Source: a bacterium
GTDB lineage: Bacteria; Patescibacteriota; CPR2; UBA1875; JAJYID01
DNA length: 64,000 bases
Assembly: GCA_030647205.1 (NCBI GenBank)
Contig: JAUSJO010000006.1
Span: 11,163 to 75,162 of the forward strand
Direction of reading: 5' to 3'
A program made the position numbers and the translations under genes. Below are positions 1 to 64,000 of the stretch, in pieces (within the stretch, counting starts at the first letter, position 1; each line of letters opens with the position of its first letter). Below the pieces are notes generated by a model. That model was not told the origin of the DNA. It did not search any database and worked only from the letters and a program-made list of their open reading frames with translations.

Positions 1-688
<688 letters not shown>

Positions 689-694
689 TTAATT

Positions 695-1042
695 TTAGTT
701 AATATCTATGTATAAATTGCACTCATGACAATGGTAGTCTCCCCCACCTAAATCCTTCATTCTTAATGCAACCTTATCTTTATCCCAACAATGAGGGCAA
801 AATGGCCCCTCCTTTGTTTCTTCTCCATCCTCAACTCTATTGATCCAATAACAACCGTGATCAAATTCTAAACTATTTTTTAACTCTAAATCTTCCTTTA
901 GTTTTCTGTTTTCTTTTTTTAATTCATAATTACTATCCTGCATCTCATTCATCTTTGCTTGCATCTCCAAAACCTGTTGATACAGCTCTATTTTCCCTGC
1001 TTCCTGTAATACTTTTCCGATTGTTTTAATGTCTATTCCCAT
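695..1042 (-). CDS. Hypothetical 115-aa protein with a coiled-coil N-half and a C-terminal CxxC-x16-CxxC zinc-ribbon, inserted between grpE and dnaK
   Basis: ORF track. It has a Cys pattern CPHC...CHEC and a K/E-rich heptad-like region. There is no J-domain HPD motif. Confidence 0.45.
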   Translation of the reverse strand: MGIDIKTIGKVLQEAGKIELYQQVLEMQAKMNEMQDSNYELKKENRKLKEDLELKNSLEFDHGCYWINRVEDGEETKEGPFCPHCWDKDKVALRMKDLGGGDYHCHECNLYIDIN

Positions 1043-1130
1043 TCTTTCTCCTTTTCTTGGCCTTTTGACCAGTTAATTTGTTTCCGTAATAATATACGCT
1101 AAAACGCCAAGAATTTTTCTAAAAAAGTTG

Positions 1131-1646
1131 CTATTTTGCCAATTTTACCTTGGCATACCTTAAAACCTTATCTTTATATATGTATCCGGGTTCGTATTCT
1201 TCTATAATCTCATTCGACTTCTTGCCTTTTGCCGGTTCCATGTGAATGGCTTCGTGCAGATTCGGGTCAAACATTTGCCCAACAGTTGGAATTCGGTTAA
1301 TCCCCATCTCATTCATCTTCGCTACGAACTGCTTCTCTACCGCTAGCATCCCTTGCGCCCATTCATTGCCCTCCAGTTCCTTCGGGAAATGGTTCCGCGC
1401 CCGTTCAAAGTTATCAAATACTTCAAGCAAATCTTTAATCGTCTCTAGCTTACCGTAATCAATCAGCTCCGCCTTCTCCTTCTCTACACGTTGTCTGTAA
1501 TTTATAAAGTCGGCCTGCGCCCGCTGAAGCATTTCTTTCAAGGCATTATTCTCTGCCTGAAGTTCCCCGGTTTTGTCATTCCCGTGAAGACGGGAATCCA
1601 GTCGGTCTTCCTTCTTGCCTTTATCTTTCTTATTTTTTTCCTTCAT
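1131..1646 (-). CDS. grpE: Nucleotide exchange factor GrpE
   Basis: 171-aa ORF with the typical GrpE layout: a long charged coiled-coil N-region, then a conserved C-terminal beta-region. It sits in the hrcA-grpE-dnaK order. Confidence 0.8.
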   Translation of the reverse strand: MKEKNKKDKGKKEDRLDSRLHGNDKTGELQAENNALKEMLQRAQADFINYRQRVEKEKAELIDYGKLETIKDLLEVFDNFERARNHFPKELEGNEWAQGMLAVEKQFVAKMNEMGINRIPTVGQMFDPNLHEAIHMEPAKGKKSNEIIEEYEPGYIYKDKVLRYAKVKLAK

Positions 1647-1706
1647 ACTTTTGTCTCTCTTAATCTATTTAAATTTCTATATCTAACTGTTCTACATTGT
1701 TTGTCT

Positions 1707-1733
1707 GGATTCCCGCCTCCGCGGGAATGACAG
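1707..1733. repeat. 27-bp palindromic hairpin repeat (ggattcccgcc tcc gcgggaatgacag), short member of the TGTCAT-terminated repeat family
   Basis: Reverse complement is ctgtcattcccgcggaggcgggaatcc, identical apart from one base to the copy at 28008-28034. Confidence 0.7.
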
Positions 1734-1745
1734 TGGTGGGGGTTA

Positions 1746-1855
1746 TTTGTCATTTCGACCGACACCACGCTAGTGGCGAGTGGAGAAATCCCTTTCCCTA
1801 TGTCTTTAAGGGATCCCTCGGCTTGTCCTTAGCAGGAAGTCGCTCGGGATGACAG
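1746..1855. repeat. MITE/RPE-like repeat copy A (~110 bp) with terminal inverted repeats TTGTCATTTCG ... CGGGATGACAG
   Basis: Shares tttgtcatttcgaccgac(a/t)(c/t)cacg...gagtggagaaatccctttccct with the copy at 29806-29909. The ends form an imperfect inverted repeat built on TGTCAT. Confidence 0.7.
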
Positions 1856-1864
1856 AACTAATTA

Positions 1865-2575
1865 TTAAACACTCAATTCACTCTCCAACAAATCCCGTGT
1901 TCTAAGTACCAGCGGTATTACCCTCTCATACGACATTCTAGTCGGTCCCAACACTCCGAGATACCCCCTTGTATTCTGAGGCAGCTGGACCCTAGAAACT
2001 ATCAGTGAACATCCGGCTGCTTTTCCTACAGGCGACTCGTTTCCTATTAAAACCATGAAATCCTTGGCTTTAGGCAGTTCCCGCAGTAATCCCTGTAAAT
2101 TATCTATCATATCTGCAACTCTGAGCACCTTATCGTTATCAAAGAATTCGGGTTGGCGAAAGAGATTTGCAAGACCATGAGAATATATCTCCTGACCCAT
2201 GGATGAAATGGCCACATTTCTGGTCATATCGGCAAGTGCCATAGCTGCCATGTCAAATCTGCGTTCAAAGTGCGAATGCATCGCCGCGATTCTACGCTCA
2301 AGGATATCTTCCTCACGCTTTGACACTTCCTTCTCTTCCTTCTGCACCATATCTACGAAGTAGCGGTAGCCCTTCTCAGTCGGAACTCGCCCGGCCGAGG
2401 TATGCGGGTGCATAATATAGCCATTCTCTTCCAGCAAAGCCATCTCAGCACGAATCGTGGCTGACGAGTAAGGAAATGAATACTTCTTCACCAAAGTCAA
2501 AGAACCTACCGGCTCCGCCGTACTCACATACTCTCTAACTATGGCCTCAAGGATAGCCTCACGCCTACTGGTCAT
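1865..2575 (-). CDS. hrcA: Heat-inducible transcription repressor HrcA
   Basis: 236-aa ORF with an N-terminal wHTH ([21 protein letters not shown]) typical of HrcA. It is first in the hrcA-grpE-dnaK operon and a CIRCE element sits upstream. Confidence 0.75.
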
Positions 2576-2697
2576 AAATCGCTCCGTAAATATGGGACTA
2601 GCGGTGATTTATAGTGATTTGTTGTGACTAGTTGTTTGACAATCAATCCCAATTAATCCCTATGAGCCACTACTTAACCCCCGCACCGTGATTGCTA

Positions 2698-2724
2698 TTA
2701 GCACTCTCGGTGTCCGAGTGCCAA
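2698..2724. promoter_or_regulatory. CIRCE operator (HrcA binding site) TTAGCACTC-N9-GAGTGCCAA
   Basis: Matches the CIRCE consensus TTAGCACTC-N9-GAGTGCTAA with one mismatch. It lies about 125 nt upstream of the hrcA start on the minus strand. Confidence 0.8.
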
Positions 2725-2807
2725 ACAAATATACCAAATCCCCAACCGGCTTGTCAAGAGATAATTTGTCTACTTGTTAGAATTTATAAAGAATTTATAA
2801 TTGTTTT

Positions 2808-3800
2808 ATGACTAAAGAAAATTCAAAAAATACCAAGAAAGAGCCATTATCAGTTTGCCTAGCTATATTGGGTAAATTTACATTGCCACCAGGAGTTCAG
2901 ATAATTAAAATCAAGGACTTCGAGATTGATTGCTTAATAAGCTACTCTTTCTCTTCGAATATAACATTTCAGGGTATGAAGTTAGAGCTAGAAACAGCAG
3001 ATTGCACAATTTTTAACCTTGAGCATAAAAACCACACCCAGAATGATCTTAAGCGAGTTATAAATACAGAAAAAATACTAGAGAAATCTCTTATGGCAGT
3101 CAGTGAGTTAGCACTTTGGTCAAAAGCAAAAGATTCTGCTCAAAAAATCACTCCTTACATAAGGCAGGTTGGAAGAGCCGATGTTAAATATTTTTTTACA
3201 ACAACCATGGATAGAGAATTAATCCTCTGGAAAAACGAACTATATTGGCAAAATATAGCTGGTATGCAATTATTGAGTGGCTTCCTCGGTAATATGGTAG
3301 TTACTAACGGACCCTCCACTAGCCCTCTGCCTTCTTCAACGCGGCGAATCTTAGGATCGCTAGATTTAATAAATCTAGGATTCTACTCCGAGTCATTTAT
3401 AACATCTTTTGCATTATTAGATGATTTACTGCAGGAAACTATAAAAGCCGGTTTGAAAAAGAAGAAGATGAGCAAGGATGAACAGGAAGCTTTGATACGG
3501 GGCATAAAAGAAAATAGATTAGCAATTTTTCTGAGCAGTGTTTTAAAGCTTTGTGGGTGGGTTAGCCTCGAAGAAGAGAATAAAGAATTATTTGCTCAAT
3601 TGAAGAAAGTTAATACAATACGTAATAATATTATGCATGGCTCCGCTCTTCTATCGAGAGAGGATGCATTAAAAAGCATTGGAACAATCTTGGATGTTAT
3701 CTTATTTTTAAAATCAAACCCCTTTGATTACATAATTGAAGATTTTCCCCCTCTAAATATCATTCAGCCAAAATTTTATAAAATTCCTAAAAGTAAATAA
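2808..3800 (+). CDS. Hypothetical 330-aa protein in an AT-rich islet, with a C-terminal HEPN-like motif (TIRNNIMHG = R-x4-H-G); possible Abi/defence-type RNase
   Basis: ORF track. GC content is visibly lower than in the flanking genes. There is an Rx4HG motif near the C-terminus. I recognise no other domain. Confidence 0.5.
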   Translation: MTKENSKNTKKEPLSVCLAILGKFTLPPGVQIIKIKDFEIDCLISYSFSSNITFQGMKLELETADCTIFNLEHKNHTQNDLKRVINTEKILEKSLMAVSELALWSKAKDSAQKITPYIRQVGRADVKYFFTTTMDRELILWKNELYWQNIAGMQLLSGFLGNMVVTNGPSTSPLPSSTRRILGSLDLINLGFYSESFITSFALLDDLLQETIKAGLKKKKMSKDEQEALIRGIKENRLAIFLSSVLKLCGWVSLEEENKELFAQLKKVNTIRNNIMHGSALLSREDALKSIGTILDVILFLKSNPFDYIIEDFPPLNIIQPKFYKIPKSK

Positions 3801-3882
3801 TCAAAATTAAAACCCCCAAGCACTTAAATTAAGTATTGGACAGGCGCTAATTAAAAACAAAGCAAAAGGGTTCTATTTTTGG

Positions 3883-4257
3883 CTAGTTTTCTAGAACATC
3901 TTGCATCGGGCCGAAGTAGTAGTCATCCCAGCCGGCGTCGATATCGGTAACTTCATCCTCCGGCACATCGGTTTGTGAGAAATTTATAGTGGTTTTCCCG
4001 CATCTTGTACTGAGCTCAAAAGTAACCTTTGAAGGCTTATCCCATTTCCCGCCATACCAGTCTTGAACCAGCTTCTTTTCTGGAATTACCTCTGTGTTTT
4101 TACCATAAATGTCCCCGCCCCAGAGAGAGAACTCTGTTCCAACCTGATCATCCATTATAGCCGGGCTTCCGCTCCACTCTTTGATAACTTGCGGATCAAC
4201 CAGCGCCTTCCAGACTTCGCCTATCGGCGCATTGTATTTATACTGTTTTGTAATCAT
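3883..4257 (-). CDS. SRPBCC superfamily protein (AHSA1/Aha1-like START domain)
   Basis: 124 aa. The pattern ...VWKALVDPQVIKEWSG...W..... is typical of the activator-of-Hsp90-ATPase homologue / polyketide-cyclase-like fold. Confidence 0.65.
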   Translation of the reverse strand: MITKQYKYNAPIGEVWKALVDPQVIKEWSGSPAIMDDQVGTEFSLWGGDIYGKNTEVIPEKKLVQDWYGGKWDKPSKVTFELSTRCGKTTINFSQTDVPEDEVTDIDAGWDDYYFGPMQDVLEN

Positions 4258-4365
4258 AGATCTATATTATATATAAAAAAGCAGCTTAACACTGTGCAAC
4301 TTAACAAAAATACCATGACAAAAGGGCGCCGATACGGCGCCCCCTCTTTGCTACCCTCTAGCCAG

Positions 4366-4839
4366 TTAAATCTTCAACTGGCCCTCTTCAACCTCTTTCT
4401 CAAGCCACTGCTGGCCGGGATCGAGGTTTTTGTATCTCATTTCCTCCCGGTCCAGCTCTTCCATGAGCCGATCCAGTTCTTCCAGAGAAGGACTGGGATA
4501 ATCCAGGTCTGGAATCTTCAGCCCCTCCGGAGGCAGAGGTGCATCAGGAGGCAGATCTTCCGAACCCGAAGGATCGAAAAGCCCCGTCGGAGGATAAGAC
4601 ATCTCTGGCATTGGAGGCTCCGATAGCGCTATGTCTCCGGGGTCGTCCAACGACCTCATGAAATCGATGCCTTCATCGTACCCATCGATGTGGCCAAGCG
4701 CATATGCCCCAAAGAGGCACATGAAGGCAACGAAAGTGAAAGAAACCACCAATGTTATCTTGTCCACAAGGCTAAATTTTTCGTTGTCTGTCAATGTTAT
4801 CTTATCTACAGGGCTCGATTTTTCGTTGTCTGTTTCCAA
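4366..4839 (-). CDS. Hypothetical membrane-anchored Pro/Asp/Glu-rich protein; the N-terminal region is encoded by a 42-bp tandem duplication
   Basis: ORF track. One TM segment (VVSFTFVAFMCLFGAYALG) and an acidic proline-rich tail. Tandem repeat at 4754-4837. Confidence 0.4.
   Translation of the reverse strand: METDNEKSSPVDKITLTDNEKFSLVDKITLVVSFTFVAFMCLFGAYALGHIDGYDEGIDFMRSLDDPGDIALSEPPMPEMSYPPTGLFDPSGSEDLPPDAPLPPEGLKIPDLDYPSPSLEELDRLMEELDREEMRYKNLDPGQQWLEKEVEEGQLKI
4754..4837. repeat. Two tandem copies of a 42-bp unit (gttatctt[g/a]tc[c/t]aca[a/g]ggct[a/c][a/g]atttttcgttgtctgt...)
   Basis: Direct reading of the sequence. It encodes the duplicated peptide ...SPVDKITLT / ...SLVDKITLV... Confidence 0.7.
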
Positions 4840-5048
4840 CTAATCCCCTTCCATAGTTTTGCATTATCAAAGATAACCTGAAAACTGACTATATTTTCGC
4901 CTCGATACTTAAGAGGGTTATTCAAGGTTCATGGCGGATATTATACATCAGATACTCGCTTTTGTCAATGGTTTTACGCATATGCTATTTGTATAATAGC
5001 CCAAACTCCCTTAACTCATAGCTCAATTTAGTGTAAAATGTACTGGCT

Positions 5049-6281
5049 ATGCAAGGAAAAAATATTTTGGTTATAGGCGGAGGAGCTTCAGGAATGATGG
5101 CGGCCATATCGGCGCTTGAAAACGGGGCTTCGGTTACTATTGCCGAAAAAGAAAACCGCCTTGGCAAGAAAGTGCTAGTTACGGGAAATGGCCGTTGCAA
5201 CGTGACAAATATGAATATCACGGCCGAAAACTATCATGGGGCAAATCCCCTTCTCACAAACAACATCTTCGCCCAGTTTGATAATAAACAAACTATCAGC
5301 TTTTTTAATAATCTTGGCGTGGTCACAAAGGTCGAGGAAAGAGGCCGGGTATTTCCTATGTCCGACCAAGCTTCGAGTGTTGTCGATATCCTCACCCACC
5401 GCCTGAAAGATCTCGGGGCAAAAATAATTTATGAAACAAAAGTTGAGGATATAAAAAAGATAGGTGACGAATTCAAAGTTAGATTTAGCAACAATACGGA
5501 AGCAGCTTTTGATAGAGTCGTCATCGCGGCCGGTGGAAAAGCAATGCCGGCCTTAGGCTCTGACGGGTCCGGATATACGTTGTCCGAATCTCTCGGTCAC
5601 ACAGTAACTCCCACTTGGCCTTCGCTAGTCCAGCTGCGACTGGAAGGAGGTTTCTTTAATGAAATAAAAGGCGTGAAAATAGATGGCTCTGCAGCCTTGG
5701 TGGCTAACGATAAGGCTGTCGCAAAGGAATCCGGAGAAATTCTTTTTACTCACTACGGCGTGTCCGGTCCGGCCATTTTGAAGCTAAGCCGGAAAGCTAA
5801 AGAGCACATTGTAGCCGGTGAAAAAGTTACCTTAAGGCTAACACTTCTGAATGGGCTTGATGAAGAAAAATTAGATAAATTCCTTGCAGATAGATTTAAC
5901 ATGCTACATAAAAAAGCAATAAAAACCAGCTTCCTAGGATTCCTGCAAAAACGCCTGATTCCAGAAGTCTTGAAGGCTGCGCAAATAGAAAATGCCGATA
6001 AAAAATGTGCTGAAATATCTGCAAATGAAAGAAAAAATATTGTCAAAACTCTCTTAGCCTGGGATTTTCCGGTCATAGATACCAACTCGTTCAAAGATGC
6101 TCAGGTAACAGCAGGCGGTGTAAATACAAATGAAGTTGACGCCAAAACATTAGAGTCAAAGATAGTCCCCGGTTTGTACTTCTGCGGAGAAGTTCTCGAC
6201 ATCGACGGTGACTCCGGCGGATATAACCTGCAATTTGCATGGTCCAGCGGATATATTGCCGGCAGAAGCGCGACAAAATAG
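5049..6281 (+). CDS. NAD(P)/FAD-dependent oxidoreductase, HI0933/BaiN (aminoacetone oxidase-like) flavoprotein family
   Basis: N-terminal Rossmann motif ILVIGGGASGMMAA and overall length and architecture (~410 aa) fit the HI0933 family (TIGR00275-like). Confidence 0.75.
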   Translation: MQGKNILVIGGGASGMMAAISALENGASVTIAEKENRLGKKVLVTGNGRCNVTNMNITAENYHGANPLLTNNIFAQFDNKQTISFFNNLGVVTKVEERGRVFPMSDQASSVVDILTHRLKDLGAKIIYETKVEDIKKIGDEFKVRFSNNTEAAFDRVVIAAGGKAMPALGSDGSGYTLSESLGHTVTPTWPSLVQLRLEGGFFNEIKGVKIDGSAALVANDKAVAKESGEILFTHYGVSGPAILKLSRKAKEHIVAGEKVTLRLTLLNGLDEEKLDKFLADRFNMLHKKAIKTSFLGFLQKRLIPEVLKAAQIENADKKCAEISANERKNIVKTLLAWDFPVIDTNSFKDAQVTAGGVNTNEVDAKTLESKIVPGLYFCGEVLDIDGDSGGYNLQFAWSSGYIAGRSATK

Positions 6282-6947
6282 CTAAAGATATTTGACCGCA
6301 TCAAGCCAGCCGGAAAGTTCAGACTGGTTTTGGACATAACCTCGGTAATCTATAGCCGTGCCTTTATGAATTCCCAAATGCAGATGCTTTCGTTCTCCTG
6401 ACGAATATTCACTATTTGCTGGCGCTAAGATAGCAACTTTATCACTAGCTTTGACCTCCAAGCCTAGAGAAACTTGCGACTGTCTGATATTTATATGTCC
6501 ATACAAGACGGTGACCGGCTGGTTTTTTATCGTGCAATCTTGAACTATTACACCCCCATAACCTTGAACTATTTCTTTAACGCGTATTTTCCCCGTACAG
6601 ACGGCGTAGACCGAAACATCTATACCAGCCTCCACAGAGGTAGTTTCAAAGTCTGTGCCGGTATGATAACCGGCGAACTTTTCCGGCTGGACAGGTGAAG
6701 TTTGAGGAGTAATGTATATACCGAACGGTTTTTTTGTAATTCTCGACTGCGCATCCGTAAGAGGCTGCATGAAGATCGGTTTCGGGGGCTGAGGCTGAAC
6801 TGTGTTTTGCTCTTTCGAAGTTTCACTTGGTTGACTGGGAATCTTCGTTTGTTTTGGATAATTTAAGACAGCAATAAAGGCTACTGCTATCAAGATAATA
6901 ACAATCATGCCAGCTGCAAAAAATTTATTTTTAAAAATATCCTTCAT
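6282..6947 (-). CDS. Membrane-anchored M23 family metallopeptidase (LytM domain)
   Basis: N-terminal TM helix, with HxxxD (YHTGTDF) and HxH (HLHLGIH) zinc-ligand motifs of M23 peptidases. Confidence 0.7.
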   Translation of the reverse strand: MKDIFKNKFFAAGMIVIILIAVAFIAVLNYPKQTKIPSQPSETSKEQNTVQPQPPKPIFMQPLTDAQSRITKKPFGIYITPQTSPVQPEKFAGYHTGTDFETTSVEAGIDVSVYAVCTGKIRVKEIVQGYGGVIVQDCTIKNQPVTVLYGHINIRQSQVSLGLEVKASDKVAILAPANSEYSSGERKHLHLGIHKGTAIDYRGYVQNQSELSGWLDAVKYL

Positions 6948-7057
6948 ACTTACTTATTCTACAATAGTTTGAATATTAAATTTCAGGCAAAAATACAAAA
7001 AAAGCCGGCGGGCTTTCCGAAATGAATCGGAAAATCCCGCCGCTAGTGCCATATTTT

Positions 7058-8206
7058 TTAGCCCATGGCTTGAGCCTTTCCTTCTGCTTCTGCCTCCGCT
7101 TCTTCGTACTCCCTTTCGAGAGTCATCATCAGTTCATGTACGGAGATAATCTCCGTTGCGCGCCAGGCGTTGACTCCTGCAAAAGCAAAACCATGCTTGA
7201 ACTTCCCCTTTTGCGCGCTTATTAGCACTGAAAAAATGCAGTAGGGACCTTTGTCTTGCTTGCAAGTCTTGACGCAGTGGACGGGGCAGACATCGGGGCT
7301 CGTCTTGACCTCCGGGTCGTTTATCTTGTCTACAAACTCGTTGCGGACTACCCGTCCATACATCCCCACGGGACTCAAGGTTAGTACAATATCCTCCTCT
7401 TTAGTATCTATATAGGTTTGGGGAAATCTTTCATTTGCGTCACATTCCTTGGTGGTAACAAAACGCGTGCCCATCTGAACACCGCTGGCTCCAGCACGCA
7501 TGATCCTTGAAATGTCCTCACCACTCCAGATACCACCTGCAGCGAAGACTGGGATGTTGATACTATTTCTGTCAATCCCGTATTCATCACAAAAAGAATC
7601 AATCGCCCCAAGTACTTCCACGACAAGTTTGTCCAAGGCATACTCTGGATTATCCTTCGGATCTGGATACTCCTCTGACGGCTTAAAGCCAATATGCCCA
7701 CCTGCCATCGGCCCTTCCACGACAAAGGCGTCAGGAAGACGCTCGTCGTGATGTCTCCACCAACTCTTCATGATAAGCCTCGCTACACGTCCAGACGACA
7801 CAATCGGTATCAACGCCGTATGACTGTTGTCGCCCGCAAGTTCTGGCAAGTCTAGTGGAAGTCCGGCCCCGGCAATGATGAAATCGATGCCTTCATCAAT
7901 ACCTGTTTTGACCATATCAGCATAGTTTGACAGTGCTACCATTACATTGATGCCGATCTTACCTTTCGTAAGCTTACGCGCTTTGCGTATCTCCTTCCTG
8001 AGCGCACGGATACTAGCCTCAGTGTAGTTAGAACGGAAATCCGGTTCATTAAAGGCAATGGCGGCAGCGGCAATCACACCGATACCTCCCTCGTTGGCAA
8101 CCGCAGAAGCAAGCCCAGAGAGAGAAATGCCAACACCCATACCTCCTTGAATAAGCGCCTTCTTGACCTTGTGCTTTCTTACTTGGACTTCGGGTATTCC
8201 AGTCAC
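7058..8206 (-). CDS. NAD(P)H-dependent flavin oxidoreductase, nitronate monooxygenase / enoyl-ACP reductase II (FabK)-like family
   Basis: The GGMGVGIS...GIGVIAAAA FMN-binding TIM-barrel signature is typical of the NMO/FabK family. 382 aa. Confidence 0.7.
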   Translation of the reverse strand: MTGIPEVQVRKHKVKKALIQGGMGVGISLSGLASAVANEGGIGVIAAAAIAFNEPDFRSNYTEASIRALRKEIRKARKLTKGKIGINVMVALSNYADMVKTGIDEGIDFIIAGAGLPLDLPELAGDNSHTALIPIVSSGRVARLIMKSWWRHHDERLPDAFVVEGPMAGGHIGFKPSEEYPDPKDNPEYALDKLVVEVLGAIDSFCDEYGIDRNSINIPVFAAGGIWSGEDISRIMRAGASGVQMGTRFVTTKECDANERFPQTYIDTKEEDIVLTLSPVGMYGRVVRNEFVDKINDPEVKTSPDVCPVHCVKTCKQDKGPYCIFSVLISAQKGKFKHGFAFAGVNAWRATEIISVHELMMTLEREYEEAEAEAEGKAQAMG

Positions 8207-8355
8207 TAGAATCAGCTCCTCATACTTTGTGAAGGAAACATTGGAAAATATTTATCAATGAGCTCGCACTCATTCAAAAGAATTGTGCAAAAAAATAGCT
8301 GAAAGCAAACCCTCAGCAAGTTGTATTATACATTAAACTATAAAAAATGGAAGCT

Positions 8356-9594
8356 CTAGTCCTTAGTCAGCTGCTCTATGACTTTCAACTCATCGCGAAG
8401 AAGCCGTGGCAAAAGGAAATTTTGCCGGACAACTTCTCTGCCTTTTTTGCCCATTTCATGAGCAATATCTTTATTTTGAATCAAATAAACTATTTTTTCA
8501 GCGCACTCTTCCTTTGAGTTAACTAAAAATCCGGTCTTGCCGTCTTCAATCTGCGTTGGTATCCCGCCGACATTACCACCAATCACAGGAGTTTCCTTCC
8601 AGAGAGCCTCCGAGACGGTCAAACCAAAGCCTTCTTTTGTAGACTTCTGCATAATAACATCAGAGTAAGTCTGGAAAGCATTCACCTCCAGGTCGTGTAC
8701 CCCGTCTTGGTTTGACAACAAAAAGATATCTTTATCACCGCTTGCATGTCTTTTGACTTCTTTAAATATTTGTTCTCCTTCCGGGTCATCATCCGCCATA
8801 GATCCAATCATAACCAGCTGTAGATTTGGAACCTTTGCTTTAGCTATTTTGTAAGATTCAACCACGCCAATCGGGTCTTTCCACGGATCAAAACGAGAAA
8901 CTTGGGTAGCTATCGGTCGAGTCGTGTCTACGCCAAACCTTTCGACTATTTTCTTTGCTTCTTTGCGGTTCATCAGCCTGTTTTTCTCACTAAGCGCATC
9001 TATCGCCGGCGGAATTATGAATATATTTTTATCCATCCCCTTTAATACGTAATCTGCCATTGTAAATATAGAAGCATCATACATATCAAGAAATTTCAAG
9101 AAGTAGTCGGCCACTTTCTGGTTCGGCTCCGACGTATCTATGTGGCACCTCCAAACCCACTTGGCGCCGTTTTTGCCGATACAGTTTATGATCTCAGCAG
9201 GCTGCGGATCGTGGATAAAGAAGACGTCATAGTCGCTCGGGTTTATTTGTTTAATCTGGTCAATGTTGCAGCTTGAGTAGACCTGCCACTCTTTGTCGGA
9301 GATTGTCAAAGGATTGCCTTGGAGCGCATTATGTATTTTTTTTGTAACATCAAAGAATGCCGGGTAAGCCGATATGGTTTTCCAATCAAATTTAAGATCT
9401 AAACTTTTTGCAAGAGGAATTTCCTTTTGAAGTATCTCTGCCACACCTCCGCCATAAGAGGTTGCGTTCACATGGCAGACCCTCACGTCACGAAGTTTTT
9501 GTGCAAGCTCATGAATCTCATCAAAAAGAGAGTCGTCGATGACTCCTTTGTAATCTTCTATAACAACGCTTGGTTTTGTTACAACACTTATCAT
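8356..9594 (-). CDS. GT4-family glycosyltransferase, possibly trehalose synthase (TreT)-like
   Basis: 412 aa. C-terminal GT-B motifs (EGFGLTVSEAL...PVIGGNVGGIP...DGKTGFLV) match the GT4 E-x7-E region. Length and N-half resemble TreT-like enzymes. The specific function is inferred only. Confidence 0.6.
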   Translation of the reverse strand: MISVVTKPSVVIEDYKGVIDDSLFDEIHELAQKLRDVRVCHVNATSYGGGVAEILQKEIPLAKSLDLKFDWKTISAYPAFFDVTKKIHNALQGNPLTISDKEWQVYSSCNIDQIKQINPSDYDVFFIHDPQPAEIINCIGKNGAKWVWRCHIDTSEPNQKVADYFLKFLDMYDASIFTMADYVLKGMDKNIFIIPPAIDALSEKNRLMNRKEAKKIVERFGVDTTRPIATQVSRFDPWKDPIGVVESYKIAKAKVPNLQLVMIGSMADDDPEGEQIFKEVKRHASGDKDIFLLSNQDGVHDLEVNAFQTYSDVIMQKSTKEGFGLTVSEALWKETPVIGGNVGGIPTQIEDGKTGFLVNSKEECAEKIVYLIQNKDIAHEMGKKGREVVRQNFLLPRLLRDELKVIEQLTKD

Positions 9595-9705
9595 ATTTTC
9601 AGTATAACAAATTCAAAATGCTTAGCAAGAACTGTATTTTTAAATGCAAAAAGGAGAGCTGACTGTATCTAAAAAGATTTTCTGAAATCTCTCCCTCTTT
9701 TCCGC

Positions 9706-10257
9706 TTACAATAGGGATTTAAGAACAAGTTCCTGTTCTTTCCAATCCTTGAACTCGACGCGTTCGCAGTTGTCAGGAAGCTGATCCTTGAAACGCTCAG
9801 GTATATTTCCGTTAACCCAAAGGTTGTCGGTAACGATATACTGCCTCATCTTTTTATCGATGCGACGAAAGATGTGAGTGTCACCACCCAAACCTTTGAA
9901 GCGCTTTGGACCATCGGTTTTTCCTCCATCGATATACTGTTTTCCATCGATACGGATTGACCATGGTTCATCTTTGAACGTGATCCGTTCGGTCCAGTAG
10001 TCGCAAGTGTGACAGAGCCCAGACTCCCATCTTTCGATGCGATCCTCAGCCCAAAGTCCACGAACATTCTCGACCTTACCGCAGACCTTACAAGTAATGA
10101 AATCGTCTCCGATTTCCTTTGAGATCTCGCTAATACGATCCCTAGCCGCACTGGCTATCTGTCGTTCCTGCGAGTACTTGTAGCTGCCAATGGCACTCCT
10201 TTCCTTATCTCTGAAGTCACGAACAACCTTAGCATACTTTTCCCGTAAGCCTTTCAT
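9706..10257 (-). CDS. Hypothetical protein with CxxC...CxxC zinc-ribbon
   Basis: ORF track. CKVCGK...CHTCDYW. No recognisable family. Confidence 0.45.
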   Translation of the reverse strand: MKGLREKYAKVVRDFRDKERSAIGSYKYSQERQIASAARDRISEISKEIGDDFITCKVCGKVENVRGLWAEDRIERWESGLCHTCDYWTERITFKDEPWSIRIDGKQYIDGGKTDGPKRFKGLGGDTHIFRRIDKKMRQYIVTDNLWVNGNIPERFKDQLPDNCERVEFKDWKEQELVLKSLL

Positions 10258-10345
10258 TTTTCCCCTTTCGTAGGGTTTTCCAAGGTTCTAGTAACATAAT
10301 AACAAATCGTAAGTGTCTTGTCAACACTTTCTTTTAAAATAAAAA

Positions 10346-11377
10346 TTAGAGTATAAACATCCCATCACCATAGGAGTAGAACCTATATCCCCGCTCAATC
10401 GCCTCTTTATAAACTCCTATCACTTTTTCTCTAGTCCAAAAAGCGCTTACCAAGAGTAAAAGTGATGACTTTGGTGTGTGAAAGTTCGTAATCATCGCGT
10501 CAACGAATCCGAACTTGTAACCAGGGTAAATGTAGATATTTGTTTCTCCTGATTTCGGCTTTAAAATACCGTTTTCTTGACATGACTCCAAAACCCTAAC
10601 GGTCGTTGTACCAACAGCAATGATTCTCCGGCCTTCTTTCTTTGCCTTGTTCAATTTGTTAGCTAAATCCACTGGCAGATCAAAGTATTCTGAGTGAATT
10701 TTGTGGTCCTCAATATTCTTAGTGCGAATCGGCTCAAAGGTCCCAAGCCCGACATGAAGGTCGACAAATCCTATATCACAGCCTTTATCCTCAATCTTCC
10801 GCATCAACTCGCTCGTAAAATGCAGTCCTGCCGTTGGCGCGGCAGAAGAACCCGGTTTATCTGCATAGATAGGTTGATAATCAGTAACGTCAGCTCGCTC
10901 ATCATGTTTCTCGTGACGCGCTTTTAAGATGTACGGTGGCAGTGGCATCTCTCCAATACGTTCAACTTCTCTCCAGAAACCATCACTGGAAAGATTGAAT
11001 TTTAATCTGAATACCCCTTCTATAACATCAACCACTTCCGCACTAAACCCATCGCTAAACTGAATCTCTGACCCAAGCCTTAGCCTCTTCCCCGGCCTTG
11101 CCATTGCCTGCCAGATACCGTGATCATCTTTAACCAACAGGACTTCAACGTTCTTCTCCCCAATCTGACCAAACAATCTTGCGGGGATAACTTTGGAGCT
11201 GTTAAAAACTAAGAAATCTCCCTTTTGCAAGAAATTCGGGAGATCATAAAAATGAGAATGGATGATTTTCCCTGTTTTTCTATCCGCTACTAAAAGATTC
11301 GCTGAGTCTCGCGGATCAGCCGGATGGGTAGCTATAAGATCTTCAGGCAAGTTAAAATCAAAGTCTCTAAGCAGCAT
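10346..11377 (-). CDS. queA: S-adenosylmethionine:tRNA ribosyltransferase-isomerase QueA
   Basis: MLLRDFDFNLPEDLIATHPA... N-terminus and full-length similarity pattern to QueA (343 aa). Confidence 0.85.
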   Translation of the reverse strand: MLLRDFDFNLPEDLIATHPADPRDSANLLVADRKTGKIIHSHFYDLPNFLQKGDFLVFNSSKVIPARLFGQIGEKNVEVLLVKDDHGIWQAMARPGKRLRLGSEIQFSDGFSAEVVDVIEGVFRLKFNLSSDGFWREVERIGEMPLPPYILKARHEKHDERADVTDYQPIYADKPGSSAAPTAGLHFTSELMRKIEDKGCDIGFVDLHVGLGTFEPIRTKNIEDHKIHSEYFDLPVDLANKLNKAKKEGRRIIAVGTTTVRVLESCQENGILKPKSGETNIYIYPGYKFGFVDAMITNFHTPKSSLLLLVSAFWTREKVIGVYKEAIERGYRFYSYGDGMFIL

Positions 11378-11378
11378 T

Positions 11379-11672
11379 CTAAAAGTTTAAGAATGGGTTT
11401 TTTGTTATATAACCAGGATTTTCTATACCTGAAGTGTCATATGTTGTATCAAAAAGTTTTTTTGTCCGGTTCTTATCAAAGGTGGCTGAAAGATTATCAA
11501 CTTCCTGCTTCGCAGTCGATACAACGTTTGCATCAGGTGCACGGTTTAAAAGAAAATATCCAAATGCGACAATAGATAACCCTACAACCAAAAAAACGAC
11601 TATAAAAATATAGGGCATCTTTTTTGAAAGATCCAACTCCGGTTTTTTAAAACTAATCGATGGTGTTTTCAT
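11379..11672 (-). CDS. Small membrane protein at the end of the pilus cluster (PilP-like position), hypothetical
   Basis: ORF track. Single TM segment. Position immediately after pilO. Confidence 0.35.
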   Translation of the reverse strand: MKTPSISFKKPELDLSKKMPYIFIVVFLVVGLSIVAFGYFLLNRAPDANVVSTAKQEVDNLSATFDKNRTKKLFDTTYDTSGIENPGYITKNPFLNF

Positions 11673-12265
11673 TTTTTTAAGTATGCGTTAACTTGTAAAA
11701 CTGCGTCAACCACATCTCCGGAAACGGTGATATCTTTAGAATATTTTACATCTCTTATTTCAACCAACCTGCCATAGTTTTCCATGTCTTTAAGCACCGA
11801 GTTAACGCCAGCATAGCTCCCGTGCAAAGTCACTTGGAACGGGAATATGTTGTAACCGTCAGCCTTTTGCGTCTGCGAACCATCCGGTTTGTCTTTTGAT
11901 GAGGAAGCACTTTTGCTTTGAGACCCTCCGACTTGGTAGGCACTAAAACTCAGTAAATTTTTGGTAGCCATGCCCTCTATATCTTTTAGAATCTTAGATA
12001 CTTCTTTCTCTTCCGGCAAATATTGCTCTAACTTGCTCTCCTCCAAAGACATGTCTCTCAAACTTCCCTCGAGTCCCGCCAAGGCCTCTATTTTCTTGTT
12101 ATTGTTCATTGAGATATATTTGTTTTTGCTGACTTCACGGCTGACATTGTTTAAAGCAAATATAAGGTAAGCACTTGCTAACAGGGTTACACAAACTACT
12201 CCCCCCAAGAACATGTAGAGCATCTTGTGAAATGACTTTGCGTTTAAGCCTTTTTCGTTTTTCAT
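11669..12265 (-). CDS. pilO: Type IV pilus assembly protein PilO-like
   Basis: N-terminal TM then coiled-coil then a periplasmic domain. It follows pilM-pilN in the conserved order. Confidence 0.55.
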   Translation of the reverse strand: MKNEKGLNAKSFHKMLYMFLGGVVCVTLLASAYLIFALNNVSREVSKNKYISMNNNKKIEALAGLEGSLRDMSLEESKLEQYLPEEKEVSKILKDIEGMATKNLLSFSAYQVGGSQSKSASSSKDKPDGSQTQKADGYNIFPFQVTLHGSYAGVNSVLKDMENYGRLVEIRDVKYSKDITVSGDVVDAVLQVNAYLKK

Positions 12266-12864
12266 TTTGTCGCTCCTTTTAAAGTCGCACTCTTTTCCAG
12301 TTTTGCGTTCATAGTAAAGATGTTTACTGTCGTTCCTTGTTTGACCGGATCATCGGTTTCTTTTATCGAGTCAATGTTAACATCTGAAAAGGCGTCTGTA
12401 TTCTCCAGAGCATCCCGGAAAAGCCCTATATCGTTTTTTACTTTTGCATAGCCTGAAATTTTCAGTGTATCATTTTGAGTTTCCACAATAGAAAGGTATA
12501 TGCCTTCAGGAGTATTTTTATCCAAATACAGATCAAATTTGGTGAAATATTTATAACCCAACCTTATTTTATCAATGCTTTTTGCCTTATCATCGATTTT
12601 TTTCTTTTCCTCAATTATCGGCTTATAGTTATCAATAACCTTGCTTGATTCATCTATTTCTTTAAGGAAAAATCTATTACTGTTTAAAAGAGATACTCCG
12701 CAAATCAGAAATGCCACCAAAGCAAACAAGCAAAGCAAGACAACCACTTTAAGATATCTCAAAGCTATTTTGTTTTTTCTGGAGAAGCTGATATTCTCCT
12801 TTAGGTCTTCCGGCAAAAGATTGATGGTAATCATTTTACGCTCCCTCCAATGAGCGAAGCGCAA
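12262..12864 (-). CDS. pilN: Type IV pilus assembly protein PilN
   Basis: INLLP motif near the N-terminus, a single TM segment, and a position downstream of pilM. Confidence 0.65.
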   Translation of the reverse strand: MRFAHWRERKMITINLLPEDLKENISFSRKNKIALRYLKVVVLLCLFALVAFLICGVSLLNSNRFFLKEIDESSKVIDNYKPIIEEKKKIDDKAKSIDKIRLGYKYFTKFDLYLDKNTPEGIYLSIVETQNDTLKISGYAKVKNDIGLFRDALENTDAFSDVNIDSIKETDDPVKQGTTVNIFTMNAKLEKSATLKGATK

Positions 12865-13945
12865 GCCCTATAGCGTTTGCAAATGCAGGAGCTTCAGACT
12901 TCGGTACGGGTTTCAAGGGATAAGTGTCAATATTTACCCATGGATTGCCTATTTTGACTTCTATACCTAGAGAATTTGCCAAGTACTCTGTAAGACCTAC
13001 AAGGTTTGATGCTCCGCCGCATAGAACCACCTTGGCTGTTTTTTTCTCAAACCTTTCATCGTGATATTTGATAACTTTTTGCATTTCGTTATTTAGATTT
13101 TCCAGCTCCGGCTGCAACAAGCTTTCTATTTTTTTATCTTTTAGCCCCTTAGAAAACAGCAACTTATCTGCCTCTTTCTTCTCAACTTTTAATCCTGAAA
13201 TTATAAGATCAATCCACGCTTTCCCGCCTATATCAAGACTGTCTGAAAGCCTGAGCGTATGGTCATAAAAGCCAAGGTTTGTGGATCTCGCTCCGATATC
13301 GGCAACCAACATCACTTCATCATGCTCTTTGTTTGAAACAAGTGCTCTGATAACAGACACGAGGCTAGTTTCTATCGCTTCCGGCTGCAAGCCTAGTCTC
13401 TCAAAAAGCTGAACATACGAGTTTACTATTGCAAGCGGTGCCGCAACCAAAAGAACATCATTCATATCTTCTTTGGTAGCAGACGGCCCCAAAACCTGAA
13501 AGTCAATCGTAAGGTCAGTCAAAGCCATAGGGATTGACTGGTCAGCCTCCCACATTACCGCTTCTTTAAGCTCCTTCTCGGCTAACTTAGGCAACTCCAG
13601 AACTCTGGTAAAAATATTTTTATCAGGGATAGAGGCGATAACCTTCTCTACTGAAAACTTACCTTCCTGTGTTTCGGTCATCATTTCCCTAATAATTTTC
13701 ACCATTTTATCGTGATCGGAAATAATGCCTTCTATTACAAGATTATCAGGGAGCTCTCTGGACTCATAGCCCATAAGTTTGGTGAGTGACTTCTTTTTCT
13801 TCAGCTGGACAATCTTAACAGAGCTGGCACCAATATCCAGCCCCAAACAATCCTTCTGCTTATATATAAGTTCCTGTTTCGACAAAAGTCTTCCCTCCTT
13901 ACCACTTCTGATTATAAAGAATAAGCCGTGTTTGGTAAATGACAA
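12836..13945 (-). CDS. pilM: Type IV pilus assembly ATPase-like protein PilM (actin-like fold)
   Basis: LGLDIGASSVKIVQL N-terminal actin/FtsA-like motif, ~350 aa, in pilMNO order. Confidence 0.75.
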   Translation of the reverse strand: MSFTKHGLFFIIRSGKEGRLLSKQELIYKQKDCLGLDIGASSVKIVQLKKKKSLTKLMGYESRELPDNLVIEGIISDHDKMVKIIREMMTETQEGKFSVEKVIASIPDKNIFTRVLELPKLAEKELKEAVMWEADQSIPMALTDLTIDFQVLGPSATKEDMNDVLLVAAPLAIVNSYVQLFERLGLQPEAIETSLVSVIRALVSNKEHDEVMLVADIGARSTNLGFYDHTLRLSDSLDIGGKAWIDLIISGLKVEKKEADKLLFSKGLKDKKIESLLQPELENLNNEMQKVIKYHDERFEKKTAKVVLCGGASNLVGLTEYLANSLGIEVKIGNPWVNIDTYPLKPVPKSEAPAFANAIGLALRSLEGA

Positions 13946-13948
13946 TTG

Positions 13949-15202
13949 CTAAGGCGGTGTTATCTCTTGCCATTCTTTTATACTCCATGTGCCGCCAGGT
14001 CCGCCCGCAAAGTTAACGTTAGCCAAACCCGATTCATAGTCTATCTTACCACCACCCGTAAGATACAGTGTCTGTCCTGTCATGGCAACGATCTTGCCTC
14101 CTCCGGAAAATTTCATCGATCCGTAATATGCGTAAAGCGCAAGTTTTTCGGCCTCAAGACCACCCGTAAAACCTATAGCCGAACTGCCCTCAGAGTTTTC
14201 TGTACTAGTTGAAATAAAAAGTATATAAGCATTACTTGAATTGCTCAAAAATTTTGATTTTGTAGAACCTGCTCCTATATCTATTTTGCCATCCACTATT
14301 ACAATGGTTCCATTTGACCCCATTGAATCGTCAATCTTCCAATAACCGCCAGTAAGAGTGAGATTTCCATGTATATACAGAGGCCCGAGCAAATTTATCT
14401 TTTGACTAGTGCTTGACATATTCATGTCTCCCACAATCTCCTTAGGTCCAAGGTCTGTATACGTCCCAGTTGAAGGAGGCGAATAGTTACCCGATATAGT
14501 TCCACCAGCTCTGGCTATGTTTTTCCATGAATTTAAATCAATCTGAGGGAGATCAACTGGACTGGCAGGAGATGTTTTTACCCCGTCTATTGTATCATGA
14601 GGATCGGATATACTTCCCACCGCCCAAGCATCTCCTCTATCATGAATATTCGCAGAGGCAGCAGAAACAGAAATTCCGCCGTTTGAATACAGACTACCCT
14701 CAACCTCCGCATTACCAGTTACAAATATCCCGCCGCTTCCGGCTTGAATCGCATAGTTAAACGAAGCATTCTCAGTAACCGGTTTGTCGCTAATCTTCAC
14801 CTTTATAGCCTTTTTGAACTTCGGATTTGCCTTTGTAGGAACGTAGGCAGTAGAAATAATATATTTATTGCCGGGGTCAATGGGGGTAACGGTGACATCA
14901 AACTCTCCACCTGAAATACTTGAGTTACCGGTTTCTCCTGAATAAGAAAGGTTATGACCTTTTAGCTCCCACATGGCCTTGTTAACCCCCGCTTCAGCGA
15001 TGTTCAGGGCAATATTCTTTTGATAAGATCGGCTAACAGATAGCCTGTTTTCAAGAGAAAGAGCTGCGGCCGCTAGTAGAAAAGAAGAAAGCACTGTCAG
15101 CATAATGACAAAAACTGCAATTATAGACCCCCGACTATTTCTAATATATTGAAATCTGATGTCTCTACTCACTATTCCTCCTTTTAGCCTCTGCCGTAAC
15201 AT
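13949..15202 (-). CDS. Pilus-associated large protein (putative PilX/PilY-like minor pilin or tip adhesin), N-terminal TM and a Gly/Ser/Thr-rich beta-rich body
   Basis: ORF track. A hydrophobic N-terminal segment followed by repetitive G/S/T/N-rich sequence. Located between pseudopilins and pilM. Confidence 0.4.
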   Translation of the reverse strand: MLRQRLKGGIVSRDIRFQYIRNSRGSIIAVFVIMLTVLSSFLLAAAALSLENRLSVSRSYQKNIALNIAEAGVNKAMWELKGHNLSYSGETGNSSISGGEFDVTVTPIDPGNKYIISTAYVPTKANPKFKKAIKVKISDKPVTENASFNYAIQAGSGGIFVTGNAEVEGSLYSNGGISVSAASANIHDRGDAWAVGSISDPHDTIDGVKTSPASPVDLPQIDLNSWKNIARAGGTISGNYSPPSTGTYTDLGPKEIVGDMNMSSTSQKINLLGPLYIHGNLTLTGGYWKIDDSMGSNGTIVIVDGKIDIGAGSTKSKFLSNSSNAYILFISTSTENSEGSSAIGFTGGLEAEKLALYAYYGSMKFSGGGKIVAMTGQTLYLTGGGKIDYESGLANVNFAGGPGGTWSIKEWQEITPP

Positions 15203-15758
15203 TGATTGTTTGCGTCTGCCCTTGACCGGTGTTTTGGATTGTTAGACTAGTATTTACCATGGTACTACTTGGCGGCGCCTGGTCATAGGAAAATACTAAA
15301 GAACTAACATTATCTAAAATTACCTGATCCAGGTTATTTTGTCCATGGAGCCGACTGCTCACATTATCCGACAAGACCAGCTTATGAAGATTACTTCCCT
15401 CTATGTAATAGATGATATGGTCATACACTTTCTGTGAACCGCTGTAAAGAAAGATGTCTGAGTTATCAATGGCTGGTATGTCCAGAATAAGTGTTGTCGC
15501 TCCGCCCGTATAACCGGCATACGCTTCTCCCACCTTAGCACTCAGTTTAACATTTTCATTGATACCTTCCAAAACGCTCTTTGATTCTACTTGCAACTTC
15601 GACTTTCGCATCTCTTTACCAGAAGAAATCGTCCCGTTCATATACATATCGCCAAGAACCACTACCATCATAGAGATGATCACGAGCGCAATCGTCACCT
15701 CAATAAGAGTGAATCCTTTTTTATTATCCTTAAAGTGAAATTTCATTTTTCCTCTCAA
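15165..15758 (-). CDS. Prepilin-type N-terminal cleavage/methylation domain protein (pseudopilin)
   Basis: KGFTLIEVTIALVIISMMVVVL class-III signal (G|FTLIE). Confidence 0.65.
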   Translation of the reverse strand: MRGKMKFHFKDNKKGFTLIEVTIALVIISMMVVVLGDMYMNGTISSGKEMRKSKLQVESKSVLEGINENVKLSAKVGEAYAGYTGGATTLILDIPAIDNSDIFLYSGSQKVYDHIIYYIEGSNLHKLVLSDNVSSRLHGQNNLDQVILDNVSSLVFSYDQAPPSSTMVNTSLTIQNTGQGQTQTINVTAEAKRRNSE

Positions 15759-15789
15759 TCCTCAATACTACATACTCAAATACCGGTCT

Positions 15790-16179
15790 TCATCTGGCTA
15801 TCAATGTAGTCAGAGTGACTGTTTCCGTTTTGTTTTTTTCGGTAAAGTTGACATCAACTTTAGCTTTTATGATATCTGTTTCTGCTAATCCGTCACCGTT
15901 TATATCGGTACTAATTGTAATTACACCGCTGCCTCTCGGGACAGAAGGTGTCTGGAATGTTCCGCTGGCAAGAGAATCAAAAGAAGTGTTCCTTAGATTT
16001 TCTATTTCTTTATGTGCCGCTTCATAGGCCTGAAGACGTGTTTTCGACTCAGCATTCTGGACCATGTTCTCGGTAATCATGGGGAGCAAAGTCACTACAA
16101 ATAGCGATAAGACAATAACTAAAATAATTACCTCCATCAAGGTCACTCCTTCTTGATTTTTCAAAAGAGCTCGTTTCAT
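15790..16179 (-). CDS. Prepilin-type pseudopilin
   Basis: EGVTLMEVIILVIVLSLFVV N-terminal prepilin motif. Confidence 0.6.
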   Translation of the reverse strand: MKRALLKNQEGVTLMEVIILVIVLSLFVVTLLPMITENMVQNAESKTRLQAYEAAHKEIENLRNTSFDSLASGTFQTPSVPRGSGVITISTDINGDGLAETDIIKAKVDVNFTEKNKTETVTLTTLIAR

Positions 16180-16250
16180 ATCTTCATTATAAACATTTCA
16201 GGAAATAAAAAACAGCCCCGATTAAATGAGCTGTTTTTTAAAACAGTATA

Positions 16251-16631
16251 CTACTGTTTGTTCTTCAGAGTTGTAAGAACGGTTGTTCCATCGTCCTTAT
16301 AGGCAATAAGAGTATAGTCAGCAGAACTAGCCTGTGAGTAAGAGTAAGCAGCGTTACTCTTCGGATCTACAGGAAGAGTAGTGTTAGCAAATTTACTCTG
16401 GACACAAGTGTTAGTTAAGCTTGCCGGATATGAGTTGGTGTTGTCAGTGAAACAATCCTCAAGAGCTGTTTGGATTCTTGAGATATCCGCATTCCTCTTA
16501 GCATCGTTAGCTTTTGATTTGTTACCACTTGTTGCGCCGATAACGATCAAAATAAGGATACCCAAGATAACAACAACTATCAAAAGTTCGATCAATGTAA
16601 AACCTTGTCTATTTTGTAACTTTTTTAACAT
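16251..16631 (-). CDS. pilA: Type IV major pilin PilA
   Basis: QGFTLIELLIVVVILGILILIVI canonical type IVa pilin N-terminus. 126 aa. Confidence 0.75.
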   Translation of the reverse strand: MLKKLQNRQGFTLIELLIVVVILGILILIVIGATSGNKSKANDAKRNADISRIQTALEDCFTDNTNSYPASLTNTCVQSKFANTTLPVDPKSNAAYSYSQASSADYTLIAYKDDGTTVLTTLKNKQ

Positions 16632-16741
16632 TTTTCACCTCCTTCCCGCCCTCCTTAGGCTTGCGCCTACCACCGGGTCTTTATATTTCGTTTGTGCTGT
16701 AATTATATGTTTAGCTTCTTAAGCTTGTCAATGACAAATAC

Positions 16742-17956
16742 TTAGTTGATATTTTGAGTTGCCGTATAAATCGGCGTGATAATGGAAATAACAATAAAAC
16801 CAATGGCGATCCCCACTACTATCATTATAACCGGCTCTATGATACTTGATATATTTTTGGTAAAGTTATCGATCTGGCGTTCATAAAACTCAGCCACTTT
16901 TATGAGCATCTTATCTAGATTACCAGTCTCTTCCCCGACTCCAACCATCTGAGAAACCATAACAGGGAAAACCTTCGATTGTTTCATCGGATCAGCAAGA
17001 GGAGAACCGTTTTTTACCTTTTCCGCAACTTTCCTCACCTCATCCGAAAAAACAACGTTTTTTGTGGAACGCGACACTACGTCTAGAGCCTCCAAAACAG
17101 AAACACCACTTGAAAGCAGAGAACCTAACGTTCTCGAAAACCTGGCCAGGTTGAACTTCAACGCAATCTTGCCGATAATGGGAAGTTTTAGAATAATTTT
17201 GTGCAAACCCCATTTCAGTTTCTCATTTTTTTGAAATGCAAGGTATACTCCAACTATGAGAGCAACTGCCCCAATAGCCATAAAAACGCCATATTTAAGC
17301 ATTGCACGACTTGTCCCTATTAAAATCACTGTTGAAAGAGGAAGTTTGGCTCCCAGTTCACTAAAGAGACCTGCTATGGAAGGAACAACCTTTACCATAA
17401 GGAAGATAACCGCCCCGATCATCGCCGTTAAAATAACAATTGGGTAAGTTAGAGCTCCCTTTATCTTTGCGACTAGCTCATGGTCTTTCTGTGTTTGTAC
17501 CGCAAGCTCTTCCAAGGTCTTATCGAGAGTTCCTCCTGTTTCACCACTTCTTACCATGTTGATAAATACCGGAGAAAAATATTTGGATTGTTTCTCAAGC
17601 GCCCCGGATAAAGACTGTCCGCCTTCAATGTCTCTAAGTATCCCATCTGAGATCTTCCTCATCGTACCTTTTGTGGACTGTTCTTTTATAATATTTATAG
17701 ACTGAGTAAGCGGGACACCGGAGTTTATGAGCGTTGAAAGCTCCTCACAAAACATCATTTTATCACCCAAAGAAAAATGATCAAAGATATTGATGCCTTT
17801 TAGTTTGCCGCCAACACTATTGTCTTTTGTTATGACAATAGGGGTAATGCCATTATTCCCCAGAAGTGTTGCCGCCTCATCTCGGTTGATAGCATCTATA
17901 ACGCCCTTTGCCGTGTTGCCATCCTTACCCTTGCCAGTGTAGTTAAACTTTGCCAT
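16742..17956 (-). CDS. pilC: Type IV pilus inner-membrane platform protein PilC (GspF family)
   Basis: 404 aa with two GspF repeats and three TM regions. It sits between pilB and pilA. Confidence 0.85.
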   Translation of the reverse strand: MAKFNYTGKGKDGNTAKGVIDAINRDEAATLLGNNGITPIVITKDNSVGGKLKGINIFDHFSLGDKMMFCEELSTLINSGVPLTQSINIIKEQSTKGTMRKISDGILRDIEGGQSLSGALEKQSKYFSPVFINMVRSGETGGTLDKTLEELAVQTQKDHELVAKIKGALTYPIVILTAMIGAVIFLMVKVVPSIAGLFSELGAKLPLSTVILIGTSRAMLKYGVFMAIGAVALIVGVYLAFQKNEKLKWGLHKIILKLPIIGKIALKFNLARFSRTLGSLLSSGVSVLEALDVVSRSTKNVVFSDEVRKVAEKVKNGSPLADPMKQSKVFPVMVSQMVGVGEETGNLDKMLIKVAEFYERQIDNFTKNISSIIEPVIMIVVGIAIGFIVISIITPIYTATQNIN

Positions 17957-19905
17957 TATTCCTGTGTTACCCTTATTATTTCTTCAATGGACGTGATACC
18001 GCCTAAAACTTTCGTAAAACCATCCTGGTACATATTTATAAATCCGGTTTTCCCTGCTTCTTCCACTAGCTCTTCTTCGGATGCTTTTCTAACTATCATA
18101 GAACCCATTTCATCGGTTATCTCTATGACTTCATAAATCCCGAGCCTACCTTTGTAACCGGTCTGCTCGCATTTATTACATCCTACGGGCTTATAAAGCT
18201 TTAGGGAAAACTTATCGGTTTTGCCCAGTTTTGATCTGCAAGACCTGGGGTCCGTTTTTGTAAATATTTCCTGGCGGACCTCTCTCCCTGTTTTTTCGGA
18301 AACTTTATCTAGCAGTTCTGTTTCTTCTTCTAGGATCTGTAGTATCGATTTCTTGCCAATCGACGCTTTGACTGACTCAATATCTTTAGATTCCAGCCCT
18401 AAATCATTGAGCTTCTTTTTTTCTTTATCGCCTGTTTCGATATTTAAAAGCTCTTCTTTCAAACCAAAATCACAAATAATTTTTTCGAGACCCTTGCCGT
18501 CTAGTGAATATTCCTCCCGACAATCAGGACAAAGCTTTCTCACTAAACGCTGACCGATTACTGTATTGACCGTAGAAGCAATCAGGAACGGCTCCGACCC
18601 CATATCTTCAAGTCTTGGTAGTGCACCGGCCGCTGAGTTTGTATGCAAGGTTGAAAGCACAACATGACCGGTCAAGGCGGCATGGATAGCCATCTCGGCC
18701 GTTTCTTTATCACGAACCTCTCCAACCATTATAACGTCCGGGTCTTGCCTTAGAAGCGCCCTTAGACCCGATGCAAAAGTCATGCCGACAGCAGTGTTTA
18801 CCTGGGTCTGATTCACACCCGGAATCCTATACTCTACCGGGTCCTCTACAGTCGAAATATTCACGCCGATATCGTTGATAAGCGTCAAGAGACTATACAG
18901 GGTAGTTGATTTTCCTGAGCCGGTCGGACCGGTGACAAGTGTCATTCCGTGCGCCCGGTGCAAATTCTTTTTGATAATTCCAAGCGCAAGGCCTCGAAAC
19001 CCTAGCTCCTCTAATGATGCCGCCTTTGTTGATTCATCTAGAATTCTCATCACAACTTTTTCACCATCCATGACAGGCAGGGTTGAAACACGGATTGAAA
19101 TATTTTTCCCGGCTAAGTTTAGCTTTATTCTCCCGTCCTGAGGTATACGATGTTCGTCAATTCTTAAGTTCGAAAGGATCTTTACCCTTGTCACTATCGA
19201 AGGGAGTATTTGCCTCGGCAGGGTCATGGTATCACGAAGAACACCATCAATTCTGTATCTAACTTGGATGAAAGTCTCTCTGGGTTCTATGTGGACGTCT
19301 GAAGCGCGTGACTTAACTGCGTACTCCAAGATTATATTCACTGCTCTTGCAATAGGAGCTTCCTGAACAATTTCCCGAACAGAATCAGCGGTGGCCGTAT
19401 CTTCAAGCTCTTCTTCCTCAATAGAAATTTCCTTGTTTTCCTGAATTGCCTTAGAAATTTCCTCTGAAAACTCTGCCTTATACTGATCTAAAACATAGTC
19501 AATCTCGGTTTGGGAAGTAATAAATATCTTTAGACTTTTCCCGAATTTCTTTTTTATGAACTGTGTCGCCTGGATGTCTTCCGGATCGCTCATGGCAAGT
19601 GAGAATTTGCCATCTTCACCTACCTCAAAAACAACCGTAGAGTACTTTCTTGCAATCTTCTCCGGAAGATTTTTTAAAACCTTTTTATCTACCTGGACTT
19701 CCGATAGGTCAACGTAACGGATTCCTATTTCTTCTCCGTAGAGTTTGGTAAGATCTCTGTCTGAGACAACCTTCTTGCTTATAAGGAGAGTCTGTAAATC
19801 AACCTTGCTTTCAGCAGCTTCTTTTTGATAATCACTAAACTTGTCCTCTGTTAAAAGGTTATTTTCAATTAAGAGTTTTTTCAGCTGATCTTCGTTTATA
19901 TGCAT
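17956..19905 (-). CDS. pilB: Type IV pilus assembly ATPase PilB (GspE family)
   Basis: Walker A GPTGSGKST, Asp box, His box, and a tetracysteine motif (CPDC...CNKC). 649 aa with an N-terminal GspII_E_N-like region. Confidence 0.85.
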   Translation of the reverse strand: MHINEDQLKKLLIENNLLTEDKFSDYQKEAAESKVDLQTLLISKKVVSDRDLTKLYGEEIGIRYVDLSEVQVDKKVLKNLPEKIARKYSTVVFEVGEDGKFSLAMSDPEDIQATQFIKKKFGKSLKIFITSQTEIDYVLDQYKAEFSEEISKAIQENKEISIEEEELEDTATADSVREIVQEAPIARAVNIILEYAVKSRASDVHIEPRETFIQVRYRIDGVLRDTMTLPRQILPSIVTRVKILSNLRIDEHRIPQDGRIKLNLAGKNISIRVSTLPVMDGEKVVMRILDESTKAASLEELGFRGLALGIIKKNLHRAHGMTLVTGPTGSGKSTTLYSLLTLINDIGVNISTVEDPVEYRIPGVNQTQVNTAVGMTFASGLRALLRQDPDVIMVGEVRDKETAEMAIHAALTGHVVLSTLHTNSAAGALPRLEDMGSEPFLIASTVNTVIGQRLVRKLCPDCREEYSLDGKGLEKIICDFGLKEELLNIETGDKEKKKLNDLGLESKDIESVKASIGKKSILQILEEETELLDKVSEKTGREVRQEIFTKTDPRSCRSKLGKTDKFSLKLYKPVGCNKCEQTGYKGRLGIYEVIEITDEMGSMIVRKASEEELVEEAGKTGFINMYQDGFTKVLGGITSIEEIIRVTQE

Positions 19906-19923
19906 TTGTCCCCTCCCAGAGAC

Positions 19924-20562
19924 TTAAATAGCGGTTTTCCCACCCGTATTTTCTTGTTCTGCGCTAGAACTATCCACTCCGGACTCTGGCACCACAGTGT
20001 CCGGTCCAGAAACTGATCGTACTTCTTCGGCGCCATATTTTTCCTTTATCTCCATTATTTTCTTTGCCGTAGCATACGGATCTTTGACTTTTTCAAAAGT
20101 AAAATTCATTTTCTCCCCGGCAGTCTGAACAACAATATCACCATAATGTAAAAATGACTGCAAAATACCGTGCTGGGTTGCAGAAACATCTTGAATGTCC
20201 TCAAGCGAAAGTTCTGATATTTTTCGTGAGAAAAGGCCGAGCTGATCTATATCAACAAGATTTTGATTCGTCACTATCTGAACATTCAGATAATTGACTA
20301 GCCATGAAACATATACAAAAAGAACAGTAAAAAGCATAAAGGTACTGACCAGTGCCACAGCGATTCCTGCTAAGGCATTATTTTCTGAAACCAAGCTCAC
20401 TCTCCCCATTTGTGAGTACAAGATTATACAAGATAAGATAACCACAACACCAAGTAACACTGGCGAAATATAAACTATCCAGTGCCTTCTTGTGATCATC
20501 AGCACCTCTTCTCCCTCCTTCTGGGTAGCAAAATATTTGCGATGGGGAATTATTTCTTCCAT
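19924..20562 (-). CDS. Membrane protein with bacterial PH-like (YdbS/DUF304-like) domain, hypothetical
   Basis: Two TM helices followed by a ~100-aa soluble domain. Family assignment is tentative. Confidence 0.4.
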   Translation of the reverse strand: MEEIIPHRKYFATQKEGEEVLMITRRHWIVYISPVLLGVVVILSCIILYSQMGRVSLVSENNALAGIAVALVSTFMLFTVLFVYVSWLVNYLNVQIVTNQNLVDIDQLGLFSRKISELSLEDIQDVSATQHGILQSFLHYGDIVVQTAGEKMNFTFEKVKDPYATAKKIMEIKEKYGAEEVRSVSGPDTVVPESGVDSSSAEQENTGGKTAI

Positions 20563-20564
20563 GA

Positions 20565-20780
20565 TTAAAAGTTAATCTCTATTGGCTCCGACCAGTTGAC
20601 TTGATAAAGCATAAAAAATGAAAATAACAAAATAGCTACGCTTGCCCAAACATAGATATAAATCCCAAGCTTCATTTTGCTCTTCGGATCATAATATTCG
20701 ATATTATGGTAAATGGCGACTCCCGAACCGATAATCCACAAAATCACGAAAACAAAATAAATAATCAGTATTATAAGCAT
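20565..20780 (-). CDS. Small (71-aa) two-TM membrane protein
   Basis: ORF track, strongly hydrophobic. Confidence 0.35.
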   Translation of the reverse strand: MLIILIIYFVFVILWIIGSGVAIYHNIEYYDPKSKMKLGIYIYVWASVAILLFSFFMLYQVNWSEPIEINF

Positions 20781-20827
20781 ATTCTAATTATAAACCTAAA
20801 TAGCTAAAATCAAAACTGAAAATCAGT

Positions 20828-21349
20828 CTACTTCCTCTTTCTTGAGAACTTGCAACCGCAGTATTTCTGTAAATAAAGCTCTAATCCTCTTGAGATCTCT
20901 CGTGATTCCTTGTAAAGCGGTCTGAAATCTTGATAATAAAACTTTATCCCAAATTCTTTACCGGCTTCTTCTCCAATCTCTTTTAATTTATCATGGTACT
21001 GAAATGGACTGATAAGAAGAGTGGTTGAGAAATGCGAGAAACCATTTTCACTGGCATACTCAGCAGTCCTGGCTAACCTTTGCTTATAACAAAGCAGACA
21101 CCTGTCCGGCTTGGTTTTTGTATCGCCAATATACTCAAAAAAATCATCTCTCTCCTGTTCGGGCACAATTAGTCCAATCCCGTTGAATTCTACTACTTTC
21201 TTTGCCGAAGCTAACCTTTGTTCAAACTCCGTCTCCGGATAAATATTCGGATTGAAGTAAAACCCCAAAACATCAAACTTAGTATTTAAGTTTGGTATTA
21301 TTGGCGCCGAGCATGGTCCGCAACAAATGTGAAGTAAAAGTTTTTCCAT
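20828..21349 (-). CDS. queH: Epoxyqueuosine reductase QueH (DUF208)
   Basis: MEKLLLHICCGPCSAPIIP... the HxCCxPC signature of QueH. The listed ORF (to 21667) is an upstream in-frame extension. The true start is taken at the ATG complement at 21347-21349. Confidence 0.75.
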   Translation of the reverse strand: MEKLLLHICCGPCSAPIIPNLNTKFDVLGFYFNPNIYPETEFEQRLASAKKVVEFNGIGLIVPEQERDDFFEYIGDTKTKPDRCLLCYKQRLARTAEYASENGFSHFSTTLLISPFQYHDKLKEIGEEAGKEFGIKFYYQDFRPLYKESREISRGLELYLQKYCGCKFSRKRK

Positions 21350-21406
21350 ATTTAACCTTGTTGTATTATAATGTATGCAGCGAATCTTTGAAAAGCTTGG
21401 GAGGGT

Positions 21407-22384
21407 ATTATTTATACGATAAGCGAGAACGGTCTTCGCCGTTTGGCTGAAAGTCTCATAAAAAAATATGATGTCTATGGTCCTGTTAACACGCATGATG
21501 AGGCCGTCTTTTCGAAATATACTTTCAAAAAAATTGGAGCAGGCGATAAAGTAGAGCTTCACTACGGTGTAACGACCGTTCCGCCGACTAAATATCTCTT
21601 TCCGGTGAGGGAAGACATTCTTTATTTCAAAAATAATAAGGAAGTTTTTAAAGACAGTGAAAATCAAAAACCAAGAATCCTCTTTGGGCTTAACTTAGCC
21701 GATCTTGAAGGTATCGACAGGCTTGACAAAGAGTTTTCAGGTCCGATCCAAGACGAGGTTTATGCAAAAAACCATGAAAATACCTACCTTTTTAGCATCG
21801 ACCACTTTGACCCGGAACCTGAAACCTCATACGACCTTCACTTCAAAAAGAAAGACGACAGATATGAAGTTACCACAGGTTCTGCCTTCGGAAGAGAGAT
21901 AGTTGCAGGAAATCCGCTTTTTAGAGAAACAAAGAAAGAGAGTCTCAAAACTTTCGAACCAAAGAAGAGCCCTATTCACAACCTCGATCTTTATAAAATT
22001 ATTGAAAAGTCAAAAGATGATCCTATCTGGGATAAACTGACCGAAACTTGTTTTGGTTGTGGTATCTGCACCTATGTCTGTCCGGTTTGCTATTGCTTTG
22101 AAACAGAGGACAAAGTGAAAGTTGAAGGAATAAAAAAATGCGAAGGTTGCCGCAAACGCCGTTGGGACTCCTGCATGCTTGCCGACTTTGCCTCAATATC
22201 AAGCCATGATTTCAGGCCTGAGCTTCGAGATAGAATCTATAATTGGTATCACCATAAATTCGTAAGAACACCGAAAGAGCATGGTTTTGTAGGCTGTATC
22301 GACTGCGGAAGATGCATTGTCTACTGCCCGGCAAGGATTAACTTCCACGAAACGCTTACTTATTTAATAAAAAAATACTCATGA
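21407..22384 (+). CDS. hydB: Group 3b [NiFe]-hydrogenase beta subunit (sulfhydrogenase HydB-like, 2x[4Fe-4S])
   Basis: CFGCGICTYVCPVC and CIDCGRCIVYCP ferredoxin-like motifs. The N-terminus aligns with archaeal HydB starting upstream of the TTG at 21443. Likely start is ATT at 21407/21410, 3-6 nt after GGGAGGG; the alternative is TTG at 21443. Confidence 0.75.
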   Translation: MIYTISENGLRRLAESLIKKYDVYGPVNTHDEAVFSKYTFKKIGAGDKVELHYGVTTVPPTKYLFPVREDILYFKNNKEVFKDSENQKPRILFGLNLADLEGIDRLDKEFSGPIQDEVYAKNHENTYLFSIDHFDPEPETSYDLHFKKKDDRYEVTTGSAFGREIVAGNPLFRETKKESLKTFEPKKSPIHNLDLYKIIEKSKDDPIWDKLTETCFGCGICTYVCPVCYCFETEDKVKVEGIKKCEGCRKRRWDSCMLADFASISSHDFRPELRDRIYNWYHHKFVRTPKEHGFVGCIDCGRCIVYCPARINFHETLTYLIKKYS

Positions 22385-22391
22385 AAATACA

Positions 22392-22463
22392 TTTGTCATT
22401 CCGGACTCGATCCGGAATCTATATCAATAAAATCTGGATCCTGAATCAAGTTCAGGATGACAG
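22392..22463. repeat. MITE/RPE-like repeat copy C (~72 bp; tttgtcattccggactcgatccggaatc ... ggatgacag) in the hydB-hydG intergenic spacer
   Basis: The TGTCAT termini and tgtcattcc-hairpin-ggaat architecture are shared with the other copies. Confidence 0.65.
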
Positions 22464-22472
22464 CGGGGTAAG

Positions 22473-23291
22473 ATGAAAAACTGTAAAACATGTGATTTCA
22501 AACTTAAAGAAGCAACTGTTGTCAAAGCAGAGAGCCTTTGCCGCGACATAATATCGCTTCGCATCAAGCTAAACAAAGGAAACCTTGAGTTTATCCCGGG
22601 ACAGTTTATCATGCTATCACTTTTTGGATATGGCGAGATACCTGTCGGCATCACCACCACTCCTGACAAAAAAACATATTTTGAGGTTGCAGTGCGTAGC
22701 GTCGGGACAGTGACAAGAGCCATCAACCGGCTGAAAAAGGGCGACAAAATTGGCGTCAGAGGCCCTTATGGAAACGGTTACGATGTTGAAGAGTTACACG
22801 ATAAAGACTTAGTAATTATATCCGGCGGACTTGGGATAGCCCCTTTGAGGTCTTTGATTGAATACGTTGGCGGACATAAGAGAAAATTCAAAAGCCTGCA
22901 AATACTTTACGGCGCGAAGAATCCTGATGAGATTTTGTATGACCGCGAACTCTTTGCGTGCGATAAGTTTGCCCGCGTCATGCTGACAGTTGATGAGAAA
23001 AATGGTCCTTGGGGAGGCCTAACCGGCATTATCACGACTCACATTGATAAACTCAGAATAACCCCCGACCTCAAGGTTATCATGTGCGGTCCTCCGATAA
23101 TGTATAAGTTTGTTATCCCGGAACTTGAAAAGTTCGGCATACCCGATGAAGATATCCAAATCCTTTTGGAAAGGCGGATGAAATGCGGCATCGGCAAGTG
23201 CCAGCACTGCACATTTGGCGACAAATATGTCTGCCTGGACGGACCGGTGTTTAAATATTCGCAAATAAAAGATAATTTGGAAGCAATATAA
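22473..23291 (+). CDS. hydG: Group 3b hydrogenase gamma subunit (FAD/NAD(P)-binding, [2Fe-2S]; HydG-like)
   Basis: Ferredoxin-NADP reductase-like fold, with the C-terminal CGIGKCQHC...C cluster motif typical of PyrK/HydG-type electron-transfer subunits. Confidence 0.8.
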   Translation: MKNCKTCDFKLKEATVVKAESLCRDIISLRIKLNKGNLEFIPGQFIMLSLFGYGEIPVGITTTPDKKTYFEVAVRSVGTVTRAINRLKKGDKIGVRGPYGNGYDVEELHDKDLVIISGGLGIAPLRSLIEYVGGHKRKFKSLQILYGAKNPDEILYDRELFACDKFARVMLTVDEKNGPWGGLTGIITTHIDKLRITPDLKVIMCGPPIMYKFVIPELEKFGIPDEDIQILLERRMKCGIGKCQHCTFGDKYVCLDGPVFKYSQIKDNLEAI

Positions 23292-23758
23292 TGGCAAATC
23301 TAGAGCAGCTGAGAAGTATGCTTCTTCAAAAAAACCAAACTGTTACCGAGATAGAAATGACAAGTGGCAACTATGATACTGACGGGAAGTTAATTGAAAA
23401 CGAGGTGCCAACACTGACAACAGATTTTTGCGAGATAGGAGCCTATAACAACACTTGCTATTTTACGTTCATTCTCGATTCCTGTTCATTCTCACAGAAG
23501 CTCTTAGAGCAGATAAAAGATTATGATAAGATGCATATATACGGTTTCAAAAATTTTCTAACAGACTTATACCCTAAAAGATGTTTTTCATATAAAAAAT
23601 TTGATGAAGAAATCAAAAAAGATGATTATGTTCAGATTCAATTCAATTTTGAAAACATCGGACCAAAGGACATATTAGATAAATATCTTAGCTTGAAATC
23701 TATTTTTGTAAGTACCGATGCCACAGTAATTAACCAAATAACACACAAATTCAAATGA
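23291..23758 (+). CDS. Unknown 155-aa protein (gene X) encoded inside the hydrogenase operon between gamma and delta subunits
   Basis: Its start overlaps the hydG stop (TAATG) and its stop overlaps the hydD start (ATGA). AT-rich. No recognisable domain. Confidence 0.55.
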   Translation: MANLEQLRSMLLQKNQTVTEIEMTSGNYDTDGKLIENEVPTLTTDFCEIGAYNNTCYFTFILDSCSFSQKLLEQIKDYDKMHIYGFKNFLTDLYPKRCFSYKKFDEEIKKDDYVQIQFNFENIGPKDILDKYLSLKSIFVSTDATVINQITHKFK

Positions 23759-24498
23759 AAAGCCCAAAACCTAAAATAGCAATTTTTGACCTGACCGACT
23801 GTGAAGGCTGTGAACTTCAGATGTTAAATCTGAAAGGCAGGCTTTTGAAACTAGCAGAATTAGTTGACATTCCTATCTGGCGGCTGGCAAAGTCACCGGC
23901 AGAGTTCGGCCCTTTTGATATTTCGTTTATAGAAGGCACGCCGATGAGCAAAGATGATATCGCGGTTGCCAAAAAAGTACGTGAAAGGTCAAAAAAAGTT
24001 GTCGCTCTTGGCGCATGCGCCCACCTCGGCGGAGTACCTGCAGAACTTGATGAGACAAAACGAGATAAGTTTATGAAGGAGGTTTACGGGGGAAACTATA
24101 AAACATCCTCAAAAGCAGCCAAACCCCTTTCCGCATATATACACGTTGACTACTTCATACACGGCTGTCCGATAGACCTCGACGAAGCCGAAAGAGTTAT
24201 AGTTGATCTTTTGATGGATAAAAACCCTGTCGGACCTTCCACTCCGGTTTGTCTTGAATGCAAAGAAAAAGAAAATCCTTGCGTGCTTTTAAAGGGCGAG
24301 CCGTGCCAAGGACCAATAACCGAGGGCGGATGCAAGGCCGTTTGCCCATCAAATGGACTTCGTTGCTGGGGATGCCAGGGACATACAAAAAATGCGAATG
24401 TTGGGGCGATGGAAAAGAGTTTGGAACGAATCGGCTATAAAGATCAGGCCGAAAACATCATGGGAGCATTTACTAAAGAGCGTGGGGAGAAAAAATGA
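23755..24498 (+). CDS. hydD: [NiFe]-hydrogenase small (delta) subunit
   Basis: IAIFDLTDCEGC proximal-cluster motif, with further Cys ligands (GACAHLGG..., HGCP, CLEC, CQGPITEGGCKAVCP). Confidence 0.8.
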   Translation: MKSPKPKIAIFDLTDCEGCELQMLNLKGRLLKLAELVDIPIWRLAKSPAEFGPFDISFIEGTPMSKDDIAVAKKVRERSKKVVALGACAHLGGVPAELDETKRDKFMKEVYGGNYKTSSKAAKPLSAYIHVDYFIHGCPIDLDEAERVIVDLLMDKNPVGPSTPVCLECKEKENPCVLLKGEPCQGPITEGGCKAVCPSNGLRCWGCQGHTKNANVGAMEKSLERIGYKDQAENIMGAFTKERGEKK

Positions 24499-25748
24499 AA
24501 GATTTACTAGACAAATATATTTGCAGGATTGAAGGTCATGGCTATCTCAAGCTCTCATACGAACATGCCAAAGTTCAGCTTGTTGTAGACGAAGGTGAGA
24601 GGCTTTTTGAAAAACTTTTAATCGGGCGCCCATACTCTGATGCGCCGTTTATCACCGCTCGCATTTGCGGTGTCTGCCCCACCGCCCATACTCTTGCCTC
24701 CATCTCGGCTTTGGAAAATGCATTCGGCATCAATGTAAATAAAGATATAGAGACACTTCGAAAGGTTTTGCTCGCAGGACAAATAATCCAGTCTCACGCG
24801 CTTCACATTTTCTTTCTTGCCGCTCCTGACTATATCGGGCTCGATAATGCCCTCGAACTTGCCGACAAAAAACCGGAAGTTTTTAAGATTGCGCTTTCAC
24901 TAAAAGAAATTGGGGATGACATAGTCCGAACCATCGGCGGACGTCAGGTCCACCCGGTCACTCCAACGGTCGGCGGATTTACAAATAAATTTGATAAGAA
25001 AGTTTTGCAGGATTTAAGGAAAAGAGTTGAAGGCAACATGCACTTTGCCCTTGAAGCGCTGGATCTGGTCGGGAAATTTAAATATCCAAACTTTGAACAC
25101 GAAACTCAGAACTTTGCCCTTACAAACTGGGGAACTTATGCATTTTTGAACGGCAAAATCACCTCAAACAAGGGGCTTAAAACCGATGTTCAAAACTATG
25201 AGCTAAACATTAAAGAGAAGGTTCTGGAGTATTCAAGCGCCAAACATGCCACACATAATAAAGAAAGTTTCATGGTTGGATCTCTATCACGAGTAAATCT
25301 GCAAGCCGACAAACTAAATCCAAAAGCAAAGAAAGCAGTTCATCATTTCAAGGGAATCAGTTTTCCGAGTTCAAATCCTTACCATATCAACCTTGCCCAA
25401 GCAGTGGAAACAGTACATTTCATGGAAGAAGTTGTTCAATGCCTAGATACTCTCATCAATGGACGCGCGCTGATCCTAAAAAGTCCATATAAAGTAAAAG
25501 CATCATCAGCTGCGGGAGCCATCGAGGCGCCTCGCGGAACACTCTATCATTATTATGAAATTGACGCTAAAGGTATCATCAAAGACTGCGACATTATCAC
25601 GCCAACAGTACAAAATCTCGAAGATATAGAGAAAAGTGCAGAATACATCTTAGAAAACACTAAAGATTTGCCCGAAAAAGAGCGCTATCACCTTCTCGAA
25701 ATGCTCGTCCGCGCCTATGACCCCTGCATTACCTGCTCAGTACACTAA
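24495..25748 (+). CDS. hydA: [NiFe]-hydrogenase large (alpha) subunit
   Basis: N-terminal RICGVCPTAH (L1) motif and C-terminal DPCITCSVH (L2) motif. The protein ends exactly at the conserved His, with no C-terminal extension. Confidence 0.85.
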   Translation: MKDLLDKYICRIEGHGYLKLSYEHAKVQLVVDEGERLFEKLLIGRPYSDAPFITARICGVCPTAHTLASISALENAFGINVNKDIETLRKVLLAGQIIQSHALHIFFLAAPDYIGLDNALELADKKPEVFKIALSLKEIGDDIVRTIGGRQVHPVTPTVGGFTNKFDKKVLQDLRKRVEGNMHFALEALDLVGKFKYPNFEHETQNFALTNWGTYAFLNGKITSNKGLKTDVQNYELNIKEKVLEYSSAKHATHNKESFMVGSLSRVNLQADKLNPKAKKAVHHFKGISFPSSNPYHINLAQAVETVHFMEEVVQCLDTLINGRALILKSPYKVKASSAAGAIEAPRGTLYHYYEIDAKGIIKDCDIITPTVQNLEDIEKSAEYILENTKDLPEKERYHLLEMLVRAYDPCITCSVH

Positions 25749-25809
25749 GATAAAGGACGAGGTCTAATAGACCTCGTCCTTTGTTATACATAATAATGTT
25801 CATGAACCC

Positions 25810-26505
25810 TCAACCTGCATAGGCGGCTAAGTTCTTTGTCTCGCCATTTGCATAATATGCGGTAAAGTTCACTACATCATAAGCAGAAAGTGGAGCGATG
25901 CCAAACACGCTGCCACTATCCATCATGATAAGATTATTATTTGGGATCAGTAATGGCGCCATACCTACTGGTGTATGCCCCACAATAAGCCTCTTAGGGA
26001 AACTGTAGTTCACAGTTTCACAATAGGCCGCGAGGTCCGGTATCCAGAGCTTTGTTTCGGCGCTGGTCCTCGCTCTCGGCATAAAGCCTGCGTGTGCATA
26101 AAGAGCCTGCTTCGTCTCGAGATGGATAACGGTGTTTTTATGCAACCATCGTCCCGCTGCAAGCAAAGACTCTTTGGTCCGAAAAGATTCAATAGTAGCA
26201 AGACCACCATGTTTCTCAAAGAACCCTTCCTCATATTCGCAAACGCTCTCGATACCAAGATAATCAAAAAGCATGTCTTCATGATTGCCTCTTACTATAA
26301 ATACCCGGTCCGGCATGGACTCTTTCATCTCCCTGATTTTTTCGACTACTTCTCGAGACTGCAGTCCCCGATCAATTAAATCGCCAAGAAAGATAATCTT
26401 ATCTTCTGGGCATATCGGGCCAATAGTCTTTAAGAGGTCAACAAAATCATCGAAACAACCATGAATATCCCCTATCGAGATCTCTCTCGGCTCCACTCTC
26501 ATCAC
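25810..26505 (-). CDS. Metallophosphoesterase (PPP-family Ser/Thr phosphatase / ApaH-like)
   Basis: GDIHG...GDLIDRG...GNHE calcineurin-like phosphoesterase motifs. Confidence 0.75.
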   Translation of the reverse strand: MMRVEPREISIGDIHGCFDDFVDLLKTIGPICPEDKIIFLGDLIDRGLQSREVVEKIREMKESMPDRVFIVRGNHEDMLFDYLGIESVCEYEEGFFEKHGGLATIESFRTKESLLAAGRWLHKNTVIHLETKQALYAHAGFMPRARTSAETKLWIPDLAAYCETVNYSFPKRLIVGHTPVGMAPLLIPNNNLIMMDSGSVFGIAPLSAYDVVNFTAYYANGETKNLAAYAG

Positions 26506-26623
26506 CCCCCTGATGTATATAATTTAACAAGGAACTTACGGACAACCATTATAGAAGATAACTACAAATAGGTCAACTTAATAAGCCCTCCTCATTTAGC
26601 ATAATCTAATGTAATATTGGGAC

Positions 26624-26839
26624 ATGTGTTTAGCGTTTCCGGGCAAGATTTTAAAGATTCAAGGCGACAAGTCAGTCGTTGATTTTGATGGCGTAGAAAA
26701 AGAAGTTAACATTTCCTTGATTAAGGGCGCAAAAGTTGATGAATATGTCATGGTTCATGCCGGTTTTGCCATCCAGATAATGGGCAAAAAGGACGCTCTG
26801 GAAGTTTTCAAGCTCTATAAAGAAGCTGAGGGAAAATGA
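26624..26839 (+). CDS. hypC: Hydrogenase maturation factor HypC
   Basis: 71 aa starting MCLAFPGKI... (the essential N-terminal Cys2 of HypC/HupF). Confidence 0.8.
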   Translation: MCLAFPGKILKIQGDKSVVDFDGVEKEVNISLIKGAKVDEYVMVHAGFAIQIMGKKDALEVFKLYKEAEGK

Positions 26840-27870
26840 GTGAACAAGAAGTTCTAAAAGACATACACACCCTCGCCAAGAAGATTGGCCGAAATGTGAA
26901 CCTGATGGAAGTTTGCGGTACTCATACCCAAGCTGTAGCCAGAGCAGGGCTAAAGTCACTTTTGCCAAAAAATGTTCATCTGACTACCGGCCCCGGCTGT
27001 CCGGTCTGTGTCACAGCTCAAGAAGATATAGACGCTATCGTTTCTCTAGCTCTCGCCGGCATTCCCGTAGCCACTTATGGGGATATGATGAGAGTTCCGG
27101 GAAGCTTTGGCAGTCTAGATCAAGCTCGGGAAAAGGGCGCCCAAGTGTTTGATATCTATTCAACAGAAGAAGCACTTGAAATCCAAAAGGAATATCCTGA
27201 CTTAGTATTCTTTGGTCTTGGTTTTGAAACAACCGCCCCCATGAGCGCTTTTGCTATCCAAAAGGGATTAGTTATCTATCCTACCCACAAACTTTTTCTG
27301 CCCGCCATGAAAGCCTTGCTTGAAATCGGCGAACTGAAAATAGACGGCTACATCTGCCCCGGACATGTTTCAGCAATTATCGGCTCTAAACCCTATGAAG
27401 AAATGAGAGTACCACAAGTGATTACCGGCTTTCAACCTGACGACATTTTGGTCGCTATCTATATGCTGCTCAAGCAACTAGCTGAAGATCGAGCCGATGT
27501 AGAAAACGAATATGTCCGCCTTGTTAAAGAAGGTGGAAATCCGGAAGCTTTGAACCAAATATTCGAGGTTTTCGAAGAGTCAGATGGAAACTGGCGGGGA
27601 TTTGGTACCATTCCCGGTTCGGGGCTTAAAATAAAAGAAAAATATAAAGCCTTTGATGCTAGACTTAAGTATAAAGATATATTAGATAGAGTTGACTTTT
27701 CAAAGTCTCGGAAACCGACCGCTTGCAAATGCGGAGAGATTATAAGGGGGCTAAAAAGTCCAACAGATTGCCCGGTATTTAAGAAAGGTTGCACGCCTGA
27801 CAAACCTATCGGTCCATGCATGGTTTCGGTCGAGGGTGCTTGCAACGTGGAGTATCGATATGGTAAATGA
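26836..27870 (+). CDS. hypD: Hydrogenase maturation factor HypD
   Basis: CGTHT, GPGCPVCV and C-terminal CxxC...C motifs of HypD. 344 aa. Confidence 0.85.
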   Translation: MSEQEVLKDIHTLAKKIGRNVNLMEVCGTHTQAVARAGLKSLLPKNVHLTTGPGCPVCVTAQEDIDAIVSLALAGIPVATYGDMMRVPGSFGSLDQAREKGAQVFDIYSTEEALEIQKEYPDLVFFGLGFETTAPMSAFAIQKGLVIYPTHKLFLPAMKALLEIGELKIDGYICPGHVSAIIGSKPYEEMRVPQVITGFQPDDILVAIYMLLKQLAEDRADVENEYVRLVKEGGNPEALNQIFEVFEESDGNWRGFGTIPGSGLKIKEKYKAFDARLKYKDILDRVDFSKSRKPTACKCGEIIRGLKSPTDCPVFKKGCTPDKPIGPCMVSVEGACNVEYRYGK

Positions 27871-28873
27871 CGAGTCAATAGAACTGGATCACGGCGGTGG
27901 CGGATATAAGTCCTGGGAACTGCTTCAGGATATCCGCGGAGCTTTGAAATCCAGGGGTAAATGGCAAAACTGTGAGGATGATGCCGCCGTTTACGACCTA
28001 TCCTCTTCTGTCATTCCCGCGAAGGCGGGAATCCATTCAAAATTGGTTTTTACTAGCGACGCTTTTATAGTTGAGCCAATATTCTTCCCCGGTGGAGATA
28101 TCGGGAAGATTGCCATGTGCGGAACTATTAACGACCTTTCCGTCATGGGAGCAAAACCTCTCGGCATTTCCCTGAGTATCGTCATGGAAGAAGGATTTTC
28201 AAAAACTGATTTGATGAAGATTATGCGCTCAATAAATAAAGTTTCTGAAGAATCAGGCGTTCCGGTCGTCACTGGCGACACCAAAGTTATGCAAAAAGGA
28301 AAGATCGATAAAATAGAAATCACTACCGCCGGAGTCGGCCTAGCTGATCGTGTCATCGAGAATAAAGGGATCAAAGCTGGAGATGTGATTATCTCCTCCG
28401 GTGACCTTGGTGAACATGCTGTTACCCTCCTTGCCAGCAGGTTTAACTACAAAACAAAGATAATCAGCGACTCCAAACCTTTGAATAAGGAAATTGAGAA
28501 AGTTGGTGAGTATCTAAATGCCTGCAAAGACCCGACCCGAGGAGGACTCGCCGCCAATATCGTAGAAATGGCCAATAAATCTAGGGTAAAGATTGTTTTA
28601 GATGAGAAAACCTTGCCCTACAAGAAAGAAACTGTCGCTGTCTCTGAACTGCTCGGCATAGATATATTTGCGCTTGCAAGTGAGGGCCGTTTCATCGCTA
28701 GCGTTTCCCCAAAAAATGCCGATAAAGTCTTAGAAATTTTAAAGAAATTTAATAATGAAGCCAAAGTAATCGGCCATGCAGAGGCCGGCTCTGGCGTATA
28801 CCTCAAAACCAAACTTGGCGCCCTCCGCCCTATCGAGATGCCGAAAGGAAAACTAATTCCCAGAATTTGTTAA
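27860..28873 (+). CDS. hypE: Hydrogenase maturation carbamoyl dehydratase HypE (contains an in-frame 27-bp palindromic repeat insertion)
   Basis: IELDHGGGG..., FFPGGDIGKIAMCGTINDL..., C-terminal PRIC. It aligns to E. coli HypE end to end, with about 5 extra residues (IPAKAGIH) that coincide with the repeat at 28008-28034. The start is taken at the ATG at 27860 (the ORF track starts at 27836). Confidence 0.85.
   Translation: MVNDESIELDHGGGGYKSWELLQDIRGALKSRGKWQNCEDDAAVYDLSSSVIPAKAGIHSKLVFTSDAFIVEPIFFPGGDIGKIAMCGTINDLSVMGAKPLGISLSIVMEEGFSKTDLMKIMRSINKVSEESGVPVVTGDTKVMQKGKIDKIEITTAGVGLADRVIENKGIKAGDVIISSGDLGEHAVTLLASRFNYKTKIISDSKPLNKEIEKVGEYLNACKDPTRGGLAANIVEMANKSRVKIVLDEKTLPYKKETVAVSELLGIDIFALASEGRFIASVSPKNADKVLEILKKFNNEAKVIGHAEAGSGVYLKTKLGALRPIEMPKGKLIPRIC
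28008..28034. repeat. 27-bp palindromic hairpin repeat (ctgtcattcccgcgaaggcgggaatcc) inside hypE
   Basis: Near-identical to the reverse complement of 1707-1733. It encodes VIPAKAGIH in frame. Confidence 0.7.
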
Positions 28874-28876
28874 AAC

Positions 28877-29092
28877 ATGAAGAATAAATCAGTCAAAATT
28901 ATCTATAAAAACTTTCGAGGTGAAGTTACTACTCGTGAAATTATCCCTGACCATATTCGGTTTGAAGGTACACAGTGGCACAAGGAGCCTCAATGGACAC
29001 TGCATGCATTTGATATAGAGAAAAAAGCTATACGATATTTCGCAATAAAAGATATTCAAGAATGGTTAACAGACAGTACCGACAAGAAATAA
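28877..29092 (+). CDS. Hypothetical 71-aa protein immediately downstream of hypE
   Basis: ORF track. There is a 3-nt gap after hypE. No recognisable family. Confidence 0.4.
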   Translation: MKNKSVKIIYKNFRGEVTTREIIPDHIRFEGTQWHKEPQWTLHAFDIEKKAIRYFAIKDIQEWLTDSTDKK

Positions 29093-30264
29093 ACTATCTG
29101 CCCCAAAGAAATTCCAGCGTCTCCTCTCGGTATTTCCCGACTAACTATAACTCCTTTAGAAACCAAGTATTCAGAGATGATTTTATTATTTGCGACTCCT
29201 CCGGCAAAGAATATCTGTTTCTTGCCCCCTCTTTTCTGGCAAATATCCCACAATCCTTTAGCCAAATACATTTGGGCAGTTGCCGCTAATCTTTCCTTAT
29301 CCTTATCAAGATTATTTATCAAATATTCAAAAAGCGGTGTCGTTTGAAGCTCAAAAGTGCCATCGACTCCCCTAGCTTCCGGCTCTATTTCATATGGTTT
29401 GCCAGAGTTTTTCTCCAAGTTCTCAATCGGCGCATGTTTATATTCTCTTTCATTTCCTGAAAAACCAAGAAGTACCGAAACTGCATCCAAAACTCTACCA
29501 GTGCTTGAAGTTTCCAGGCAGTTAAACCCCTCCTTATGTTGATTCCATAAAAGTTCAAATTCATTTTTGTCGTAATATTCTTTTACAAATTCATAAGCCT
29601 CATCTTTCTTCATGAATTTGCCTAGAATACTGATAATCATTCTCGCCGGTTCCTTTATAGCCAGTTCTCCTCCAATCAATGTCTGGTTTTCAAGATGTCC
29701 TATTCTTTTTTCTCCGCCATTTGAAAATTCAAAGACTTCCCCGCCCCAGATCTTTTCGTCAAGCCCATAACCAGTGCCATCGCAAGCAATGCCAATAAAT
29801 CCGTATTTGTCATTTCGACCGACTTCACGGAGTGACGAGTGGAGAAATCCCTTTCCCTCTTTGCTAAGAGATTCTTCGACTCCGCTATCGCTACGCTCAG
29901 AATGACAAGACTGAGTTATCATGTTATCCCCGACCGCAGAAAAGATGTGGGCCAAGTGATGCTGGACTTGGACAAACTCCACACCAAATTTACTTGCCAG
30001 CTCTTTGCCCCACTTCGTTGTATGAAATAAAGGATGAAGATCGCAAATAATGATATCTGGCTTGCCATTTTTATCTATAAAATCCAAAACGGCTCTCTTA
30101 AAATTTGAAAGATTTTTATTATCCAAGAGGTCGCCAAACCCGTCTCGAAAACAAACCTTCCCCTCCTTATAAAAAGAAAAGTTGCCATCAGACTCCGGGC
30201 CCAAGGCAAGAATAGTTCGATTACTTTCTAAATTAACAGTCCAAGACTTCATTTGCAGTGACAA
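29056..30264 (-). CDS. hypF: HypF-like carbamoyltransferase, Kae1/YgjD-like C-terminal domain only (no acylphosphatase, Zn-finger or YrdC domains), carrying an in-frame MITE-like insertion
   Basis: ILALGPESDGNFSF..., HHLAHIFSAVGD..., FFAGGVANNKII resemble the C-terminal Kae1-like domain of HypF. 402 aa versus ~750 for full HypF. Repeat copy B (29806-29909) lies inside and is translated as ...QSCHSERSDSGVEESLSKEGKGFLHSSLREVGRNDKYG... Confidence 0.6.
   Translation of the reverse strand: MSLQMKSWTVNLESNRTILALGPESDGNFSFYKEGKVCFRDGFGDLLDNKNLSNFKRAVLDFIDKNGKPDIIICDLHPLFHTTKWGKELASKFGVEFVQVQHHLAHIFSAVGDNMITQSCHSERSDSGVEESLSKEGKGFLHSSLREVGRNDKYGFIGIACDGTGYGLDEKIWGGEVFEFSNGGEKRIGHLENQTLIGGELAIKEPARMIISILGKFMKKDEAYEFVKEYYDKNEFELLWNQHKEGFNCLETSSTGRVLDAVSVLLGFSGNEREYKHAPIENLEKNSGKPYEIEPEARGVDGTFELQTTPLFEYLINNLDKDKERLAATAQMYLAKGLWDICQKRGGKKQIFFAGGVANNKIISEYLVSKGVIVSREIPRGDAGISLGQIVYFLSVLSVNHS
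29806..29909. repeat. MITE/RPE-like repeat copy B (~104 bp; TTGTCATTTCG ... CAGAATGACAAG) inside the hypF-like gene
   Basis: Shares its 5' ~60 nt with copy A (1746-1855). Terminal inverted repeats ttgtcattt / aatgacaag. Confidence 0.7.
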
Positions 30265-30458
30265 TGAGTATCTTTAATTAGGTTTAAAATAGTCCTAGCC
30301 TCACTCTCGGGCAAGGTTGCGATAGCTAGCTTGTCATGAGCTAAAATCCAATCGCCTTTTTTAACATTTGAGAGCAACTGAATAGAAATCTTTGATTTAC
30401 CTGCATATACAAAGTTCTTTTCGACTTTCTCTACTTGTACCGGTGTCGCCAAGCACAT
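30249..30458 (-). CDS. hypC: Second HypC/HupF-family hydrogenase maturation factor
   Basis: MCLATPVQVEKV... (Cys2 start) ~69 aa. The listed ORF has a 5-codon upstream extension. Confidence 0.7.
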   Translation of the reverse strand: MCLATPVQVEKVEKNFVYAGKSKISIQLLSNVKKGDWILAHDKLAIATLPESEARTILNLIKDTHCHCK

Positions 30459-30614
30459 AATATAAGTTCCCAATTAAATAATCCTAACTGCTAAAAGTAT
30501 ATCACTAAAAAATATATCTAAAAAGCAAAACCCCGCAAGTTTGCGTTTTGCTTTTTGCAAACCTACGGGGCAGTTTTTTTGAAATACGGTAATGATGAGC
30601 TGACATCCTAAATA

Positions 30615-30893
30615 CTATTGGCCTCCTTCAAGTTCATTTTTTCCCTTTTCGGCGGTCTTTCCTTTGCCATAAGGACAGATGGTGTCTGTGCTAAGCCCGG
30701 TGCTACAAATGATAGTTTTACCACCTTCATTTCTGGTACCATCACACTCTCCGCATTTAACAGGAACAATGTGTATATCAAGGCTTGGGATGGTAATGGT
30801 CTTTCCCTTAGACAGACTTTCTCTCAAGAAAAGCCCGGCCATGCAGTCCCTGACTTTATTAAAGTACTCCTTCTTCTCCTCCATTATCGCCAT
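30615..30893 (-). CDS. Hypothetical small Cys-rich protein (CGEC...CSTG...CPYG)
   Basis: ORF track, with start moved to MAIMEEKK. It is not a convincing HypA because it lacks the paired CxxC motifs and the MHE N-terminus. Confidence 0.3.
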   Translation of the reverse strand: MAIMEEKKEYFNKVRDCMAGLFLRESLSKGKTITIPSLDIHIVPVKCGECDGTRNEGGKTIICSTGLSTDTICPYGKGKTAEKGKNELEGGQ

Positions 30894-30904
30894 CTTGCCC
30901 CCCC

Positions 30905-31270
30905 TCAATGTTTCCCGGCATATCGCAGACGTATACCCAAAGACATAGTAGGGCATAACGCCCACACTACTAGCTTAACCAGAGCTATCTTTGCCTTGCC
31001 ACTCTCGCTATACTTGAGATCCAGATGCATCTCCTCCCGAAAATGTTTTACACCAAGAAGCGCCATTGTCTTAGGATTTAGCGGCTTCATAGATACACCA
31101 AGGATGAAATTGATTTTCTTCGCCCTCTCCATGGCTTGCCGATGTCTCAGACGACAAAGCTCAAGTTCATATTTCTCCTCTGTAGTAAGCTCCATGAGAG
31201 GAAACTTCCTTGCATACTCCTTAAAGCCCGCTCTCACAGATGCGATATCATTTGGTTTTACCCGCTCCAT
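30905..31270 (-). CDS. Hypothetical protein
   Basis: ORF track only. Confidence 0.3.
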   Translation of the reverse strand: MERVKPNDIASVRAGFKEYARKFPLMELTTEEKYELELCRLRHRQAMERAKKINFILGVSMKPLNPKTMALLGVKHFREEMHLDLKYSESGKAKIALVKLVVWALCPTMSLGIRLRYAGKH

Positions 31271-31279
31271 CTATCCTCC

Positions 31280-31720
31280 TTAACTATTGTCTGTAATGAG
31301 TTTCTGTTGTATCCTCCCTGAGAAAAAGAGAATTTTTTCTCTCTCCTCCGGCTGAAAATACGACAGCACTTTCTCCGCATGATCTTTTGACTCTGTCGAA
31401 TGATTTACAAACGCTTCATTTGACCCGTGGTTTAAAACATAGAGATATCCCCATCTTTCCATGAGCCCTAAAGCGGTTGTTATTTCCGGACTTCTCGGAG
31501 TAGTCTCGCCTGAAGAAAATGTGATACCCCTATCCGCAAAAAACTGAGGATATTCATCAGCTAGTTCACGAAAAGCCGCGTGCATCAGATCCTCATCGTA
31601 CGGAAACTTCTGGTCTGGAAACTCACTTAAAATAACAAACATTAGATCTGAGGAATATATTTCTGCACCTGCCATTTTCTGGCCTCCTAATATTGGGTTT
31701 TCAAGGAGCACCCTCCCCAT
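31280..31720 (-). CDS. Hypothetical protein
   Basis: ORF track only. Confidence 0.4.
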   Translation of the reverse strand: MGRVLLENPILGGQKMAGAEIYSSDLMFVILSEFPDQKFPYDEDLMHAAFRELADEYPQFFADRGITFSSGETTPRSPEITTALGLMERWGYLYVLNHGSNEAFVNHSTESKDHAEKVLSYFQPEEREKILFFSGRIQQKLITDNS

Positions 31721-31771
31721 TCATTACTGATTATTTTACTATAGAATAATCGTTTTGTCGAAAAAGAAAAA

Positions 31772-31799
31772 GCCCCGAAGTTTTTAAAAACTTCGGGGC
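31772..31799 (-). terminator. Rho-independent terminator (perfect 12-bp stem gccccgaagttt / aaacttcggggc) for the 31812-32564 gene
   Basis: On the minus strand the hairpin is followed by tttttctttttc. The palindromic stem could also act bidirectionally. Confidence 0.7.
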
Positions 31800-31811
31800 C
31801 TGAAAGTACAC

Positions 31812-32564
31812 TTATAACCAGCTCAGAACCCATCTGGCTCCAAGGTCAACAAACACAAGAGCAAAAAGGGGAGCCATAAGGGAGAACCATGCTCTAAAGA
31901 AGAGACAAACCGAATAGAGTTTCGCCTCAAAGCAAATCTCTCCATTAGAACGGATCGGCTTGATAGAGAGCAGATCACCAACAAAGAACTGCCAGAGTTT
32001 CCTTAAAAATCCCCCTTTGAGCATATTTACGCGCGCTTTGCGTTCCCGTATACGGACAACCACAAACCAGATGACTGAGCTGATAGCTATCAATACACTC
32101 ATGGCTATAAGGTAGCCATATATGTATGGAGCAAGATTGTCCGCAAAGTTCTCTCTGGGAATCATGGAAGCTATCCAGGTAACAAGGGAATCTGCGCCTT
32201 TCAACATTAGCCAGACGCATGACACAATGACCATGATCACAGATATTAAAAATTCTGCGAAAATGACCCTTTCGTCTCCTTCATCCCTGGATGTACGTAT
32301 CATCCAAATCACAAATGACATGCCGGCCAATGATATGGCCAGCAAAACAAGAGGATATACTATGCCGTACTGGTCCAGAAACGAAACAAAGAAAAACGAC
32401 GTAACTGCCCCTTGCTCGCCTCCCTTACTCAATGCTATCAGAGGCAAAGAAAGAACGAGAGATATGGCCGCGATAACAAACGACCATGATATCAGTCGGT
32501 ATAGTGCTTTCTCTAGGCCTTTCGGCGGACTTGCCTTGTAATCTATCGCCTGATCAATTGCCAT
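31812..32564 (-). CDS. Polytopic membrane protein, hypothetical
   Basis: ORF track, ~6 predicted TM helices. Confidence 0.45.
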   Translation of the reverse strand: MAIDQAIDYKASPPKGLEKALYRLISWSFVIAAISLVLSLPLIALSKGGEQGAVTSFFFVSFLDQYGIVYPLVLLAISLAGMSFVIWMIRTSRDEGDERVIFAEFLISVIMVIVSCVWLMLKGADSLVTWIASMIPRENFADNLAPYIYGYLIAMSVLIAISSVIWFVVVRIRERKARVNMLKGGFLRKLWQFFVGDLLSIKPIRSNGEICFEAKLYSVCLFFRAWFSLMAPLFALVFVDLGARWVLSWL

Positions 32565-32820
32565 TTTGAGCCACCTCCTTTTCTTCGAAAGTTATCACTT
32601 TCTTGAATGCTCTCTCCACGATCCCGGATAGTTTGTCAGATGCGATAACCACTACCACGATAATTATCGAGGACATGAAGATAGCAAAAGGGATCGCTGA
32701 GGCATTAGGGATACGCATCGTGTAGTCTATAATCTTAAGCCCAAGATAGAGGCAGCCGTACATCAAACCATATCCTGCCACCCACCACAACCATTTGTGT
32801 TGTTTCAGAACGATCGGCAT
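32554..32820 (-). CDS. Small membrane protein
   Basis: ORF track, 2-3 TM helices. Confidence 0.35.
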   Translation of the reverse strand: MPIVLKQHKWLWWVAGYGLMYGCLYLGLKIIDYTMRIPNASAIPFAIFMSSIIIVVVVIASDKLSGIVERAFKKVITFEEKEVAQNGN

Positions 32821-32832
32821 CAGATCCCTCCT

Positions 32833-33321
32833 TCATTGAGTGTAGATGTTGTATTCATCTGTAATCTCCAGGATCGGAGTCAGCTCTTCTGCAGTAACTA
32901 CTCGGAAAGCTTTCCGGAGCATCTCAACGTTTTCTAGTCGCATGTACAAAGATGCATCTAGATCCTCGAGATCACATGGTTCAGTGCTATCAGCTATTAG
33001 TCGGTGGTCATCTCCGGAATGAACTTCAATGAATCCGCATGGCTGGTTGTCGTCTCCTGCCCGCAAGCAATCCTTCAAGGTTTGCCCATGGACCCACTTG
33101 GCCAGCTCCAGGAACTTAAGCGCCCTTACCGCTATAATCACCGAGCGCTGCTCTCCTGACTCAAAGGCCAGAGTAAGCTCCGGGTTTCGACCAGCGGTCA
33201 TGAGACCGATACCGATCCGATGTGTCCCGCCGGAATCATTTATCCCGATAAACGGAATCGTCTTTAACCGGTTGCCAAAAACAAACTTCTCACTTTCTTC
33301 ACTTCGGGAAACTATGATCAT
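32833..33321 (-). CDS. Hypothetical soluble protein (~163 aa)
   Basis: The ORF track entry (to 33504) has a Cys/His-rich implausible N-extension. The start is taken at MIIVSRSEE, where an ATGA overlap with the upstream gene occurs. Confidence 0.4.
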   Translation of the reverse strand: MIIVSRSEESEKFVFGNRLKTIPFIGINDSGGTHRIGIGLMTAGRNPELTLAFESGEQRSVIIAVRALKFLELAKWVHGQTLKDCLRAGDDNQPCGFIEVHSGDDHRLIADSTEPCDLEDLDASLYMRLENVEMLRKAFRVVTAEELTPILEITDEYNIYTQ

Positions 33322-33632
33322 CAGATTACTCCTTTGTTCCTTGTCCGCGACCTTCGGTATGCCAAGACAGATAATGTGATAACAACCGCACAAAGTATTG
33401 CTAAAAACGCAGCTACATAATCCATGAAGTTCCAGAACGTTTCGTATGGCACGTTTCTGAAACAATAGGCAGAAATAATAATGCCCATGAAGATGACTGC
33501 CCAAATAGACGCCGCTTTAAGGGTTTCTTTCAATATAAACATTAGATCCCACCTCCATCGATGTTTTTTCAAAGAACTGCTTGTTTTTAAAGCTATAAAG
33601 TTGATTTTATCACATTTATCACCTTTTAGCAA
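33321..33632 (-). CDS. Small membrane protein
   Basis: ORF track, 3 TM helices. Confidence 0.4.
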   Translation of the reverse strand: MLKGDKCDKINFIALKTSSSLKKHRWRWDLMFILKETLKAASIWAVIFMGIIISAYCFRNVPYETFWNFMDYVAAFLAILCAVVITLSVLAYRRSRTRNKGVI

Positions 33633-33660
33633 TAGAAAAGAGCCCTGTGAAGGAAAAATA

Positions 33661-33984
33661 TCACAGGGCCCCGCCGCACTTTTTGCATGTCTTTAGGTGT
33701 GGGTATTCAATCATATCGGTTAGCGGGCTTGCATAAATGCGGCCACGCAGTTTCCAATATTCATACCTTTTGTCCCTCGTTCTTTCATTTTCCCCTTCGG
33801 GATAGAACTTACAGGAACATTTGCTGCCTTTGTTTCTCTGTTTTGATCTCGTTGCTTCGGCTACTGCGCCAAAAGCAATAGTTATAGCAAAAAACATTAA
33901 AGATATCACGGTTGAAAGTGTGCTGCAAAAACCACTCAAAAAGTGTTTCGAGTGCTTCTTTACTTTTTGAGCCAAAGTACTCAC
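33661..33984 (-). CDS. Membrane-anchored protein with C-terminal zinc-ribbon
   Basis: A TM helix, then CSCK...CKKCGG. Confidence 0.4.
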   Translation of the reverse strand: MSTLAQKVKKHSKHFLSGFCSTLSTVISLMFFAITIAFGAVAEATRSKQRNKGSKCSCKFYPEGENERTRDKRYEYWKLRGRIYASPLTDMIEYPHLKTCKKCGGAL

Positions 33985-34050
33985 CTCCTTAAAATCCTGT
34001 ATTTTTTAGAGACGTGAAAAATATCCTAACATAAACCAAGCCTAAAAATC

Positions 34051-34063
34051 AAGGATAATCCTT
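34051..34063. promoter_or_regulatory. Perfect palindrome AAGGATAATCCTT ~55 nt upstream of the zinc transporter gene (candidate Zur-type operator)
   Basis: Read directly from the sequence. Position relative to the ZIP transporter start at 34117. Confidence 0.35.
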
Positions 34064-34116
34064 ACCAGGCTAATTGTTAAATTGCAAAAATTTGTTTATG
34101 CGCCTACTATATTCTT

Positions 34117-34860
34117 ATGGTAAGTAATCTTCTTTCTGTAATTATGTATTCGCTTATTGCCGGACTGGCGACATATCTTTCAGCGCAGTTTGTCATAAGG
34201 GACAAAAAGCTTTCTACTAAAAAAGTGATTTATTTTGTTAGCTTTTCTGCCGGCGCCCTTTTTTCTTTGGCATTTTTTCATCTAATACCCGAGGCGCTTG
34301 ATTTAAACCCAAAAAATGCGCTTTATGCTACAGTTGGCGCCTTTGTTCTCTTCTATTTCCTAGAGCAACAAATCATGATGCACTCCTGCGAGGAAGAAAA
34401 ATGCTCCCATCACCATGTCGACAAAAGCAAAGGTCTGGTTGGACTTTGGGGGATTCTGCTGCACTCTCTCATTGACGGCGCGCTTATCGGCATCGGATTT
34501 GAAGTAAACTTTGCCCTTGGGCTCGTCACTGCCCTTGCAGTTTTGGTCCACAAAATACCGGATGGCATATCCGTCTCGAGCATTATGCTCCATAGCGGAT
34601 TTACAAAAAAAGACACTAGTAGAAATTCTTCACTTGTAGCTATTGCTACTCCTATCGGAGCAATTCTAGCCTACTTTCTCCTCCGTGGAGTTTCAAATGA
34701 TTGGATTGGTTTAGCGCTCGGCTTTTCTGCAGGCACATTCCTCTACATCTCCGCCAGCGACCTCATCCCCGAAACACACGAAAATGTAAACTGGCTAAAT
34801 GGGTTCTTTGTGGTTTTGGGTATCATAGCGATAGTATTTACTAAGATATTGATAACATAG
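34117..34860 (+). CDS. zupT: ZIP family zinc transporter (ZupT-like)
   Basis: 8 TM helices, a His-rich loop (CSHHHVD), and HSLIDGALIG / HKIPDG ZIP signature motifs. Confidence 0.8.
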   Translation: MVSNLLSVIMYSLIAGLATYLSAQFVIRDKKLSTKKVIYFVSFSAGALFSLAFFHLIPEALDLNPKNALYATVGAFVLFYFLEQQIMMHSCEEEKCSHHHVDKSKGLVGLWGILLHSLIDGALIGIGFEVNFALGLVTALAVLVHKIPDGISVSSIMLHSGFTKKDTSRNSSLVAIATPIGAILAYFLLRGVSNDWIGLALGFSAGTFLYISASDLIPETHENVNWLNGFFVVLGIIAIVFTKILIT

Positions 34861-34886
34861 AAACTACCGCCTATCCTCGTAAATAA

Positions 34887-35441
34887 CTACCTAAACTGGT
34901 TTACTTGCTGCAGTATTGCCTCTAGGTCGTCTGCAGCTCCGGCTATCTTCTCTTCACCTGTTGCTACTCGTCCTTCTCGTCTCCCTAAACTATCATACTC
35001 CGTAAGTGACCATTCAAAACAGTCTCTCAGTGCTGATATATTGAGTTGCTTGTTTTCGTAACTAGAAAATATTGATTTTAGAGGAACACGGGAGTTTAAA
35101 GTTTCAAGCGCTTTAGCCTCTTCGTTTTTCATCCCAGCCTGTCTTTTTTTAACTTCATCATAATAGTATAAACTTGCCCTAATAAGGTTCTGCCCCTCTT
35201 GTGCTTGTCTACCTATTAAATTCGCTTCACTAGAAGTTTTCCCCTGTATTGGTAGTTTATCCAAATTATTAACAAAGTTTTTAAAATCAGAACTCTTATA
35301 AAGATCGCTAATGTCGCCAAATCTTTGAAATTTCTCGATTTCAGAGACATCTTTGTAAGGCTTTTTTCCTATTTGTTGTTCACTAGGAGACTCTATACTT
35401 GATGACCCATCCTCTGTATTAAAATTGCCTATCTCGGTCAT
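34887..35441 (-). CDS. Hypothetical protein
   Basis: ORF track. Confidence 0.4.
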   Translation of the reverse strand: MTEIGNFNTEDGSSSIESPSEQQIGKKPYKDVSEIEKFQRFGDISDLYKSSDFKNFVNNLDKLPIQGKTSSEANLIGRQAQEGQNLIRASLYYYDEVKKRQAGMKNEEAKALETLNSRVPLKSIFSSYENKQLNISALRDCFEWSLTEYDSLGRREGRVATGEEKIAGAADDLEAILQQVNQFR

Positions 35442-35482
35442 ATCGCTTCTCCACGGTTAGTGTTTTGATTATATATCAATTA

Positions 35483-37261
35483 CTACTTCTTCAAAAGCTT
35501 TACAAAAACATCTGAAGGAATAGAAACTCTGCCGATCTGGGCCATTTTTTTCTTGCCTTTCTTTTGCTTTTCGAGAAGTTTTCTTTTTCTAGTTACATCA
35601 CCTCCATAGAGTTTGGCCGTTACGTCCTTGCGGTAAGGAGAGATATCTTCGCGAGCGACAATCTTACCGCCAAGGGCCGCCTGCAAAGTGATTTTGAACG
35701 CCTGTTTTGGTATCAGATCTTTCAACTTTGTGACTATTTTCTGCCCTTGCCCAAATGCCTCGTCTCTATGAACTATCATTGAGAGCGTATCAGCCGGCTC
35801 CCCCGAGATAAGTATGTCCATTTTAACCAAGTCTGATGCTCGAAAGCCTATCATTTCGTAGCTGAGAGAAGCGTAACCAGAAGAAACACTCTTAAGATCG
35901 TCATAGTAGTCGGTAACTATCCCAGAAAGTGGCGCTTCAAAGGTGATGAGGGCGGTATTCTCCTCAAGGTAGCTGATATTTTTCATGGCTCCGCGTTTAC
36001 CTTGGGTCAGTTCCATTATCCGCCCAACATATTCCTTCGGTGTAACCACCTCAAGTTTGAGCCACGGCTCGCGGATTTCGTTTATCTCTGAGCGATCCGG
36101 CATATCGGCCGGGCTTTTGATCAAGAGCACTTCACCGCTTGTTCTTGCTATCTCATATGAAACGCTCGGAGTAGTAATTATTAAGTTTAATCCAAACTCA
36201 CGCTCTAGCCTTTCTTTCACTATCTCCATATGAAGAAGCCCAAGGAATCCGCAACGAAATCCAAAGCCTAAAGAAACAGAATTCTCCGGTTCATAAACAA
36301 GAGCCGAGTCGGACAGTTGCAGCTTGGAAAGAGCTTCGCGCAAAACCTGATAATCTTCGCCGGAAGTAGTGAAAAGCCCGGTAAAAACAAATGGCATCAC
36401 TTTCTTGTAGCCGGGCAGAGGATCTTTCGCAGGAGCAGAGTTTAGTGTGACCGTATCTCCAACTCTTGCCTCGGATACATCTTTCAAGCCCGTAACAATA
36501 TAGCCAATTTCTCCGCATGTTAGGTCGTTTTTGGGATGAAAATCAGGCGTTAAGTAGCCTATTTCGAGTGTCTCACCCTGTGTATTCGTCGCCATCATTT
36601 TCAGCTTATCACCTTTAGTAATTTTCCCGTCAAAAATGCGGACATAAGTAATTACACCTCTATAGCTATCAAAAAATGAATCAAAAATGAGCGCCTTTGT
36701 CTCGCCGTCAGGGCTCCCTTTTGGTGCCGGCACTTTCTCAATAATCCTATCTAAAATATGTGTCACTCCCTCACCGGTTTTTCCTGAGGCCAAGATTATT
36801 TCATCCTCGCTTATTCCCAGCAAATCGATAATTTCCTTTGAAACTTTTTCCGGCTCGGCATGAGGAAGGTCAATCTTGTTTACCACTGGGATTATTTCCA
36901 AGCCCTGATCGATCGCCATGGTTAATGTGGTGAGCGTCTGCGCCTCAATTCCTTGAGAAGCATCGACAACTAGGATTGCCCCGTCAACAGCCGAGAGAGA
37001 ACGCGAAACCTCATATGAAAAGTCGACATGACCGGGAGTGTCTATCAGGTTTAGAATATTTCCCTTATACTCCATTCTCGCCGGCTGCAGCTTGATAGTG
37101 ATGCCGCGCTCCTGCTCAAGCTCCATAGTATCAAGCATCTGTTTTTTCATATCACGTTTTTGTATGGTGCCGGTCACTTCCAAAAAACGGTCAGCCAAAG
37201 TCGACTTACCGTGATCAATGTGAGCTATGATGCAAAAATTTCTAATATTTTCTTGTTTCAT
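35483..37261 (-). CDS. lepA: Translation elongation factor 4 (LepA)
   Basis: NFCIIAHIDHGKSTLADR G-domain motifs. 592 aa with the LepA-specific C-terminal region. Confidence 0.9.
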   Translation of the reverse strand: MKQENIRNFCIIAHIDHGKSTLADRFLEVTGTIQKRDMKKQMLDTMELEQERGITIKLQPARMEYKGNILNLIDTPGHVDFSYEVSRSLSAVDGAILVVDASQGIEAQTLTTLTMAIDQGLEIIPVVNKIDLPHAEPEKVSKEIIDLLGISEDEIILASGKTGEGVTHILDRIIEKVPAPKGSPDGETKALIFDSFFDSYRGVITYVRIFDGKITKGDKLKMMATNTQGETLEIGYLTPDFHPKNDLTCGEIGYIVTGLKDVSEARVGDTVTLNSAPAKDPLPGYKKVMPFVFTGLFTTSGEDYQVLREALSKLQLSDSALVYEPENSVSLGFGFRCGFLGLLHMEIVKERLEREFGLNLIITTPSVSYEIARTSGEVLLIKSPADMPDRSEINEIREPWLKLEVVTPKEYVGRIMELTQGKRGAMKNISYLEENTALITFEAPLSGIVTDYYDDLKSVSSGYASLSYEMIGFRASDLVKMDILISGEPADTLSMIVHRDEAFGQGQKIVTKLKDLIPKQAFKITLQAALGGKIVAREDISPYRKDVTAKLYGGDVTRKRKLLEKQKKGKKKMAQIGRVSIPSDVFVKLLKK

Positions 37262-37342
37262 GAAAGTAAATTATAGCAGAAAAAGAGCCAAATTTCGAGC
37301 TTATGTGAAAAAGAAAAGGCGACAACTTTGAAGTTATCGCCT

Positions 37343-38281
37343 TTAGATAAGGATAGGTGAATTTGCCTGTCTAACTATCTTTTGTACTCTCCAGAAACGC
37401 AGAATTGCAGCCGAACTTATGTATACAGACGATGCACCGGCGTAATAGGCAAGATCAACATCCTCTGGGCAAAGTATGCCTCCGCCTAAGTTGATCGGCT
37501 TGGTAAAGCCTAGTGATCTGGCAACTCCAACCATTTCAACTGCGAGAGGAAACAAGGGCTTACCTGATAGAGATCCACCGCCATATTTGGCTAGAGGAGA
37601 TACATCACTTCCCCAGGCTTCTTGCCAGTCAACGAGTGATGACCCAAAGGGGATACTGTTGATCATGCAAAGAGCATCGCAGTATGGGTTCTCCTCAAGA
37701 TCCATTATTATATCCGTCGGATCAGGTTCAAGACCAAACTTCACCATCAAGGGTACATGAAGCTTGCCGGCTATCTCAAGTACATCCTCTAGATATTGGT
37801 AGAGTTTATAGAGACTACAGTCAGAGTTCGGACATGAAACATTGATCTGAATCCCAAACGGCGCCTTGAAACCACCTCTATAGCGCTCGATGAGCTCCAC
37901 CATTTTCTTCATTTCTTGATCCGGCTTTTCACTTATAGTCATGACCGAAATGAAGAAAGGCTCTGTTCTTTTTTGCCACTCACCTGCTCTTAGCAATGCT
38001 TCCAGACCTGGGTTTGAAAGGCTAATGGCATTTAGGACCGACCCCTTTCGAAACTTAACCCGTATTGCTCTCGGCAATAATCCTTTCGGGCGAAAGTTAT
38101 CCTTTAAGGGAAGATTTCCTCCTTGAGGTTCAAGTGTTGCGGTTTTTGCAACAAATGTAATACCATCGAAGCTTCCGCCAACATGCTTTGTGACTCTGTG
38201 ATACCAATAGCCCTCTCCAAAAAATCCCTGGACTCCGGACCCACCAAGAACGTTTCCAAAATCAATGCCACGAAGCTTCAT
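37343..38281 (-). CDS. Dihydroorotate dehydrogenase (class 1)-like / dihydropyrimidine dehydrogenase-like TIM-barrel flavoprotein
   Basis: NxSCPN active-site motif (INVSCPNSD), GLxNPG (ISLSNPG), and C-terminal GGGI FMN-binding motif. Confidence 0.6.
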   Translation of the reverse strand: MKLRGIDFGNVLGGSGVQGFFGEGYWYHRVTKHVGGSFDGITFVAKTATLEPQGGNLPLKDNFRPKGLLPRAIRVKFRKGSVLNAISLSNPGLEALLRAGEWQKRTEPFFISVMTISEKPDQEMKKMVELIERYRGGFKAPFGIQINVSCPNSDCSLYKLYQYLEDVLEIAGKLHVPLMVKFGLEPDPTDIIMDLEENPYCDALCMINSIPFGSSLVDWQEAWGSDVSPLAKYGGGSLSGKPLFPLAVEMVGVARSLGFTKPINLGGGILCPEDVDLAYYAGASSVYISSAAILRFWRVQKIVRQANSPILI

Positions 38282-38379
38282 ACAAGTTCACCCCCCTTAT
38301 TTTGTAAGGTACATTTGAGCAACAAAAAAGCTGAGATTACCCTCAGCACTTTTATTCTATCATTTCGGAACTTAAAAAG

Positions 38380-40017
38380 CTACTTTGCGCTGCCTTTACC
38401 AATCCTCATTTTCTCGAGAACAAACTTAATCTCCTCGCATTTGAAAAGCCATGCAAGAAAAAAGTAGCAGATACCCCCCAAGGCTACTGCCCCGGTTGTT
38501 TGCAAGAAGAGACCGGTAACTTTCTCGGTACTGGTCACGGCATCAAAAAGATACAGTGAATAGTGGACAACAAGCCCCATAGCTATAGAAGCGATGACGA
38601 GGCGAGTCGTAGACTCAAATATTTTATGGTCAGGATCTAAAATACCAATCTTTTCATGTAAGAAAACTGCAAGGAGAATAACATTCACTATGCCGGCGAT
38701 TGAGAACGCTAAAGCTACACCAGCCACCCCTAAACCCCAAAGCGGAACGAAAGGAAGAGTGATAGAAAGAATAGCATTTACTATCATGACTATAACACCG
38801 ATGTAAAATGGGGTTTTAGTGTCCTGAATAGCAAAGAACGCCTTGTACAAAAGCGGTATCATCCCCTGGGCAATCAGTCCAAAAGAGAAAAAAAGCAGCG
38901 TTTTTGTAGTCCAGTAGGTAGCTTCCCAGTCAAAGTTACCTGTTCCAAATACTAGACGAATTATTTGCGCCCTCAAAACTATTACTCCAATAGTGGCAGG
39001 GATCATAAAGAAAAGAATACGGCGCGCGCTCCATGAGAACCTACTCATAAACTCGTCCATATCTTTTTTGGCATAACTCTCCGAAAGCGCCGGAAAGATT
39101 GCCGTTGCTATGGCAATACCAAAGATAACCGTAGGGACAGTTTGAATGTTGTTAGCATAGTTAAGTTCGCTGATACTACCTGCGGCCAAAAAAGAAAGAA
39201 CAATAGTGTCAACAACCAGGTTAATTTGGCTGGTTCCAATCGTCAAAGTCCTTGGCACCATCATCTTGAATATTCTGGCTATCTCACCCTTTTTAAAATC
39301 AATGATCGGTTTCCATCTGTATCCGGTTCGAAGAGTAGATGGGAGCTGGACAAGAACAGTCATGAAGGCACCAGCGGCAGCACCAATAGCAGGAGCATAT
39401 ATTGAAGGATGGAACTTATCGACCAGAAATATCATGGAAAGAATAATGGAAATATTATAAACAATCGGGACCAGAGAATAAGCGACAAATCTTTTGTGGG
39501 AGTTCAAGATTCCACTGAGTATACCTGAAATAGCAAAGAAGATGGGTGACAAAAGCATAATCCTTATCATATTTACGGTTGTAGAGTAGACATTAAAGCT
39601 AGTCTCTATTTTTTGGTTGAAAAAGCCGGGCAAAAGTAAAGGGACCAGCTTAGGTGCAAGCACAAAAACCACCACGCAAAAAACAACCGCGCCAAGAAGC
39701 ATAAAGTTTAAGAAAGAGTTAGCAAACTTCTGTACATCCTCCTTCTTTTCCTTGGTCATCTTTTCAATGAAAATAGGGATAAAGACACTGGAGACAGCTC
39801 CCAATATCAGAAGGTTGAATATCAGATCAGGAATTCTGAATGAGGCGTAAAATATATCTGTCTCATGTCCGGCACCGAAATGACCGGCTATAAGACGTTC
39901 TCTAAAGAGTCCCAAGATGTTTGAAACAAGACCAGTAACCGCCAAAATGATAGCTGCCGCAGAGACGGTTAGCTTTTTGTCCCAGATTAAGTACAAAAAT
40001 TTTTTAACTCTAGTCAC
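38380..40017 (-). CDS. murJ: Lipid II flippase MurJ (MviN)
   Basis: 545 aa, 14 TM helices, and a conserved N-terminal region (AAAIILAVTGLVSNILGLFRERLIAGHFGAG...). Confidence 0.85.
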   Translation of the reverse strand: MTRVKKFLYLIWDKKLTVSAAAIILAVTGLVSNILGLFRERLIAGHFGAGHETDIFYASFRIPDLIFNLLILGAVSSVFIPIFIEKMTKEKKEDVQKFANSFLNFMLLGAVVFCVVVFVLAPKLVPLLLPGFFNQKIETSFNVYSTTVNMIRIMLLSPIFFAISGILSGILNSHKRFVAYSLVPIVYNISIILSMIFLVDKFHPSIYAPAIGAAAGAFMTVLVQLPSTLRTGYRWKPIIDFKKGEIARIFKMMVPRTLTIGTSQINLVVDTIVLSFLAAGSISELNYANNIQTVPTVIFGIAIATAIFPALSESYAKKDMDEFMSRFSWSARRILFFMIPATIGVIVLRAQIIRLVFGTGNFDWEATYWTTKTLLFFSFGLIAQGMIPLLYKAFFAIQDTKTPFYIGVIVMIVNAILSITLPFVPLWGLGVAGVALAFSIAGIVNVILLAVFLHEKIGILDPDHKIFESTTRLVIASIAMGLVVHYSLYLFDAVTSTEKVTGLFLQTTGAVALGGICYFFLAWLFKCEEIKFVLEKMRIGKGSAK

Positions 40018-41857
40018 TCTTTTTTACCTTGTCTATCTTCGCCATGAGTTTTTCGAAATCTTCTCCTTCGATGGTTTCTTTTTCTACCAATGTCTTTGCG
40101 ATAAGATCTAACTTTGTACGGTTTTTCTTTAGAATTTCCATGGATTTGTTGTAGCATTCCATAATAGCCTTGTTTGTTTCCTCATCAATAATAGCTGCTA
40201 TCTCCTCGGAGTAGTTTTTGTTGTGTTCGGTCAGTTCCTTACCTAAAAATACCTGCTCTTCTTGATGGCCGTAGACTTGCGGACCCAGTTTTTCGTTCAT
40301 ACCGTATTTAACAGCCATATTGCGGGCCATTTTAGTAGCTTTTTCGATATCGTTTGAGGCGCCGGTTGTAATCTCGTTGAAGACCAACTCTTCAGCTGCT
40401 CTTCCTCCCATTGACATTGTTATCTCATCATAGATTTTTGATTTGGTCAAAAGTTTCAAATCCTCTTTCGGCAAGCTCCAAGTAACCCCAAGTGCCATTC
40501 CTCTAGAAATAACAGATATCTTATGAATAGGATCAGCGTTTGGTAGAAGATGTCCAACGATAGCATGACCTGCTTCATGATAGGCAATTATGTCTTTTTC
40601 ATGCTTGTTTAGAGCATTGCTTTTTCTTTCTGGACCAAGCAAAACCTTTTCTGTAGCAGAGCTTAGATCAGCCATGGTAATTTCTTTTCTATTTTTACGT
40701 GCAGTGAGAATTGCTGCCTCATTCATCAGGTTCTCAAGATCAGCTCCAGAAAAACCAGGGGTTTGTTTGGCAATCGTTTCCAGATCTGTATCTTTGGCCA
40801 AAGGCTTGCCTCCTGCATGAACCTTCAAGATCGCCTCACGAGCCTTAACATCGGGCATATCAAGCACAATCCTTCGGTCAAATCTGCCAGGACGCAGAAG
40901 CGCCGGGTCAAGAACATCAGGCCTGTTTGTTGCTGCCATCACAATAACGTTTGTCCCCTTTTCAAAGCCATCCATTTCAACTAGTATCTGGTTTAACGTC
41001 TGTTCCCGTTCGTCATGAGAACCACCAAGACCACTGCCGCGCTGCCGGCCAACGGCATCTATTTCATCGATAAATATGATACATGGAGCATTTTTCTTTG
41101 CTCGATTGAAAAGATCTCTTACACGACTAGCTCCTACTCCGACAAACATTTCGACAAACTCAGAACCAGATATTGAGAAAAACGGCACATCAGCCTCACC
41201 GGCAACTGCTCTTGCAAGAAGGGTTTTGCCTGTTCCGGGACTACCAAAAAGGAGCACACCCTTTGGTATTTTGGCACCCAAGTTCAAGAATTTCTTTGGA
41301 TACTTTAAGAACTCGACGATCTCTTCAAGCTCTTCTTTTGCTTCTTCACTCCCGGCAACCTCCTTAAAGGTCACTTTTTTCTTTGTTTTGTCATATACTT
41401 GCGGCTTCGATTTCCCAAATCCCATTGCCTGATTTGATGCCCCTTGCGATTGGCGAATGAAAAAGTAAAGGATACCTCCAATTAACAACACTGGTATAAT
41501 CGTCTGGATAAGGATACCGATCCAAAGCGAACTACTGCTTGAAGACTTTGAATCTATACTAACTTTACTTGGGTCAATCTGCTCCACTCCCAAGAATTTT
41601 AGAACATCAGTAATTTTCTCACTTTCATTGATTGACGAGGTTTGTTTTTTCCCGTCTTCTAAAGTAATAGTGACTTTACTTCCTTCTTGTGTGATATTTT
41701 TGACTTTGTTGTCCTTGACTTCTTGGGCCACTTTTGATATATCAACTTTTTCGATATTCTGAGTTGGAATATAGAAAGAGTACACTGCTGCCATGATCAG
41801 TATGATAGTTATAAAAATTAAGATAGCTCGATTATTTTTCTTCATTGGTTTTTTCAT
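40010..41857 (-). CDS. ftsH: ATP-dependent zinc metalloprotease FtsH
   Basis: Two N-terminal TM helices, an AAA module ([29 protein letters not shown]) and an HEAGHA zinc motif. Confidence 0.9.
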
Positions 41858-43190
41858 ATCTAATTGTTGCCTCTAAACTTACTAAGTCCTTATTACTTTT
41901 ATATTCAGGATTGAATCTGATACCCGGGATCCAGATAACTTCATCTTTCGCACTCACGACAATCGGATAACTGTCTCTCATCTCGCGCGGAACTTTTACA
42001 TCTATAAACACATCCTGTAGACTTTTAGTTCTGCCCGAGCCGATTGCAATCCTATCTCCGGCCTTTCTACATCTTACACGTAACGTAGGCGTTTTTTTAA
42101 TGTCTAAAAATACTAAATTTTTGTCTTCTACAGTATTTTTTCCATCTAATTTGCCTAAAAAAAGCCTCCAGCTGCCAAAAAAAGCTTCCTCACCCATCTT
42201 CAACCTTATGATTTTTGGCTTCTCTGTGGGACTTTTTGCTTCTTTTCTAATTTCCAGTTTATCATAAGTCCGCCTCACAATCAATCCTTCTCCCAAGTGA
42301 ATTTCTTTTGTCCCGTCAGCCGTTTTCAAAAGCTTCTGCATATCTTCGATGTTTCTCCTTGAAACATCCTTAAGATCTCCCTTCACATACCGAACAGATT
42401 CCCTCAAAATCTCTGATTGTAGATATGGGTTGATTTTAACTAGTTCCTCTACCGAGAAAAAAACTGCATCCCTTGCCTCTTTGACCAACTGTTTATAGTG
42501 TTTTTTTGTAATGCTTGAAATTACGTCATCCGCATCCCGTAAATCTTGGATTTCCCGTGCGAGCGTTTGTACGAAGTCCAGGTTAATTTTTTCAAACTCA
42601 GGGATAACTTTGTGGCGAATGAGATTTCTTTTGATAGTCAGGTCTTTGTTCGTAATATCCTCGACGAATTCTAGACTATTCTCCTTGGCGTATTTTTCGA
42701 TCTCTCTCCTCGTTGAAAAAAGGAGGGGTCGGATCAAACCTCCATTCTTAGGTTTCATAGAAACAAGACCGGTCAGCCCACTGCCTCTGGAAAGATTGAG
42801 AAAAAACGTCTCAACAAGATCATTTTTATGGTGTGCAACGGCAACTTTCTTCATTTTTTCCTGCTTACAGATCTCATTAAAAAAATCATAACGGATATCC
42901 CGAGCTTTTTCCTCAATATTACCGCCTGCAAGCTTAACTTTCTCCTCAAAGAATGGTAATTCATACTTTTTAGCCAAGTCTTTTACAAATTTATTATCTT
43001 TATCGGCTTCTTTTCTGAGCCCGTAGTTCACATGAGCAATTGCAATATGGATGCCCAATTTATTCTGTAATTTAGATAGGATATCCAAAAGAACAACTGA
43101 GTCAACTCCGCCGGACACGCCAACCAAAATCCGGTCGCCCTTTCGAATCAAATTATTGTTTCCCGAGTACGCTAAAAAGTCATCAATCAT
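41832..43190 (-). CDS. tilS: tRNA(Ile)-lysidine synthetase TilS
   Basis: PP-loop SGGVDS near the N-terminus. 452 aa with a TilS C-terminal domain. Confidence 0.85.
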   Translation of the reverse strand: MIDDFLAYSGNNNLIRKGDRILVGVSGGVDSVVLLDILSKLQNKLGIHIAIAHVNYGLRKEADKDNKFVKDLAKKYELPFFEEKVKLAGGNIEEKARDIRYDFFNEICKQEKMKKVAVAHHKNDLVETFFLNLSRGSGLTGLVSMKPKNGGLIRPLLFSTRREIEKYAKENSLEFVEDITNKDLTIKRNLIRHKVIPEFEKINLDFVQTLAREIQDLRDADDVISSITKKHYKQLVKEARDAVFFSVEELVKINPYLQSEILRESVRYVKGDLKDVSRRNIEDMQKLLKTADGTKEIHLGEGLIVRRTYDKLEIRKEAKSPTEKPKIIRLKMGEEAFFGSWRLFLGKLDGKNTVEDKNLVFLDIKKTPTLRVRCRKAGDRIAIGSGRTKSLQDVFIDVKVPREMRDSYPIVVSAKDEVIWIPGIRFNPEYKSNKDLVSLEATIRYEKTNEEK

Positions 43191-43222
43191 AGTTGAATTT
43201 TAAATTAATTTAAAAAATCCGT

Positions 43223-43474
43223 TTAGTACTTAATTCTAAGGAAAAGAATTATTGAAGCAAGAACAGTAGTTATAGAGTTGCCAATGATTAAAGGATAAGA
43301 GTGTGTAAGAATGCCGTAACTCAACCAAAGTATTTGTCCTGTTAGCAGGATTATATACATAATCAAAGATAGATCCTTTGCCGACTTTGTCCTTATTGCT
43401 TTTATCACCTGGGGGATAAAAGAGGTGGTAGTAAAGATGGCTGCCAAAAACCCTATTGAACTAACTTCGTTCAT
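43223..43474 (-). CDS. Small membrane protein
   Basis: ORF track, 3 TM helices. Confidence 0.35.
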   Translation of the reverse strand: MNEVSSIGFLAAIFTTTSFIPQVIKAIRTKSAKDLSLIMYIILLTGQILWLSYGILTHSYPLIIGNSITTVLASIILFLRIKY

Positions 43475-43497
43475 AAAGACTCCTAAAAATTTTCATA

Positions 43498-43574
43498 TCT
43501 GGTAGCGGGGGAAGGATTCGAACCTCCGACCTCCGGGTTATGAGCCCGACGAGCTGCCACTGCTCTACCCCGCG
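43498..43574 (-). tRNA. tRNA-Met (anticodon CAU), initiator-type
   Basis: Cloverleaf can be read by hand: T-loop GGTTCGAATCC, anticodon loop CTCATAA, three consecutive G:C pairs at the base of the anticodon stem, and a 1:72 mismatch (C1/U72). Encoded CCA. Confidence 0.8.
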
Positions 43575-43623
43575 TCGCAAATGCCATTCTAGCAGGGTTG
43601 AGCTCTTTTTTCAAGCCTTTACC

Positions 43624-44001
43624 CTACTCTTCCTTTTTTTGGGGGAACAAGAAGTTCCACCATTTTTGGGGATTTGAGATCTTTTCTTTATGCACGTCTT
43701 TTTTCTGTTCTTCGCCTTCGGGCCCGGCAGTTATAACCAGCACTTGCTCGCCCGGTTTTTGATATCCGAGACGCTCCCTCATAACCCTTTCCTTATAGCT
43801 CTCAGTTTTATAGTATAAAATCTTATTTTGAAGGTTTGTATTCTCTGCCTCCAAAACATCTACTTCCCTTTGAAGATTCTTTTCGATGCCGTTAAACTTG
43901 ATATTCTGATAAATAGTCTTTCCAACCAAAAAGAATATGTAAACAAGGAAGGCTATCCCCCCAATTTTTATAAGCTTCTCTTTTAAATCACCTTTATTCA
44001 T
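43624..44001 (-). CDS. ftsB: Septum formation initiator family protein (FtsB/DivIC-like)
   Basis: An N-terminal TM helix, a coiled-coil (LEAENTNLQNKILYYK), and a C-terminal RERLGYQKPGEQV motif typical of FtsB/DivIC. Confidence 0.6.
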   Translation of the reverse strand: MNKGDLKEKLIKIGGIAFLVYIFFLVGKTIYQNIKFNGIEKNLQREVDVLEAENTNLQNKILYYKTESYKERVMRERLGYQKPGEQVLVITAGPEGEEQKKDVHKEKISNPQKWWNFLFPQKKEE

Positions 44002-44099
44002 TTATTCACGTTGAAAATACTGCTTTTTTAAAGTATAATATGTAAGTTAAATGTACTTTCAATTATAGAACATTACCCCATAATTTGCATTACTAAAAG

Positions 44100-44175
44100 G
44101 GGCCCGTAGCTCAGCGGTTAGAGCAGTCGGCTCATAACCGATTGGTCGTTGGTTCGATTCCAACCGGGCCCACCA
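44100..44175 (+). tRNA. tRNA with anticodon CAU, tRNA-Ile2 (lysidine-modified, TilS substrate)-like
   Basis: GGGCCCGTAGCTCAGCGGTTAGAGCAGTCGGCTCATAACCGATTGGTCGTTGGTTCGATTCCAACCGGGCCCACCA closely parallels E. coli ileX (GGCCCCTTAGCTCAGTGGTTAGAGCAGGCGACTCATAATCGCTTGGTCGCTGGTTCAAGTCC...). Confidence 0.7.
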
Positions 44176-44179
44176 ATAT

Positions 44180-44256
44180 GGCAGGGTAGCTCAGTTGGTT
44201 AGAGCACAGGACTCATAAGCCTGAGGTCGTGGGTTCGAATCCCACCCCTGCTACCA
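44180..44256 (+). tRNA. tRNA-Met (anticodon CAU), elongator-type
   Basis: GGCAGGGTAGCTCAGTTGGTTAGAGCACAGGACTCATAAGCCTGAGGTCGTGGGTTCGAATCCCACCCCTGCTACCA resembles the elongator metT pattern. No GGG/CCC anticodon-stem signature. Confidence 0.75.
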
Positions 44257-44260
44257 AAAA

Positions 44261-44288
44261 ATACCGAGAGAGAGGTATTTTTTATTTT
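44261..44288 (+). terminator. Hairpin (ataccgagagagaggtat) plus a T-run after the tRNA pair
   Basis: Read from the sequence. Confidence 0.5.
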
Positions 44289-44353
44289 ACGCTACTCTTG
44301 ATATTTAACGGTGATGTGCTAAAATTATTTAAAATATAAAAAAGGAGGCTTAA

Positions 44354-44719
44354 GTGTCAAAGGTATTAATAGTAAGTTCCGACAGGTCATCTATAAAGCT
44401 CTACCAAACAGCCATTAACTTTCAGAGGATTGAAACAATTGTTGCGGGCAGCGCCGAAGAGGCTATCACTATGCTTGACCAAAAACCAAGCTTGATTCTT
44501 ATAGATATCTTAACCCCTGACTTAAAAGACATAAACCTAATAAAAGAAATTCAAGAAAAAGACAAAGTCCCTCTAATAATTATTGCTGATATTAAAAGAA
44601 ATCACGCATTGAGTGAACATTCCATAGAGGGAGCATGCGAATACTTATCAAAATCGGACACATCGGTCGGAGATATCATCAAAAAAGTAAGAAAGGCTAT
44701 AGACGAGGATACGGCTTAA
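44354..44719 (+). CDS. Standalone response-regulator receiver (CheY-like) domain protein, GTG start
   Basis: KVLIVSSD...LILIDIL...KDKVPLIIIAD... receiver-domain pattern. The acidic pocket is partly degenerate (SD instead of DD). Confidence 0.55.
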   Translation: MSKVLIVSSDRSSIKLYQTAINFQRIETIVAGSAEEAITMLDQKPSLILIDILTPDLKDINLIKEIQEKDKVPLIIIADIKRNHALSEHSIEGACEYLSKSDTSVGDIIKKVRKAIDEDTA

Positions 44720-44738
44720 CTTTAACTTCAACCATCCT

Positions 44739-45221
44739 TTAAACACCCTTCGGGGTGTTTTTTATTATAAGCCAAGAGTTTTTACCACCATAACCACTGG
44801 TTTTAATCAAGGTATATCTGCCTTTCGCCTTTTTTCCTTCTAATATGAACTCGATAATTTTTTCATCTCTTTTTATGAGCTCATACTTGCCTGAATCCCA
44901 TATTTTGACTGCCCCTGCTCCATAGCTCCCCTCAGGTATTTCTCCCTCAAAGTCTATATAATCAACCGGGTGATCCTCCACTTCCACGGCTAATCTTTTC
45001 TCACCGACTTCTTCCGGTATCCCTTTTGGCACTGCCCAACTTTTCAGGACAATAGTATCTGAATTTAAATCTTCAGCCATTTCAAGCCGAAAATCCCAGT
45101 GCAACTGAGAGGCATGATGCTCCTGAACCGCAAAACGACCTTGTCCGCCCTTAACCGCTTTTGCCTCCGGTTCGGGCGTCTTTGTAAAATTTCTTTTTTC
45201 TTTATATTTTTCTAGGGCCAT
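44739..45221 (-). CDS. Standalone DNA ligase D-type 3'-phosphoesterase (PE) domain protein
   Basis: KRNFTKTPEP...RFAVQEHHASQLHWDFRLE...SWAVPKGIP...KRLAVEVEDHPVDYIDFEGEIPEGSYGAGAVKIWDSGKYE matches the LigD PE domain signature almost motif for motif. Confidence 0.7.
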   Translation of the reverse strand: MALEKYKEKRNFTKTPEPEAKAVKGGQGRFAVQEHHASQLHWDFRLEMAEDLNSDTIVLKSWAVPKGIPEEVGEKRLAVEVEDHPVDYIDFEGEIPEGSYGAGAVKIWDSGKYELIKRDEKIIEFILEGKKAKGRYTLIKTSGYGGKNSWLIIKNTPKGV

Positions 45222-45862
45222 TTTTTAATATTCTTTAGCTCATCTAATATATAGTTCCAGTTTAGATTATTAAAGTATGCATCTATGTAGTCTTTTCGTT
45301 TTGTGCCGTAATCCATAAAGTATGCATGCTCATAAACATCTAGAACGATGACCGGCTTGGCGTTCCATACCCCACCATGGGAGTGCCAGTCGCCAAGACC
45401 ATTATAAAGCCTTTTTTCATCTAAATCATAGTACAAAACCGCCCATCCGCGCGAAGCAAGTCCCAGCCCATGAAACTCTTCCTGCCAGTTCTCAAAACTG
45501 CCGAAATCTTTAGCAAATATCTTCCTTATTTCATCCGGTACCGTTCCATCTCCCCCTAATCCTAGAAAATAAGATTCATGAAGCTTAACCCCATTTAAAG
45601 CAAAACTTTCCTCTAGTTTCAGTTCGCGATAATCGTTGTATGTTGCATTCGGCAGCCCCTCAAATCCTCCTGCCAGCTTTTCACGAATTTCATTTACCTT
45701 GCCAACATACCCTTTATATAATACATCAAAATGTTCGGCTACCTGCTCTTTCGAGATACCATTTAACTTTTTGTAATCCAGTTCTATTGGAACTAACTTT
45801 TCCATCATGCCTCCTTTTTTAACTATTTCCATCATTTTAGGAGGCTCCTGAGACACAAACAT
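45212..45862 (-). CDS. sod: Fe/Mn superoxide dismutase
   Basis: C-terminal DVYEHAYFMDYGTKRKDYIDAYFNNLNW (the DVWEHAYY...NW signature) and N-terminal LDYKKL...H. The true start is probably the internal MMEKL (~45805). Confidence 0.8.
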   Translation of the reverse strand: MFVSQEPPKMMEIVKKGGMMEKLVPIELDYKKLNGISKEQVAEHFDVLYKGYVGKVNEIREKLAGGFEGLPNATYNDYRELKLEESFALNGVKLHESYFLGLGGDGTVPDEIRKIFAKDFGSFENWQEEFHGLGLASRGWAVLYYDLDEKRLYNGLGDWHSHGGVWNAKPVIVLDVYEHAYFMDYGTKRKDYIDAYFNNLNWNYILDELKNIKKWP

Positions 45863-46262
45863 TGTTTGAAATTACAATTTAGCTCTTAACCCGGCATGAT
45901 TTTTTTCAAAAAAAGGATGATCCGAATAATCTCTAATGCGACTATCGAAGATAAAGTGAGGATAAAGTGAACGAAGATTTTGAAAATAATGTTGTCTGAG
46001 CGTTCTAGCGAGTTCATTTTTTCAAACCTAAGTGAACTGAAATCCGACACTTTATCGCCGCCATAAGTCGCGATTTTTACTCCACTTTTTCTAAAAAAGT
46101 GGAAGAATGAATTTTTGCTATCAAAAAGTAGATAAATGATAATAACTGTGATAGCAGATTTAATCGGTCTGGATTCCGGATCAAGTCCGGAATAACAAGA
46201 TGAGATCCTCCGTACCTCAGGATGACAAAGTAAGTACCGGGTGAAGTTCTAATAAGAGCTGT

Positions 46263-46646
46263 TTATTTGTGTTGGCTCAACCAAGCTTTGAGCGGTTCTT
46301 TTTCCTGAAACCCTTCAAGTCGAGCACCATCTTTTTGAGAAATAAACTCCGGCGTTCCTTTGATTTTGTATTGATCTGCCACTCCAGGATTTTCCAAAGT
46401 GTTCATCGGCTTAAACCTAAAGCCCTCTTTTGCAAGTTCCGTCAAAATCGGCTTTTCTTGGATGCAATGAGAACAGTTTGGCGAGTAAAAATACATTACA
46501 TTGGCGTTATCGTCGAAGTAAGGCTCTATCTTTGTTCGGCTTGTATTATCGCTCGGCTTATTCTCAGAAACCTTCAAATAGCCTATGGCTCCGATAAAAC
46601 CGACAAGCAAAATACCTACTACAATGTATGGGATAAACTTCTTCAT
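46263..46646 (-). CDS. Membrane-anchored thioredoxin-fold thiol:disulfide oxidoreductase (CSHC active site)
   Basis: An N-terminal TM helix and a YFYSPNCSHC CxxC motif. Confidence 0.6.
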   Translation of the reverse strand: MKKFIPYIVVGILLVGFIGAIGYLKVSENKPSDNTSRTKIEPYFDDNANVMYFYSPNCSHCIQEKPILTELAKEGFRFKPMNTLENPGVADQYKIKGTPEFISQKDGARLEGFQEKEPLKAWLSQHK

Positions 46647-46647
46647 T

Positions 46648-47313
46648 TTAGATAAACCATTTGATCAATATTACACCAAGAACCGTCATTATTATACCCA
46701 TCGCCAGTTTCATATGGTTTTTCTCCCGCTCCTGCCAGTCCATCAGTTTCATCGCCACTCTCCGGTTCGTCGTAACAGCATAAATCAGTATCAACGGCAT
46801 CACAAACATCAGGTTATATATCAAGAGATATACAAAACCTTGAACAAACGTAGTCTTGTCGGACAAAAGACCAAGAGTCGTCACATAAATACCGCCAGAA
46901 CAAGGGAACTCGCTTATTCCGACCAAAACCCCAACCACGGCAGCCGCGGGAAGAGTCGCCTTATATGTCCACTTTAAGATTAACTGGCGAGCAGAATATG
47001 GAATCTTTGTACTAAAAATACTGTTTGGGAAGAAGTAATCTTTAATAGAGAGAACACCGACCAAGATGATTATTCCGGCTCCGATACGACTAATTAAGTG
47101 AGGTACTCCAAAAAATTGAATAACCCTTATCATCCCAAGACCGATAAGAAGATACGATACATAGATAGCAAGAATATAAACTAGGCTTATCTGAAAAACA
47201 TGCTTTTTTTCCTTTTTGAGCATGAAAAGCATTGAAAGAAATATCAAAAATATCCCGATGGCACAGGGATTGAAACTGTCTATTAGCCCATTTATAATAA
47301 CTAAAGCCAACAT
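46648..47313 (-). CDS. ccdA: Cytochrome c-type biogenesis / disulfide-transfer membrane protein CcdA (DsbD transmembrane-domain family)
   Basis: LIDSFNPCAIG and ISEFPCSGGIY conserved Cys motifs. 6 TM helices. Confidence 0.7.
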   Translation of the reverse strand: MLALVIINGLIDSFNPCAIGIFLIFLSMLFMLKKEKKHVFQISLVYILAIYVSYLLIGLGMIRVIQFFGVPHLISRIGAGIIILVGVLSIKDYFFPNSIFSTKIPYSARQLILKWTYKATLPAAAVVGVLVGISEFPCSGGIYVTTLGLLSDKTTFVQGFVYLLIYNLMFVMPLILIYAVTTNRRVAMKLMDWQEREKNHMKLAMGIIMTVLGVILIKWFI

Positions 47314-47409
47314 AGTACTTAACTAGGATAAGACAGATTCGATAATTTTTCAATTTAAATCTTTGCCCAAAGGTAGTAAACTATTTCTATTAAAAGATAA
47401 GGGGTAAAA

Positions 47410-47679
47410 ATGAAAGAGCTTGGAGAGAATACTTCAGAAAGAAAAAACCAGTGGTTAACCGATGAAGAAAACGATAATCTCGATCGACTGAATAATATAC
47501 CAAATCCCACTCATAAGGAGCTCGAGGGGAAAACACGGCTTTTACTGCTTGCTGATTTAAGAAAGAGAAAAAGTGAGGGGAAAGAATTTGAAGATGAGAC
47601 TGAAGAGCGCATTATTAATGGATTAAAGAGAACTTTCGCTCCGGATATAACTGATAACGATATAAACAGAGAAATTTAA
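47410..47679 (+). CDS. Hypothetical small acidic protein
   Basis: ORF track. Confidence 0.35.
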   Translation: MKELGENTSERKNQWLTDEENDNLDRLNNIPNPTHKELEGKTRLLLLADLRKRKSEGKEFEDETEERIINGLKRTFAPDITDNDINREI

Positions 47680-47695
47680 GATTATTTCACTTAAT

Positions 47696-47718
47696 AAAAC
47701 CCGCTAAATGCGGGTTTT
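47696..47718. terminator. Bidirectional rho-independent terminator hairpin (aaaacccgc taaat gcgggtttt) between convergent genes
   Basis: A perfect 9-bp stem flanked by A/T runs on both sides. Confidence 0.65.
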
Positions 47719-47721
47719 ATT

Positions 47722-48489
47722 TTATGTGTTGACCGGACATGGAACTTCCTGCAGTTTGAAGGCAATATCAGCCATTCTCTTTTTCACAGTCTCAATGTCT
47801 CTCTTTTTAAGTCCTTGGCCGATCAGTTCTCTTTCGCTCTTTCCGTCTTCAACAAGGCCTTTTATGATCCGGTCTGCTGTCTCATAAGTAATCCCAAGCT
47901 CATCTTCATCGGTCTGCCCTTCCCATAGATCAGCCGTAGGCGGTTTTTCAATGATTTCTTTCGGTACGCCCAGGAATCTTGCCAGTTGTCTTACCTGAGT
48001 CTTGTAAAGATCTCTGATCAGCTCTATGTCTGAAACCTCGTCTCCTGCTTTTGTAAAATAAGCAAAGTAGTGTTCTGTCTTGTTTTCAGTCCCTAGCACA
48101 ATCGCCTTCTCTCGAGCTGCCGTATCATACAGAGTTATCATCCTGGACCTGGCAGCAATATTCCCAATACACTTTCCGTTATCCGTTTTTAAAATTTCCT
48201 TAAATGCATTGACCGCGGGTGAAATATCGACCTCCCTTAAATCTTTCACTTCAAACTTTTTAGCAACTGTCACAGCGTGGTCGCGGGATTTTCCCCCAGC
48301 TTCACCATTTGGCATCATGACCGCTATGATTCTATCAGCGCCAATAGCTCTCTCGGCGAGCGCGAGCGCAACAGCCGAGTCGATACCACCGGACAAACCT
48401 ATCACGACTTTTTCAATATTATTTTTTGCCATGTAATCTTTCAAGAAGTTACATGCTTTGTCCGCAAATTCTTTTTCGTTTAGTTCCAT
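47722..48489 (-). CDS. nadE: Ammonia-dependent NAD+ synthetase NadE
   Basis: PP-loop GLSGGIDSAV. ~255 aa with no glutaminase domain. Confidence 0.85.
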   Translation of the reverse strand: MELNEKEFADKACNFLKDYMAKNNIEKVVIGLSGGIDSAVALALAERAIGADRIIAVMMPNGEAGGKSRDHAVTVAKKFEVKDLREVDISPAVNAFKEILKTDNGKCIGNIAARSRMITLYDTAAREKAIVLGTENKTEHYFAYFTKAGDEVSDIELIRDLYKTQVRQLARFLGVPKEIIEKPPTADLWEGQTDEDELGITYETADRIIKGLVEDGKSERELIGQGLKKRDIETVKKRMADIAFKLQEVPCPVNT

Positions 48490-48575
48490 TGTCTTTCTCC
48501 TTTATTATTTTAATATTTTCTTTCTAATAACTAAATTTGGTTTTGGGCGGGCGCTTTCGCGCCCGCCCGCTTGTT

Positions 48576-49799
48576 TTACAGATAATCCCTCAGATTGTGG
48601 CGAATGAGATTGTCAGAGATTTTAACACCTCTGGTCGCATTATCCAATACCTCAGGATCGACTACACGAGACAACTCCCGGCCTTCCTTGGCAAAAGCAT
48701 TTAGCTTGCCACCATTGAAGAAACCAACTGCATCTGCAGTGTAGTTGCACTGGCCTTGGTTGAGGTAGTAGGCCGCTTGTTCACCGATGCCGACGATATC
48801 AGCGCCAGCTTCCCGGTATTTCTTGATGTCTTCAAGCTTTATGCCGCTTGAGACAACGAGTTTGAAATCAGCCATTCCGGCCTGATCCAACATTTCACGG
48901 GTCTTTTGAACCACGTGCAGCTTCATACCGGCATCGCTTCCTGAGTTTCCGCCGATAACCGCATCAACAACCGGCTCATCATCCAGATCGGCCTTTGAGA
49001 TATCCATACGGCCGCCCGCCAGTTTGATGCCGAGCATTTCGCACGCTTTCTTGGTTGCTCGGAATGTTTCAAAGCAACCGACACTTCTTGTCACAAAGTC
49101 GCCGAGTACAAAGAGTGGCACATTGGGGTTAGCCCTATGAAAGGCGATAGTAGCGCGAATAGTAGCGGCAACGCCCGGATTATCCGTAACCTCTGCGATA
49201 ACTCTCTCCGTCCGGTCATCGAGCCTTAAAGCCCCCCACATTGCGATTTGGGAGTGGCTTTCCGTGCCAATAACCTTGTCGGCCCAACGCGGAACAGTGG
49301 AGATTATCTCTCCTTCTGATAAGGCTCTTGTAGCAATTGCCAGGTCTTCCTGAGCAAGGTATCTTGCTCCCATGAAGACCCATGGCAACTCGTCCTCATC
49401 ATGAGGGAAGTCAGCCGCGAGGGTCCGAAAACGTGTACCGGTCGTCAGATAATGCAGCAGCGTCTCATTTACTAAGAGACTTCTTGCCGGACCTTCCATG
49501 GTCATCGCCGTTTCGTGCTTCTTGAGAGCATGTCCCTCCGGAACAGAGTAGATCGTGATTGAATCGACATCGTCCGGATGGACTAAGGATGCTAGGGCGC
49601 TCAGGAATTCTTTAACTCCAAAGAACCTTGCCCCTTCGTAACGCTGAAAGAGCCGCCAAAATCCGATAGGATTCTGGTTCTCGGCCGCAAGCGCCTTGAT
49701 GCCTCGTGGAAGATAGATATCGACATCGTCAAATGTCAGTTTCGGCTTTAATGTGTTTACCTTGATGGTCATTTTGTGTCCTTTCTTTTCGCGTACCAC
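48576..49799 (-). CDS. pncB: Nicotinate (or nicotinamide) phosphoribosyltransferase family protein
   Basis: ~400 aa with type II PRTase-family architecture. Context with nadE, pncA and Nudix. Assignment is at family level only. Confidence 0.6.
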   Translation of the reverse strand: MVREKKGHKMTIKVNTLKPKLTFDDVDIYLPRGIKALAAENQNPIGFWRLFQRYEGARFFGVKEFLSALASLVHPDDVDSITIYSVPEGHALKKHETAMTMEGPARSLLVNETLLHYLTTGTRFRTLAADFPHDEDELPWVFMGARYLAQEDLAIATRALSEGEIISTVPRWADKVIGTESHSQIAMWGALRLDDRTERVIAEVTDNPGVAATIRATIAFHRANPNVPLFVLGDFVTRSVGCFETFRATKKACEMLGIKLAGGRMDISKADLDDEPVVDAVIGGNSGSDAGMKLHVVQKTREMLDQAGMADFKLVVSSGIKLEDIKKYREAGADIVGIGEQAAYYLNQGQCNYTADAVGFFNGGKLNAFAKEGRELSRVVDPEVLDNATRGVKISDNLIRHNLRDYL

Positions 49800-50335
49800 T
49801 GTTTTAACAGCAGAAGATTGCCAAACACTTTGTACCCCACTTCTTCACTCTTGGACATTTCCAAAAGCGTTTCATATGCCGTATCAATGGGTAAAAGAAG
49901 TGGTTTTGTCTGTTCGTTGGCTAGTGGCTCTCGGACTTTGACCGCACCACTGGCAACAACCAGAGATACTCTCTCATCTGTTATGCCGGGTGAGTTAACT
50001 AGCCCTCTGTCTCCACCGATTAAAACCTCTGCGTCTTTAACCTCAAATCCTGTCTCTTCCATCAGTTCTCTGACTGCGGTTTCTAACGTTCCTTCACCGT
50101 CAATGTCCAGAAGTCCTGCCGGAAACTCTATTGTGTCTGAGGCGATCAGTGGTCTTGGCTGCTTAACAAGGATAATCTCTTCATCCTCGGTAATAGCGAC
50201 TATAATCACCGCCTGTGGTGTAGAGCGCCGGACGCCAAACCATTTTTTGTTTGTGTCTTTGAAATCTTCATATTCAAGCTCAACGAATCTGGCGAATGGC
50301 GTTTCAGCCAAAACTTTCTCTTCTACTATTTTCAT
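49769..50335 (-). CDS. NUDIX hydrolase, ADP-ribose pyrophosphatase-like
   Basis: Nudix box GLLDIDGEGTLETAVRELMEETGFEV. Confidence 0.75.
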   Translation of the reverse strand: MKIVEEKVLAETPFARFVELEYEDFKDTNKKWFGVRRSTPQAVIIVAITEDEEIILVKQPRPLIASDTIEFPAGLLDIDGEGTLETAVRELMEETGFEVKDAEVLIGGDRGLVNSPGITDERVSLVVASGAVKVREPLANEQTKPLLLPIDTAYETLLEMSKSEEVGYKVFGNLLLLKQWYAKRKDTK

Positions 50336-50374
50336 TTTGTATCTCCTTTTTCTCTATTCTACCTCAATAGGTTT

Positions 50375-50492
50375 TCAAGGTACATTTTTTGGTGATCCTT
50401 ATCGGACCATGTTGTGAGGGGAATCCGACGGTTGCCGGACGCATGCCATTGCTTTAATCCCCCATTCTTTTTGGAAAAGAATAGCCTTTGTT
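50375..50492 (-). promoter_or_regulatory. Conserved ~115-nt element, copy 1: a 38-nt core (tcaaggtacattttttggtgatccttatcggaccatgt) plus hairpins, upstream of the nudix-pncB-nadE operon
   Basis: Near-identical core and the same hairpin architecture as at 50955-51068. The core ends at a TTGAAA -35-like hexamer when read on the minus strand. Confidence 0.55.
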
Positions 50493-50501
50493 TTAAGCTG
50501 C

Positions 50502-50786
50502 TTAGTTGAGAGCCATTTCGGCTTCGACTGCTTGTGTCATACCGCAGATCACGCACTTCTTGACGAAGCGAACCGTGATATCGTCCGGAGCGACCAAACC
50601 CTTACCTTGCCACTTTGCTTCCGGAATCTCCGTAATAGGATCGAAAACGAATTTCGTGAAAGAGTGCAGGCAAGTGCCCTCAATCATCTTCAGTGTGGTT
50701 TTTTGCCGCTTAAGAAAATCCTGAGCCGCCTCGATGTCTCTTTCAGTATCTGCGATGATCCTTCTGAGTGTTTCTGTATTAGCCAT
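50502..50786 (-). CDS. Hypothetical ~94-aa Cys-containing protein (C...CVICG)
   Basis: ORF track (GTG start at 50795; ATG at 50786). Second gene of a two-gene unit downstream of element copy 2. Confidence 0.35.
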   Translation of the reverse strand: MANTETLRRIIADTERDIEAAQDFLKRQKTTLKMIEGTCLHSFTKFVFDPITEIPEAKWQGKGLVAPDDITVRFVKKCVICGMTQAVEAEMALN

Positions 50787-50791
50787 TTCAA

Positions 50792-50905
50792 TCACTCCTC
50801 TTTTCTCTCAATTTTTTCCATAACCGTTGCCAAATCTCTCTCAAGCTTTGAGATGCGTTCCTGCATGGTCATCGGCCTTACAAAAATCTTTTCTCCCTTA
50901 GCCAT
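50792..50905 (-). CDS. Small ORF (37 aa, MAKGEKIFVRPMTMQERISKLERDLATVMEKIERKEE), not in the ORF track
   Basis: ATG 6 nt after GAAAGGCGG. Its stop (TGA) lies next to the downstream gene's GTG/ATG starts. Confidence 0.3.
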   Translation of the reverse strand: MAKGEKIFVRPMTMQERISKLERDLATVMEKIERKEE

Positions 50906-50954
50906 AACAACCGCCTTTCTCAAAAATTTTGATAATCACTAACAGCTTAAGCTC

Positions 50955-51068
50955 TCAAGGTACATTTGTTGGTGATCCTTATCGGACCATGTATGGAGGG
51001 GATCCCCGGGCTTTTGCCCGGGGTGCTTTGCTAAAGCATTATTCCCCTCGCTTCTTTTTAAAGAAGCA
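50955..51068 (-). promoter_or_regulatory. Conserved ~115-nt element, copy 2, upstream of the small-ORF operon
   Basis: Core tcaaggtacatttgttggtgatccttatcggaccatgt, then a P1 stem (gagggga/tcccctc) enclosing two hairpins, and a distal hairpin gcttcttt/aaagaagc. The arms covary with copy 1 (attctttt/aaaagaat). Confidence 0.55.
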
Positions 51069-51091
51069 GCTACAAGATAGGTATCAGCTGT

Positions 51092-51877
51092 CTAAGGTGC
51101 GGTGAAGAATCCACCGGACGTAACAGCCGACTGGCTAACTTGTATAATAGAATCGCTTACCTGTTGGAAGATCTTCCGGATCTCGGAAGGGCTTGTGCCA
51201 ACCGCGATAACGTCATTGAAACCGATCTCGTCAGCAAGACGCTGCACCTCAGCTTCATCCATCATGCCGTATGTGGTAAAACCGACATAGGCGAGAATGA
51301 ATGTCTCTTGAGCGAGAAGGGCCTTGGTGACCTTTCTGACTTCTGTGTTCGTAACTCTTGAACTGTTATCTTCACCATCGGAGAAGACTACAACCACGTT
51401 CTTGGTACGAACACCGTTGGATCTCAGCTGCTGGCCATAAGCGACTATGCCACTTAAGCCTTTGAGAACCGTGTCGTAAAGCGCTGTCCCGCCGTTCGGG
51501 AAGTAGCTGTTATCCAGATTGGGCGCTTGTTCAACCGGCAGGTAGTCGTGAACTAGATCCGATTGGGTATTGAAAATCCAGTCGGAAATGAAGATGCTCT
51601 CTGCCTTTTTGGAACCCCTCAAGGCATCAAGCAGACCTTCATAGCTCTGAACCACTACGTCACGCGCGCCGCTCATCGAGCCGCTACCGTCATGAATGAC
51701 AGAGACTAGTGTAACCTCGTCCTCGGGGATAAGGTCGATCTCTGTACCTTGACAGCCAGCAAGCGCTACTGCATCGAGGTTTGCTACCATGATCTGACTT
51801 GCCTGTTCATCCAGGCCATCTTCTACTGCTTCCTCGAAGAGATCGTTGACATCATTCATATCAGCCATTTTTGTCAC
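51092..51877 (-). CDS. von Willebrand factor A (vWA) domain protein, TerY-like
   Basis: MIDAS motif DGSGSMSG. Cytoplasmic, ~260 aa. Last gene of the PP2C-kinase-pncA-vWA operon. Confidence 0.7.
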   Translation of the reverse strand: MTKMADMNDVNDLFEEAVEDGLDEQASQIMVANLDAVALAGCQGTEIDLIPEDEVTLVSVIHDGSGSMSGARDVVVQSYEGLLDALRGSKKAESIFISDWIFNTQSDLVHDYLPVEQAPNLDNSYFPNGGTALYDTVLKGLSGIVAYGQQLRSNGVRTKNVVVVFSDGEDNSSRVTNTEVRKVTKALLAQETFILAYVGFTTYGMMDEAEVQRLADEIGFNDVIAVGTSPSEIRKIFQQVSDSIIQVSQSAVTSGGFFTAP

Positions 51878-51891
51878 CTCCTCCTTTTACG

Positions 51892-52881
51892 TTAGCCGAT
51901 CGGATCGGTAGATTTGACTAGCCGTACGCCGAGCTTTTCCATTTCGGCGAGTTCGGCATTGGCGATTTCATCGAACGGAACATCGGGATGTTCCACCGAA
52001 GAGGTGCAGTCCATCAGAAAACGGATTTTGCCGAGGATATCATCCTGACCGGCAAAGTGGTTTACGATGGAGCGCATCGTATCCAGCACACAGTGGCTTT
52101 TCGCCTCGCCGGCTACATAAACCAGGTCGTGTCTGGCAACAAGGTCCAGAAACGGAGTGTTTAAGTCACCGGCCGGGTGCTTGGGATACTTTACTTCGGG
52201 TTCTACGATGGAGTAGTTTTCCGTCTGCGGGATAGAACCCTTGACGAGGAAAACCGGCTGCGAACGCCTGGCAGCGGAGTGGAAGGCAATTGCCTCCATC
52301 AGATTCGGCACCAGTGCCTGACCGGGAGTGCCGATCATGCAGTGGAAGGGCCAGATCATCAGGGTCTTCTTGCCGCCCTTGTCGAGCTCTGTCAGGTATT
52401 TCCGCGTCCATACGGGATCGACTACAGGCCTCCACTTACCATCCTCCACGTCTTTCAGCGTGATCATCGTGTAGGGAGCAGGTGGATTCCCGTTCTCATC
52501 TACCCACCATGTGGAGTAGAAGATCTGAACGGGGATATGCGAGTCGATGCTCGAGGCGATGGTCGTCACTTGATCCAGATTCCGAAAAATCCAGTCAACT
52601 GTCCTTTCTACATCACCGAGAGCATTTGTTACCGGAAGGGCGCCGTTCGGGAAGACGAAGTCGACCTGGAAATCTACATTTACCAGGATGACTTTCTGCT
52701 TATCCTCAGTGGCCGGAGCCACGTTCTGCCGGCGGCCTTCTTCCGTTGCTTCTTGGACCTTCGGTAGTACGAGAGATCCCAAAGTAGAGGGATCATAGAA
52801 AGCTGGAGCTTTCATCTTTTGTTCCTCCTTTTGGAAGTAGTTTTTGGATTTGGCTAACAAGTTTATTTTGCCTTGCCTCAC
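51892..52881 (-). CDS. pncA: Nicotinamidase PncA (isochorismatase-family cysteine hydrolase) with N-terminal extension
   Basis: ILVNVDFQVDF (catalytic Asp region), IWPFHCMIGTPGQAL (PncA WPxHC signature), VAGEAKSHCVLDT (catalytic Cys). Its start overlaps the kinase stop by 4 nt. Confidence 0.7.
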   Translation of the reverse strand: MRQGKINLLAKSKNYFQKEEQKMKAPAFYDPSTLGSLVLPKVQEATEEGRRQNVAPATEDKQKVILVNVDFQVDFVFPNGALPVTNALGDVERTVDWIFRNLDQVTTIASSIDSHIPVQIFYSTWWVDENGNPPAPYTMITLKDVEDGKWRPVVDPVWTRKYLTELDKGGKKTLMIWPFHCMIGTPGQALVPNLMEAIAFHSAARRSQPVFLVKGSIPQTENYSIVEPEVKYPKHPAGDLNTPFLDLVARHDLVYVAGEAKSHCVLDTMRSIVNHFAGQDDILGKIRFLMDCTSSVEHPDVPFDEIANAELAEMEKLGVRLVKSTDPIG

Positions 52882-54722
52882 CTCTTTCTTATCAGGAATA
52901 CTTTATTGTCGCTTACGACAACGATATTCCCCTGAAAGCCGTGGAGTTTTTCATCTCCCTGGATGAATTTGTCAGTTCCGGTAAACTCGAAAGTGCTACC
53001 TTTTGTGAGAGACTTTCCTTTTAGCCCATTTGCCGTGGCAAAAAGAAGCGAACCATTACCTAGGGTCGCACCCTGTAAGTTACCGTGATCTTCATCATTG
53101 TATGGTTCACGACTCTTAAAGAGAGAAACGCCTTTGTCACTTATATAATCAAGTAGGACAAATGCTTTACCTTTCTTTTTCGTCTCACGGATAACCAGAG
53201 TGCCCTTGGTGTCAAACCGGGCATTTAAGGAAACTAGCTTCTCGCCTTTCTCGAGTTCCCTAACATCAGCTTCATAACTGGCTCCGTTTATCAGGACCCG
53301 GTAGACCCACTTATCGAATATCCGACTAACCACTACGAGCTTTTCTTTGTCACCAACAGTTTCTCCATGAAACCAGGTCTGTTCATCGGCTATAGTGGTA
53401 ACAGTTCTGCTAACGAGATTCCCTGCCATCATTTCTGACTTTAGGAGAATACCGCCGGCCGCTCTGTATAGTGAGTCTTTAGTGCCGGATTTTACGGGAT
53501 AGTTTTGGAACAAATCGGTTGTGGTTTTTGTAACCACTGAACCATCATCTGTATCCAAGACTATCAGTCGCTCGGAGCCTTTTCTCAACAAAATTACTTT
53601 GTCGAGAGCAATGTCGAAACCCAGATCGGGAGCTACGGGGAAAAGAACAGTCTTCTGTGTTTTTCCTCCTCTCCATGTATGTAGCACTGCCATTCCATTC
53701 TCGTAGGCAATAGCATAAAGCTTGTTGCCAACTAGTTTGGAGTAGATAAAATGCCCGGACGTCTCAGAAATCATAGATATCTCATAGTCGAGAATAATCT
53801 TCTGATTTATTACAAACGCCGACTTTGTGCTGCATACCGGGCACTGACGCCTACTGTGAGGAAAATACTCATGACACTTAGGACATTCTATTAAGATGCC
53901 GTTATATTCCTCGAGAATGTTCTTTGGAAGTTGGCCTATACGGCCTTTTTCGAAAGTTTTCTCGAAGTATTCAAGCAGTGCGTCAGAAAGTATTTCCCTA
54001 CTTAGGGCAAATTTCGGATAACGCACATCTTTATCAAATGCAGTTACTTTCTTTTTTGCCCTTTCGGTCAGCTGGTTTATCTTGGGGTGAACACCTCCGT
54101 AAGGATGGACTAGAAGTAGTGAACGGAACAGAAGCACTGCGAAGCTGTACCAGTCCGTCTCGGGGGTAAAGACCAAACCACTGGTAAGATCTTTATTATA
54201 GAGAGCCGGACTTAGGAATGGCTCTGTTGCCACTTGGCAAGGAAACCGATCAAACTGAAAGCTATCTACATCTATGAAATAGACTTGGTCTTTCAGGAAG
54301 ATCTCGTTTAAGTCATTTAAGTCTCCAACCACGAAGCCGGCTCTGTGCAGTTTTTCAACTGTACTATAAGCATTCAGAAAGACATCAGTAACATCTTTGA
54401 TATTGATTCCGCTGGTTTTTCTGAAGTTTCGATTGCTCAGTTTCGCCAGCGGTTCTGCCCCAGGATCAGCAAGTGGCATCATATATCCAACCACTCTGCC
54501 GTTTCCTTCCGCTTTTACCAGTTCACGAGGTGCAAGCACCCGATCCGGTAAAAGCGGCCCTTTCTTGAGGAGAGCTTGCAGTTTCTGTGTTTTTTCTCTG
54601 CTCGGCTTGTGGAATATCTTGTATGCAGCCTTTCCTTTCTTTATTACTACTGCCTCGCCACCGGTTCCCAGCACATCTTTCGGGTTGAGATTGATGACTT
54701 TTCCCTGCACCACGACTCTCAT
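52878..54722 (-). CDS. Protein kinase-like (Ser/Thr kinase fold) protein with central zinc-ribbon and a large C-terminal beta-rich domain
   Basis: Gly-loop LGTGGEAVVIKKGKAAYKIF, catalytic-loop-like HRAGFVVGDLNDLN, and a DFG-like IDVDSF. Then CPKCHEYFPHSRRQCPVC. 614 aa. Confidence 0.65.
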   Translation of the reverse strand: MRVVVQGKVINLNPKDVLGTGGEAVVIKKGKAAYKIFHKPSREKTQKLQALLKKGPLLPDRVLAPRELVKAEGNGRVVGYMMPLADPGAEPLAKLSNRNFRKTSGINIKDVTDVFLNAYSTVEKLHRAGFVVGDLNDLNEIFLKDQVYFIDVDSFQFDRFPCQVATEPFLSPALYNKDLTSGLVFTPETDWYSFAVLLFRSLLLVHPYGGVHPKINQLTERAKKKVTAFDKDVRYPKFALSREILSDALLEYFEKTFEKGRIGQLPKNILEEYNGILIECPKCHEYFPHSRRQCPVCSTKSAFVINQKIILDYEISMISETSGHFIYSKLVGNKLYAIAYENGMAVLHTWRGGKTQKTVLFPVAPDLGFDIALDKVILLRKGSERLIVLDTDDGSVVTKTTTDLFQNYPVKSGTKDSLYRAAGGILLKSEMMAGNLVSRTVTTIADEQTWFHGETVGDKEKLVVVSRIFDKWVYRVLINGASYEADVRELEKGEKLVSLNARFDTKGTLVIRETKKKGKAFVLLDYISDKGVSLFKSREPYNDEDHGNLQGATLGNGSLLFATANGLKGKSLTKGSTFEFTGTDKFIQGDEKLHGFQGNIVVVSDNKVFLIRKR

Positions 54723-54725
54723 TTC

Positions 54726-55451
54726 TCACCCTCCTTCCGTCTGGATTTTCTCGATCGTTATCAAGGTTGCATCGTCTGAGAAGTGCTTTTTCTTTGAGTA
54801 AACGTTTAAGAGGCGCTGAACTCCATTTGGATGTTCTTTGCCCCAGAACTCGTTTATCAGCTCCGGCTCAAAGCCGTCACTTGCTATGGCAACTCTCTGA
54901 ACTTTCTGCAGATTAACCTCTATCCTCTTGAAACTGACTTGCTTTCCGAATAGACGGTAAGCGAAGTAGGCCGGTGTGTTATCCTCATCAATGACGAGAA
55001 CATCATCATCAATGAATATAGTTCCATCACCGCTTGAGAATATCACCAGTTTTTTTCCGTCAGTCACAAACCCTAAAATAGTGGCCAAGAGATTATCTTG
55101 GACAAATGGAGTCTGCCACCAGCCCCTTGAAAGTTCATCGAGAAAATCACCTGTTGAATCTTCGATGTGATCAACGATCTCTTCCAAGGACCATCTTTGG
55201 CATATTCTCGGAACTGTGCTTTCACCAAGAATGCTTACTACCCTTTGAACAATGAGATTTGCCCCGACCTCGCTGGTCTTGGCGCTCCCGCATCCATCAG
55301 AGAGAATACCCGCTCGGAGGATTTTTGGTTCTCCGAACAGCGACTTGATTGGTTCCGGCTCATAGATCTGGTAAGCATCCTGACAGTTTTTACCTATCAA
55401 GGAATGTTGCCTTCCTATAACCTTGCCTCCCCTTATTCTAAGAGTGTCCAT
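54726..55451 (-). CDS. PP2C-family (PPM) Ser/Thr protein phosphatase
   Basis: GRQHSLIGKNCQDAY (the RxxxxNxDA motif), SDGCGS, IASDGF, DDATLI. Confidence 0.75.
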   Translation of the reverse strand: MDTLRIRGGKVIGRQHSLIGKNCQDAYQIYEPEPIKSLFGEPKILRAGILSDGCGSAKTSEVGANLIVQRVVSILGESTVPRICQRWSLEEIVDHIEDSTGDFLDELSRGWWQTPFVQDNLLATILGFVTDGKKLVIFSSGDGTIFIDDDVLVIDEDNTPAYFAYRLFGKQVSFKRIEVNLQKVQRVAIASDGFEPELINEFWGKEHPNGVQRLLNVYSKKKHFSDDATLITIEKIQTEGG

Positions 55452-55561
55452 TTTGCTTCCCTTCTATAGGTTTTAGCGATTCTTTTGTCAAAGTCCTCAT
55501 TGGTTTGATATTATCGCTCCTTTGTAATTGTTACACATACACTAACTCTTTCTATCAATAT

Positions 55562-55582
55562 ATAGTGTTTATATAACACTAT
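55562..55582. promoter_or_regulatory. 21-bp palindrome aTAGTGTTtatatAACACTAt (candidate NrtR-type operator, site 1) upstream of the PP2C-kinase-pncA-vWA operon
   Basis: Perfect 8-bp arms. The same half-sites recur at 55611-55629 and 57647-57665. Confidence 0.55.
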
Positions 55583-55610
55583 CTATTCTGGTTATAAAAT
55601 ACACAATGAT

Positions 55611-55629
55611 TAGTGTATATGTGACACTA
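55611..55629. promoter_or_regulatory. Palindrome TAGTGT-atatgtg-ACACTA (candidate operator, site 2)
   Basis: Read from the sequence. Lies 49 bp from site 1. Confidence 0.5.
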
Positions 55630-55697
55630 TTATACGCTCTTAAAAATCGTTGTCAAGAACTTTTTTCAAAAAAGTCTTATTTTCCCCTATTTCGTGC

Positions 55698-56384
55698 TTA
55701 TTTCTTTAAGAATTGTCCAAATGGATTGCTAATAAATCGAATGTCTTTGTCCGTGAACTGATACATTATTGCCGGACGATGAGCGCCACCCTCTTTCATC
55801 TTTGTGGCCTTGATCATTCCGGTACTTAGGATCTTTCTTCTGAAGTTTCTTTTATCGATATCCCGACCCAAAACTATCTCATAAACTTTCTGAAGATCTG
55901 TCAAAGAAAAGTATTTGGGGAGCAAACTATAAACAACATTTGTATATTCCATTTTCCAGACTAATCTTTTTGTCGCATAGCTCAGTATTTCATTATGATC
56001 AAAAGCGAGTTTTGGAATCTTTTTTAAAGGCTGCCATTTCAATCCTTTAGTATCTTTACCGTTTTTAGCAGACACTGCTTCGGCGCTGACAAGGGCAAAG
56101 TAAGCAATGGAAATTACTCTTCCTCTTGGATCTCTTTTTGGGTCACCAAACGTATAGAGCTGCTCCAGATAGACGTCCTTTACTCCTGTTTTTTCGAATA
56201 AAGTTCTCTGAGCCGCCTCTTCGAGATCTTCTTTTTCACCTACAAAACCTCCCGGAAGAGACCATCCTTCCGGTCCATATGTCCTCTCTACCGTTAAAAC
56301 ATTCAGCTCGTCGTCAATGATCGTAAAGATAACTACGTCCGTAGCAACTGATGGAGGGATAAAATTGTCTTTTTTTCTGCTCAT
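55698..56384 (-). CDS. nrtR: Nudix-related transcriptional regulator NrtR-like (Nudix domain plus C-terminal winged helix)
   Basis: Degenerate Nudix box GGFVGEKEDLEEAAQRTLFEKTGV. C-terminal LTDLQKVYEIVLGRDIDKRNFRRKILSTGMIKAT...GGAHRPAIMYQF matches the NrtR wHTH pattern as I recall it. Sits within an NAD-metabolism neighbourhood. Confidence 0.6.
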   Translation of the reverse strand: MSRKKDNFIPPSVATDVVIFTIIDDELNVLTVERTYGPEGWSLPGGFVGEKEDLEEAAQRTLFEKTGVKDVYLEQLYTFGDPKRDPRGRVISIAYFALVSAEAVSAKNGKDTKGLKWQPLKKIPKLAFDHNEILSYATKRLVWKMEYTNVVYSLLPKYFSLTDLQKVYEIVLGRDIDKRNFRRKILSTGMIKATKMKEGGAHRPAIMYQFTDKDIRFISNPFGQFLKK

Positions 56385-56776
56385 TATATTGCTCCTATGC
56401 TTTTCATATATTCTTCATATCTTCTGACAAACTCCTCGATATCATCTTTGTATACCCTAACTTCATGATAATCATCCGGATTGCCCTTTATCCCAATTCC
56501 ATCCCCTAAATAGGGGTATTCATCAGAAAAATTTTTGTTAATATAGCGGCTGCCGTACTGGCTTTGTTTGCCTAAAAGATCATGCGATATCACACCAAAT
56601 TTTACAAATCCTTCCTGATCTATTTCTGCAAAAATTTCCGGTAATTCTCCACCTCTGTTTTTTCTATGCCAATCATCATTTTCCTTTGCTTTCTCTAGAG
56701 CTTCTAACACCCGAGTATGCAAATCCTTTTCTTGAACCTCCTCTTGTCCTTCTTCTGTTTTTGGTATTTCTCCCAT
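56384..56776 (-). CDS. Hypothetical 130-aa protein between nadK and nrtR
   Basis: ORF track. Its stop overlaps the nrtR start. Confidence 0.4.
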   Translation of the reverse strand: MGEIPKTEEGQEEVQEKDLHTRVLEALEKAKENDDWHRKNRGGELPEIFAEIDQEGFVKFGVISHDLLGKQSQYGSRYINKNFSDEYPYLGDGIGIKGNPDDYHEVRVYKDDIEEFVRRYEEYMKSIGAI

Positions 56777-56807
56777 ATGTTTGATTTAACTACTATTTAA
56801 ATTTTCC

Positions 56808-57647
56808 TCAGTTTTTGTCATATGCTCTGACGGCTACATTATGGTTAGATAAGTTAAACTTTTTCTCTAACGCCTCATAAAAATGATCTTTGTTAAAAAG
56901 AACCATACGATAATAATGAGATTTTCTAAGCTTCACCACATCTCCCTCTTTTAGAGGAATACCCTTTGATCCGTCAACAGAAAGAAATGCTTCTTCTCCC
57001 TCGATATTTTTAAGCTCAGTAACCTCCGTCTCAGGCACCAGGATTGTGGGGACAGGAAGTCCCTGCGGGCATATGGAAGTGACAAAGAAACATTTTACAC
57101 CCGGAGCGGCAATAGGCCCCCCGGCAGAAAGGTTATATGCGGTGGAACCTGTTGTCGTAGAAACCAAAACGCCGTCTCCTCTAAACTTTACCCGATGAGT
57201 GCCACCCACAGAAACCCCGACAGTTACAACCGAAGATAATCCCTTCACCACTACATCATTTACAACATAATCTGACCTGACAAGATTGCCCCCACTCATA
57301 AGGTCAGCTAAGATCCCGACCCTTTCCTGCAAATGATAATCTTTGCCTTCTTCGCCCTTAACAAATTGAAGAACCTTCTCGGCCGCATCCTCTTCCTCAA
57401 CCACCGCTAGAAATCCTACTCTACCGGCATTAACACCTAAAATAGGGATGTCTTTTTCTTTGGCAAATCGTATTGCTTCTATAATAGTACCGTCACCACC
57501 AATAGCAATAACCGCCTGAACGTCATGATCAGCTTCTTTTGCCGGAACGACTTCTACACCTTCTTTATCCAAAGCAGAGGCAATTACCTTTGAGATCTTG
57601 ACTGCTTTTTCCCTGCCCTCATTTACAACTACTGCTATTTTTTTCAT
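56808..57647 (-). CDS. nadK: NAD+ kinase NadK (PpnK)
   Basis: GGDGT, NDVVV and TTTGSTAYNLSAGGPI motifs. The start is taken at MKKIAVVV (the ORF track extends 15 codons further, to 57692). Confidence 0.8.
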   Translation of the reverse strand: MKKIAVVVNEGREKAVKISKVIASALDKEGVEVVPAKEADHDVQAVIAIGGDGTIIEAIRFAKEKDIPILGVNAGRVGFLAVVEEEDAAEKVLQFVKGEEGKDYHLQERVGILADLMSGGNLVRSDYVVNDVVVKGLSSVVTVGVSVGGTHRVKFRGDGVLVSTTTGSTAYNLSAGGPIAAPGVKCFFVTSICPQGLPVPTILVPETEVTELKNIEGEEAFLSVDGSKGIPLKEGDVVKLRKSHYYRMVLFNKDHFYEALEKKFNLSNHNVAVRAYDKN

Positions 57648-57665
57648 AGTGTTATTATAACACAT
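57647..57665. promoter_or_regulatory. Palindrome TAGTGTTattatAACACA (candidate operator, site 3), abutting the nadK start and containing a TATAAT -10-like hexamer on the minus strand
   Basis: Same half-sites as sites 1 and 2. Also sits in the divergent region shared with the NMNAT-like/MTase gene. Confidence 0.5.
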
Positions 57666-57742
57666 CATATCAAAGTGTCTATTGATCTTCATGCCTCAAA
57701 GATCTAATGCTATAATAACTGAGAAGGCATAACTATAAATCT

Positions 57743-59344
57743 ATGACATATATATTATTTCCCGGCAGACATCACCTCCTAACAAACTTTCAATTTGATT
57801 ATCTAAATCAAATAGCCAAAGAAGGGTTAGCGGGTATAAAAGATATTGATGGTAAATCCTTCTCGCCAAACGAGAAAGTTGATGAAGTTGTTTTCGCTAT
57901 TACCTCTGCAAATCACGCAAATACCAGAAGGAATCCATTGCCGCTATATCAAAGAGCAATGGCTGTCCAAGATTTCTCGCACGATCTCCCTATAAAAACC
58001 ACGATATACGATATTAACGATATCGGGGTCAGCGAGAGCTTTGCCGACTATGTTCTAAAGAGAATCTATAGCCGCAGTGAGGGAAGCCTAAAACTAACTC
58101 CCGATAATACTATTGTCGCATGCTCTACACCTGTGCTTGAAATGTACAAGAAACTAGGCTTTAGGATCTTACCCGTAGAACTCCTATCCAAAGATTTCAA
58201 AAGATATGCAGACAATTTGCCATGGGAAATAATCGAAGAAGTCGCAAATATCCAAGACAACTGGATGGAGAATAAACTATATAAGGGAAAAACCCATCCA
58301 GCCTCGAAAAGACTATGGGAAACTTATGATATTGGAGACAAAGTCCAGCAGCTCTTTAGAGACACTATAATAGGAGAAGATGGCGATATTACAGAGACTA
58401 GAGATTACAATACCTATGTGCGTTCCATGGATCATAGTACCGAACAAAAATACTCCGAAACTTCAAGTTTTGTCAAACCGGGGAGAATTGGCGACATCGG
58501 ATGTGCCGTAGGATCATGGATCAAGTTTGCCTGCCAAGACTCAAGACTGGCAGAGTCAGATTTCTATGGGATAGAAGTGACTAGAAAACTCTACGATATT
58601 TGCGAACAAAGAAAGGATAATGGAGAGTTTTCTAGTGATTACGTGTTTTTCTCAAGAAAAAATGCCATAACCGGCCTGGTCTTTGAACCCGATAGCATGG
58701 ATAGTATCCTAACATCATCCCTAACTCATGAGATAGAATCTTATGGAGGCAGAGGAGATCTTCTTAAATTTATTAAAAACCGAGCTGCCGAGTTAAATGA
58801 GGGGGGACGATGGATAAACAGGGACGTTGTCGGCCCGGACGATGGTAGCAAAACTGTATATTTGGAGCTAAACTCTTCAGATGGAAGGAATGATGACTAT
58901 GATCAAGCAATTGGAAACCGAGATAAGTTAAAGGAATATTTAGACGGTCTATCTACTTATGCTAAATTTTTACGATTCTCCAAAGATTTTAGGAAAAATG
59001 AAAGCGAGCAGGTCAAATATGAAGCTGTCTCTATTGATAATAAAAACCTGATTAAACTACAGCTAAAAGATGCCTGTGAGTTTGTGACTAAAAAGGACTA
59101 TACCGACAACTGGCAAAGTGAAATGCATGAGACTTTCTGTTTCTGGAGTTTTGATGACTGGAAACAACACTTGGAAAAGGCCGGGTTAAAGGTTCATCCG
59201 CAATCAAAAGCTTTCGTAAATCCGTGGGTAATCAAGAAGCGGGTCCAAGGGAAAGTAAAACTCTATACACTACAAGACAAAACACTAAATGAAATCGATT
59301 ATCCTGTCAGTAATATGGTCTTAGTCGCCGAGAAACGCCATTAG
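57743..59344 (+). CDS. Fusion protein: N-terminal NMNAT-like (cytidylyltransferase-fold, NadM-like) domain plus C-terminal class I SAM-dependent methyltransferase domain
   Basis: N-terminus ILFPGRHHLL... and VVFAITSANHANTRRNPLPLYQRAMAV align to archaeal NMNAT IGIGSAQ.SHT.KNPFTAGER..M. C-terminus has MTase motif I (IGDIGCAVGSW), post-I acidic (FYGIEV), motif II and motif III (LNEGGRWI). Confidence 0.55.
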   Translation: MTYILFPGRHHLLTNFQFDYLNQIAKEGLAGIKDIDGKSFSPNEKVDEVVFAITSANHANTRRNPLPLYQRAMAVQDFSHDLPIKTTIYDINDIGVSESFADYVLKRIYSRSEGSLKLTPDNTIVACSTPVLEMYKKLGFRILPVELLSKDFKRYADNLPWEIIEEVANIQDNWMENKLYKGKTHPASKRLWETYDIGDKVQQLFRDTIIGEDGDITETRDYNTYVRSMDHSTEQKYSETSSFVKPGRIGDIGCAVGSWIKFACQDSRLAESDFYGIEVTRKLYDICEQRKDNGEFSSDYVFFSRKNAITGLVFEPDSMDSILTSSLTHEIESYGGRGDLLKFIKNRAAELNEGGRWINRDVVGPDDGSKTVYLELNSSDGRNDDYDQAIGNRDKLKEYLDGLSTYAKFLRFSKDFRKNESEQVKYEAVSIDNKNLIKLQLKDACEFVTKKDYTDNWQSEMHETFCFWSFDDWKQHLEKAGLKVHPQSKAFVNPWVIKKRVQGKVKLYTLQDKTLNEIDYPVSNMVLVAEKRH

Positions 59345-59358
59345 AAAAGTCTATGTCT

Positions 59359-60339
59359 TCATTTTTTAATGAGACCCGGAAACATAACATCAGCAAGATA
59401 ACTTGCTACATTTCTCGATTTTCCTTTACCCGGCATCATGTGCATGCTCAGTCCCGGGTTTGAGTTGACCTCAACAATACCATAACTAGACTTTGTTTGT
59501 GGCTCATCAATGTTTTCGGTCATTATATCTAAACCAATAAAAGGTAAACCTTGAAAAACATCTAACACTTTTTGAGCAATGTCGATAACTGAACTATGCA
59601 CTTCATCTGTAACGTCTTCACTCACTCCTCCCTTAGCCAAGTTTGAGGTCTTTCTTAAATAAATCTTTTCATCTTTTTTTGGTATATACCTGAGATCTTT
59701 ACCAGACTCCTTAAGAAAATTATCAACCTGCCTGTCAAACACAATTGGACAGAGATATCTTTTTTTACGGTCGTCCCTCTTTTTTGACTCGATCTCACCC
59801 AACTCACTTATATTATGTTTACCGTCACCTATAACATGAGCTGGGTCTCTATTAAGAACAGCGTACTTTCCTTCTATAGTAATAAAAACCCGATATTCTT
59901 TGCCGGGGAGATGTTTTTCTACAAGGAAGAGCGTGTTTACACCTGTTTCTTCTTCTAAGTGGTTGACGGCCGACACAAGTTCTCTTTCATTTTTTATCTC
60001 TACAAAAACACTGTCGCCATGAGAACCCCAGTTTGGTTTGACAACTACCGGAAATCCAATCTTTTGAGCGTACTCTACAGCTTCCTTAAATGAATGCGCG
60101 CTAAAAACTTCTCCTTCCGGAGCGCTGATTCCATTTTTCCGAAGAAGATTTTTCGTAAGATATTTATCAGCAGTCATTTTAACCAGATTATAGGGTGAGA
60201 GAGAACTGAACCTATCCAAAAGGAACTCCTTTCGCCCCTCATAAATTACTTCAATGAGTTCTATTTCCGGGTCAGCATCTCTAACTTTGGCCCCACGTCT
60301 TTTAAGTTCATCGACTAGAAGTTTTTGATTGGTATGCAT
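59359..60339 (-). CDS. ATP-grasp family ligase (cyanophycin-synthetase N-terminal / RimK-like)
   Basis: GFPVVVKPNWGSHGDSVFV, HVIGDGKHNISELGE, EVNSNPG are ATP-grasp hallmark segments. Confidence 0.7.
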   Translation of the reverse strand: MHTNQKLLVDELKRRGAKVRDADPEIELIEVIYEGRKEFLLDRFSSLSPYNLVKMTADKYLTKNLLRKNGISAPEGEVFSAHSFKEAVEYAQKIGFPVVVKPNWGSHGDSVFVEIKNERELVSAVNHLEEETGVNTLFLVEKHLPGKEYRVFITIEGKYAVLNRDPAHVIGDGKHNISELGEIESKKRDDRKKRYLCPIVFDRQVDNFLKESGKDLRYIPKKDEKIYLRKTSNLAKGGVSEDVTDEVHSSVIDIAQKVLDVFQGLPFIGLDIMTENIDEPQTKSSYGIVEVNSNPGLSMHMMPGKGKSRNVASYLADVMFPGLIKK

Positions 60340-60371
60340 CTTACCTGTCGAGTATTAAATGTGGCATCTTC

Positions 60372-60890
60372 CTAAGATGACTCACCATTACTATTGATTA
60401 TCAAGCCTCTCCCCGTAGATCTTCCCCCACCGTACCTTCCTCGGTCTGCGCTACCCGACTCACCAGAGGAGTTGCTAGTATTAAATACACCCTTCACTCT
60501 ACCCCCACTCCCTGACTCGTCACTCTTTTCTCTAGAAGACTTACTTTCTGACCTTTGGGCTCTACTGGCTTCCGATTCCCCCATATCACGAGCTGACGAC
60601 TCTCCCTTTTCTGCCTTCCGCTCACCCTCACTATCTGATAACTCTTTCTTTTTTTGATCGATCGTGCGATCAAGTATCTGATTGTCTAAAATCCTCGCCT
60701 TGTCGAAATCTCCGGCATCGAGCGCTTTTCTAAGAGCCCTACGCAGGTCTTTAAGACTCTGGCGCTCCTTATCAGAAAATTCACGGTTAATCTCACCTCT
60801 AGTTCCCTTTTCACCTTTACGGACAATACCCCCTGACTCACCGCTTGTTTCTCGGGGTGATTCGCCTCCTTCACTCATTCTCTCCAACAT
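60372..60890 (-). CDS. Low-complexity S/E/R/G-rich (predicted disordered) protein
   Basis: ORF track. Compositionally biased. Confidence 0.35.
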   Translation of the reverse strand: MLERMSEGGESPRETSGESGGIVRKGEKGTRGEINREFSDKERQSLKDLRRALRKALDAGDFDKARILDNQILDRTIDQKKKELSDSEGERKAEKGESSARDMGESEASRAQRSESKSSREKSDESGSGGRVKGVFNTSNSSGESGSADRGRYGGGRSTGRGLIINSNGESS

Positions 60891-60936
60891 GTTCTCTCTC
60901 CCAATTAGTTAAATTTATAATAACACTGAGACCACA

Positions 60937-61620
60937 CTACTTGCAATAAATAGCTACCTTATGCTCTATTTTGCTGCCTTGGACCCTATGTTTTGCTTCT
61001 TTCCCCCATATAAAACCTATAACTTTTCTTGCCTCATCTAGATCCTTAAATTCAAAAAATGTTGTGAAATGCGAGTACTCTCTGAAGCCGTTTTTAACCA
61101 ACCATTCGTTATATTTTTTAGTTCTTTCCAAGGGATCGTTGGTCCTTCCTCTTATTTGTTCAAACTCACCACCTGTATCGTTCTCGACTAAAAATATTTT
61201 GCCTCTCGGCTTCAAGGTTCTTTCAATGTTACAAAGTATATCCTTCCTTCTCTTTTCGTCCTCAACCGTCCCCAATACCCAAGAAGCAAGAGCCACGTCT
61301 ATACTTTTGGATGGTAGCTTCATATCCTCTGCCTGAGTATGCACAAAGTCTATATTATCGTACCCATCAGTGTCTTTTTCTGCCAAGCTAAGCTGATCTT
61401 TCGAGGCGTCAAGAGCCACAATCTTCGGAGCATACGGAGCAAACAGTTTTGTATATTTACCAGAACCGCAACCAAGATCTAGGAGTGTCTTACCTTTCAT
61501 TTCTGAAAGTAATGTTTCAAATATCTTGCCAGGTGCATCCTCTCTTGCACTGAAAAGCCGATAGATCCCGGCCTCTTCATAATAACTTTTCGACTTTTCC
61601 CCTAGACTATACTTCTTCAT
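60937..61620 (-). CDS. Class I SAM-dependent methyltransferase
   Basis: Motif I LLDLGCGSGKYT, post-I acidic residue (ALDAS), motif II/III. Confidence 0.75.
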   Translation of the reverse strand: MKKYSLGEKSKSYYEEAGIYRLFSAREDAPGKIFETLLSEMKGKTLLDLGCGSGKYTKLFAPYAPKIVALDASKDQLSLAEKDTDGYDNIDFVHTQAEDMKLPSKSIDVALASWVLGTVEDEKRRKDILCNIERTLKPRGKIFLVENDTGGEFEQIRGRTNDPLERTKKYNEWLVKNGFREYSHFTTFFEFKDLDEARKVIGFIWGKEAKHRVQGSKIEHKVAIYCK

Positions 61621-61621
61621 A

Positions 61622-63538
61622 TTACACCTTTACTTTCTCGAGATAGGCGATCGCATCCCGATACCCCTTGCCCATAGCACTATCAAAAACAAATTCTTTA
61701 TACCTTGTCCCTTCTATCCCCCCAAACACTTCTTTCCGTCTCTTATGATCGTTGATTTCATTTCTTTTCTTTGAATTATTTTTACTATCGAAGTCATAAA
61801 TATAAGCGAACACTATTTTCCCACCAGTTTTTAATTTTCCCAACAATACAGAGACAATCAGATTCTTAAATTCCGACAAATAATCATCCGTGTTAAACAT
61901 CAGATGCGTATAATCAGAGATATTTGAAAGAATTATAAGATCAAACGTTTCATGCCCGTCTAACTCTTGCCCTAAATTCTTAAGCGATGAAGAAACCCAG
62001 TGATAGCAACCTTCCTTTATGCGTTTTTGAGCCTTACTATATATAACTTCATTCTCCAGATAGAGATTATTGCTTACTTTCCTCTGCTTCTCGTCATATA
62101 TGTTGTTAAATATTTCTGATTCGCGGAGTTTTTCCCCATTGAAATCGAAACGTTCGTAAGCCTGATTAAAAAAATATCTGGCCTGAAAGGATATATCTCC
62201 TTTAACTTCATTGTAGTTATTATACGAAAGAACCTCTTCTCCTTTATCCCTCATTAAAAAATTCTTAAAGGTATTAAGTCCATGACTCTTAAGATAGGCT
62301 ACTTTAAGCTCGGTAAAGTATTGAGCTAAAAGATTTATATCGAAACATTTTACATTATTTGCGCCTAGAAGATACGCATTGATAAGGTGGTCTCCTGAAG
62401 CTCCTACGGTCAGTACGCTCTTTTCTTTAAAATCAAACTTAGGGAAATAGCCTGCTATATTTTCCGTTGTGAAAGAGTAAATCTTGTTATACTCACTGAA
62501 TTTAGGACGCCCGGTTGTCTCATGCAGATGCTCTTCAAAAAAACTGTCAAGTTTCTGCGCGTCTTTTGTCTCATCGATCGCTTCCATCGGACAGTAATCA
62601 ATATTTGCCAAAGCAAGGCGGTCGACCAGAGAACGGTAAGACGATATCTCTTTTGATTTTAGAATCTCATCTAGCCCGTATTTGTGTAAATCTTTGCCAC
62701 TTACATACTGAGGGGCTCTTTCCGTAACCCAAGTACAAGGTGAGACACGACCCTTATGATCTATCGATAGAAATTTATCACCCCCCGGACAAACTCCATC
62801 AACTTTTTCTCCTATCTTTTCGGTAAAACTATGACTTACTTTTATATGTTCCTTGTATTTTTTTGTCAGTATTTCTATCTCATTTTTTAGATCAGTAGCT
62901 AATCTTAAAGAAATAAGATTTTTATTGCCTCTTAGCCTCCCCACTGGCTCAAGCCGAGAGAAGATCACCTCATCTACCCCCAAATCAATGCAAAGCTTGA
63001 CCATATTTTCCATTTTCTCTTCATTTTGAGCAAATATTAAAGAACCCACTCTCGTATATAAACCGTGTTTGACTAGGCTTTTTATCCCTTTAGTTGTTCT
63101 CTCGAAGGACTTTTCTCCTCTCACAATCTCATTTAGTTCTGGCGTGCAGCCGTCTAAGCCAACATGTATCATACTAATATTTAGTTTTTTTAGTTTACTT
63201 GCCAGCTCATCATCGATGACTGACGCATTTGTGGAAATATCAGTCTTTAATCCAACCTTATCGGCAAATATCATTAGTTCTAAGATGTCTTCTCTCAAGA
63301 ATGGTTCTCCCCCAGTAATCTTGAGGTGCGTTATCCCGGCGCTCTTTAGATCTTTGATACATTTTTTCACTTCTCCAGTACTAAGCTCGTCTTTTGGCTT
63401 TTTGGCGGTAGAGCTGAAGATGCAGTGAGGACATCTATAGTTGCATCTGTTGGTTATCTCCCAAATCACTCTCCCTCCATCCTCCGGGATTCGAAATAGA
63501 CAAAATGCATATTTATTTTTTGTAGATATTTTTACCAT
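61622..63538 (-). CDS. Radical SAM / SPASM(twitch)-domain protein fused to a C-terminal SAM-MTase-like (Rossmann) domain
   Basis: CNYRCPHC (CxxxCxxC), ITGGEPFL, auxiliary-cluster region CPGGDKFLSIDHKGRVSPC...C. The C-terminal ~300 aa have MTase-like motifs VLTVGASGD, FDLIILSNISDY and LKTGGKIVFAY. Confidence 0.7.
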   Translation of the reverse strand: MVKISTKNKYAFCLFRIPEDGGRVIWEITNRCNYRCPHCIFSSTAKKPKDELSTGEVKKCIKDLKSAGITHLKITGGEPFLREDILELMIFADKVGLKTDISTNASVIDDELASKLKKLNISMIHVGLDGCTPELNEIVRGEKSFERTTKGIKSLVKHGLYTRVGSLIFAQNEEKMENMVKLCIDLGVDEVIFSRLEPVGRLRGNKNLISLRLATDLKNEIEILTKKYKEHIKVSHSFTEKIGEKVDGVCPGGDKFLSIDHKGRVSPCTWVTERAPQYVSGKDLHKYGLDEILKSKEISSYRSLVDRLALANIDYCPMEAIDETKDAQKLDSFFEEHLHETTGRPKFSEYNKIYSFTTENIAGYFPKFDFKEKSVLTVGASGDHLINAYLLGANNVKCFDINLLAQYFTELKVAYLKSHGLNTFKNFLMRDKGEEVLSYNNYNEVKGDISFQARYFFNQAYERFDFNGEKLRESEIFNNIYDEKQRKVSNNLYLENEVIYSKAQKRIKEGCYHWVSSSLKNLGQELDGHETFDLIILSNISDYTHLMFNTDDYLSEFKNLIVSVLLGKLKTGGKIVFAYIYDFDSKNNSKKRNEINDHKRRKEVFGGIEGTRYKEFVFDSAMGKGYRDAIAYLEKVKV

Positions 63539-64000
63539 TTTTATAACCTATCTTTTCTATTATCTCTTGCACCAAACATTCATAACTGTCTCTACCCGGA
63601 TCCTTTGTTGTATCAAAAACTTTTACCATTTTACCTTGGTTCTGTGCTATTTCTAATCTTTTCTTGTCCAGCGACCTGTAAAAGTCGACCCTCTGTAAAA
63701 GCTGGTCGTCTGACATATCTTGGCTTCTCTTTAAACGACCAAGCTGTACGTCATTGGCACAAGTCAGTATGAGAATATTCCCCTTAACAAGTGGCAGAAA
63801 ACCATCTTCAACCAGCATAGCCCATTCTACAGCAGTAACTCCTTCTGAATCATTCTGCCGGATAATCTCTTTCTTAATGAAGGGGTTTATGGTTTCTTTA
63901 AAAATTATCATTTTTTCTTCATCTGCGAATACCTTGCTTCCCAAATCAAGTAAGTCAATAAAAAAATCCGGACTTTCAGAGTTCAAATCAAGCGCTTCTG
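63513..64000 (-). CDS. Hypothetical protein, N-terminus outside the window (in-frame open to position 64000)
   Basis: ORF track (TTG at 63986), with no stop upstream before the window end. Overlaps the rSAM gene start by 26 nt. Confidence 0.35.
   Translation of the reverse strand, partial: EALDLNSESPDFFIDLLDLGSKVFADEEKMIIFKETINPFIKKEIIRQNDSEGVTAVEWAMLVEDGFLPLVKGNILILTCANDVQLGRLKRSQDMSDDQLLQRVDFYRSLDKKRLEIAQNQGKMVKVFDTTKDPGRDSYECLVQEIIEKIGYKNGKNIYKK

Follow-up and report, generated by a model that had tools for sequence, protein, structure and literature searches.

A new structured-RNA candidate preceding NAD genes in the candidate division WS5 lineage

Results

We describe a new structured-RNA candidate, with few known members, that precedes NAD genes in the candidate division WS5 lineage. 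It occurs twice on the minus strand of the window (the whole stretch of DNA analysed, 64 kb from an uncultured bacterium), and 13 copies were recovered from nine related contigs. The element is probably an undescribed gene-control or RNA-processing signal and not a protein-binding DNA site, since its hairpins are kept by compensating mutations in relatives. The parts of both window copies, together with the promoter context outside the repeat, are as follows.

50371-50483, minus strand: copy 1, whole element, intergenic
50463-50483, minus strand: copy 1 hairpin P0 (UAUUCUUUU / AAAAGAAUG), 13 nt past the stop codon of the 94-aa gene (MFE folds)
50418-50462, minus strand: copy 1 P1 domain, stem GGGGA...UCCCC around P1a (GCA/UGC) and P1b (GUCCGGC/GUCGGAU) (MFE folds, RNAalifold)
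50409-50417, minus strand: copy 1 linker J (UCACAACAU) (alignment A5)
50394-50408, minus strand: copy 1 hairpin P2 (GGUCC-GAUAA-GGAUC) (pair counts, 13 copies)
50389-50393, minus strand: copy 1 single-stranded A-CCAA, directly 3′ of P2 (alignment A5)
50371-50384, minus strand: copy 1 3′ block UGUACCUUGAAAAC, containing the TTGAAA hexamer; its ACCUU is complementary to the Shine-Dalgarno (SD) core
50336-50370, minus strand: copy 1 spacer to the nudix start (ATG 50333-50335), with the partner strand UUGAGGUA of a local hairpin with the 3′ block, a TAGAAU box (50356-50361) and the SD AAGGAG (50343-50348)
50951-51067, minus strand: copy 2, whole element, intergenic
51050-51067, minus strand: copy 2 hairpin P0 (GCUUCUU / AAGAAGC), after the stop codon of the vWA gene (MFE folds)
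50996-51049, minus strand: copy 2 P1 domain, GAGGGGA...UCCCCUC around P1a (UGCUUU/AAAGCA) and P1b (CCCCGGGC/GCCCGGGG) (MFE folds, RNAalifold)
50974-50988, minus strand: copy 2 hairpin P2, identical to copy 1
50969-50973, minus strand: copy 2 A-CCAA (alignment A5)
50951-50964, minus strand: copy 2 3′ block UGUACCUUGAGAGC
50906-50950, minus strand: copy 2 spacer to a conserved 37-aa ORF (ATG 50903-50905), with the SD AAAGGCGG (50911-50918)
55656-55629, minus strand: consensus promoter TTGACA-N16-TATAAT (context outside the repeat)
55629-55611 and 55581-55563, minus strand: palindromes TAGTGT-N7-ACACTA, likely NrtR operators (context outside the repeat)

Two copies in the window

A sequence-only reading of the window had pointed to a near-identical 38-nt core in two intergenic copies. 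The core, TCAAGGTACATTT[T/G]TTGGTGATCCTTATCGGACCATGT, was recovered as an exact match at 50375-50412 and 50955-50992, and no third site was present in the 64-kb window at up to three mismatches (0 of 100 shuffles matched). A covariance model of the core, run with filters off over all 64 kb, retrieved just these two copies (71.5 and 66.6 bits); the next-best match scored 12.8 bits (E 0.55). The gap-free similarity between the copies extends over 55 nt at 87% identity (50368-50422 versus 50948-51002). It stops short of the flanking genes and the flanks are unrelated: the upstream neighbour is the 94-aa gene for copy 1 and the vWA gene for copy 2, and the downstream neighbours are nudix and the 37-aa ORF, respectively. 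The repeat is thus not a recent duplication that takes in coding sequence.

On the minus strand both copies adopt the fold that had been predicted for them, with the structural units in the same order: a distal hairpin, a stem enclosing two hairpins and then the core. Folding z-scores on this strand were −2.4 for copy 1 and −4.8 for copy 2; the plus strand of copy 1 showed no excess stability (z = +0.17). The stems listed in that reading were correct, the compensatory changes noted in them recur in relatives, and the conserved secondary structure is that of the gene-sense (minus) strand.

Relatives, architecture and gene neighbourhood

All 13 copies share one architecture. In order, it consists of an optional hairpin P0, a GC-rich P1 domain, a G-free linker J, the 6-bp hairpin P2, an invariant N-CCAA, an A/U linker and the block A(C/U)CUU-R-AAAA, which sits 23-56 nt 5′ of the start codon. 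The part from the G-free linker to the block forms a constant module of approximately 45 nt, in which the spacing between CCAA and the block is 1-6 nt (12 in contig L021). Every copy lies 3′ of the stop codon of a vWA or 94-aa gene and 5′ of a NAD gene, and all 13 precede pncB-like, nudix-pncB, NMNAT or nadK genes. The suspected link to NAD was therefore seen in every relative recovered. Where there are two copies, they bracket a module of varying content (37-aa and 94-aa genes, or NMNAT, 113-aa and 94-aa genes); more distant relatives have a single copy. The element is absent from L023, a nudix relative at 38% identity in an unrelated context. An AlphaFold model of the 94-aa protein (pLDDT 64) was too poor for a fold search.

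Conservation of the module stands out against the flanking genes. Identity at fourfold sites of the 94-aa and nudix genes was 0.22-0.39 between the window and L015, which is at or near saturation, and despite this CCA, G(+1) and CUU are invariant in the 13 copies. No further copy was present in the 64-kb window or in approximately 71 kb of related loci. Exact matches to a core 18-mer (one in viral contigs, seven in GTDB genomes) lay in unrelated GC-rich or coding sequence, did not share the flanks and scored 16-23 bits with the model. The three matches of a gapped core pattern to JGI metagenomes were all due to chance, and blastn of the region against phage genomes gave no match. A conserved upstream mini-ORF with the AUG/UUG of P2 as its start codon was rejected, as its length and frame differ in each copy and it has no SD. 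A direct repeat, G(U/C)ACCU(U/C), occurs on both sides of the element in L018, L019 and L020; in most copies part of it overlaps the Ala-Pro-stop codons of the vWA gene and is missing from the nudix-type copies.

P2 is a helix that acts as RNA

P2 is a real helix. When tested as seven pairs across the 13 copies from nine contigs, 87.9% of the cells were paired, compared with 32-62% in slid-register controls. At five of the seven pairs both sides change (e.g. CG:7/GC:6 and CG:6/UA:6), and the covariation score was reached by none of 500 shuffles. The five pairs G15-C19 are broken in no copy. This strong covariation in further homologues agrees with the proposal of a conserved structure; because the copies come from only nine related contigs, the number of independent changes is modest. 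The loop of P2 is variable (4-6 nt) and an internal loop was found in none of the 13 copies. Linker J contains no G in any copy and ends in U in 12 of 13, and CCA follows P2 in all 13.

The strand on which P2 functions can be read from its wobble pairs. There are 11 G-U/U-G cells, and the five G15-C19 pairs contain no A-C cells; all wobble pairs of P2 work only on the gene-sense strand, so P2 acts as RNA. Moreover, the two copies in L015 carry different P2 sequences (GGUCC/GGAUC and GGCGCU/AGCGCC), and one DNA-binding protein could not read both. The sequence-only reading had also considered a composite operator or UP element. This does not fit a core hairpin whose sequence shifts with pairing kept, even between the two copies of L015, and whose G-U pairs would turn into A-C mismatches on the other strand or in DNA. 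Three additional pairings were tried and rejected: a helix ACAU/AUGU enclosing P2 (present in approximately 8 of 13 copies, lost uncompensated in the rest), an alternative P2 register pairing UGG with CCA (61.5% pairing, broken in L018 and L020) and pseudoknots of the P1b and P2 loops with the tail (loops not conserved).

The P0 and P1 domains

The stems P0, P1, P1a and P1b differ in sequence among copies and have the same fold in all. Because MAFFT left the full P0-P1 region too far out of register for P0 pairs to be counted formally, P0 was compared by per-sequence folds and P1 by RNAalifold. The sequence of the P0 stem varies with pairing kept in relatives (AUUCUUU/AAAGAAU, CUAUUCUCGU/ACGAGGAUGG, ACCCCGA/UCGGGGU). 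For ten copies, RNAalifold returned the same P1 three-way junction, with 6 of 14 pairs changed on both sides; in three copies P1 is a plain hairpin instead.

Probable operon promoter and likely NrtR operators

The promoter at 55656, upstream of the PP2C gene, is the sole 12/12 consensus promoter of the cluster, and it probably drives an operon containing both copies. A gene for NrtR (NUDIX and WHD_NrtR domains) lies in the same cluster, 5 kb upstream of the element. Published NrtR sites are 21-bp DNA palindromes with the core GT-N7-AC (PMC2330246), and the window motif TAGTGT-N7-ACACTA fits this core; judged by sequence, the pair at 55563-55629, 4.5 kb upstream of the element, is likely to represent NrtR operators. 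The same pair was found in L015, L017 and L018; across four genomes the motif is confined to the PP2C promoter and is missing from the element. A search for TAGTG-N9-CACTA with at most one arm mismatch gave sites only upstream of the PP2C and nadK genes and none in the element. An operator for NiaR was rejected: there is neither a TGT-N4-ACA nor an ACA-N5-TGT core, and no gene for NiaR was observed.

The likely NrtR operators at the PP2C promoter suggest that the copies are probably intercistronic parts of one NrtR-controlled operon. Promoter and terminator scans found nothing promoter-like or terminator-like at either window copy (minus strand, 50330-51100), and from this and the short spacers we infer that both are co-transcribed. 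The copies had been placed upstream of two operons; a position inside one long operon is more likely. Downstream of P1 and P2 the sequence is C/A-rich or A-rich, with no U-run after any hairpin; canonical terminators do occur in the lineage (L019, 2457-2486).

The 3′ block

The TTGA(A/G)A hexamer within the block had been read as a −35-like box 40-80 nt before the start codon. Its position was correct, at 43 nt (TTGAAA, copy 1) and 53 nt (TTGAGA, copy 2) counted from the start of the hexamer. The promoter reading was not supported, since ACCUU is more conserved than TTG, with ACC and CC ahead of the G of TTG, and four copies are too short between block and ribosome-binding site to take a −10 box and a transcription start. 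Judged by eye, sigma-70 spacing is workable in three of 13 copies. In the four without room (L020, L019, L018 and L010_up2) a mere 23-36 nt separate the block from the start codon, and the block must therefore lie in the mRNA.

Ensemble folding predicted pairing of ACCUU with the SD region in L015_up1 (3.76 of 4 bases), L022, L020 and L010_up2, and L021 has a matching change (block AUCUU, SD AAGAGG). This pairing comprises just 4-5 bp, any pyrimidine run can pair with an SD sequence, and for six of the 13 copies almost no pairing was predicted. In nudix-type copies ACCUU pairs with the nearby UUGAGGUA instead.

Comparison with known RNA families

At gathering threshold, Rfam 15 returned only three tRNAs for the whole window. 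The region 50250-51200, which covers both copies, gave four chance-level matches at E ≤ 10 (13-17 bits), and five related loci at E ≤ 1 gave only Histone3 on P2 of L022 (26.9 bits against a gathering threshold of 34). No family was thus assigned to either copy, in keeping with the earlier impression that no riboswitch class was recognisable. The models of NAD+-I (nadA) and NAD+-II (pnuC) did not match the element even at E ≤ 10.

Like these two NAD+ riboswitches, the element is a cis-acting mRNA structure before NAD-pathway genes, with a small hairpin core, a variable loop and then an A-rich tail. NAD+-II consists of P1, an internal loop J1, P1a and a 3-bp pseudoknot J1-SD (PMC9841397), and this short pairing hides the ribosome-binding site (PMC7749635, PMC9841397). 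In contrast, the element lacks an internal loop, has its conserved bases on either side of the hairpin and carries the candidate SD partner, ACCUU, 3′ of that hairpin. It also differs from the NAD+ riboswitches, known from Streptococcus and Acidobacteria, in its host, candidate division WS5, and in its intercistronic location. With NrtR operators the element shares the regulon logic, control of NAD salvage in an NrtR-encoding cluster, but it lacks a GT-N7-AC palindrome and behaves as RNA. The histone mRNA 3′ stem-loop (RF00032) has a comparable 6-bp GG...CC stem, 4-nt loop and 3′ ACC(C)A flank; the likeness is one of shape only, as just one variant (L022) scores and does so below threshold. 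That family is eukaryotic and depends on SLBP and the U7 snRNP.

Discussion

We tentatively favour, as quite possible, that the repeated mRNA element tunes the downstream NAD cistron post-transcriptionally within the NrtR-controlled operon. The element would be a structured segment between cistrons of a long NAD-salvage mRNA made from the promoter at 55656. ACCUU, a shortened copy of the anti-Shine-Dalgarno sequence, would pair with AAGG/AGGU of the ribosome-binding site, and P2 with its invariant flanks may be the recognition site for an effector (a NAD-pathway metabolite or a protein) controlling whether the two sequences pair. The GC-rich P0/P1 domain could insulate the module from ribosomes finishing the upstream gene. 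Transcription within the operon, SD sequestration and the existence of an effector are presumed in this model. The locus seems two-layered, with the NrtR repressor at the operon promoter and the RNA element before individual NAD cistrons.

A possible, if rather unlikely, alternative is an RNA-processing or stability signal that mimics a tRNA end, as P2 with N-CCA resembles an acceptor-stem minihelix. Cleavage by RNase P at the U(−1)/G(+1) boundary could split the operon mRNA into a 5′ piece closed off by P0/P1 and a 3′ piece that begins with a protective hairpin, or tRNA 3′-trimming enzymes could halt at CCA and create a stable 3′ end. Bacterial RNase P prefers U(−1), G(+1) and a 3′ RCCA that pairs with L15, and the element has U(−1) in 12, G(+1) in 13, CCA in 13 and a purine discriminator in nine of 13 copies. 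Non-tRNA substrates of RNase P are known, including a hairpin in the hisCD operon, and processing of polycistronic mRNA alters the stability of its parts (PMC10731613). Together with the 4.5S precursor and the pbuE riboswitch, the hisCD substrate resembles the element in its U(−1)/G(+1) and 3′ N-CCA. After an encoded CCA, the three tRNA genes of the window continue into A/U-rich trailers (ACCAAUAU, ACCAAAAAAUACC) that closely resemble ACCAAAAAAUGUACC of the element, and the sub-threshold histone match to P2 of L022 concerns another 'stem + ACCCA' end-forming signal. The shape is less favourable: the helix is 6-7 bp and its loop a variable 4-6 nt, whereas RNase P measures a coaxial helix of approximately 12 bp with a T-loop (PMC10731613), which the element does not mimic. 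The discriminator is U in four of 13 copies, ARAGORN and the Rfam tRNA model found no tRNA at the element, and the conservation of ACCUU-R-AAAA further downstream and the NAD-only location are left unexplained. If true, the element would offer a plain example from nature of 'tRNA-like punctuation' in the mRNA of a bacterial operon.

It is unlikely that the element represents aptamer and expression platform of a third, structurally unrelated class of NAD-pathway riboswitch, sensing NAD+, NMN/NaMN, nicotinamide or ADP-ribose gene by gene inside the operon on top of NrtR promoter control. The element shows general marks of riboswitches, namely stems that covary, unpaired bases that never vary and a link to a single pathway throughout. 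The reduction of P1 in three copies and the variable P2 loop leave a very small constant core for a ligand pocket, and none of the literature searched reports a riboswitch in candidate phylum WS5. Metabolite binding, if true, would define a new NAD-related class built on such a core. Whether metabolite sensor or tRNA-end mimic, the approximately 45-nt constant module is a compact, testable RNA with natural covariation in hand.

We doubt still more that hairpins stabilising or ending the upstream transcript are combined with an internal promoter for the NAD genes, whose −35 box (cTTGAAA) would be the 3′ block. CTTGAMAA is indeed the −35 context of good promoters in the window (those of tRNA-Met at 43615 and PP2C at 55657, and one at 2758), and workable −10-like spacing exists in L022 (TTGAAA-N16-TAGAAT), L021 (TTGAAA-N17-CAGAAT) and window copy 2 (TTGAGA-N18-TATCAA); moreover, all six nudix/nadK-type copies carry a (T/C)A(G/A)AAT box 16-20 nt upstream of the start codon. 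However, the four nudix-type copies have a TTGAAA-TAGAAT spacing of 11 nt, and L010_up2, L018, L019 and L020, with their short distance to the start codon, have no −10 box. The conservation pattern of the block, the unexplained invariant CCAA, the scans without a promoter or terminator site and the lack of U-runs in a lineage with canonical terminators also speak against it.

A double-stranded DNA operator for NrtR or another transcription factor is very improbable. The NrtR gene in the cluster and the position before NAD genes would suit it, but P2 changes sequence with pairing kept even within one genome and uses G-U pairs, loop length and CCAA-to-block spacing vary, and the NrtR-type palindromes stand at the PP2C promoter. 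Just as improbable is a mobile or recombination repeat (MITE/REP-like, attachment or cassette site): it would account for two copies bracketing a module that differs between genomes, for single copies in distant relatives and for an identical core with differing arms, as at attL/attR, but the 64 kb contain just two copies, placed together in the NAD operon and not dispersed over many unrelated intergenic regions, they keep a conserved position with respect to the start codon, they are accompanied by no integrase or transposase gene, terminal inverted repeats or consistent target duplication, and pattern scans of viral, genome and metagenome collections gave no related copy elsewhere.

Since organisms of this lineage carry NAD salvage genes, the regulation of salvage probably holds a central place in their physiology. 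The predicted common transcript would also join a vWA/kinase/PP2C signalling triad to the NAD salvage genes.

A duplicated element in a minus-strand NAD gene run

The window is a segment of bacterial chromosome (G+C 42%) whose genes include LepA, FtsH, TilS, MurJ, a type IV pilus ATPase and three tRNA-Met; its LepA shares a 90%-identity cluster with a protein labelled 'candidate division WS5 bacterium'. The tRNA-Met genes lie within 760 bp (43500-43574, minus; 44100-44256, plus), and the one on the minus strand has the promoter CTTGAAA-N17-TAGAAT. Both element copies sit within a minus-strand gene run from nadK to nadE:

56808-57692, minus: nadK, first in the run
minus: 130-aa gene, between nadK and nrtR
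55698-56384, minus: nrtR, with NUDIX and WHD_NrtR domains
246-nt gap between nrtR and the PP2C gene
minus: PP2C phosphatase gene, after the gap
minus: 614-aa kinase-like gene, after the PP2C gene
minus: 307-aa gene, after the kinase-like gene; its PDB sequence matches are nicotinamidases only (E 0.014-0.12)
51092-51877, minus: vWA gene
50951-51067, minus: element copy 2
50792-50905, minus: 37-aa ORF (from ATG)
50502-50783, minus: 94-aa Cys/His protein gene
50371-50483, minus: element copy 1
minus: nudix gene, pncB-like phosphoribosyltransferase gene and nadE, in this order after copy 1

The duplicated structured element is as the sequence-only reading described it. Its near-identical 38-nt core occurs exactly twice and was matched in none of the shuffles, and both copies share the same order of units on the minus strand: a distal hairpin (P0), a GC-rich P1 stem around two hairpins (P1a, P1b), and a hairpin within the core (P2). 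The ungapped similarity covers 55 nt (87%) and ends at the intergenic borders, so that the copies are not a piece of a longer duplication with coding sequence. The 3' block of copy 1, CCTTGAAAACC, is also found at about 31696-31706 (minus), 24 nt 5' of the ATG of a gene at 31280-31720, where it directly precedes the ribosome-binding site, has no P2-like hairpin and scores about 10 bits with the model. An inverted copy of TGTACCTTGA(CA) within the vWA gene (51743-51757, plus), which reads as an antisense TTGACA -35-like box, is probably due to chance (about 0.1 expected per window).

Several features of the neighbourhood were also recorded. A signalling triad of vWA, 614-aa kinase-like and PP2C genes (51092-55451, minus), accompanied by the 307-aa gene, is embedded in an apparent NAD-salvage operon, an unusual pairing. 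The 94-aa protein, always bracketed by two element copies, has a long N-terminal helix and invariant C39, H41, C78 and C81 (P0017-P0020); its AlphaFold model is poor (pLDDT 64), and a 113-aa protein of the related contig L010 resembles a paralogue. The 37-aa ORF is conserved between the window and contig L015 (9886-10023; RPMTxQER..LE); it probably encodes a genuine small protein, and its position is taken by an NMNAT gene in L010 and L017. The window and L015 diverge in a mosaic fashion over 47.7-56.4 kb: identity at fourfold sites is 0.80 in the 307-aa gene and 0.67 in the vWA and kinase genes but falls to 0.21-0.22 in nrtR and nudix, which suggests recombination between lineages inside the operon.

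Relatives and gene association

DNA pattern scans of viral, GTDB and JGI collections returned chance matches only. Protein searches with the nudix, 94-aa and vWA proteins led to contigs L010, L015/L016, L017 and L018-L022; the 94-aa protein has just four relatives among 5.8 billion proteins. Every contig reached in this way carries the element, giving 13 copies in total: the four closest genomes have two each, the five remoter ones a single copy. A covariance model built on the core scores these copies at 48-72 bits and found no further match in the window or the related loci. The 5' border of each copy lies just past the stop codon of a vWA or 94-aa gene, and the 3' neighbour is always an NAD gene: nudix-pncB, pncB-like (60-63% identical to the window's protein), NMNAT (CTP_transf_like) or nadK. 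This link was seen on nine related contigs, in collections without complete genomes of the lineage.

Anatomy and covariation of the element

The base of P1 is always GGGG.../...CCCC. In the ten long copies, to which P0 is confined, P1 forms a three-way junction; in L010_up2, L019 and L020 it is a plain 11-14-bp hairpin. An alignment of the 13 copies shows a G-free linker of 5-9 nt, ending in U in 12 of them, followed by P2, a 6-bp stem that always begins with G and closes on an A-rich loop of 4-6 nt. One unpaired base, an invariant CCA and an A follow, then an A/U linker, 1-6 nt long except in L021 (12 nt), and a block, A(C/U)CUU-R-AAAA, usually preceded by UGU and placed 23-56 nt before the start codon.

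Compensatory changes had been taken as a sign of conserved secondary structure, and the further copies bear this out: the stems of P2, the P1 domain and P0 change yet stay paired. P2, tested as a helix of 7 pairs, is paired in 87.9% of cells, against at most 61.5% in slid registers; five pairs (15 cells) show double-sided changes, and its covariation score was reached by none of 500 shuffles. Its stem versions include GGUCC/GGAUC, GGCGCU/AGCGCC, GGUGCU/AGCGCC, GUCCC/GGGGC, GGCGCA/UGCGUC, GACGCU/AGCGUU and GGCGU/ACGUC. The five G15-C19 pairs are never broken, and the 11 G-U or U-G cells would become A-C mismatches if the other strand, or duplex DNA, were the functional form. RNAalifold on ten copies recovered the P1/P1a/P1b junction, in which both partners differ at 6 of 14 pairs; one P1a pair, for example, flips from A-U to U-A (6 versus 4 sequences). 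P0 is seen in nine versions, all of them paired. Few relatives are available and some are close, which keeps the number of independent substitutions modest, though the stem versions are several and distinct. In the two genes beside copy 1, fourfold-site identity to L015 is 0.39 and 0.22; because neutral divergence is this high, the invariant bases of the element are under selection.

Likely NrtR operators and a probable operon promoter

In the gap upstream of the PP2C gene lies the cluster's only promoter with a 12/12 consensus match (55656-55629, minus). This promoter is directly followed by two perfect-arm palindromes, TAGTGT-N7-ACACTA (55629-55611 and 55581-55563), which are absent from the element copies. 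The same pair stands at the equivalent site in L015 (5179/5226), L017 (3473/3520) and L018 (2404/2465), so that four genomes share it. The NrtR consensus is a palindrome of about 21 bp with a GT-N7-AC core (PMC2330246); the motif fits it, and these are likely NrtR operators. A site scan gave no promoter-like or terminator-like site at either window copy, and a terminator-like hairpin follows nadE (47693-47721). Most simply, PP2C through nadE would form a single operon under NrtR control that encloses both copies. Between the pncB-like gene and nadE, an 11-bp GC-rich hairpin (48544-48569) has a T-run on the antisense (plus) strand only, likewise the P1 hairpin of L010_up2; such hairpins may block antisense transcription.

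Possible roles of the constant module

Among the surviving readings, translational control ranks above mimicry of a tRNA end, and this above a -35 box. We tentatively infer that the module controls translation of the downstream gene, a role that is possible rather than probable. ACCUU in the block is a shortened anti-Shine-Dalgarno sequence for which AAGG or AGGU in the ribosome-binding site can serve as partner. This pairing is strongly predicted by the ensemble in L015_up1, L022, L020 and L010_up2; L021 has AUCUU in the block and AAGAGG as its Shine-Dalgarno sequence. In copies preceding a nudix gene, the predicted partner of ACCUU is a nearby UUGAGGUA, an arrangement that could represent the 'on' alternative. 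A metabolite or protein might then be sensed by P2 and the invariant bases on either side of it; the element's exclusive association with NAD genes, of four different kinds, speaks for a pathway-specific regulator.

Mimicry of a tRNA end appears unlikely. RNase P cuts hairpins within operon mRNAs (PMC10731613), and the element's U(-1) and G(+1), its stem, and CCA after a single base are what the bacterial enzyme reads. The tRNA genes here, all three of them tRNA-Met, encode 3' CCA followed by A/U-rich trailers like the element's linker, and a histone stem-loop model matches one variant below threshold (Rfam Histone3, RF00032, on L022 1337-1382: 26.9 bits, E 6e-4; gathering threshold 34). However, the P2 stem is half the length measured by RNase P, a T-loop is lacking, and this reading does not explain the ACCUU block.

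The block, with the -35-like hexamer TTGA(A/G)A noted before at the end of the core, is a rather improbable -35 box: real promoters in this genome carry CTTGAMAA around their -35 and three copies have a workable -10, but four lack room for a -10 and start site, the spacing in nudix-type copies is 11 nt, and conservation is higher for ACC than for the G of TTG. The composite operator proposed earlier finds no support in L015, whose genome carries two differing P2 sequences, which excludes a palindromic operator co-evolving with its protein; a DNA operator of any kind, like a mobile or recombination site, is very improbable.

Relation to known RNA families

No riboswitch class had been recognised by eye, and no Rfam 15 family was found at threshold. 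Since the architectures of the two known NAD+ riboswitch classes also differ from that of the element, it lies outside any described family. In kind it would be a cis-acting structured mRNA element, found so far on only nine related contigs. The L022 hairpin under the Histone3 match, GGCGCU-AAAA-AGCGCC-ACCAA, resembles the metazoan histone mRNA 3' stem-loop by convergence.

Follow-up and report, generated by a model that had tools for sequence, protein, structure and literature searches.

A DNA stretch of 64,000 nucleotides from an uncultivated bacterium (GCA_030647205.1 JAUSJO010000006.1:11163-75162), referred to below as the window, contains recurrent palindromes in the promoter regions on both sides of an operon that encodes a Nudix-type regulator, amid genes of NAD metabolism. 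Are these palindromes the operators of that regulator, and which genes would it control? Our reading, held with considerable confidence, is that they are the operators of a local NrtR repressor and that two promoters are under its control, that of the nadK-p130-nrtR operon and that of a tetrad operon encoding a PP2C phosphatase, a protein kinase, a nicotinamidase and a vWA protein. Up to now, NrtR regulons have been described with genes that make or salvage NAD, that use pentoses or that act in ADP-ribosylation. The switch is of a known kind; the regulon variant with the kinase-phosphatase-nicotinamidase-vWA set, which recurs in several other phyla and had not been connected with NAD before, appears to be new.

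The palindromic sites

The sequence-only reading of this DNA had reported three palindromes with identical half-sites, of the form TAGTGTT-N5-AACACTA. All three are present, at 55562-55582, 55611-55629 and 57647-57665, but the count is four, and the sites are better described by TAGTGT-N7-ACACTA, with the 21-bp consensus wTAGTGT-N7-ACACTAw. No strand is assigned to any of them. O1 (55610..55630; TTAGTGTATATGTGACACTAT; 25.0 bits with a position weight matrix, PWM) has perfect TAGTGT/ACACTA cores in its inner 19 nt (55611-55629, TAGTGTATATGTGACACTA) and is invariant in the related loci L002 and L004. O2 (55562..55582; ATAGTGTTTATATAACACTAT; 25.3 bits), in the PP2C 5' leader, is a perfect palindrome, as is its inner 19-nt stretch (55563-55581, TAGTGTTTATATAACACTA). 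The added site, O3 (55525..55545; TAATTGTTACACATACACTAA; 15.8 bits), is weaker and has two mismatches; its inner 19 nt (55526-55544, AATTGTTACACATACACTA) are kept in all close relatives. O4 (57646..57666; 13.1 bits) lies in the nadK-p130-nrtR promoter, with TAGTGTTATTATAACACAT at 57647-57665. The half-sites are indeed identical in the 6-nt cores of O1 and O2, but the distal half of O4 is degenerate (ACACAT). O2 is found about 48 bp downstream of O1, and O3 37 bp past O2. The two sites that had been placed about 110 and 160 nt before the PP2C operon are, as measured, 112 and 160 nt from the PP2C start codon. All four fall in the two promoter regions that flank the nrtR operon.

Allowing at most two mismatches, the motif is found 4 times in the window against 0.19 expected, and none of 100 shuffles reached 4. 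In a PWM scan of the whole 64 kb, O1 to O4 take the top four places, O3 and O4 being weak (13-16 bits); a site at 10310-30 comes fifth with 12.9 bits, and nothing else reaches 7. A chance origin of the four-site set is excluded. The 10310-30 site is intergenic, has TTGACA within it and shows two core mismatches; it is a candidate fifth member of the regulon.

L002 and L004, whose NrtR proteins are 80% and 69% identical to that of the window, keep all four sites, their order and their spacing (47-48 and 37 bp). In L086, as in L002 and L004, O2 recurs at an unchanged spacing. O3 is conserved in L002 and L004, and L090 has an equivalent third site of the ACAAT type. At O4, neither L002 nor L004 deviates from the window over 19 nt (TGTGTTATAATAACACTAT).

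Recurrence of the operator in distant loci

Around 79 distant nrtR homologues (1.15 Mb), the PWM finds 57 sites that reach 18 bits or more, and none in the reversed sequence; since hits in the very loci later counted had served to train the matrix, the unbiased figures are this reversed-sequence control and the counts of exact cores, which are 26 against none in reversed sequence. Twenty-nine of the 57 sites lie within 400 bp of nrtR, i.e. in 9.8% of the sequence. The suggestion that related loci would carry the motif upstream of NAD genes is borne out: across about 190 loci, the genes that follow the sites are nrtR (39), pncA (21), NAPRTase (13), PP2C (6), nadE (6), pnuC (4), nadK (3) and nadA (3), and sites also precede pncB. 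One operator sequence is common to nrtR homologues from CPR bacteria, Chloroflexota, Acidobacteriota, Abditibacteriota and DPANN archaea, a breadth that sets the window operator apart from those of known NrtR systems. With a shared operator, NAD regulons can be predicted directly across a broad section of uncultivated diversity.

It is nevertheless worth asking whether the palindromes could be something other than NrtR sites, such as inverted repeats that arose by chance in AT-rich sequence, hairpins or terminators at the RNA level, or sites of another transcription factor. Both the palindromes and the intergenic DNA around them are AT-rich, O2 and O3 are part of the transcript and can fold into hairpins, and tandem copies of the motif also occur before radical-SAM genes, on short contigs that show no nrtR. 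Against this, the shuffle and reversed-sequence controls give an expectation of about zero, motif and nrtR are found together in archaea as well as in different bacterial phyla, and 6-bp stems with 7-nt AT loops make poor terminators and are located at promoters, not at 3' ends. We regard such an explanation as highly improbable.

The regulator

The nrtR gene (55698..56384, minus strand) encodes a 228-aa protein composed of a Nudix-like domain and an NrtR winged helix, in which the Nudix box is degenerate (RTLFEK vs REUxEE). Profile searches recognize NUDIX (PF00293, 4.6e-18) over residues 17-134 and a DNA-binding domain, NrtR_WHD (PF21906, 5.7e-24), over residues 152-210. The protein aligns end to end with SoNrtR (3gz5, 2.7e-33) and with BtAraR (5bs6, 8.8e-39), so that the Nudix plus winged-helix architecture proposed for it earlier is upheld by both profile and structure. 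By score, the closest solved relative is the arabinose-responsive BtAraR, ahead of SoNrtR. The NCBIfam NrtR model NF050029 is matched with 180.6 bits (E 3.5e-53), under the equivalog cut-off of 400 bits. On these matches, the protein is classed as a member of the NrtR family and, unlike the curated equivalogs, not as an equivalog of the NF050029 set.

The window regulator has much in common with the NrtR family as known from Rodionov et al. (2008) and from the proteins of S. oneidensis (3gz5/3gz6) and M. smegmatis. It shares the Nudix-like sensor joined to a winged helix, the placement of operators on the promoter or between promoter and start codon, the control of its own gene (predicted here), and targets that include salvage genes of the pncA, pncB and nadE type. 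The operators are alike too: Rodionov et al. described a 21-bp palindrome with a GT-N7-AC core in most NrtR groups (PMC2330246), and the sites of the window, which had been likened to the ~21-bp NrtR palindromes, have this length and this core. The Nudix box is degenerate in MsNrtR and the S. suis proteins, as in the window protein. In other respects the window departs from known NrtR systems. Its predicted regulon adds nadK, which is absent from Rodionov et al. (2008; PMC2330246); in a full-text literature search for NrtR together with nadK, the sole paper naming both was a review of NAD in plants and mammals. It also adds the PP2C, Ser/Thr kinase and vWA genes with their own nicotinamidase paralogue.

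By analogy with characterised NrtRs, we infer that ADP-ribose is the effector of the window protein. The operators could also be real and the effector be another compound, either NAD+ acting as a co-repressor, as it does with NdnR of C. glutamicum, or some other metabolite, as arabinose with AraR, in which case the physiological logic would differ. Three of the four mappable ADP-ribose contacts of SoNrtR, taken from PMC4666351, are kept: Arg41, Lys76 and Arg98 correspond to R34, K65 and R87 of the window protein. These match phosphate/ribose contacts that are lost in AraR; according to PMC4666351 and to the alignment, BtAraR has lost two of the three. The fourth contact, Asn43 of SoNrtR, is replaced by Y36, aromatic as in AraR, where Phe36 fills the phosphate pocket (PMC4666351). 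This tyrosine, the better score of BtAraR (8.8e-39 against 2.7e-33 for SoNrtR) and the documented existence of NrtR-family members with other effectors (PMC4666351) speak for a different ligand, while the conserved targets are all NAD genes, with no sugar-utilisation genes seen among the loci compared, and R34, K65 and R87 again side with SoNrtR. An effector other than ADP-ribose appears unlikely to us.

Operators, promoters and the nadK start

The tetrad operon is preceded by a predicted sigma-70 promoter (55629..55656, minus strand), TTGACA-16 nt-TATAAT, which matches 12/12 and is kept in L002, L004 and L086. O1 starts on the final base of its -10 hexamer and spans the expected transcription start. 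The predicted promoter of the nadK-p130-nrtR operon (57654..57681, minus strand), TAGACA-16 nt-TGtTATAAT, matches 11/12 and has an extended -10. Here, the 7-nt spacer of O4 is the -10 sequence TATAAT(A), and the last base of O4 is the A of the nadK ATG. One site had indeed been noticed on a TATAAT hexamer abutting the nadK start codon, and this is confirmed at 57647. Overlap of operator and promoter is also found in seven other lineages (L086, L211, L212, L024, L138, L223, L226). With every promoter overlapped by an operator, the predicted geometry is that expected for a repressor. A further promoter candidate in the PP2C leader (TTGACA-17-TATAGA) was rejected, as neither L002 nor L086 keeps it.

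With its C-terminal winged helix, an NrtR dimer would contact each of the 21-bp sites. Repressor bound at O4 would occlude RNA polymerase at the autoregulated nadK-p130-nrtR promoter; bound at O1, it would abut the -10 and cover the start, O2 and O3 in the leader being possible extra or cooperative sites. When NAD is consumed, ADP-ribose or a related NAD-derived nucleotide would, by analogy with characterised NrtRs, bind the catalytically degenerate Nudix domain. The effector-bound NrtR would then leave the DNA, and NADP synthesis and nicotinamide salvage would be de-repressed.

The nadK gene (56808..57647, minus strand) encodes a NAD kinase of 279 aa, its start at ATG 57647 being deduced from the L002 homologue and from the position of the promoter. 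It is followed by p130 (56384..56776, minus strand), a conserved gene for a 130-aa protein with no family match, the stop codon of which overlaps the nrtR start by one base; in L004, the nrtR operon starts with p130. The nadK transcript is probably leaderless, as had been hinted at in the sequence-only reading: the -10 is followed by 6 nt and then by the A of the ATG, which is also the expected transcription start, and the same -10/operator/start-codon design is repeated in five relatives, among them L086, L087, L088 and L090. An autoregulatory operator fused to the -10 and the start codon in a leaderless design distinguishes the window from known NrtR systems and would represent a compact case of leaderless autoregulation.

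The region upstream of nadK is shared with a divergent gene (57743..59344, plus strand) that encodes p533, a 533-aa protein in which a class I SAM methyltransferase is joined to an N-terminal domain with weak likeness to NMNAT; its profile matches MJ0541 with E 0.013, the AF2 pLDDT is 84.5, and methyltransferase folds are matched with E ~1e-9. The implication that the nadK operator might also serve this gene is not supported. The gene has its own promoter, clear of O4, with TGcTATAAT at 57708-16 and a candidate -35 at 57688-93, 22-50 bp past the edge of the operator, and no other site scores near this promoter with the PWM. The 533-aa gene is also divergent to nrtR in Woesearchaeota (L007, L069, L080). 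Its membership of the NrtR regulon in this window is uncertain.

The PP2C-kinase-nicotinamidase-vWA tetrad

The four genes of the tetrad are all on the minus strand. The first (54726..55451) encodes a PP2C-family phosphatase of 241 aa (PP2C_2, 8.3e-14). The second (52878..54722) encodes a 614-aa Ser/Thr protein kinase with an N-terminal kinase domain, a CxxC...CxxC zinc ribbon after it (CPKC...CPVC, read from the sequence) and about 300 unassigned C-terminal residues; domain matches of the single protein are weak, and the family profile (A11) matches 49 PDB chains, all of them Ser/Thr kinases (best 1.6e-5). The third (51892..52815) encodes PncA', a long-form nicotinamidase of 307 aa with an intact Asp/Lys/Cys triad and metal ligands; D48, K192, C242, D91, H93 and H158 are invariant, and the family profile (A5) gives eight PDB matches, nicotinamidases only (2h0r 4.7e-8, 3pl1 2.4e-6). 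The fourth (51092..51868) encodes a 258-aa vWA-domain protein with invariant residues of the MIDAS type (DxSxS, T, D). Pfam VWA is reached at E 0.0015, below the cut-off, and the profile matches vWA/I-domains only, weakly (E 0.05-0.08); the L212 orthologue carries PF00092. Family profiles were needed, since PDB searches with single sequences yielded only noise in the case of the kinase and no match at all with p533 or the vWA protein.

PncA' shares with PncA/Pnc1, isochorismatase-like cysteine hydrolases (2h0r, 3pl1, 1ilw), the Asp/Lys/Cys triad, the Asp-x-His plus His metal site and the WPxH(C/T) motif, and it is apparently an active salvage enzyme. Unlike classical PncA, it is some 120 residues longer, through an N-terminal extension and an insertion, and is missed by the Pfam Isochorismatase model; some genomes (L086, L173) encode a classical PncA as well. 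Downstream NAD genes follow on the same strand (47722..50335): a Nudix hydrolase (49769-50335), the divergent NAPRTase-like p398 (48576-49772) and NadE (47722-48489). Salvage would run from PncA' through p398 to NadE. In relatives without the tetrad, the Nudix-p398-NadE genes come directly after the operators.

The proposal that the kinase, phosphatase and vWA triad belongs to the NAD regulon gains from its recurrence: NrtR-type operators precede the tetrad in some seven independent lineages (the window with L002 and L004, L086, L211, L212 (Candidatus Chlorohelix), L138, L223 and L226). In L173, it stands beside operator-preceded NAD genes, the nearest site being about 700 bp before PncA'. The set resembles the TerY-P triad of Anantharaman, Iyer and Aravind (2012), a TerY-like vWA protein, a PP2C and a Ser/Thr kinase with zinc ribbon according to PMC11090510; the window shares the PP2C, the kinase with zinc ribbon and possibly, by weak profile matches, the TerY-like vWA gene. 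It differs from this triad in that a nicotinamidase is a fixed fourth member, that the kinase has the extra ~300-aa C-terminal region, outside the family definition, and that its links are with NAD salvage genes and NrtR operators instead of tellurite resistance, McrBC/CoCoNuT or DNA processing. NrtR control of a TerY-P-like module appears to be previously undescribed.

The kinase, PP2C and vWA proteins may form a TerY-P-like phospho-switch, co-expressed with the nicotinamidase, as their gene linkage suggests. Most likely, they would tune nicotinamidase activity, or report on it, post-translationally. In its full form, we put forward tentatively, at somewhat less than even confidence, that the tetrad is a conserved, horizontally mobile NAD-homeostasis phospho-switch of the TerY-P type, the output or input of which would be nicotinamide deamidation; it would be induced through NrtR on NAD breakdown and here be subject also to leader RNA control, possibly by a riboswitch for an NAD-related ligand. 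To our knowledge, the biochemical role of TerY-P-like modules has been hypothetical ever since their description in 2012. A kinase, PP2C and vWA protein with a dedicated nicotinamidase under an NAD-linked repressor would give such a module a concrete, testable function. It would also be the first defined metabolic context for these triads and would connect them with NAD depletion as a theme in conflicts between phage and host.

In another reading, the tetrad is not in the first place a housekeeping regulator of salvage but a mobile conflict module, either an anti-phage defence of the TerY-P type or a phage counter-defence that restores NAD, with NrtR coupling it to NAD depletion. TerY-P-like triads are stand-alone anti-phage systems according to PMC11090510 (citing Gao 2020). 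The tetrad is present on viral-flagged IMG/VR contigs (L214-L219; the order in L216 is NMNAT-PP2C-kinase-PncA'-vWA-NadE), and it stands alone in unrelated genomic contexts in L212, L223 and L226. The window and L004 share 87-96% identity in the tetrad proteins, against 69% in NrtR and 66% in NadE, and the GC content of the region is higher (47% vs ~40%). However, PADLOC defence models give no match with E up to 0.01 to any of the four proteins, almost every occurrence of the tetrad lies within or beside NAD salvage genes, and the tetrad includes what appears to be an active salvage enzyme. PHROGs return only families of unknown function for the tetrad. A principal role in conflict seems rather unlikely to us.

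RNA elements in the cluster

Between the vWA gene and Nudix-p398-nadE are structured intergenic regions of 296 and 166 nt. A candidate RNA of 115-120 nt with five helices is present in two copies in the cluster, the 120-nt copy being located at 50951-51070. In this lineage, the RNA candidate lies ahead of the downstream salvage genes. Like the NAD+ riboswitches (the nadA and pnuC motifs of Rfam), it would be a structured element in the 5' leaders of NAD-salvage genes, near the ribosome-binding site; unlike them, it has five helices, including a long-range GGGGA/UCCCC helix. Rfam 15 gave no relevant match to it at the gathering threshold and none at E up to 10. A covariance model (R1), run over 2.1 Mb of loci, recovered the training copies only, plus weak partial matches in L086, L090 and L223. 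The sequence CCTTGAAAA, conserved in the RNA tail, was considered as a -35 box and rejected, as no consistent -10 follows it. Riboswitch classes related to NAD form a very short list, which this candidate would join if it binds a ligand.

The PP2C leader (55452-55525) is about 90% conserved in L002 and L004 and contains an AGCGAT/ATCGCT stem. The stem is lost in L086 and the leader has no Rfam match; recent exchange of the module in its entirety accounts better for this conservation, so that an independent RNA element is not claimed there. The leader also holds a degenerate copy of the P1-plus-tail motif.

Predicted NrtR operators and their regulator

The palindromes that the sequence-only reading had noticed are real and its interpretation of them is essentially right; the system is of the already known NrtR type. 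All three copies that it had claimed are present where it had placed them. They are best described in the window as TAGTGT-N7-ACACTA, a motif found exactly at 55563-81 and 55611-29, while the palindrome at 57647-65 has a degenerate distal half, ACACAT, so that the half-sites are not all identical, contrary to what had been asserted. The count of three was also incomplete, since a weaker fourth copy at 55526-44 had been overlooked. With up to two mismatches allowed, there are four matches against 0.19 expected by chance, and these sites have the top four weight-matrix scores of the 64-kb window (25.3, 25.0, 15.8 and 13.1 bits), followed by 10310-30 with 12.9 bits; all remaining positions score below 7 bits. 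The four predicted operators, O1 (55610-30), O2 (55562-82), O3 (55525-45) and O4 (57646-66), are confined to two intergenic regions on either side of one operon. The fifth palindrome, TAAGTGTCTTGTCAACACTTT (10310-10330), is flanked by queA and a 183-aa gene of unknown function and has a TTGACA within it; it may be bound by NrtR with low affinity or match the motif by chance.

The operon between the operators is on the reverse strand and consists of nadK (56808-57647), a gene for a 130-residue protein of unknown function (p130) and nrtR (55698-56384, 228 aa). A gap of 246 bp separates it from the PP2C phosphatase gene (54726-55451), which is followed on the same strand by the genes for a 614-aa kinase, a 307-aa protein and a vWA protein, in this order, and further downstream by small ORFs and the genes of a Nudix hydrolase, a 398-aa protein (p398) and NadE.

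The 228-residue protein had been proposed to be an NrtR-like regulator with Nudix and winged-helix domains. Profile searches confirmed both (NUDIX, 4.6e-18; NrtR winged helix, the DNA-binding domain, 5.7e-24), and the protein aligns over its full length with NrtR of S. oneidensis (SoNrtR; 2.7e-33) and with the arabinose-responsive AraR of B. thetaiotaomicron (8.8e-39). In its Nudix box, RTLFEK takes the place of REUxEE; the box is degenerate in the two closest relatives as well and RELxEE is kept in more distant ones. Catalysis has usually been lost in characterised NrtRs (PMC6800001). R34, K65 and R87 correspond to the SoNrtR ADP-ribose contacts Arg41, Lys76 and Arg98, two of which are lost in AraR (PMC4666351), and Y36 stands in place of Asn43. 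From this comparison, we infer that the effector is probably ADP-ribose.

NrtR motifs are lineage-variable 21-bp palindromes, mostly with a GT-N7-AC core (Rodionov et al. 2008; PMC2330246), and the window motif has the same core. Among the loci used for comparison (L numbers), L002 and L004, whose NrtR proteins are 80% and 69% identical to that of the window, retain all four sites with their order unchanged and with spacings of 47-48 and 37 bp. A more distant set comprised 79 loci whose nrtR homologues share 48-57% identity and belong to Woesearchaeota, Nanoarchaeota, Patescibacteria, Chloroflexota, Acidobacteriota and Abditibacteriota. It contained 57 sites of at least 18 bits and 26 exact cores, compared to none of either in the reversed sequences, and half of the 57 sites fall in the 10% of sequence adjacent to nrtR. 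The genes 3' of the sites, in about 190 loci, are mainly nrtR itself and pncA, NAPRTase, nadE, pnuC, nadK and nadA. The expectation that the motif would precede NAD genes in related genomes was thus borne out, and orthologous loci, distant homologues and downstream genes all point to a tie between TAGTGT-N7-ACACTA and nrtR.

The motif also occurs in tandem before a 340-aa SPFH/Band-7 gene (11 loci, in several of which it is divergent to nrtR or close to it) and before a 478-aa radical-SAM gene (15 loci, on short contigs where nrtR was not seen). These two families, whose metagenome loci include L037, L067, L116, L119, L123, L124 and L134, and L097, L101, L110, L167 and L201, respectively, may be further, non-NAD members of the regulon of this NrtR clade. 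Arrays on metagenome contigs in which 4-7 palindrome copies repeat about every 24 bp (L141, L171, L184, L191, L193, L199 and others) were left out of the regulon census.

Promoter geometry

The PP2C operon has a perfect promoter, TTGACA-16-TATAAT. O1 begins at the final base of its -10 element and spans the expected transcription start, which a bound repressor would cover, and O2 and O3 fall within the leader, which is about 170 nt long. For nadK, the promoter is TAGACA-16-TGtTATAAT and its -10 element is the 7-nt spacer of O4, so a repressor sitting there would cover the -10 and autoregulate nadK-p130-nrtR. Transcription normally starts about 7 nt past the -10 element. Since the A of the nadK ATG is 7 nt after the -10, at the usual start position, the nadK-p130-nrtR mRNA is predicted to be leaderless and autoregulated. 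A leaderless nadK transcript had been hinted at before, and the geometry agrees: in L002, L086, L087, L088 and L090, the leading gene of the nrtR operon is preceded by an operator that holds TATAAT and ends in ATG, and in L004, where nadK is relocated, this operator lies before p130, with a short leader between them. Operators overlap the -35, the spacer or the -10 in all other lineages examined, an arrangement that has the geometry of repression. The fusion of an operator to both the -10 element and the start codon is new in promoter design. Control by O4 of the divergent 533-aa gene (57743-59344, forward strand) receives no support from the geometry in the window.

Composition of the predicted regulon

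In relatives without the kinase set, NAD genes lie directly 3' of the operators, in the order nrtR, Nudix, p398, PncA, NadE, NadK in L087 and nrtR, PnuC, AAA_28 kinase, NMNAT, NadK, Nudix, p398, PncA, NadE in L090. In the window lineage, four genes, the tetrad, lie between the operators and the downstream NAD genes. The 307-aa protein (PncA') has the features of a long-form nicotinamidase: the PDB matches of its family profile are all nicotinamidases (4.7e-8 for the best one), and neither the catalytic nor the metal residues vary. The kinase family matches only Ser/Thr kinases in the PDB and carries a zinc ribbon after the kinase domain. The vWA assignment is weak but consistent, and p398 weakly resembles NAPRTases.

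The set is reminiscent of the TerY-P triad, described as a PP2C, a kinase with a zinc ribbon and a vWA protein (PMC11090510), but differs from it in having the nicotinamidase as a fixed fourth gene. PADLOC defence models gave no match to the tetrad proteins, and a full-text search found no paper linking nicotinamidase, vWA and PP2C in prokaryotes. That kinase, PP2C and vWA protein are linked to the nicotinamidase is suggested by the conserved linkage of their genes and by the operators they share. Compared to the NrtR family, the regulon adds nadK and a tetrad that is TerY-P-like and includes a nicotinamidase of its own; this content is new, as is its conservation across phyla.

Distribution of the tetrad

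The inclusion of kinase, phosphatase and vWA genes in an NrtR regulon, as the sequence-only reading had it, is upheld by the recurrence of the tetrad with NrtR-type operators on its own promoter in L086, L211, L212, L223-225, L226 and L138. L212, a Candidatus Chlorohelix genome, has no nrtR within 8 kb; in L223-225 and L226 the tetrad stands alone in unrelated contexts; and in L138 the order is permuted (PncA'-vWA-PP2C-kinase), with identity down to 26-33%. A permuted tetrad in L173 lies beside NAD genes preceded by strong sites, the nearest site being about 700 bp upstream of the tetrad. In L017 (Patescibacteria) and L024 (Abditibacteriaceae), nrtR and two operators come before a PP2C gene, and the contigs end too early to show further tetrad genes. 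The long nicotinamidase is found without the triad in L031 (Chloroflexota, directly after nrtR) and, alone, in L213.

The tetrad (51092-55451) is highly conserved between the window and L004/L002 (PncA' 94-96%, vWA 87-95%, kinase 75-88% identity) relative to its neighbours (NrtR 69-80%, NadE 66%, Nudix protein 57%), and the GC content of the 48-54 kb stretch is 47.5% versus about 40% in the flanks. These observations could reflect recent lateral exchange of the module or unusually strong constraint.

PncA' and the kinase are also encoded on six viral-flagged IMG/VR contigs (L214-L219; 26-234 kb, GC 29-57%), five of which have the vWA gene too; PP2C was confirmed in L216 and L217. The order in L216 (4729-10361) is NMNAT-PP2C-kinase-PncA'-vWA-NadE. 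NrtR operators were found in none of the six.

A candidate structured RNA

In the window, each of the two intergenic regions downstream of the vWA gene contains, on the sense strand, one copy of a candidate RNA of 115-120 nt (50951-51070 and 50371-50485, reverse strand). Further copies are at 8022-8144 and 9027-9143 in L002, 15308-15426 and 15872-15987 in L004, 10509-10618 in L086 and 9727-9830 in L211. Immediately 3' of every copy is either a small ORF or a gene for NMNAT, a Nudix protein or p398. The structural alignment, fitted by hand to these eight sequences from five related genomes, gives five helices. These are a hairpin at the 5' end, a long-range GGGGA/UCCCC helix around two hairpins and another hairpin, 3' of which lies the conserved tail CCAA-N2-5-GUACCUUGAAAAC, shortly before the Shine-Dalgarno sequence. 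In this alignment, 94.7% of the cells are paired, versus 79.5% when shuffled and 47-56% with the partners slid; 19 of the 35 pairs show changes on both sides, and the covariation score of 0.439 (versus 0.179) was reached by none of 500 shuffles. The G·U pairs are compatible with the sense strand only. Rfam has no match to the candidate, and a covariance model run over 2.1 Mb detected nothing further except partial copies (hairpin plus tail), one in the PP2C leader of L086 (6127-6164) and a weak one upstream of the L090 NMNAT gene.

Since several of the predicted folds allow the tail to pair with the Shine-Dalgarno sequence, we hypothesize that it may be an anti-Shine-Dalgarno element; the whole RNA could serve NAD-salvage genes as a riboswitch or as an anti-Shine-Dalgarno leader.

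The window PP2C-operon leader 3' of O3 (55452-55525, reverse strand) carries a degenerate hairpin-plus-tail copy, ACCAAUGAGGACUUUGACAAAAGAAU, less clear than that of L086. This leader shares about 90% identity with its counterparts in L002 and L004, which exceeds the conservation of the NrtR protein.

Neighbouring genes

Two small ORFs of 37 aa and 94-97 aa lie between the vWA and Nudix genes (50502-50905, reverse strand). Both are kept in L002 and L004 (76-77% identity), and a family match was found for neither; the larger ends in a C-terminal CVICG motif.

The C-terminal half of the 533-aa protein has a well-supported class I SAM methyltransferase fold (AF2 model, pLDDT 84.5); its N-terminal domain shows a weak likeness to archaeal NMNAT (MJ0541, E 0.013), without the HxGH motif. 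A homologue is divergent to nrtR in three Woesearchaeota loci. The family has 1956 matches of about 530 aa each, with 55-58% identity in Bacteroidota (Cytophagales) and Spirochaetota, and is annotated at the source only as 'transferase'. Beyond this gene, an opposite-strand cluster (59359-63538, reverse strand) encodes an ATP-grasp ligase resembling the cyanophycin-synthetase/GshAB ligase domain, a 172-aa low-complexity protein rich in Ser, Gly and Glu, a class I methyltransferase and a 638-aa radical-SAM protein, and may be a peptide-modification cluster.

Follow-up and report, generated by a model that had tools for sequence, protein, structure and literature searches.

A conserved bacterial fusion of a NadM-like domain to a SAM-dependent methyltransferase, associated with NrtR and NAD-metabolism genes

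Within a 64,000-nucleotide stretch of DNA from a bacterium of the Patescibacteriota (hereafter the window), a single gene raises the question of what a protein that joins an NMN adenylyltransferase-like domain to a SAM-dependent methyltransferase might do amongst genes of NAD metabolism. A first-pass annotation of the window had described a reading frame of 533 codons, which we were able to confirm on the plus strand with an ATG start, and whose product is organised as follows:

57743..59344, plus strand: the whole gene, a NadM-like/class I methyltransferase fusion of 533 aa, from the open reading frame and its ATG start
57743..58360, plus strand: N-terminal NadM-type (archaeal-type NMNAT) Rossmann-like domain, aa 1-206, from the AF2 model, Foldseek and profiles
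58361..58402, plus strand: flexible inter-domain linker, aa 207-220, with pLDDT below 50 in the full-length model
58403..59341, plus strand: class I SAM-dependent methyltransferase domain, aa 221-533, from Foldseek, NCBIfam and the Pfam matches of distant homologues

The protein is identical to NCBI entry MDO8507904.1 ('MAG: transferase [bacterium]'), and the family to which it belongs lacks a family model and carries no name other than 'transferase'. A search for the same fusion in related genomes nevertheless identified homologues forming 1956 clusters at 90% identity and 705 clusters at 50% identity, with the fusion encoded as a single open reading frame in 80 genomes that include both isolates and MAGs. 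The best 120 matches were all full length (524-561 aa), full-length members kept the two-domain layout down to approximately 30% identity, and an alignment of 27 close homologues revealed a high density of invariant residues in both domains. Carriers include Chryseolinea (the C. soli orthologue is WP_119754218.1), Niastella and Ohtaekwangia. These data establish the fusion protein as a real, widely conserved and uncharacterised bacterial family. The first-pass annotation knew of no such fusion, and we likewise found no description of one in the literature on NrtR regulons, nadV/nadM and NMNAT-like domains. A defence or mobile-element origin was considered and set aside, as the protein matched no PADLOC family and tblastn searches of 50,697 phage records and 72,556 plasmid records returned no match; the ARG-centred systems of Iyer et al. 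2022 (PMC9503650) proved to be a different system.

Since sequence searches of the PDB gave nothing significant for the methyltransferase half and a best E value of 0.011 for the N-domain, a comparison of folds was needed. An AlphaFold model of aa 1-210 (pLDDT 89.5, pTM 0.88) was compared with the PDB using Foldseek, and the twelve best matches were all archaeal NMNAT structures (E 3e-7 to 6e-6, probability 1.00, target-normalised TM 0.73-0.77), followed by the Francisella NadM-Nudix protein, which bears out the cytidylyltransferase-type fold originally proposed. Weaker matches were found to the catalytic domains of CCT (E 3e-3 to 1e-2) and to the NadR structures 1lw7 and 8x7f. At the level of sequence, residues 44-104 align without gaps to the NMNAT of M. 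jannaschii (1f9a; E 1.1 for the single sequence and 0.011 for the family profile), and the NCBIfam NMNAT model PRK01153 matches the same stretch with an E value of 1.1e-3, at a score (18.6 bits) below its curated cut-off of 127. The fusion protein has no match to Pfam CTP_transf_like and none to a NUDIX domain in Pfam or NCBIfam, its C-terminal half being the methyltransferase. When the N-domain was used alone as a query, most matches were short, partial sequences; the five inspected were truncated or frameshifted fragments, none of them a canonical NadM. The methyltransferase-only relatives of the fusion protein, on the other hand, look complete, which suggests that the N-domain is the accessory part. 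The arrangement of the two domains relative to one another is poorly defined (pTM 0.61 for the whole protein versus 0.88 for the N-domain alone).

Both FPGRHHLLTNFQ and ITSANHANTRRNPLPLYQRAMAV are present in the translation, and the N-domain carries two motifs that invite comparison with NadM:

57761..57793, plus strand: motif 1, P7-G-R-H-H-L-L-T-N-F-Q17, which replaces GRxQPxHxGH, from the alignment and the model register
57902..57955, plus strand: motif 2, T54-S-A-N-H-A-N-T-R-R-N-P-L-P-L-Y-Q-R71, equivalent of the NadM 'GSAxxxxxxxNPFxxxER' loop after strand 2

Motif 1 is atypical, as had been noted from the sequence. P7, G8, R9, H10, T14 and Q17 are invariant across the 27 close homologues, and in the structural register, which places a strand at residues 2-8 and a helix at 15-27, T14-N-F-Q17 stands at the position of HxGH; HxGH itself occurs in none of the 27 and in none of 56 aligned distant homologues (each of at least 470 aa, three of them outliers that failed to align over the N-domain). 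Because hhalign and MAFFT give a register that disagrees with the secondary structure of the model, the residue equivalences in motif 1 are uncertain; HxGH is absent in this alternative register as well. Thr is accepted as the first residue of (H/T)xGH within the superfamily, as in the TNGH of PPAT. The second ATP-activating signature of such enzymes is a C-terminal SxTxxR of the ISSTxxR type; HxGH, at the start of helix A, serves in activation of the alpha-phosphate and SxTxxR in binding of the beta and gamma phosphates. At the equivalent place in the fusion protein, aa 144-159, between strand 5 and the 'LPWExxE' helix, form a 16-residue segment that is short, variable and non-helical in the model. 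In archaeal NMNAT this segment is occupied by an SGTxxR helix, and 'LPWEIIEEV' aligns with the helix that follows SGTEVR.

Motif 2 has been kept. The N-domain possesses the NadM loop, in which T54, S55, N57, H58, T61, R63, N64, P65 and R71 are invariant across the 27 homologues; TSANHANTRRNPLPLYQR of the fusion protein aligns without gaps to GSAQKSHTLENPFTAGER of MJ0541, in agreement with the likeness to archaeal NadM claimed for this motif, and the loop also aligns with GVSPVxGSRRNPLDFxTRE of the neighbouring canonical NadM-Nudix protein (hhalign, E 1.7e-4, probability 49%). R9, R63 and F100 are conserved and correspond by alignment to R11, R47 and W87 of MtNMNAT, the aromatic F100 thus sitting at what we take to be the position of the nicotinamide-stacking Trp of NadM. 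On the evidence of the model, the N-domain is a paralogue of NadM-type NMN adenylyltransferases that appears to have been stripped of its catalytic signatures.

The methyltransferase domain is more conventional. Its model has the seven-stranded Rossmann-like methyltransferase fold, with the order of strands and helices read from the model, and its Foldseek matches in the PDB include phosphoethanolamine N-methyltransferases (PMTs), RebM, AtmM, MitM and TleD (E 1.8e-11 to 1e-8). The full-length model gave 649 PDB matches at E <= 1e-3, the best 50 of which were nearly all class I methyltransferases or proteins of that fold. The SAM-binding site is readily recognised:

58481..58513, plus strand: SAM-binding motif I, G247-R-I-G-D-I-G-C-A-V-G257, from alignment A1

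In alignment A1, G247, R248, G250, D251, I252, G253, C254, A255 and G257 are invariant and V256 nearly so, as is E278 (invariant), the acidic residue that ends the next strand; both the (D/E)xGxGxG motif and the acidic end of strand 2 are therefore present, with Ala in place of the third Gly in D251-I-G-C-A-V-G257. The distant homologue set conserves D253, G255, C256 and G259. The NCBIfam class I methyltransferase model PRK06922 matches the fusion protein with an E value of 9e-7 (27.6 bits versus a cut-off of 602). The claim that the class I domain is complete thus holds for the fold and motif I; it needs qualifying for an inserted lid of some 75 aa (at roughly aa 376-450) and for a Pfam methyltransferase score of 18.1 bits against a cut-off of 27. 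Distant members of the family (P0177, P0155, P0189 and P0267) do exceed the Pfam cut-offs for Methyltransf_31/11/12/25. Stand-alone methyltransferase relatives were also seen, on short contigs whose gene neighbourhoods proved uninformative. By its modelled fold and intact motifs, the C-domain belongs with the small-molecule class I SAM methyltransferases, and its activity is predicted.

Several known systems resemble the fusion in part. Archaeal NadM proteins (MJ0541, 1f9a; M. thermautotrophicum 1ej2, 1hyb and 4yp5-7) have the same Rossmann-like nucleotidyltransferase fold, are its best structural matches, and share the loop 'S-A-x...-N-P-x-x-x-x-R' that follows strand 2, an aromatic residue at the W87 position and the Arg after strand 1. 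The N-domain of the fusion differs from them in lacking both HxGH (T-N-F-Q) and the SxTxxR helix, in having about 40 additional helical residues at its C-terminal end, in being always fused to a methyltransferase, and in scoring far below the family cut-off. The NadM-Nudix proteins (Francisella tularensis 2r5w/2qjt; the Synechocystis slr0787 type) likewise couple a NadM domain to a second catalytic domain related to NAD or ADP-ribose (ADPR) and, like the fusion gene, belong to NrtR-controlled operons, in their case with nadV and prs (PMC2330246); there the partner is a Nudix ADPR pyrophosphatase, whereas here it is a SAM methyltransferase. In NadR (HTH, NMNAT and ribosylnicotinamide kinase) an NMNAT-fold domain is similarly joined to other modules and is used partly in NAD sensing (PMC2330246), but NadR keeps HxGH and an active NMNAT, has no methyltransferase and follows a different regulon logic.

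For the C-domain, the small-molecule methyltransferases (5wp5/4kri, RebM 3bus, AtmM 6uv6 and MitM 8zc7) resemble it in fold, in motif I, in the acidic residue that follows strand 2 and in a His-containing motif after strand 4 ('SSLTHEIESY' in the fusion protein), at 9-15% identity; to these the fusion adds the lid insertion and the family motif KDYxDNWxSEMHExF. The uncharacterised 677-aa proteins of NF005379/PRK06922 share the methyltransferase core, and one distant family member, P0267, also shares their C-terminal extension (aa 328-607 matching model positions 395-676, E 1.6e-30), although the N-terminal ~390 aa of these proteins are different and contain no NadM-like domain.

The regulatory setting of the gene within the window is defined by the spacer that separates it from a divergent operon:

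57647..57665, no strand assigned: predicted NrtR-type operator TAGTGTTATTATAACACAT, containing a 15-bp perfect palindrome at 57649-57663 with a GT-N7-AC core
56808..57647, minus strand: nadK (NAD kinase), first gene of the divergent operon, from Pfam NAD_kinase and NAD_kinase_C and NCBIfam (E 1e-44)
56384..56776, minus strand: orf130, a 130-aa reading frame between nadK and nrtR, defined by position and kept beside nrtR in L006
55698..56384, minus strand: nrtR, a Nudix-related ADP-ribose-responsive repressor, from Pfam NrtR_WHD (E 6e-24) and NUDIX (E 5e-18) and NCBIfam TransRepNtr (E 3.5e-53)

The true start of nadK is likely to be the ATG at 57647, because matches to the family begin at residue 13-17 of the long reading frame; orf130 has no Pfam, NCBIfam or PADLOC family. 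The operator box lies between the fusion gene and the nadK-orf130-nrtR operon, 78 bp upstream of the fusion ATG, where it overlaps the -10 element of a minus-strand promoter (TAGACA-16-TG-TATAAT) and abuts a weaker promoter match on the plus strand. Its GT-N7-AC core agrees with the NrtR consensus reported by Rodionov 2008 (PMC2330246). Perfect copies of TAGTGT-N7-ACACTA were found at 55563-55581 and 55611-55629, and, allowing up to two mismatches, seven sites were observed where 1.5 were expected. In L006, an orthologous locus with 70% identity, the 19 bp of the box at 57647-57665 are identical and form the only long conserved block of the spacer. No Rfam match to a riboswitch was found upstream of the fusion gene at E <= 1. 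Elsewhere within its 64 kb the window carries pncB-like and nadE genes in addition to nadK; an HxGH-type adenylyltransferase (GxFxPxHxGH motif) was not found there.

We then asked whether this association extends to other genomes. NAD or ADP-ribose genes were located within 10 kb of the fusion gene in 65 of 83 Bacteroidota-type loci (78%); by gene, these were NrtR (62), NadV (51), NadM-Nudix (46), Prs (29), ARH (22), Tpt1 (15) and NadK-like (15). NrtR directly adjoins the fusion gene in 24 of the 83, is the only nearby NAD gene in at least three full-length loci, and recurs in 9 of approximately 17 metagenome loci of a distant subfamily, making the family a frequent NrtR partner in Cytophagales, Chitinophagales and other lineages. 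Typically the fusion gene is the last in an operon of NAD/ADPR metabolic enzymes, and in distant lineages, in a subfamily of 30-45% identity, a NadK or NadK-like gene stands immediately upstream of it. The 46 genomes with NadM-Nudix encode the canonical enzyme (ARFQTPYLHxGH) as a separate gene at the same locus. Five Chitinophagaceae loci have NadV without NadM-Nudix nearby. The divergent spacers of Chitinophagaceae contain conserved inverted repeats that may be either NrtR boxes or promoter elements. No NAD gene was found near the fusion gene in members from Leptospira, other Spirochaetota or the actinobacterial type. Judged by its GT-N7-AC box and its clustering, the fusion gene is a member of the NrtR regulon, with NrtR binding predicted; the first-pass annotation's placement of the gene in an NAD regulon with a shared operator is well borne out by the box kept in L006 and by these neighbourhoods.

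Taken together, these observations lead us to favour, at a little short of even confidence, a protein whose methyltransferase half is catalytic and methylates a small NAD-derived metabolite, and in which the NadM-derived domain serves to bind an NAD-related nucleotide and does not make NAD. The N-domain would have kept the mononucleotide side of the NadM pocket, in the form of the TSANHxNTRRNP...R loop and the aromatic residue at the Trp position, while losing both ATP-activating signatures (HxGH having become T-N-F-Q and the SxTxxR helix having gone). By binding its nucleotide, it might then deliver substrate to the methyltransferase or gate it, the candidate methyl acceptors being nicotinamide/nicotinate, NMN/NR, ADP-ribose and an NADP-derived product. 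A single NrtR operator would serve both the promoter of the fusion gene and the divergent nadK-orf130-nrtR operon, and because of this shared operator the gene should be switched on when ADP-ribose accumulates as NAD is consumed. As canonical NadM co-occurs with the fusion, the latter is probably not the NMNAT of the pathway; lying under the ADP-ribose-sensing NrtR, it is likely to correspond to an undescribed step, or point of control, in NAD homeostasis. The first-pass interpretation is in this way partly supported, its proposed pyridine-type methyl acceptor being one candidate and its alternative of a non-catalytic, nucleotide-binding N-domain having gained from the loss of HxGH and SxTxxR and from the NadM-Nudix genes at 46 of 83 loci.

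A more specific form of this reading, which we put forward speculatively and think unlikely, is that the protein is an ADP-ribose-induced enzyme making a methylated NAD-pathway metabolite undescribed in bacteria, with the NadM-derived pseudo-enzyme domain holding the nucleotide. Such an enzyme may be an NMN/NAD-gated nicotinamide or nicotinate N-methyltransferase (a bacterial analogue of the NNMT 'valve'), or one that O-methylates the ribose of NMN, NAD(P) or ADPR.

The most serious competitor, though again an unlikely one, is a true bifunctional enzyme, in which an active NadM-like nucleotidyltransferase with a variant site (G-R-H ... T-x-x-Q) works alongside a methyltransferase acting before or after it, yielding a methylated dinucleotide or leaving the N-domain to serve as the NaMN/NMN adenylyltransferase in organisms like that of the window. 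The conservation of motif 1 is consistent with this: across the family R9, H10, T14 and Q17 vary little or not at all, the degree of conservation of G8-R9-H10, T14 and Q17 is what one would expect of a catalytic site, T-N-x-x is reminiscent of T-N-G-H in PPAT, and R9 and R63 correspond to R11 and R47 of MtNMNAT, residues that contact ATP/NMN and whose mutants are named in PDB titles. The genomic data can be read in the same direction, both in the window, with its pncB-like, nadE and nadK genes and no GxFxPxHxGH motif in 64 kb, and in the five Chitinophagaceae loci with NadV and no NadM-Nudix nearby. Against these points, however, the last His of HxGH has been lost in every member, the SxTxxR helix is absent, the NMNAT family model scores far below its cut-off, and 46 of 83 loci have a canonical NadM-Nudix gene within the same operon.

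Alternatively, the methyltransferase could have its target elsewhere than in NAD metabolism (a protein, an RNA or another metabolite) and be gated by NAD status through an N-domain whose sole role is the allosteric sensing of NMN, NAD or ADPR. An N-domain that lacks catalytic motifs yet keeps its ligand-side residues would suit such a role, as would the occurrence of relatives of the methyltransferase module alone or with other N-termini (P0204, P0227, P0253, P0267 and P0268), the missing NAD context in some lineages, and a PP2C/kinase-like signalling pair in the same NrtR regulon in the window and at L094. We nonetheless consider it improbable, given that the best structural matches are small-molecule methyltransferases rather than protein or RNA methyltransferases and that the gene is usually the last in a NAD/ADPR metabolic operon.

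Far less credible is a phospho-base pathway, in which cytidylyltransferase-like and phosphoethanolamine-methyltransferase-like domains would make or activate phosphocholine-type head groups. The top fold matches of the C-domain include phosphoethanolamine N-methyltransferases from plants, nematodes and Plasmodium, the CCT catalytic domains are among the weaker matches of the N-domain, and on one actinobacterial-type contig there lie a divergent CDP-alcohol phosphatidyltransferase and an inositol-monophosphatase-like gene; but NMNAT matches the N-domain about 10,000-fold better than CCT does, the CDP-alcohol context does not recur in three other actinobacterial-type contigs, and NAD/ADPR genes accompany 78% of Bacteroidota-type loci. 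Finally, the concern that the gene is an artefact, namely two genes joined by a frameshift or in assembly, or a decaying pseudogene, is effectively dismissed by a fusion conserved across hundreds of clusters, full length in its best 120 matches, carried as one reading frame by isolates and MAGs alike, and rich in invariant residues in both domains.

In many bacteria NAD salvage is controlled in response to ADP-ribose mainly through NrtR regulons, whose enzymes (NadV, Prs, NadM-Nudix, PncAB and NadDE) have been thought essentially mapped. The fusion family suggests either a novel modification of small molecules in NAD/ADPR metabolism or a novel pseudo-enzyme sensor, and both readings have a bearing on bacterial recovery from NAD depletion, a topical matter in view of NAD-depleting immunity and NARP-type reconstitution. 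If the fusion does prove to be an ADP-ribose-induced enzyme producing a methylated metabolite, a new branch would be added both to NAD homeostasis in bacteria and to their response to ADPR and NAD depletion.

The fusion gene (57743..59344, plus strand, ATG start) encodes 533 aa, and its product is barely detected by curated sequence libraries. Pfam returned only a sub-threshold match to Methyltransf_23 (18.1 bits against a cut-off of 27), and NCBIfam gave weak matches to the class I methyltransferase model PRK06922 (aa 223-368, E 9e-7) and to the NMN adenylyltransferase (NMNAT) model PRK01153 (aa 44-105, E 1.1e-3). An identical protein, MDO8507904.1 ('MAG: transferase [bacterium]'), sits on a 98-kb contig, and the family carries only the public names 'transferase', 'hypothetical protein' or 'SAM-dependent methyltransferase'.

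When a full-length AlphaFold model built from 27 homologs (pLDDT 85) was compared with the PDB using Foldseek, the matches were class I SAM-dependent small-molecule methyltransferases (E 1.8e-11 to 1e-8), those named for the C-terminal half being phosphoethanolamine N-methyltransferases, RebM, AtmM, MitM and TleD. This half (aa 221-533) carries a ~75-aa insertion ahead of its last helix and strands. For the N-terminal domain, modelled separately (aa 1-210; pLDDT 89.5, pTM 0.88), the 12 best PDB matches were all archaeal NMNAT (1m8j, 1f9a, 4yp6, 1ej2, 1hyb and others; E 3e-7 to 6e-6, target-normalised TM 0.73-0.77), ranked ahead of Francisella NadM-Nudix and then PPAT, human NMNAT and CCT. The family profile also matched the MJ0541 NMNAT across aa 40-103 (E 0.011), and hhalign matched the family to canonical NadM-Nudix proteins encoded beside homologs (E 1.7e-4). 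Since the fold matches agree with the profile and hhalign evidence, the first-pass annotation was correct in describing an NMNAT-like domain joined to a SAM-dependent methyltransferase.

Both N-terminal motifs quoted in that annotation are present in the translation. Across a close alignment of 27 homologs (54-82% identity), P7, G8, R9, H10, T14 and Q17 are invariant, as are T54, S55, N57, H58, T61, R63, N64, P65, R71 and F100. In the model, strand 1 spans aa 2-8 and helix A begins at aa 15, so T14-N-F-Q17 is predicted to occupy the H-x-G-H site of NMNAT; sequence aligners favour a register five residues off, in which the HxGH position is unconserved. HxGH is absent in both registers, and none was found among 56 more distant homologs aligned (>=470 aa, to ~30% identity), a set that counts three outlying proteins (P0251, P0267, P0268) not aligning across the domain. 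The first motif is therefore atypical, as had been claimed, in close and distant homologs alike, while its exact residue register differs between model and aligners. Residues 144-159, at the site of the SGTxxR helix of archaeal NMNAT, are short, variable and non-helical in the model, and the LPWExxE helix, which is conserved, falls opposite the one after SGTxxR in what we take to be the archaeal sequence. On the other side of the NadM pocket, residues are retained: the family conserves the TSANHxNTRRNP...R loop, R63 is the aligned counterpart of MtNMNAT R47, and F100 aligns with an NMNAT Trp that presumably stacks on nicotinamide, these pocket roles being assumed from NMNAT structures and from mutant names visible among the PDB matches.

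In the methyltransferase half, the 27-homolog alignment revealed an intact motif I (D251-I-G-C-A-V-G257), an acidic E278, a post-strand-4 SSLTHEIESY and a family-specific KDYxDNWxSEMHExF. This half looks catalytically competent and, as modelled, resembles small-molecule enzymes.

The same fusion was found widely in relatives. It matches 1956 clusters at 90% identity (E <= 1e-3), the best 120 of which are all 524-561 aa; among representatives at 50% identity there are 705 matches (138 at E <= 1e-30). The family spans Cytophagales, Chitinophagales, Sphingobacteriales, Leptospira and other Spirochaetota, actinobacterial-type and other lineages. A frameshift artefact, which the first-pass annotation had raised, was rejected because full-length members among the 50%-identity representatives retain the two-domain layout. 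All five N-domain-only matches inspected were truncated or frameshifted fragments; some methyltransferase-only relatives look complete. No match was found on phages or plasmids, or to a PADLOC family.

The protein is similar to NadM in fold and one motif, but it lacks HxGH and SxTxxR and falls short on family score, three defining tests of an NMNAT, and is for that reason not classed as one; its modelled structure and its motifs are those of a class I methyltransferase. The NMNAT fusions known so far are NadM-Nudix and NadR, and full-text literature searches returned no report of a NadM-methyltransferase fusion, in line with the first-pass annotation, which likewise knew of none. PRK06922, the nearest named model and itself an uncharacterised methyltransferase family, shares only the C-terminal half. 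The fusion is real and correctly described, and is built from two known folds.

Within the window, nadK, a 130-aa ORF and nrtR run divergently from the fusion gene, on the minus strand.

Features around the fusion gene
57647-57665, within the 95-bp spacer: candidate NrtR operator TAGTGTTATTATAACACAT, which includes a perfect 15-bp palindrome with a GT-N7-AC core
56808-57692, minus strand: nadK as listed, probably overcalled by 15 codons (its family matches start only at residue 13-17)
56384-56776, minus strand: family-less 130-aa ORF between nadK and nrtR, kept beside nrtR in a related MAG locus (L006)
Minus strand, divergent from the fusion gene: nrtR (NrtR_WHD E 6e-24; NUDIX E 5e-18)
55563-55581 and 55611-55629: two perfect NrtR-type boxes, TAGTGT-N7-ACACTA, upstream of a PP2C/kinase-like operon
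54726-55451, 52878-54722, 51892-52881 and 51092-51877, minus strand: genes of the PP2C_2 phosphatase operon, behind the two boxes
47743-49799, minus strand: nadE (NAD synthase, E 7e-71) and a 407-aa phosphoribosyltransferase-like gene (weak QRPTase_N)

The operator's core is that of the NrtR consensus (Rodionov et al. 2008, PMC2330246). On the minus strand a near-consensus promoter (TAGACA-16-TG-TATAAT), whose -10 box the operator overlaps, ends at 57654, inside the operator, and a weaker plus-strand promoter match adjoins the operator; since the box touches promoters of both strands, a single operator could control the fusion gene and the divergent genes. The true nadK start is likely the ATG at 57647, which would leave the gene nearly leaderless from this promoter. 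L006 lacks nadK at this position and has an orthologue of 70% identity; its spacer shares just one long conserved block with that of the window, these same 19 bp, which bears out the box as proposed. The 130-aa ORF had no match in Pfam, NCBIfam or PADLOC.

The operon behind the two perfect boxes comprises genes for a PP2C_2 phosphatase, a 614-aa protein (N-terminus kinase-like by eye, no Pfam match), a 329-aa protein and a weak-vWA protein. Its PP2C/kinase pair also follows the fusion gene and nrtR in a metagenome locus (L094), and the arrangement suggests a putative NrtR-controlled signalling module. The nadE and phosphoribosyltransferase-like genes lie further upstream, and the NAD gene island thus covers ~47.7-59.3 kb. 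Downstream, a convergent four-gene cluster (59359-63538, minus strand) contains a cyanophycin-synthetase-like ATP-grasp gene, a class I methyltransferase gene, a Ser/Gly/Glu-rich ORF of 172 aa and a gene that joins radical SAM/SPASM to a DUF3419-like region; it may be a peptide-modification cluster.

Neighbours were clustered at 83 non-redundant loci, made up of 80 genomes, the window and two other contigs; in 65 of these loci at least one NAD/ADP-ribose gene lies within 10 kb.

Neighbours of the fusion gene (loci out of 83)
NrtR: 62
NadV/NAMPT: 51
Canonical NadM(ARFQTPYLHxGH)-Nudix: 46
Prs: 29
140-aa HAD-like protein: 29
ADP-ribosylglycohydrolase (ARH): 22
Tpt1/KptA: 15
Band_7 and NadK-like pair: 15
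NADAR, called by eye from sequence: 9
PARG-like, called by eye from sequence: 7

These frequencies and the NrtR box in the window uphold the proposed place in an NAD regulon; judged from sequence, the fusion gene is a bona fide NrtR regulon member. The typical Cytophagales order is nrtR-nadM/nudix-nadV-prs-HAD-ARH-fusion gene, and in Chitinophagaceae the fusion gene typically diverges from an nrtR-led operon (21 loci). At least three full-length loci have no NAD gene beside it other than nrtR. Within a 30-45%-identical metagenome subfamily, four loci have nadK directly upstream in the same orientation, NrtR diverges from Band_7, NadK-like and fusion genes in two others, and one has the order fusion gene-NrtR-PP2C-kinase, a module as in the window. 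No NAD genes were found near the fusion gene in the Leptospira, other spirochaete and actinobacterial-type loci examined.

The 140-aa HAD-like protein (L001:4618-5037 and 28 other loci, such as L048 and L045) shows weak similarity to BT0820-type HAD phosphatases, carries D-I-H-G-T where DxDxT is expected, and is often encoded directly before ARH or the fusion gene in the NrtR operon. A Band_7/SPFH protein and a divergent 309-aa NAD-kinase-like protein recur as a pair beside NrtR and the fusion gene (L001:5052-7025; L065, L073, L083, L102, L105, L106), and might correspond to the uncharacterised nrtX-nrtY genes of Rodionov et al. 2008. Five Chitinophagaceae NrtR operons (L050, L052, L067, L082, L084) contain a short Prs-like (265 aa) and a long NadV-like (~496 aa) protein and no NadM-Nudix; the pair is reminiscent of Adps/Namat, the phage NARP1 pair by which NAD is rebuilt from ADP-ribose.

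Two observations make it unlikely that the N-domain serves as the NMNAT of the pathway: over half of the genomes also carry a canonical NadM-Nudix gene at the same locus, and the family as a whole has lost the ATP-activating signatures. We tentatively favour a reading in which ADP-ribose would induce a methyltransferase acting on an NAD-derived small molecule, while the NadM-derived domain would bind an NAD-related nucleotide and act either as substrate carrier or as allosteric gate. The non-catalytic nucleotide-binding role suggested in the first-pass annotation fits the absence of HxGH and SxTxxR, but sits less easily with a G-R-H...T..Q set conserved to catalytic-site level. That conservation argues for the main rival, a genuinely bifunctional enzyme whose nucleotidyl-transfer site is a variant one, as does a window with pncB-like, nadE and nadK genes yet no HxGH adenylyltransferase within 64 kb, nor a GxFxPxHxGH motif anywhere in it; given the lost signatures and the co-encoded NadM-Nudix, we regard this as rather unlikely. 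A gated methyltransferase acting on a non-NAD target is less probable still, and a phospho-base pathway enzyme is very improbable. Its gene neighbourhoods tie the family strongly to NAD regulation that responds to ADP-ribose, a link not remarked on before.
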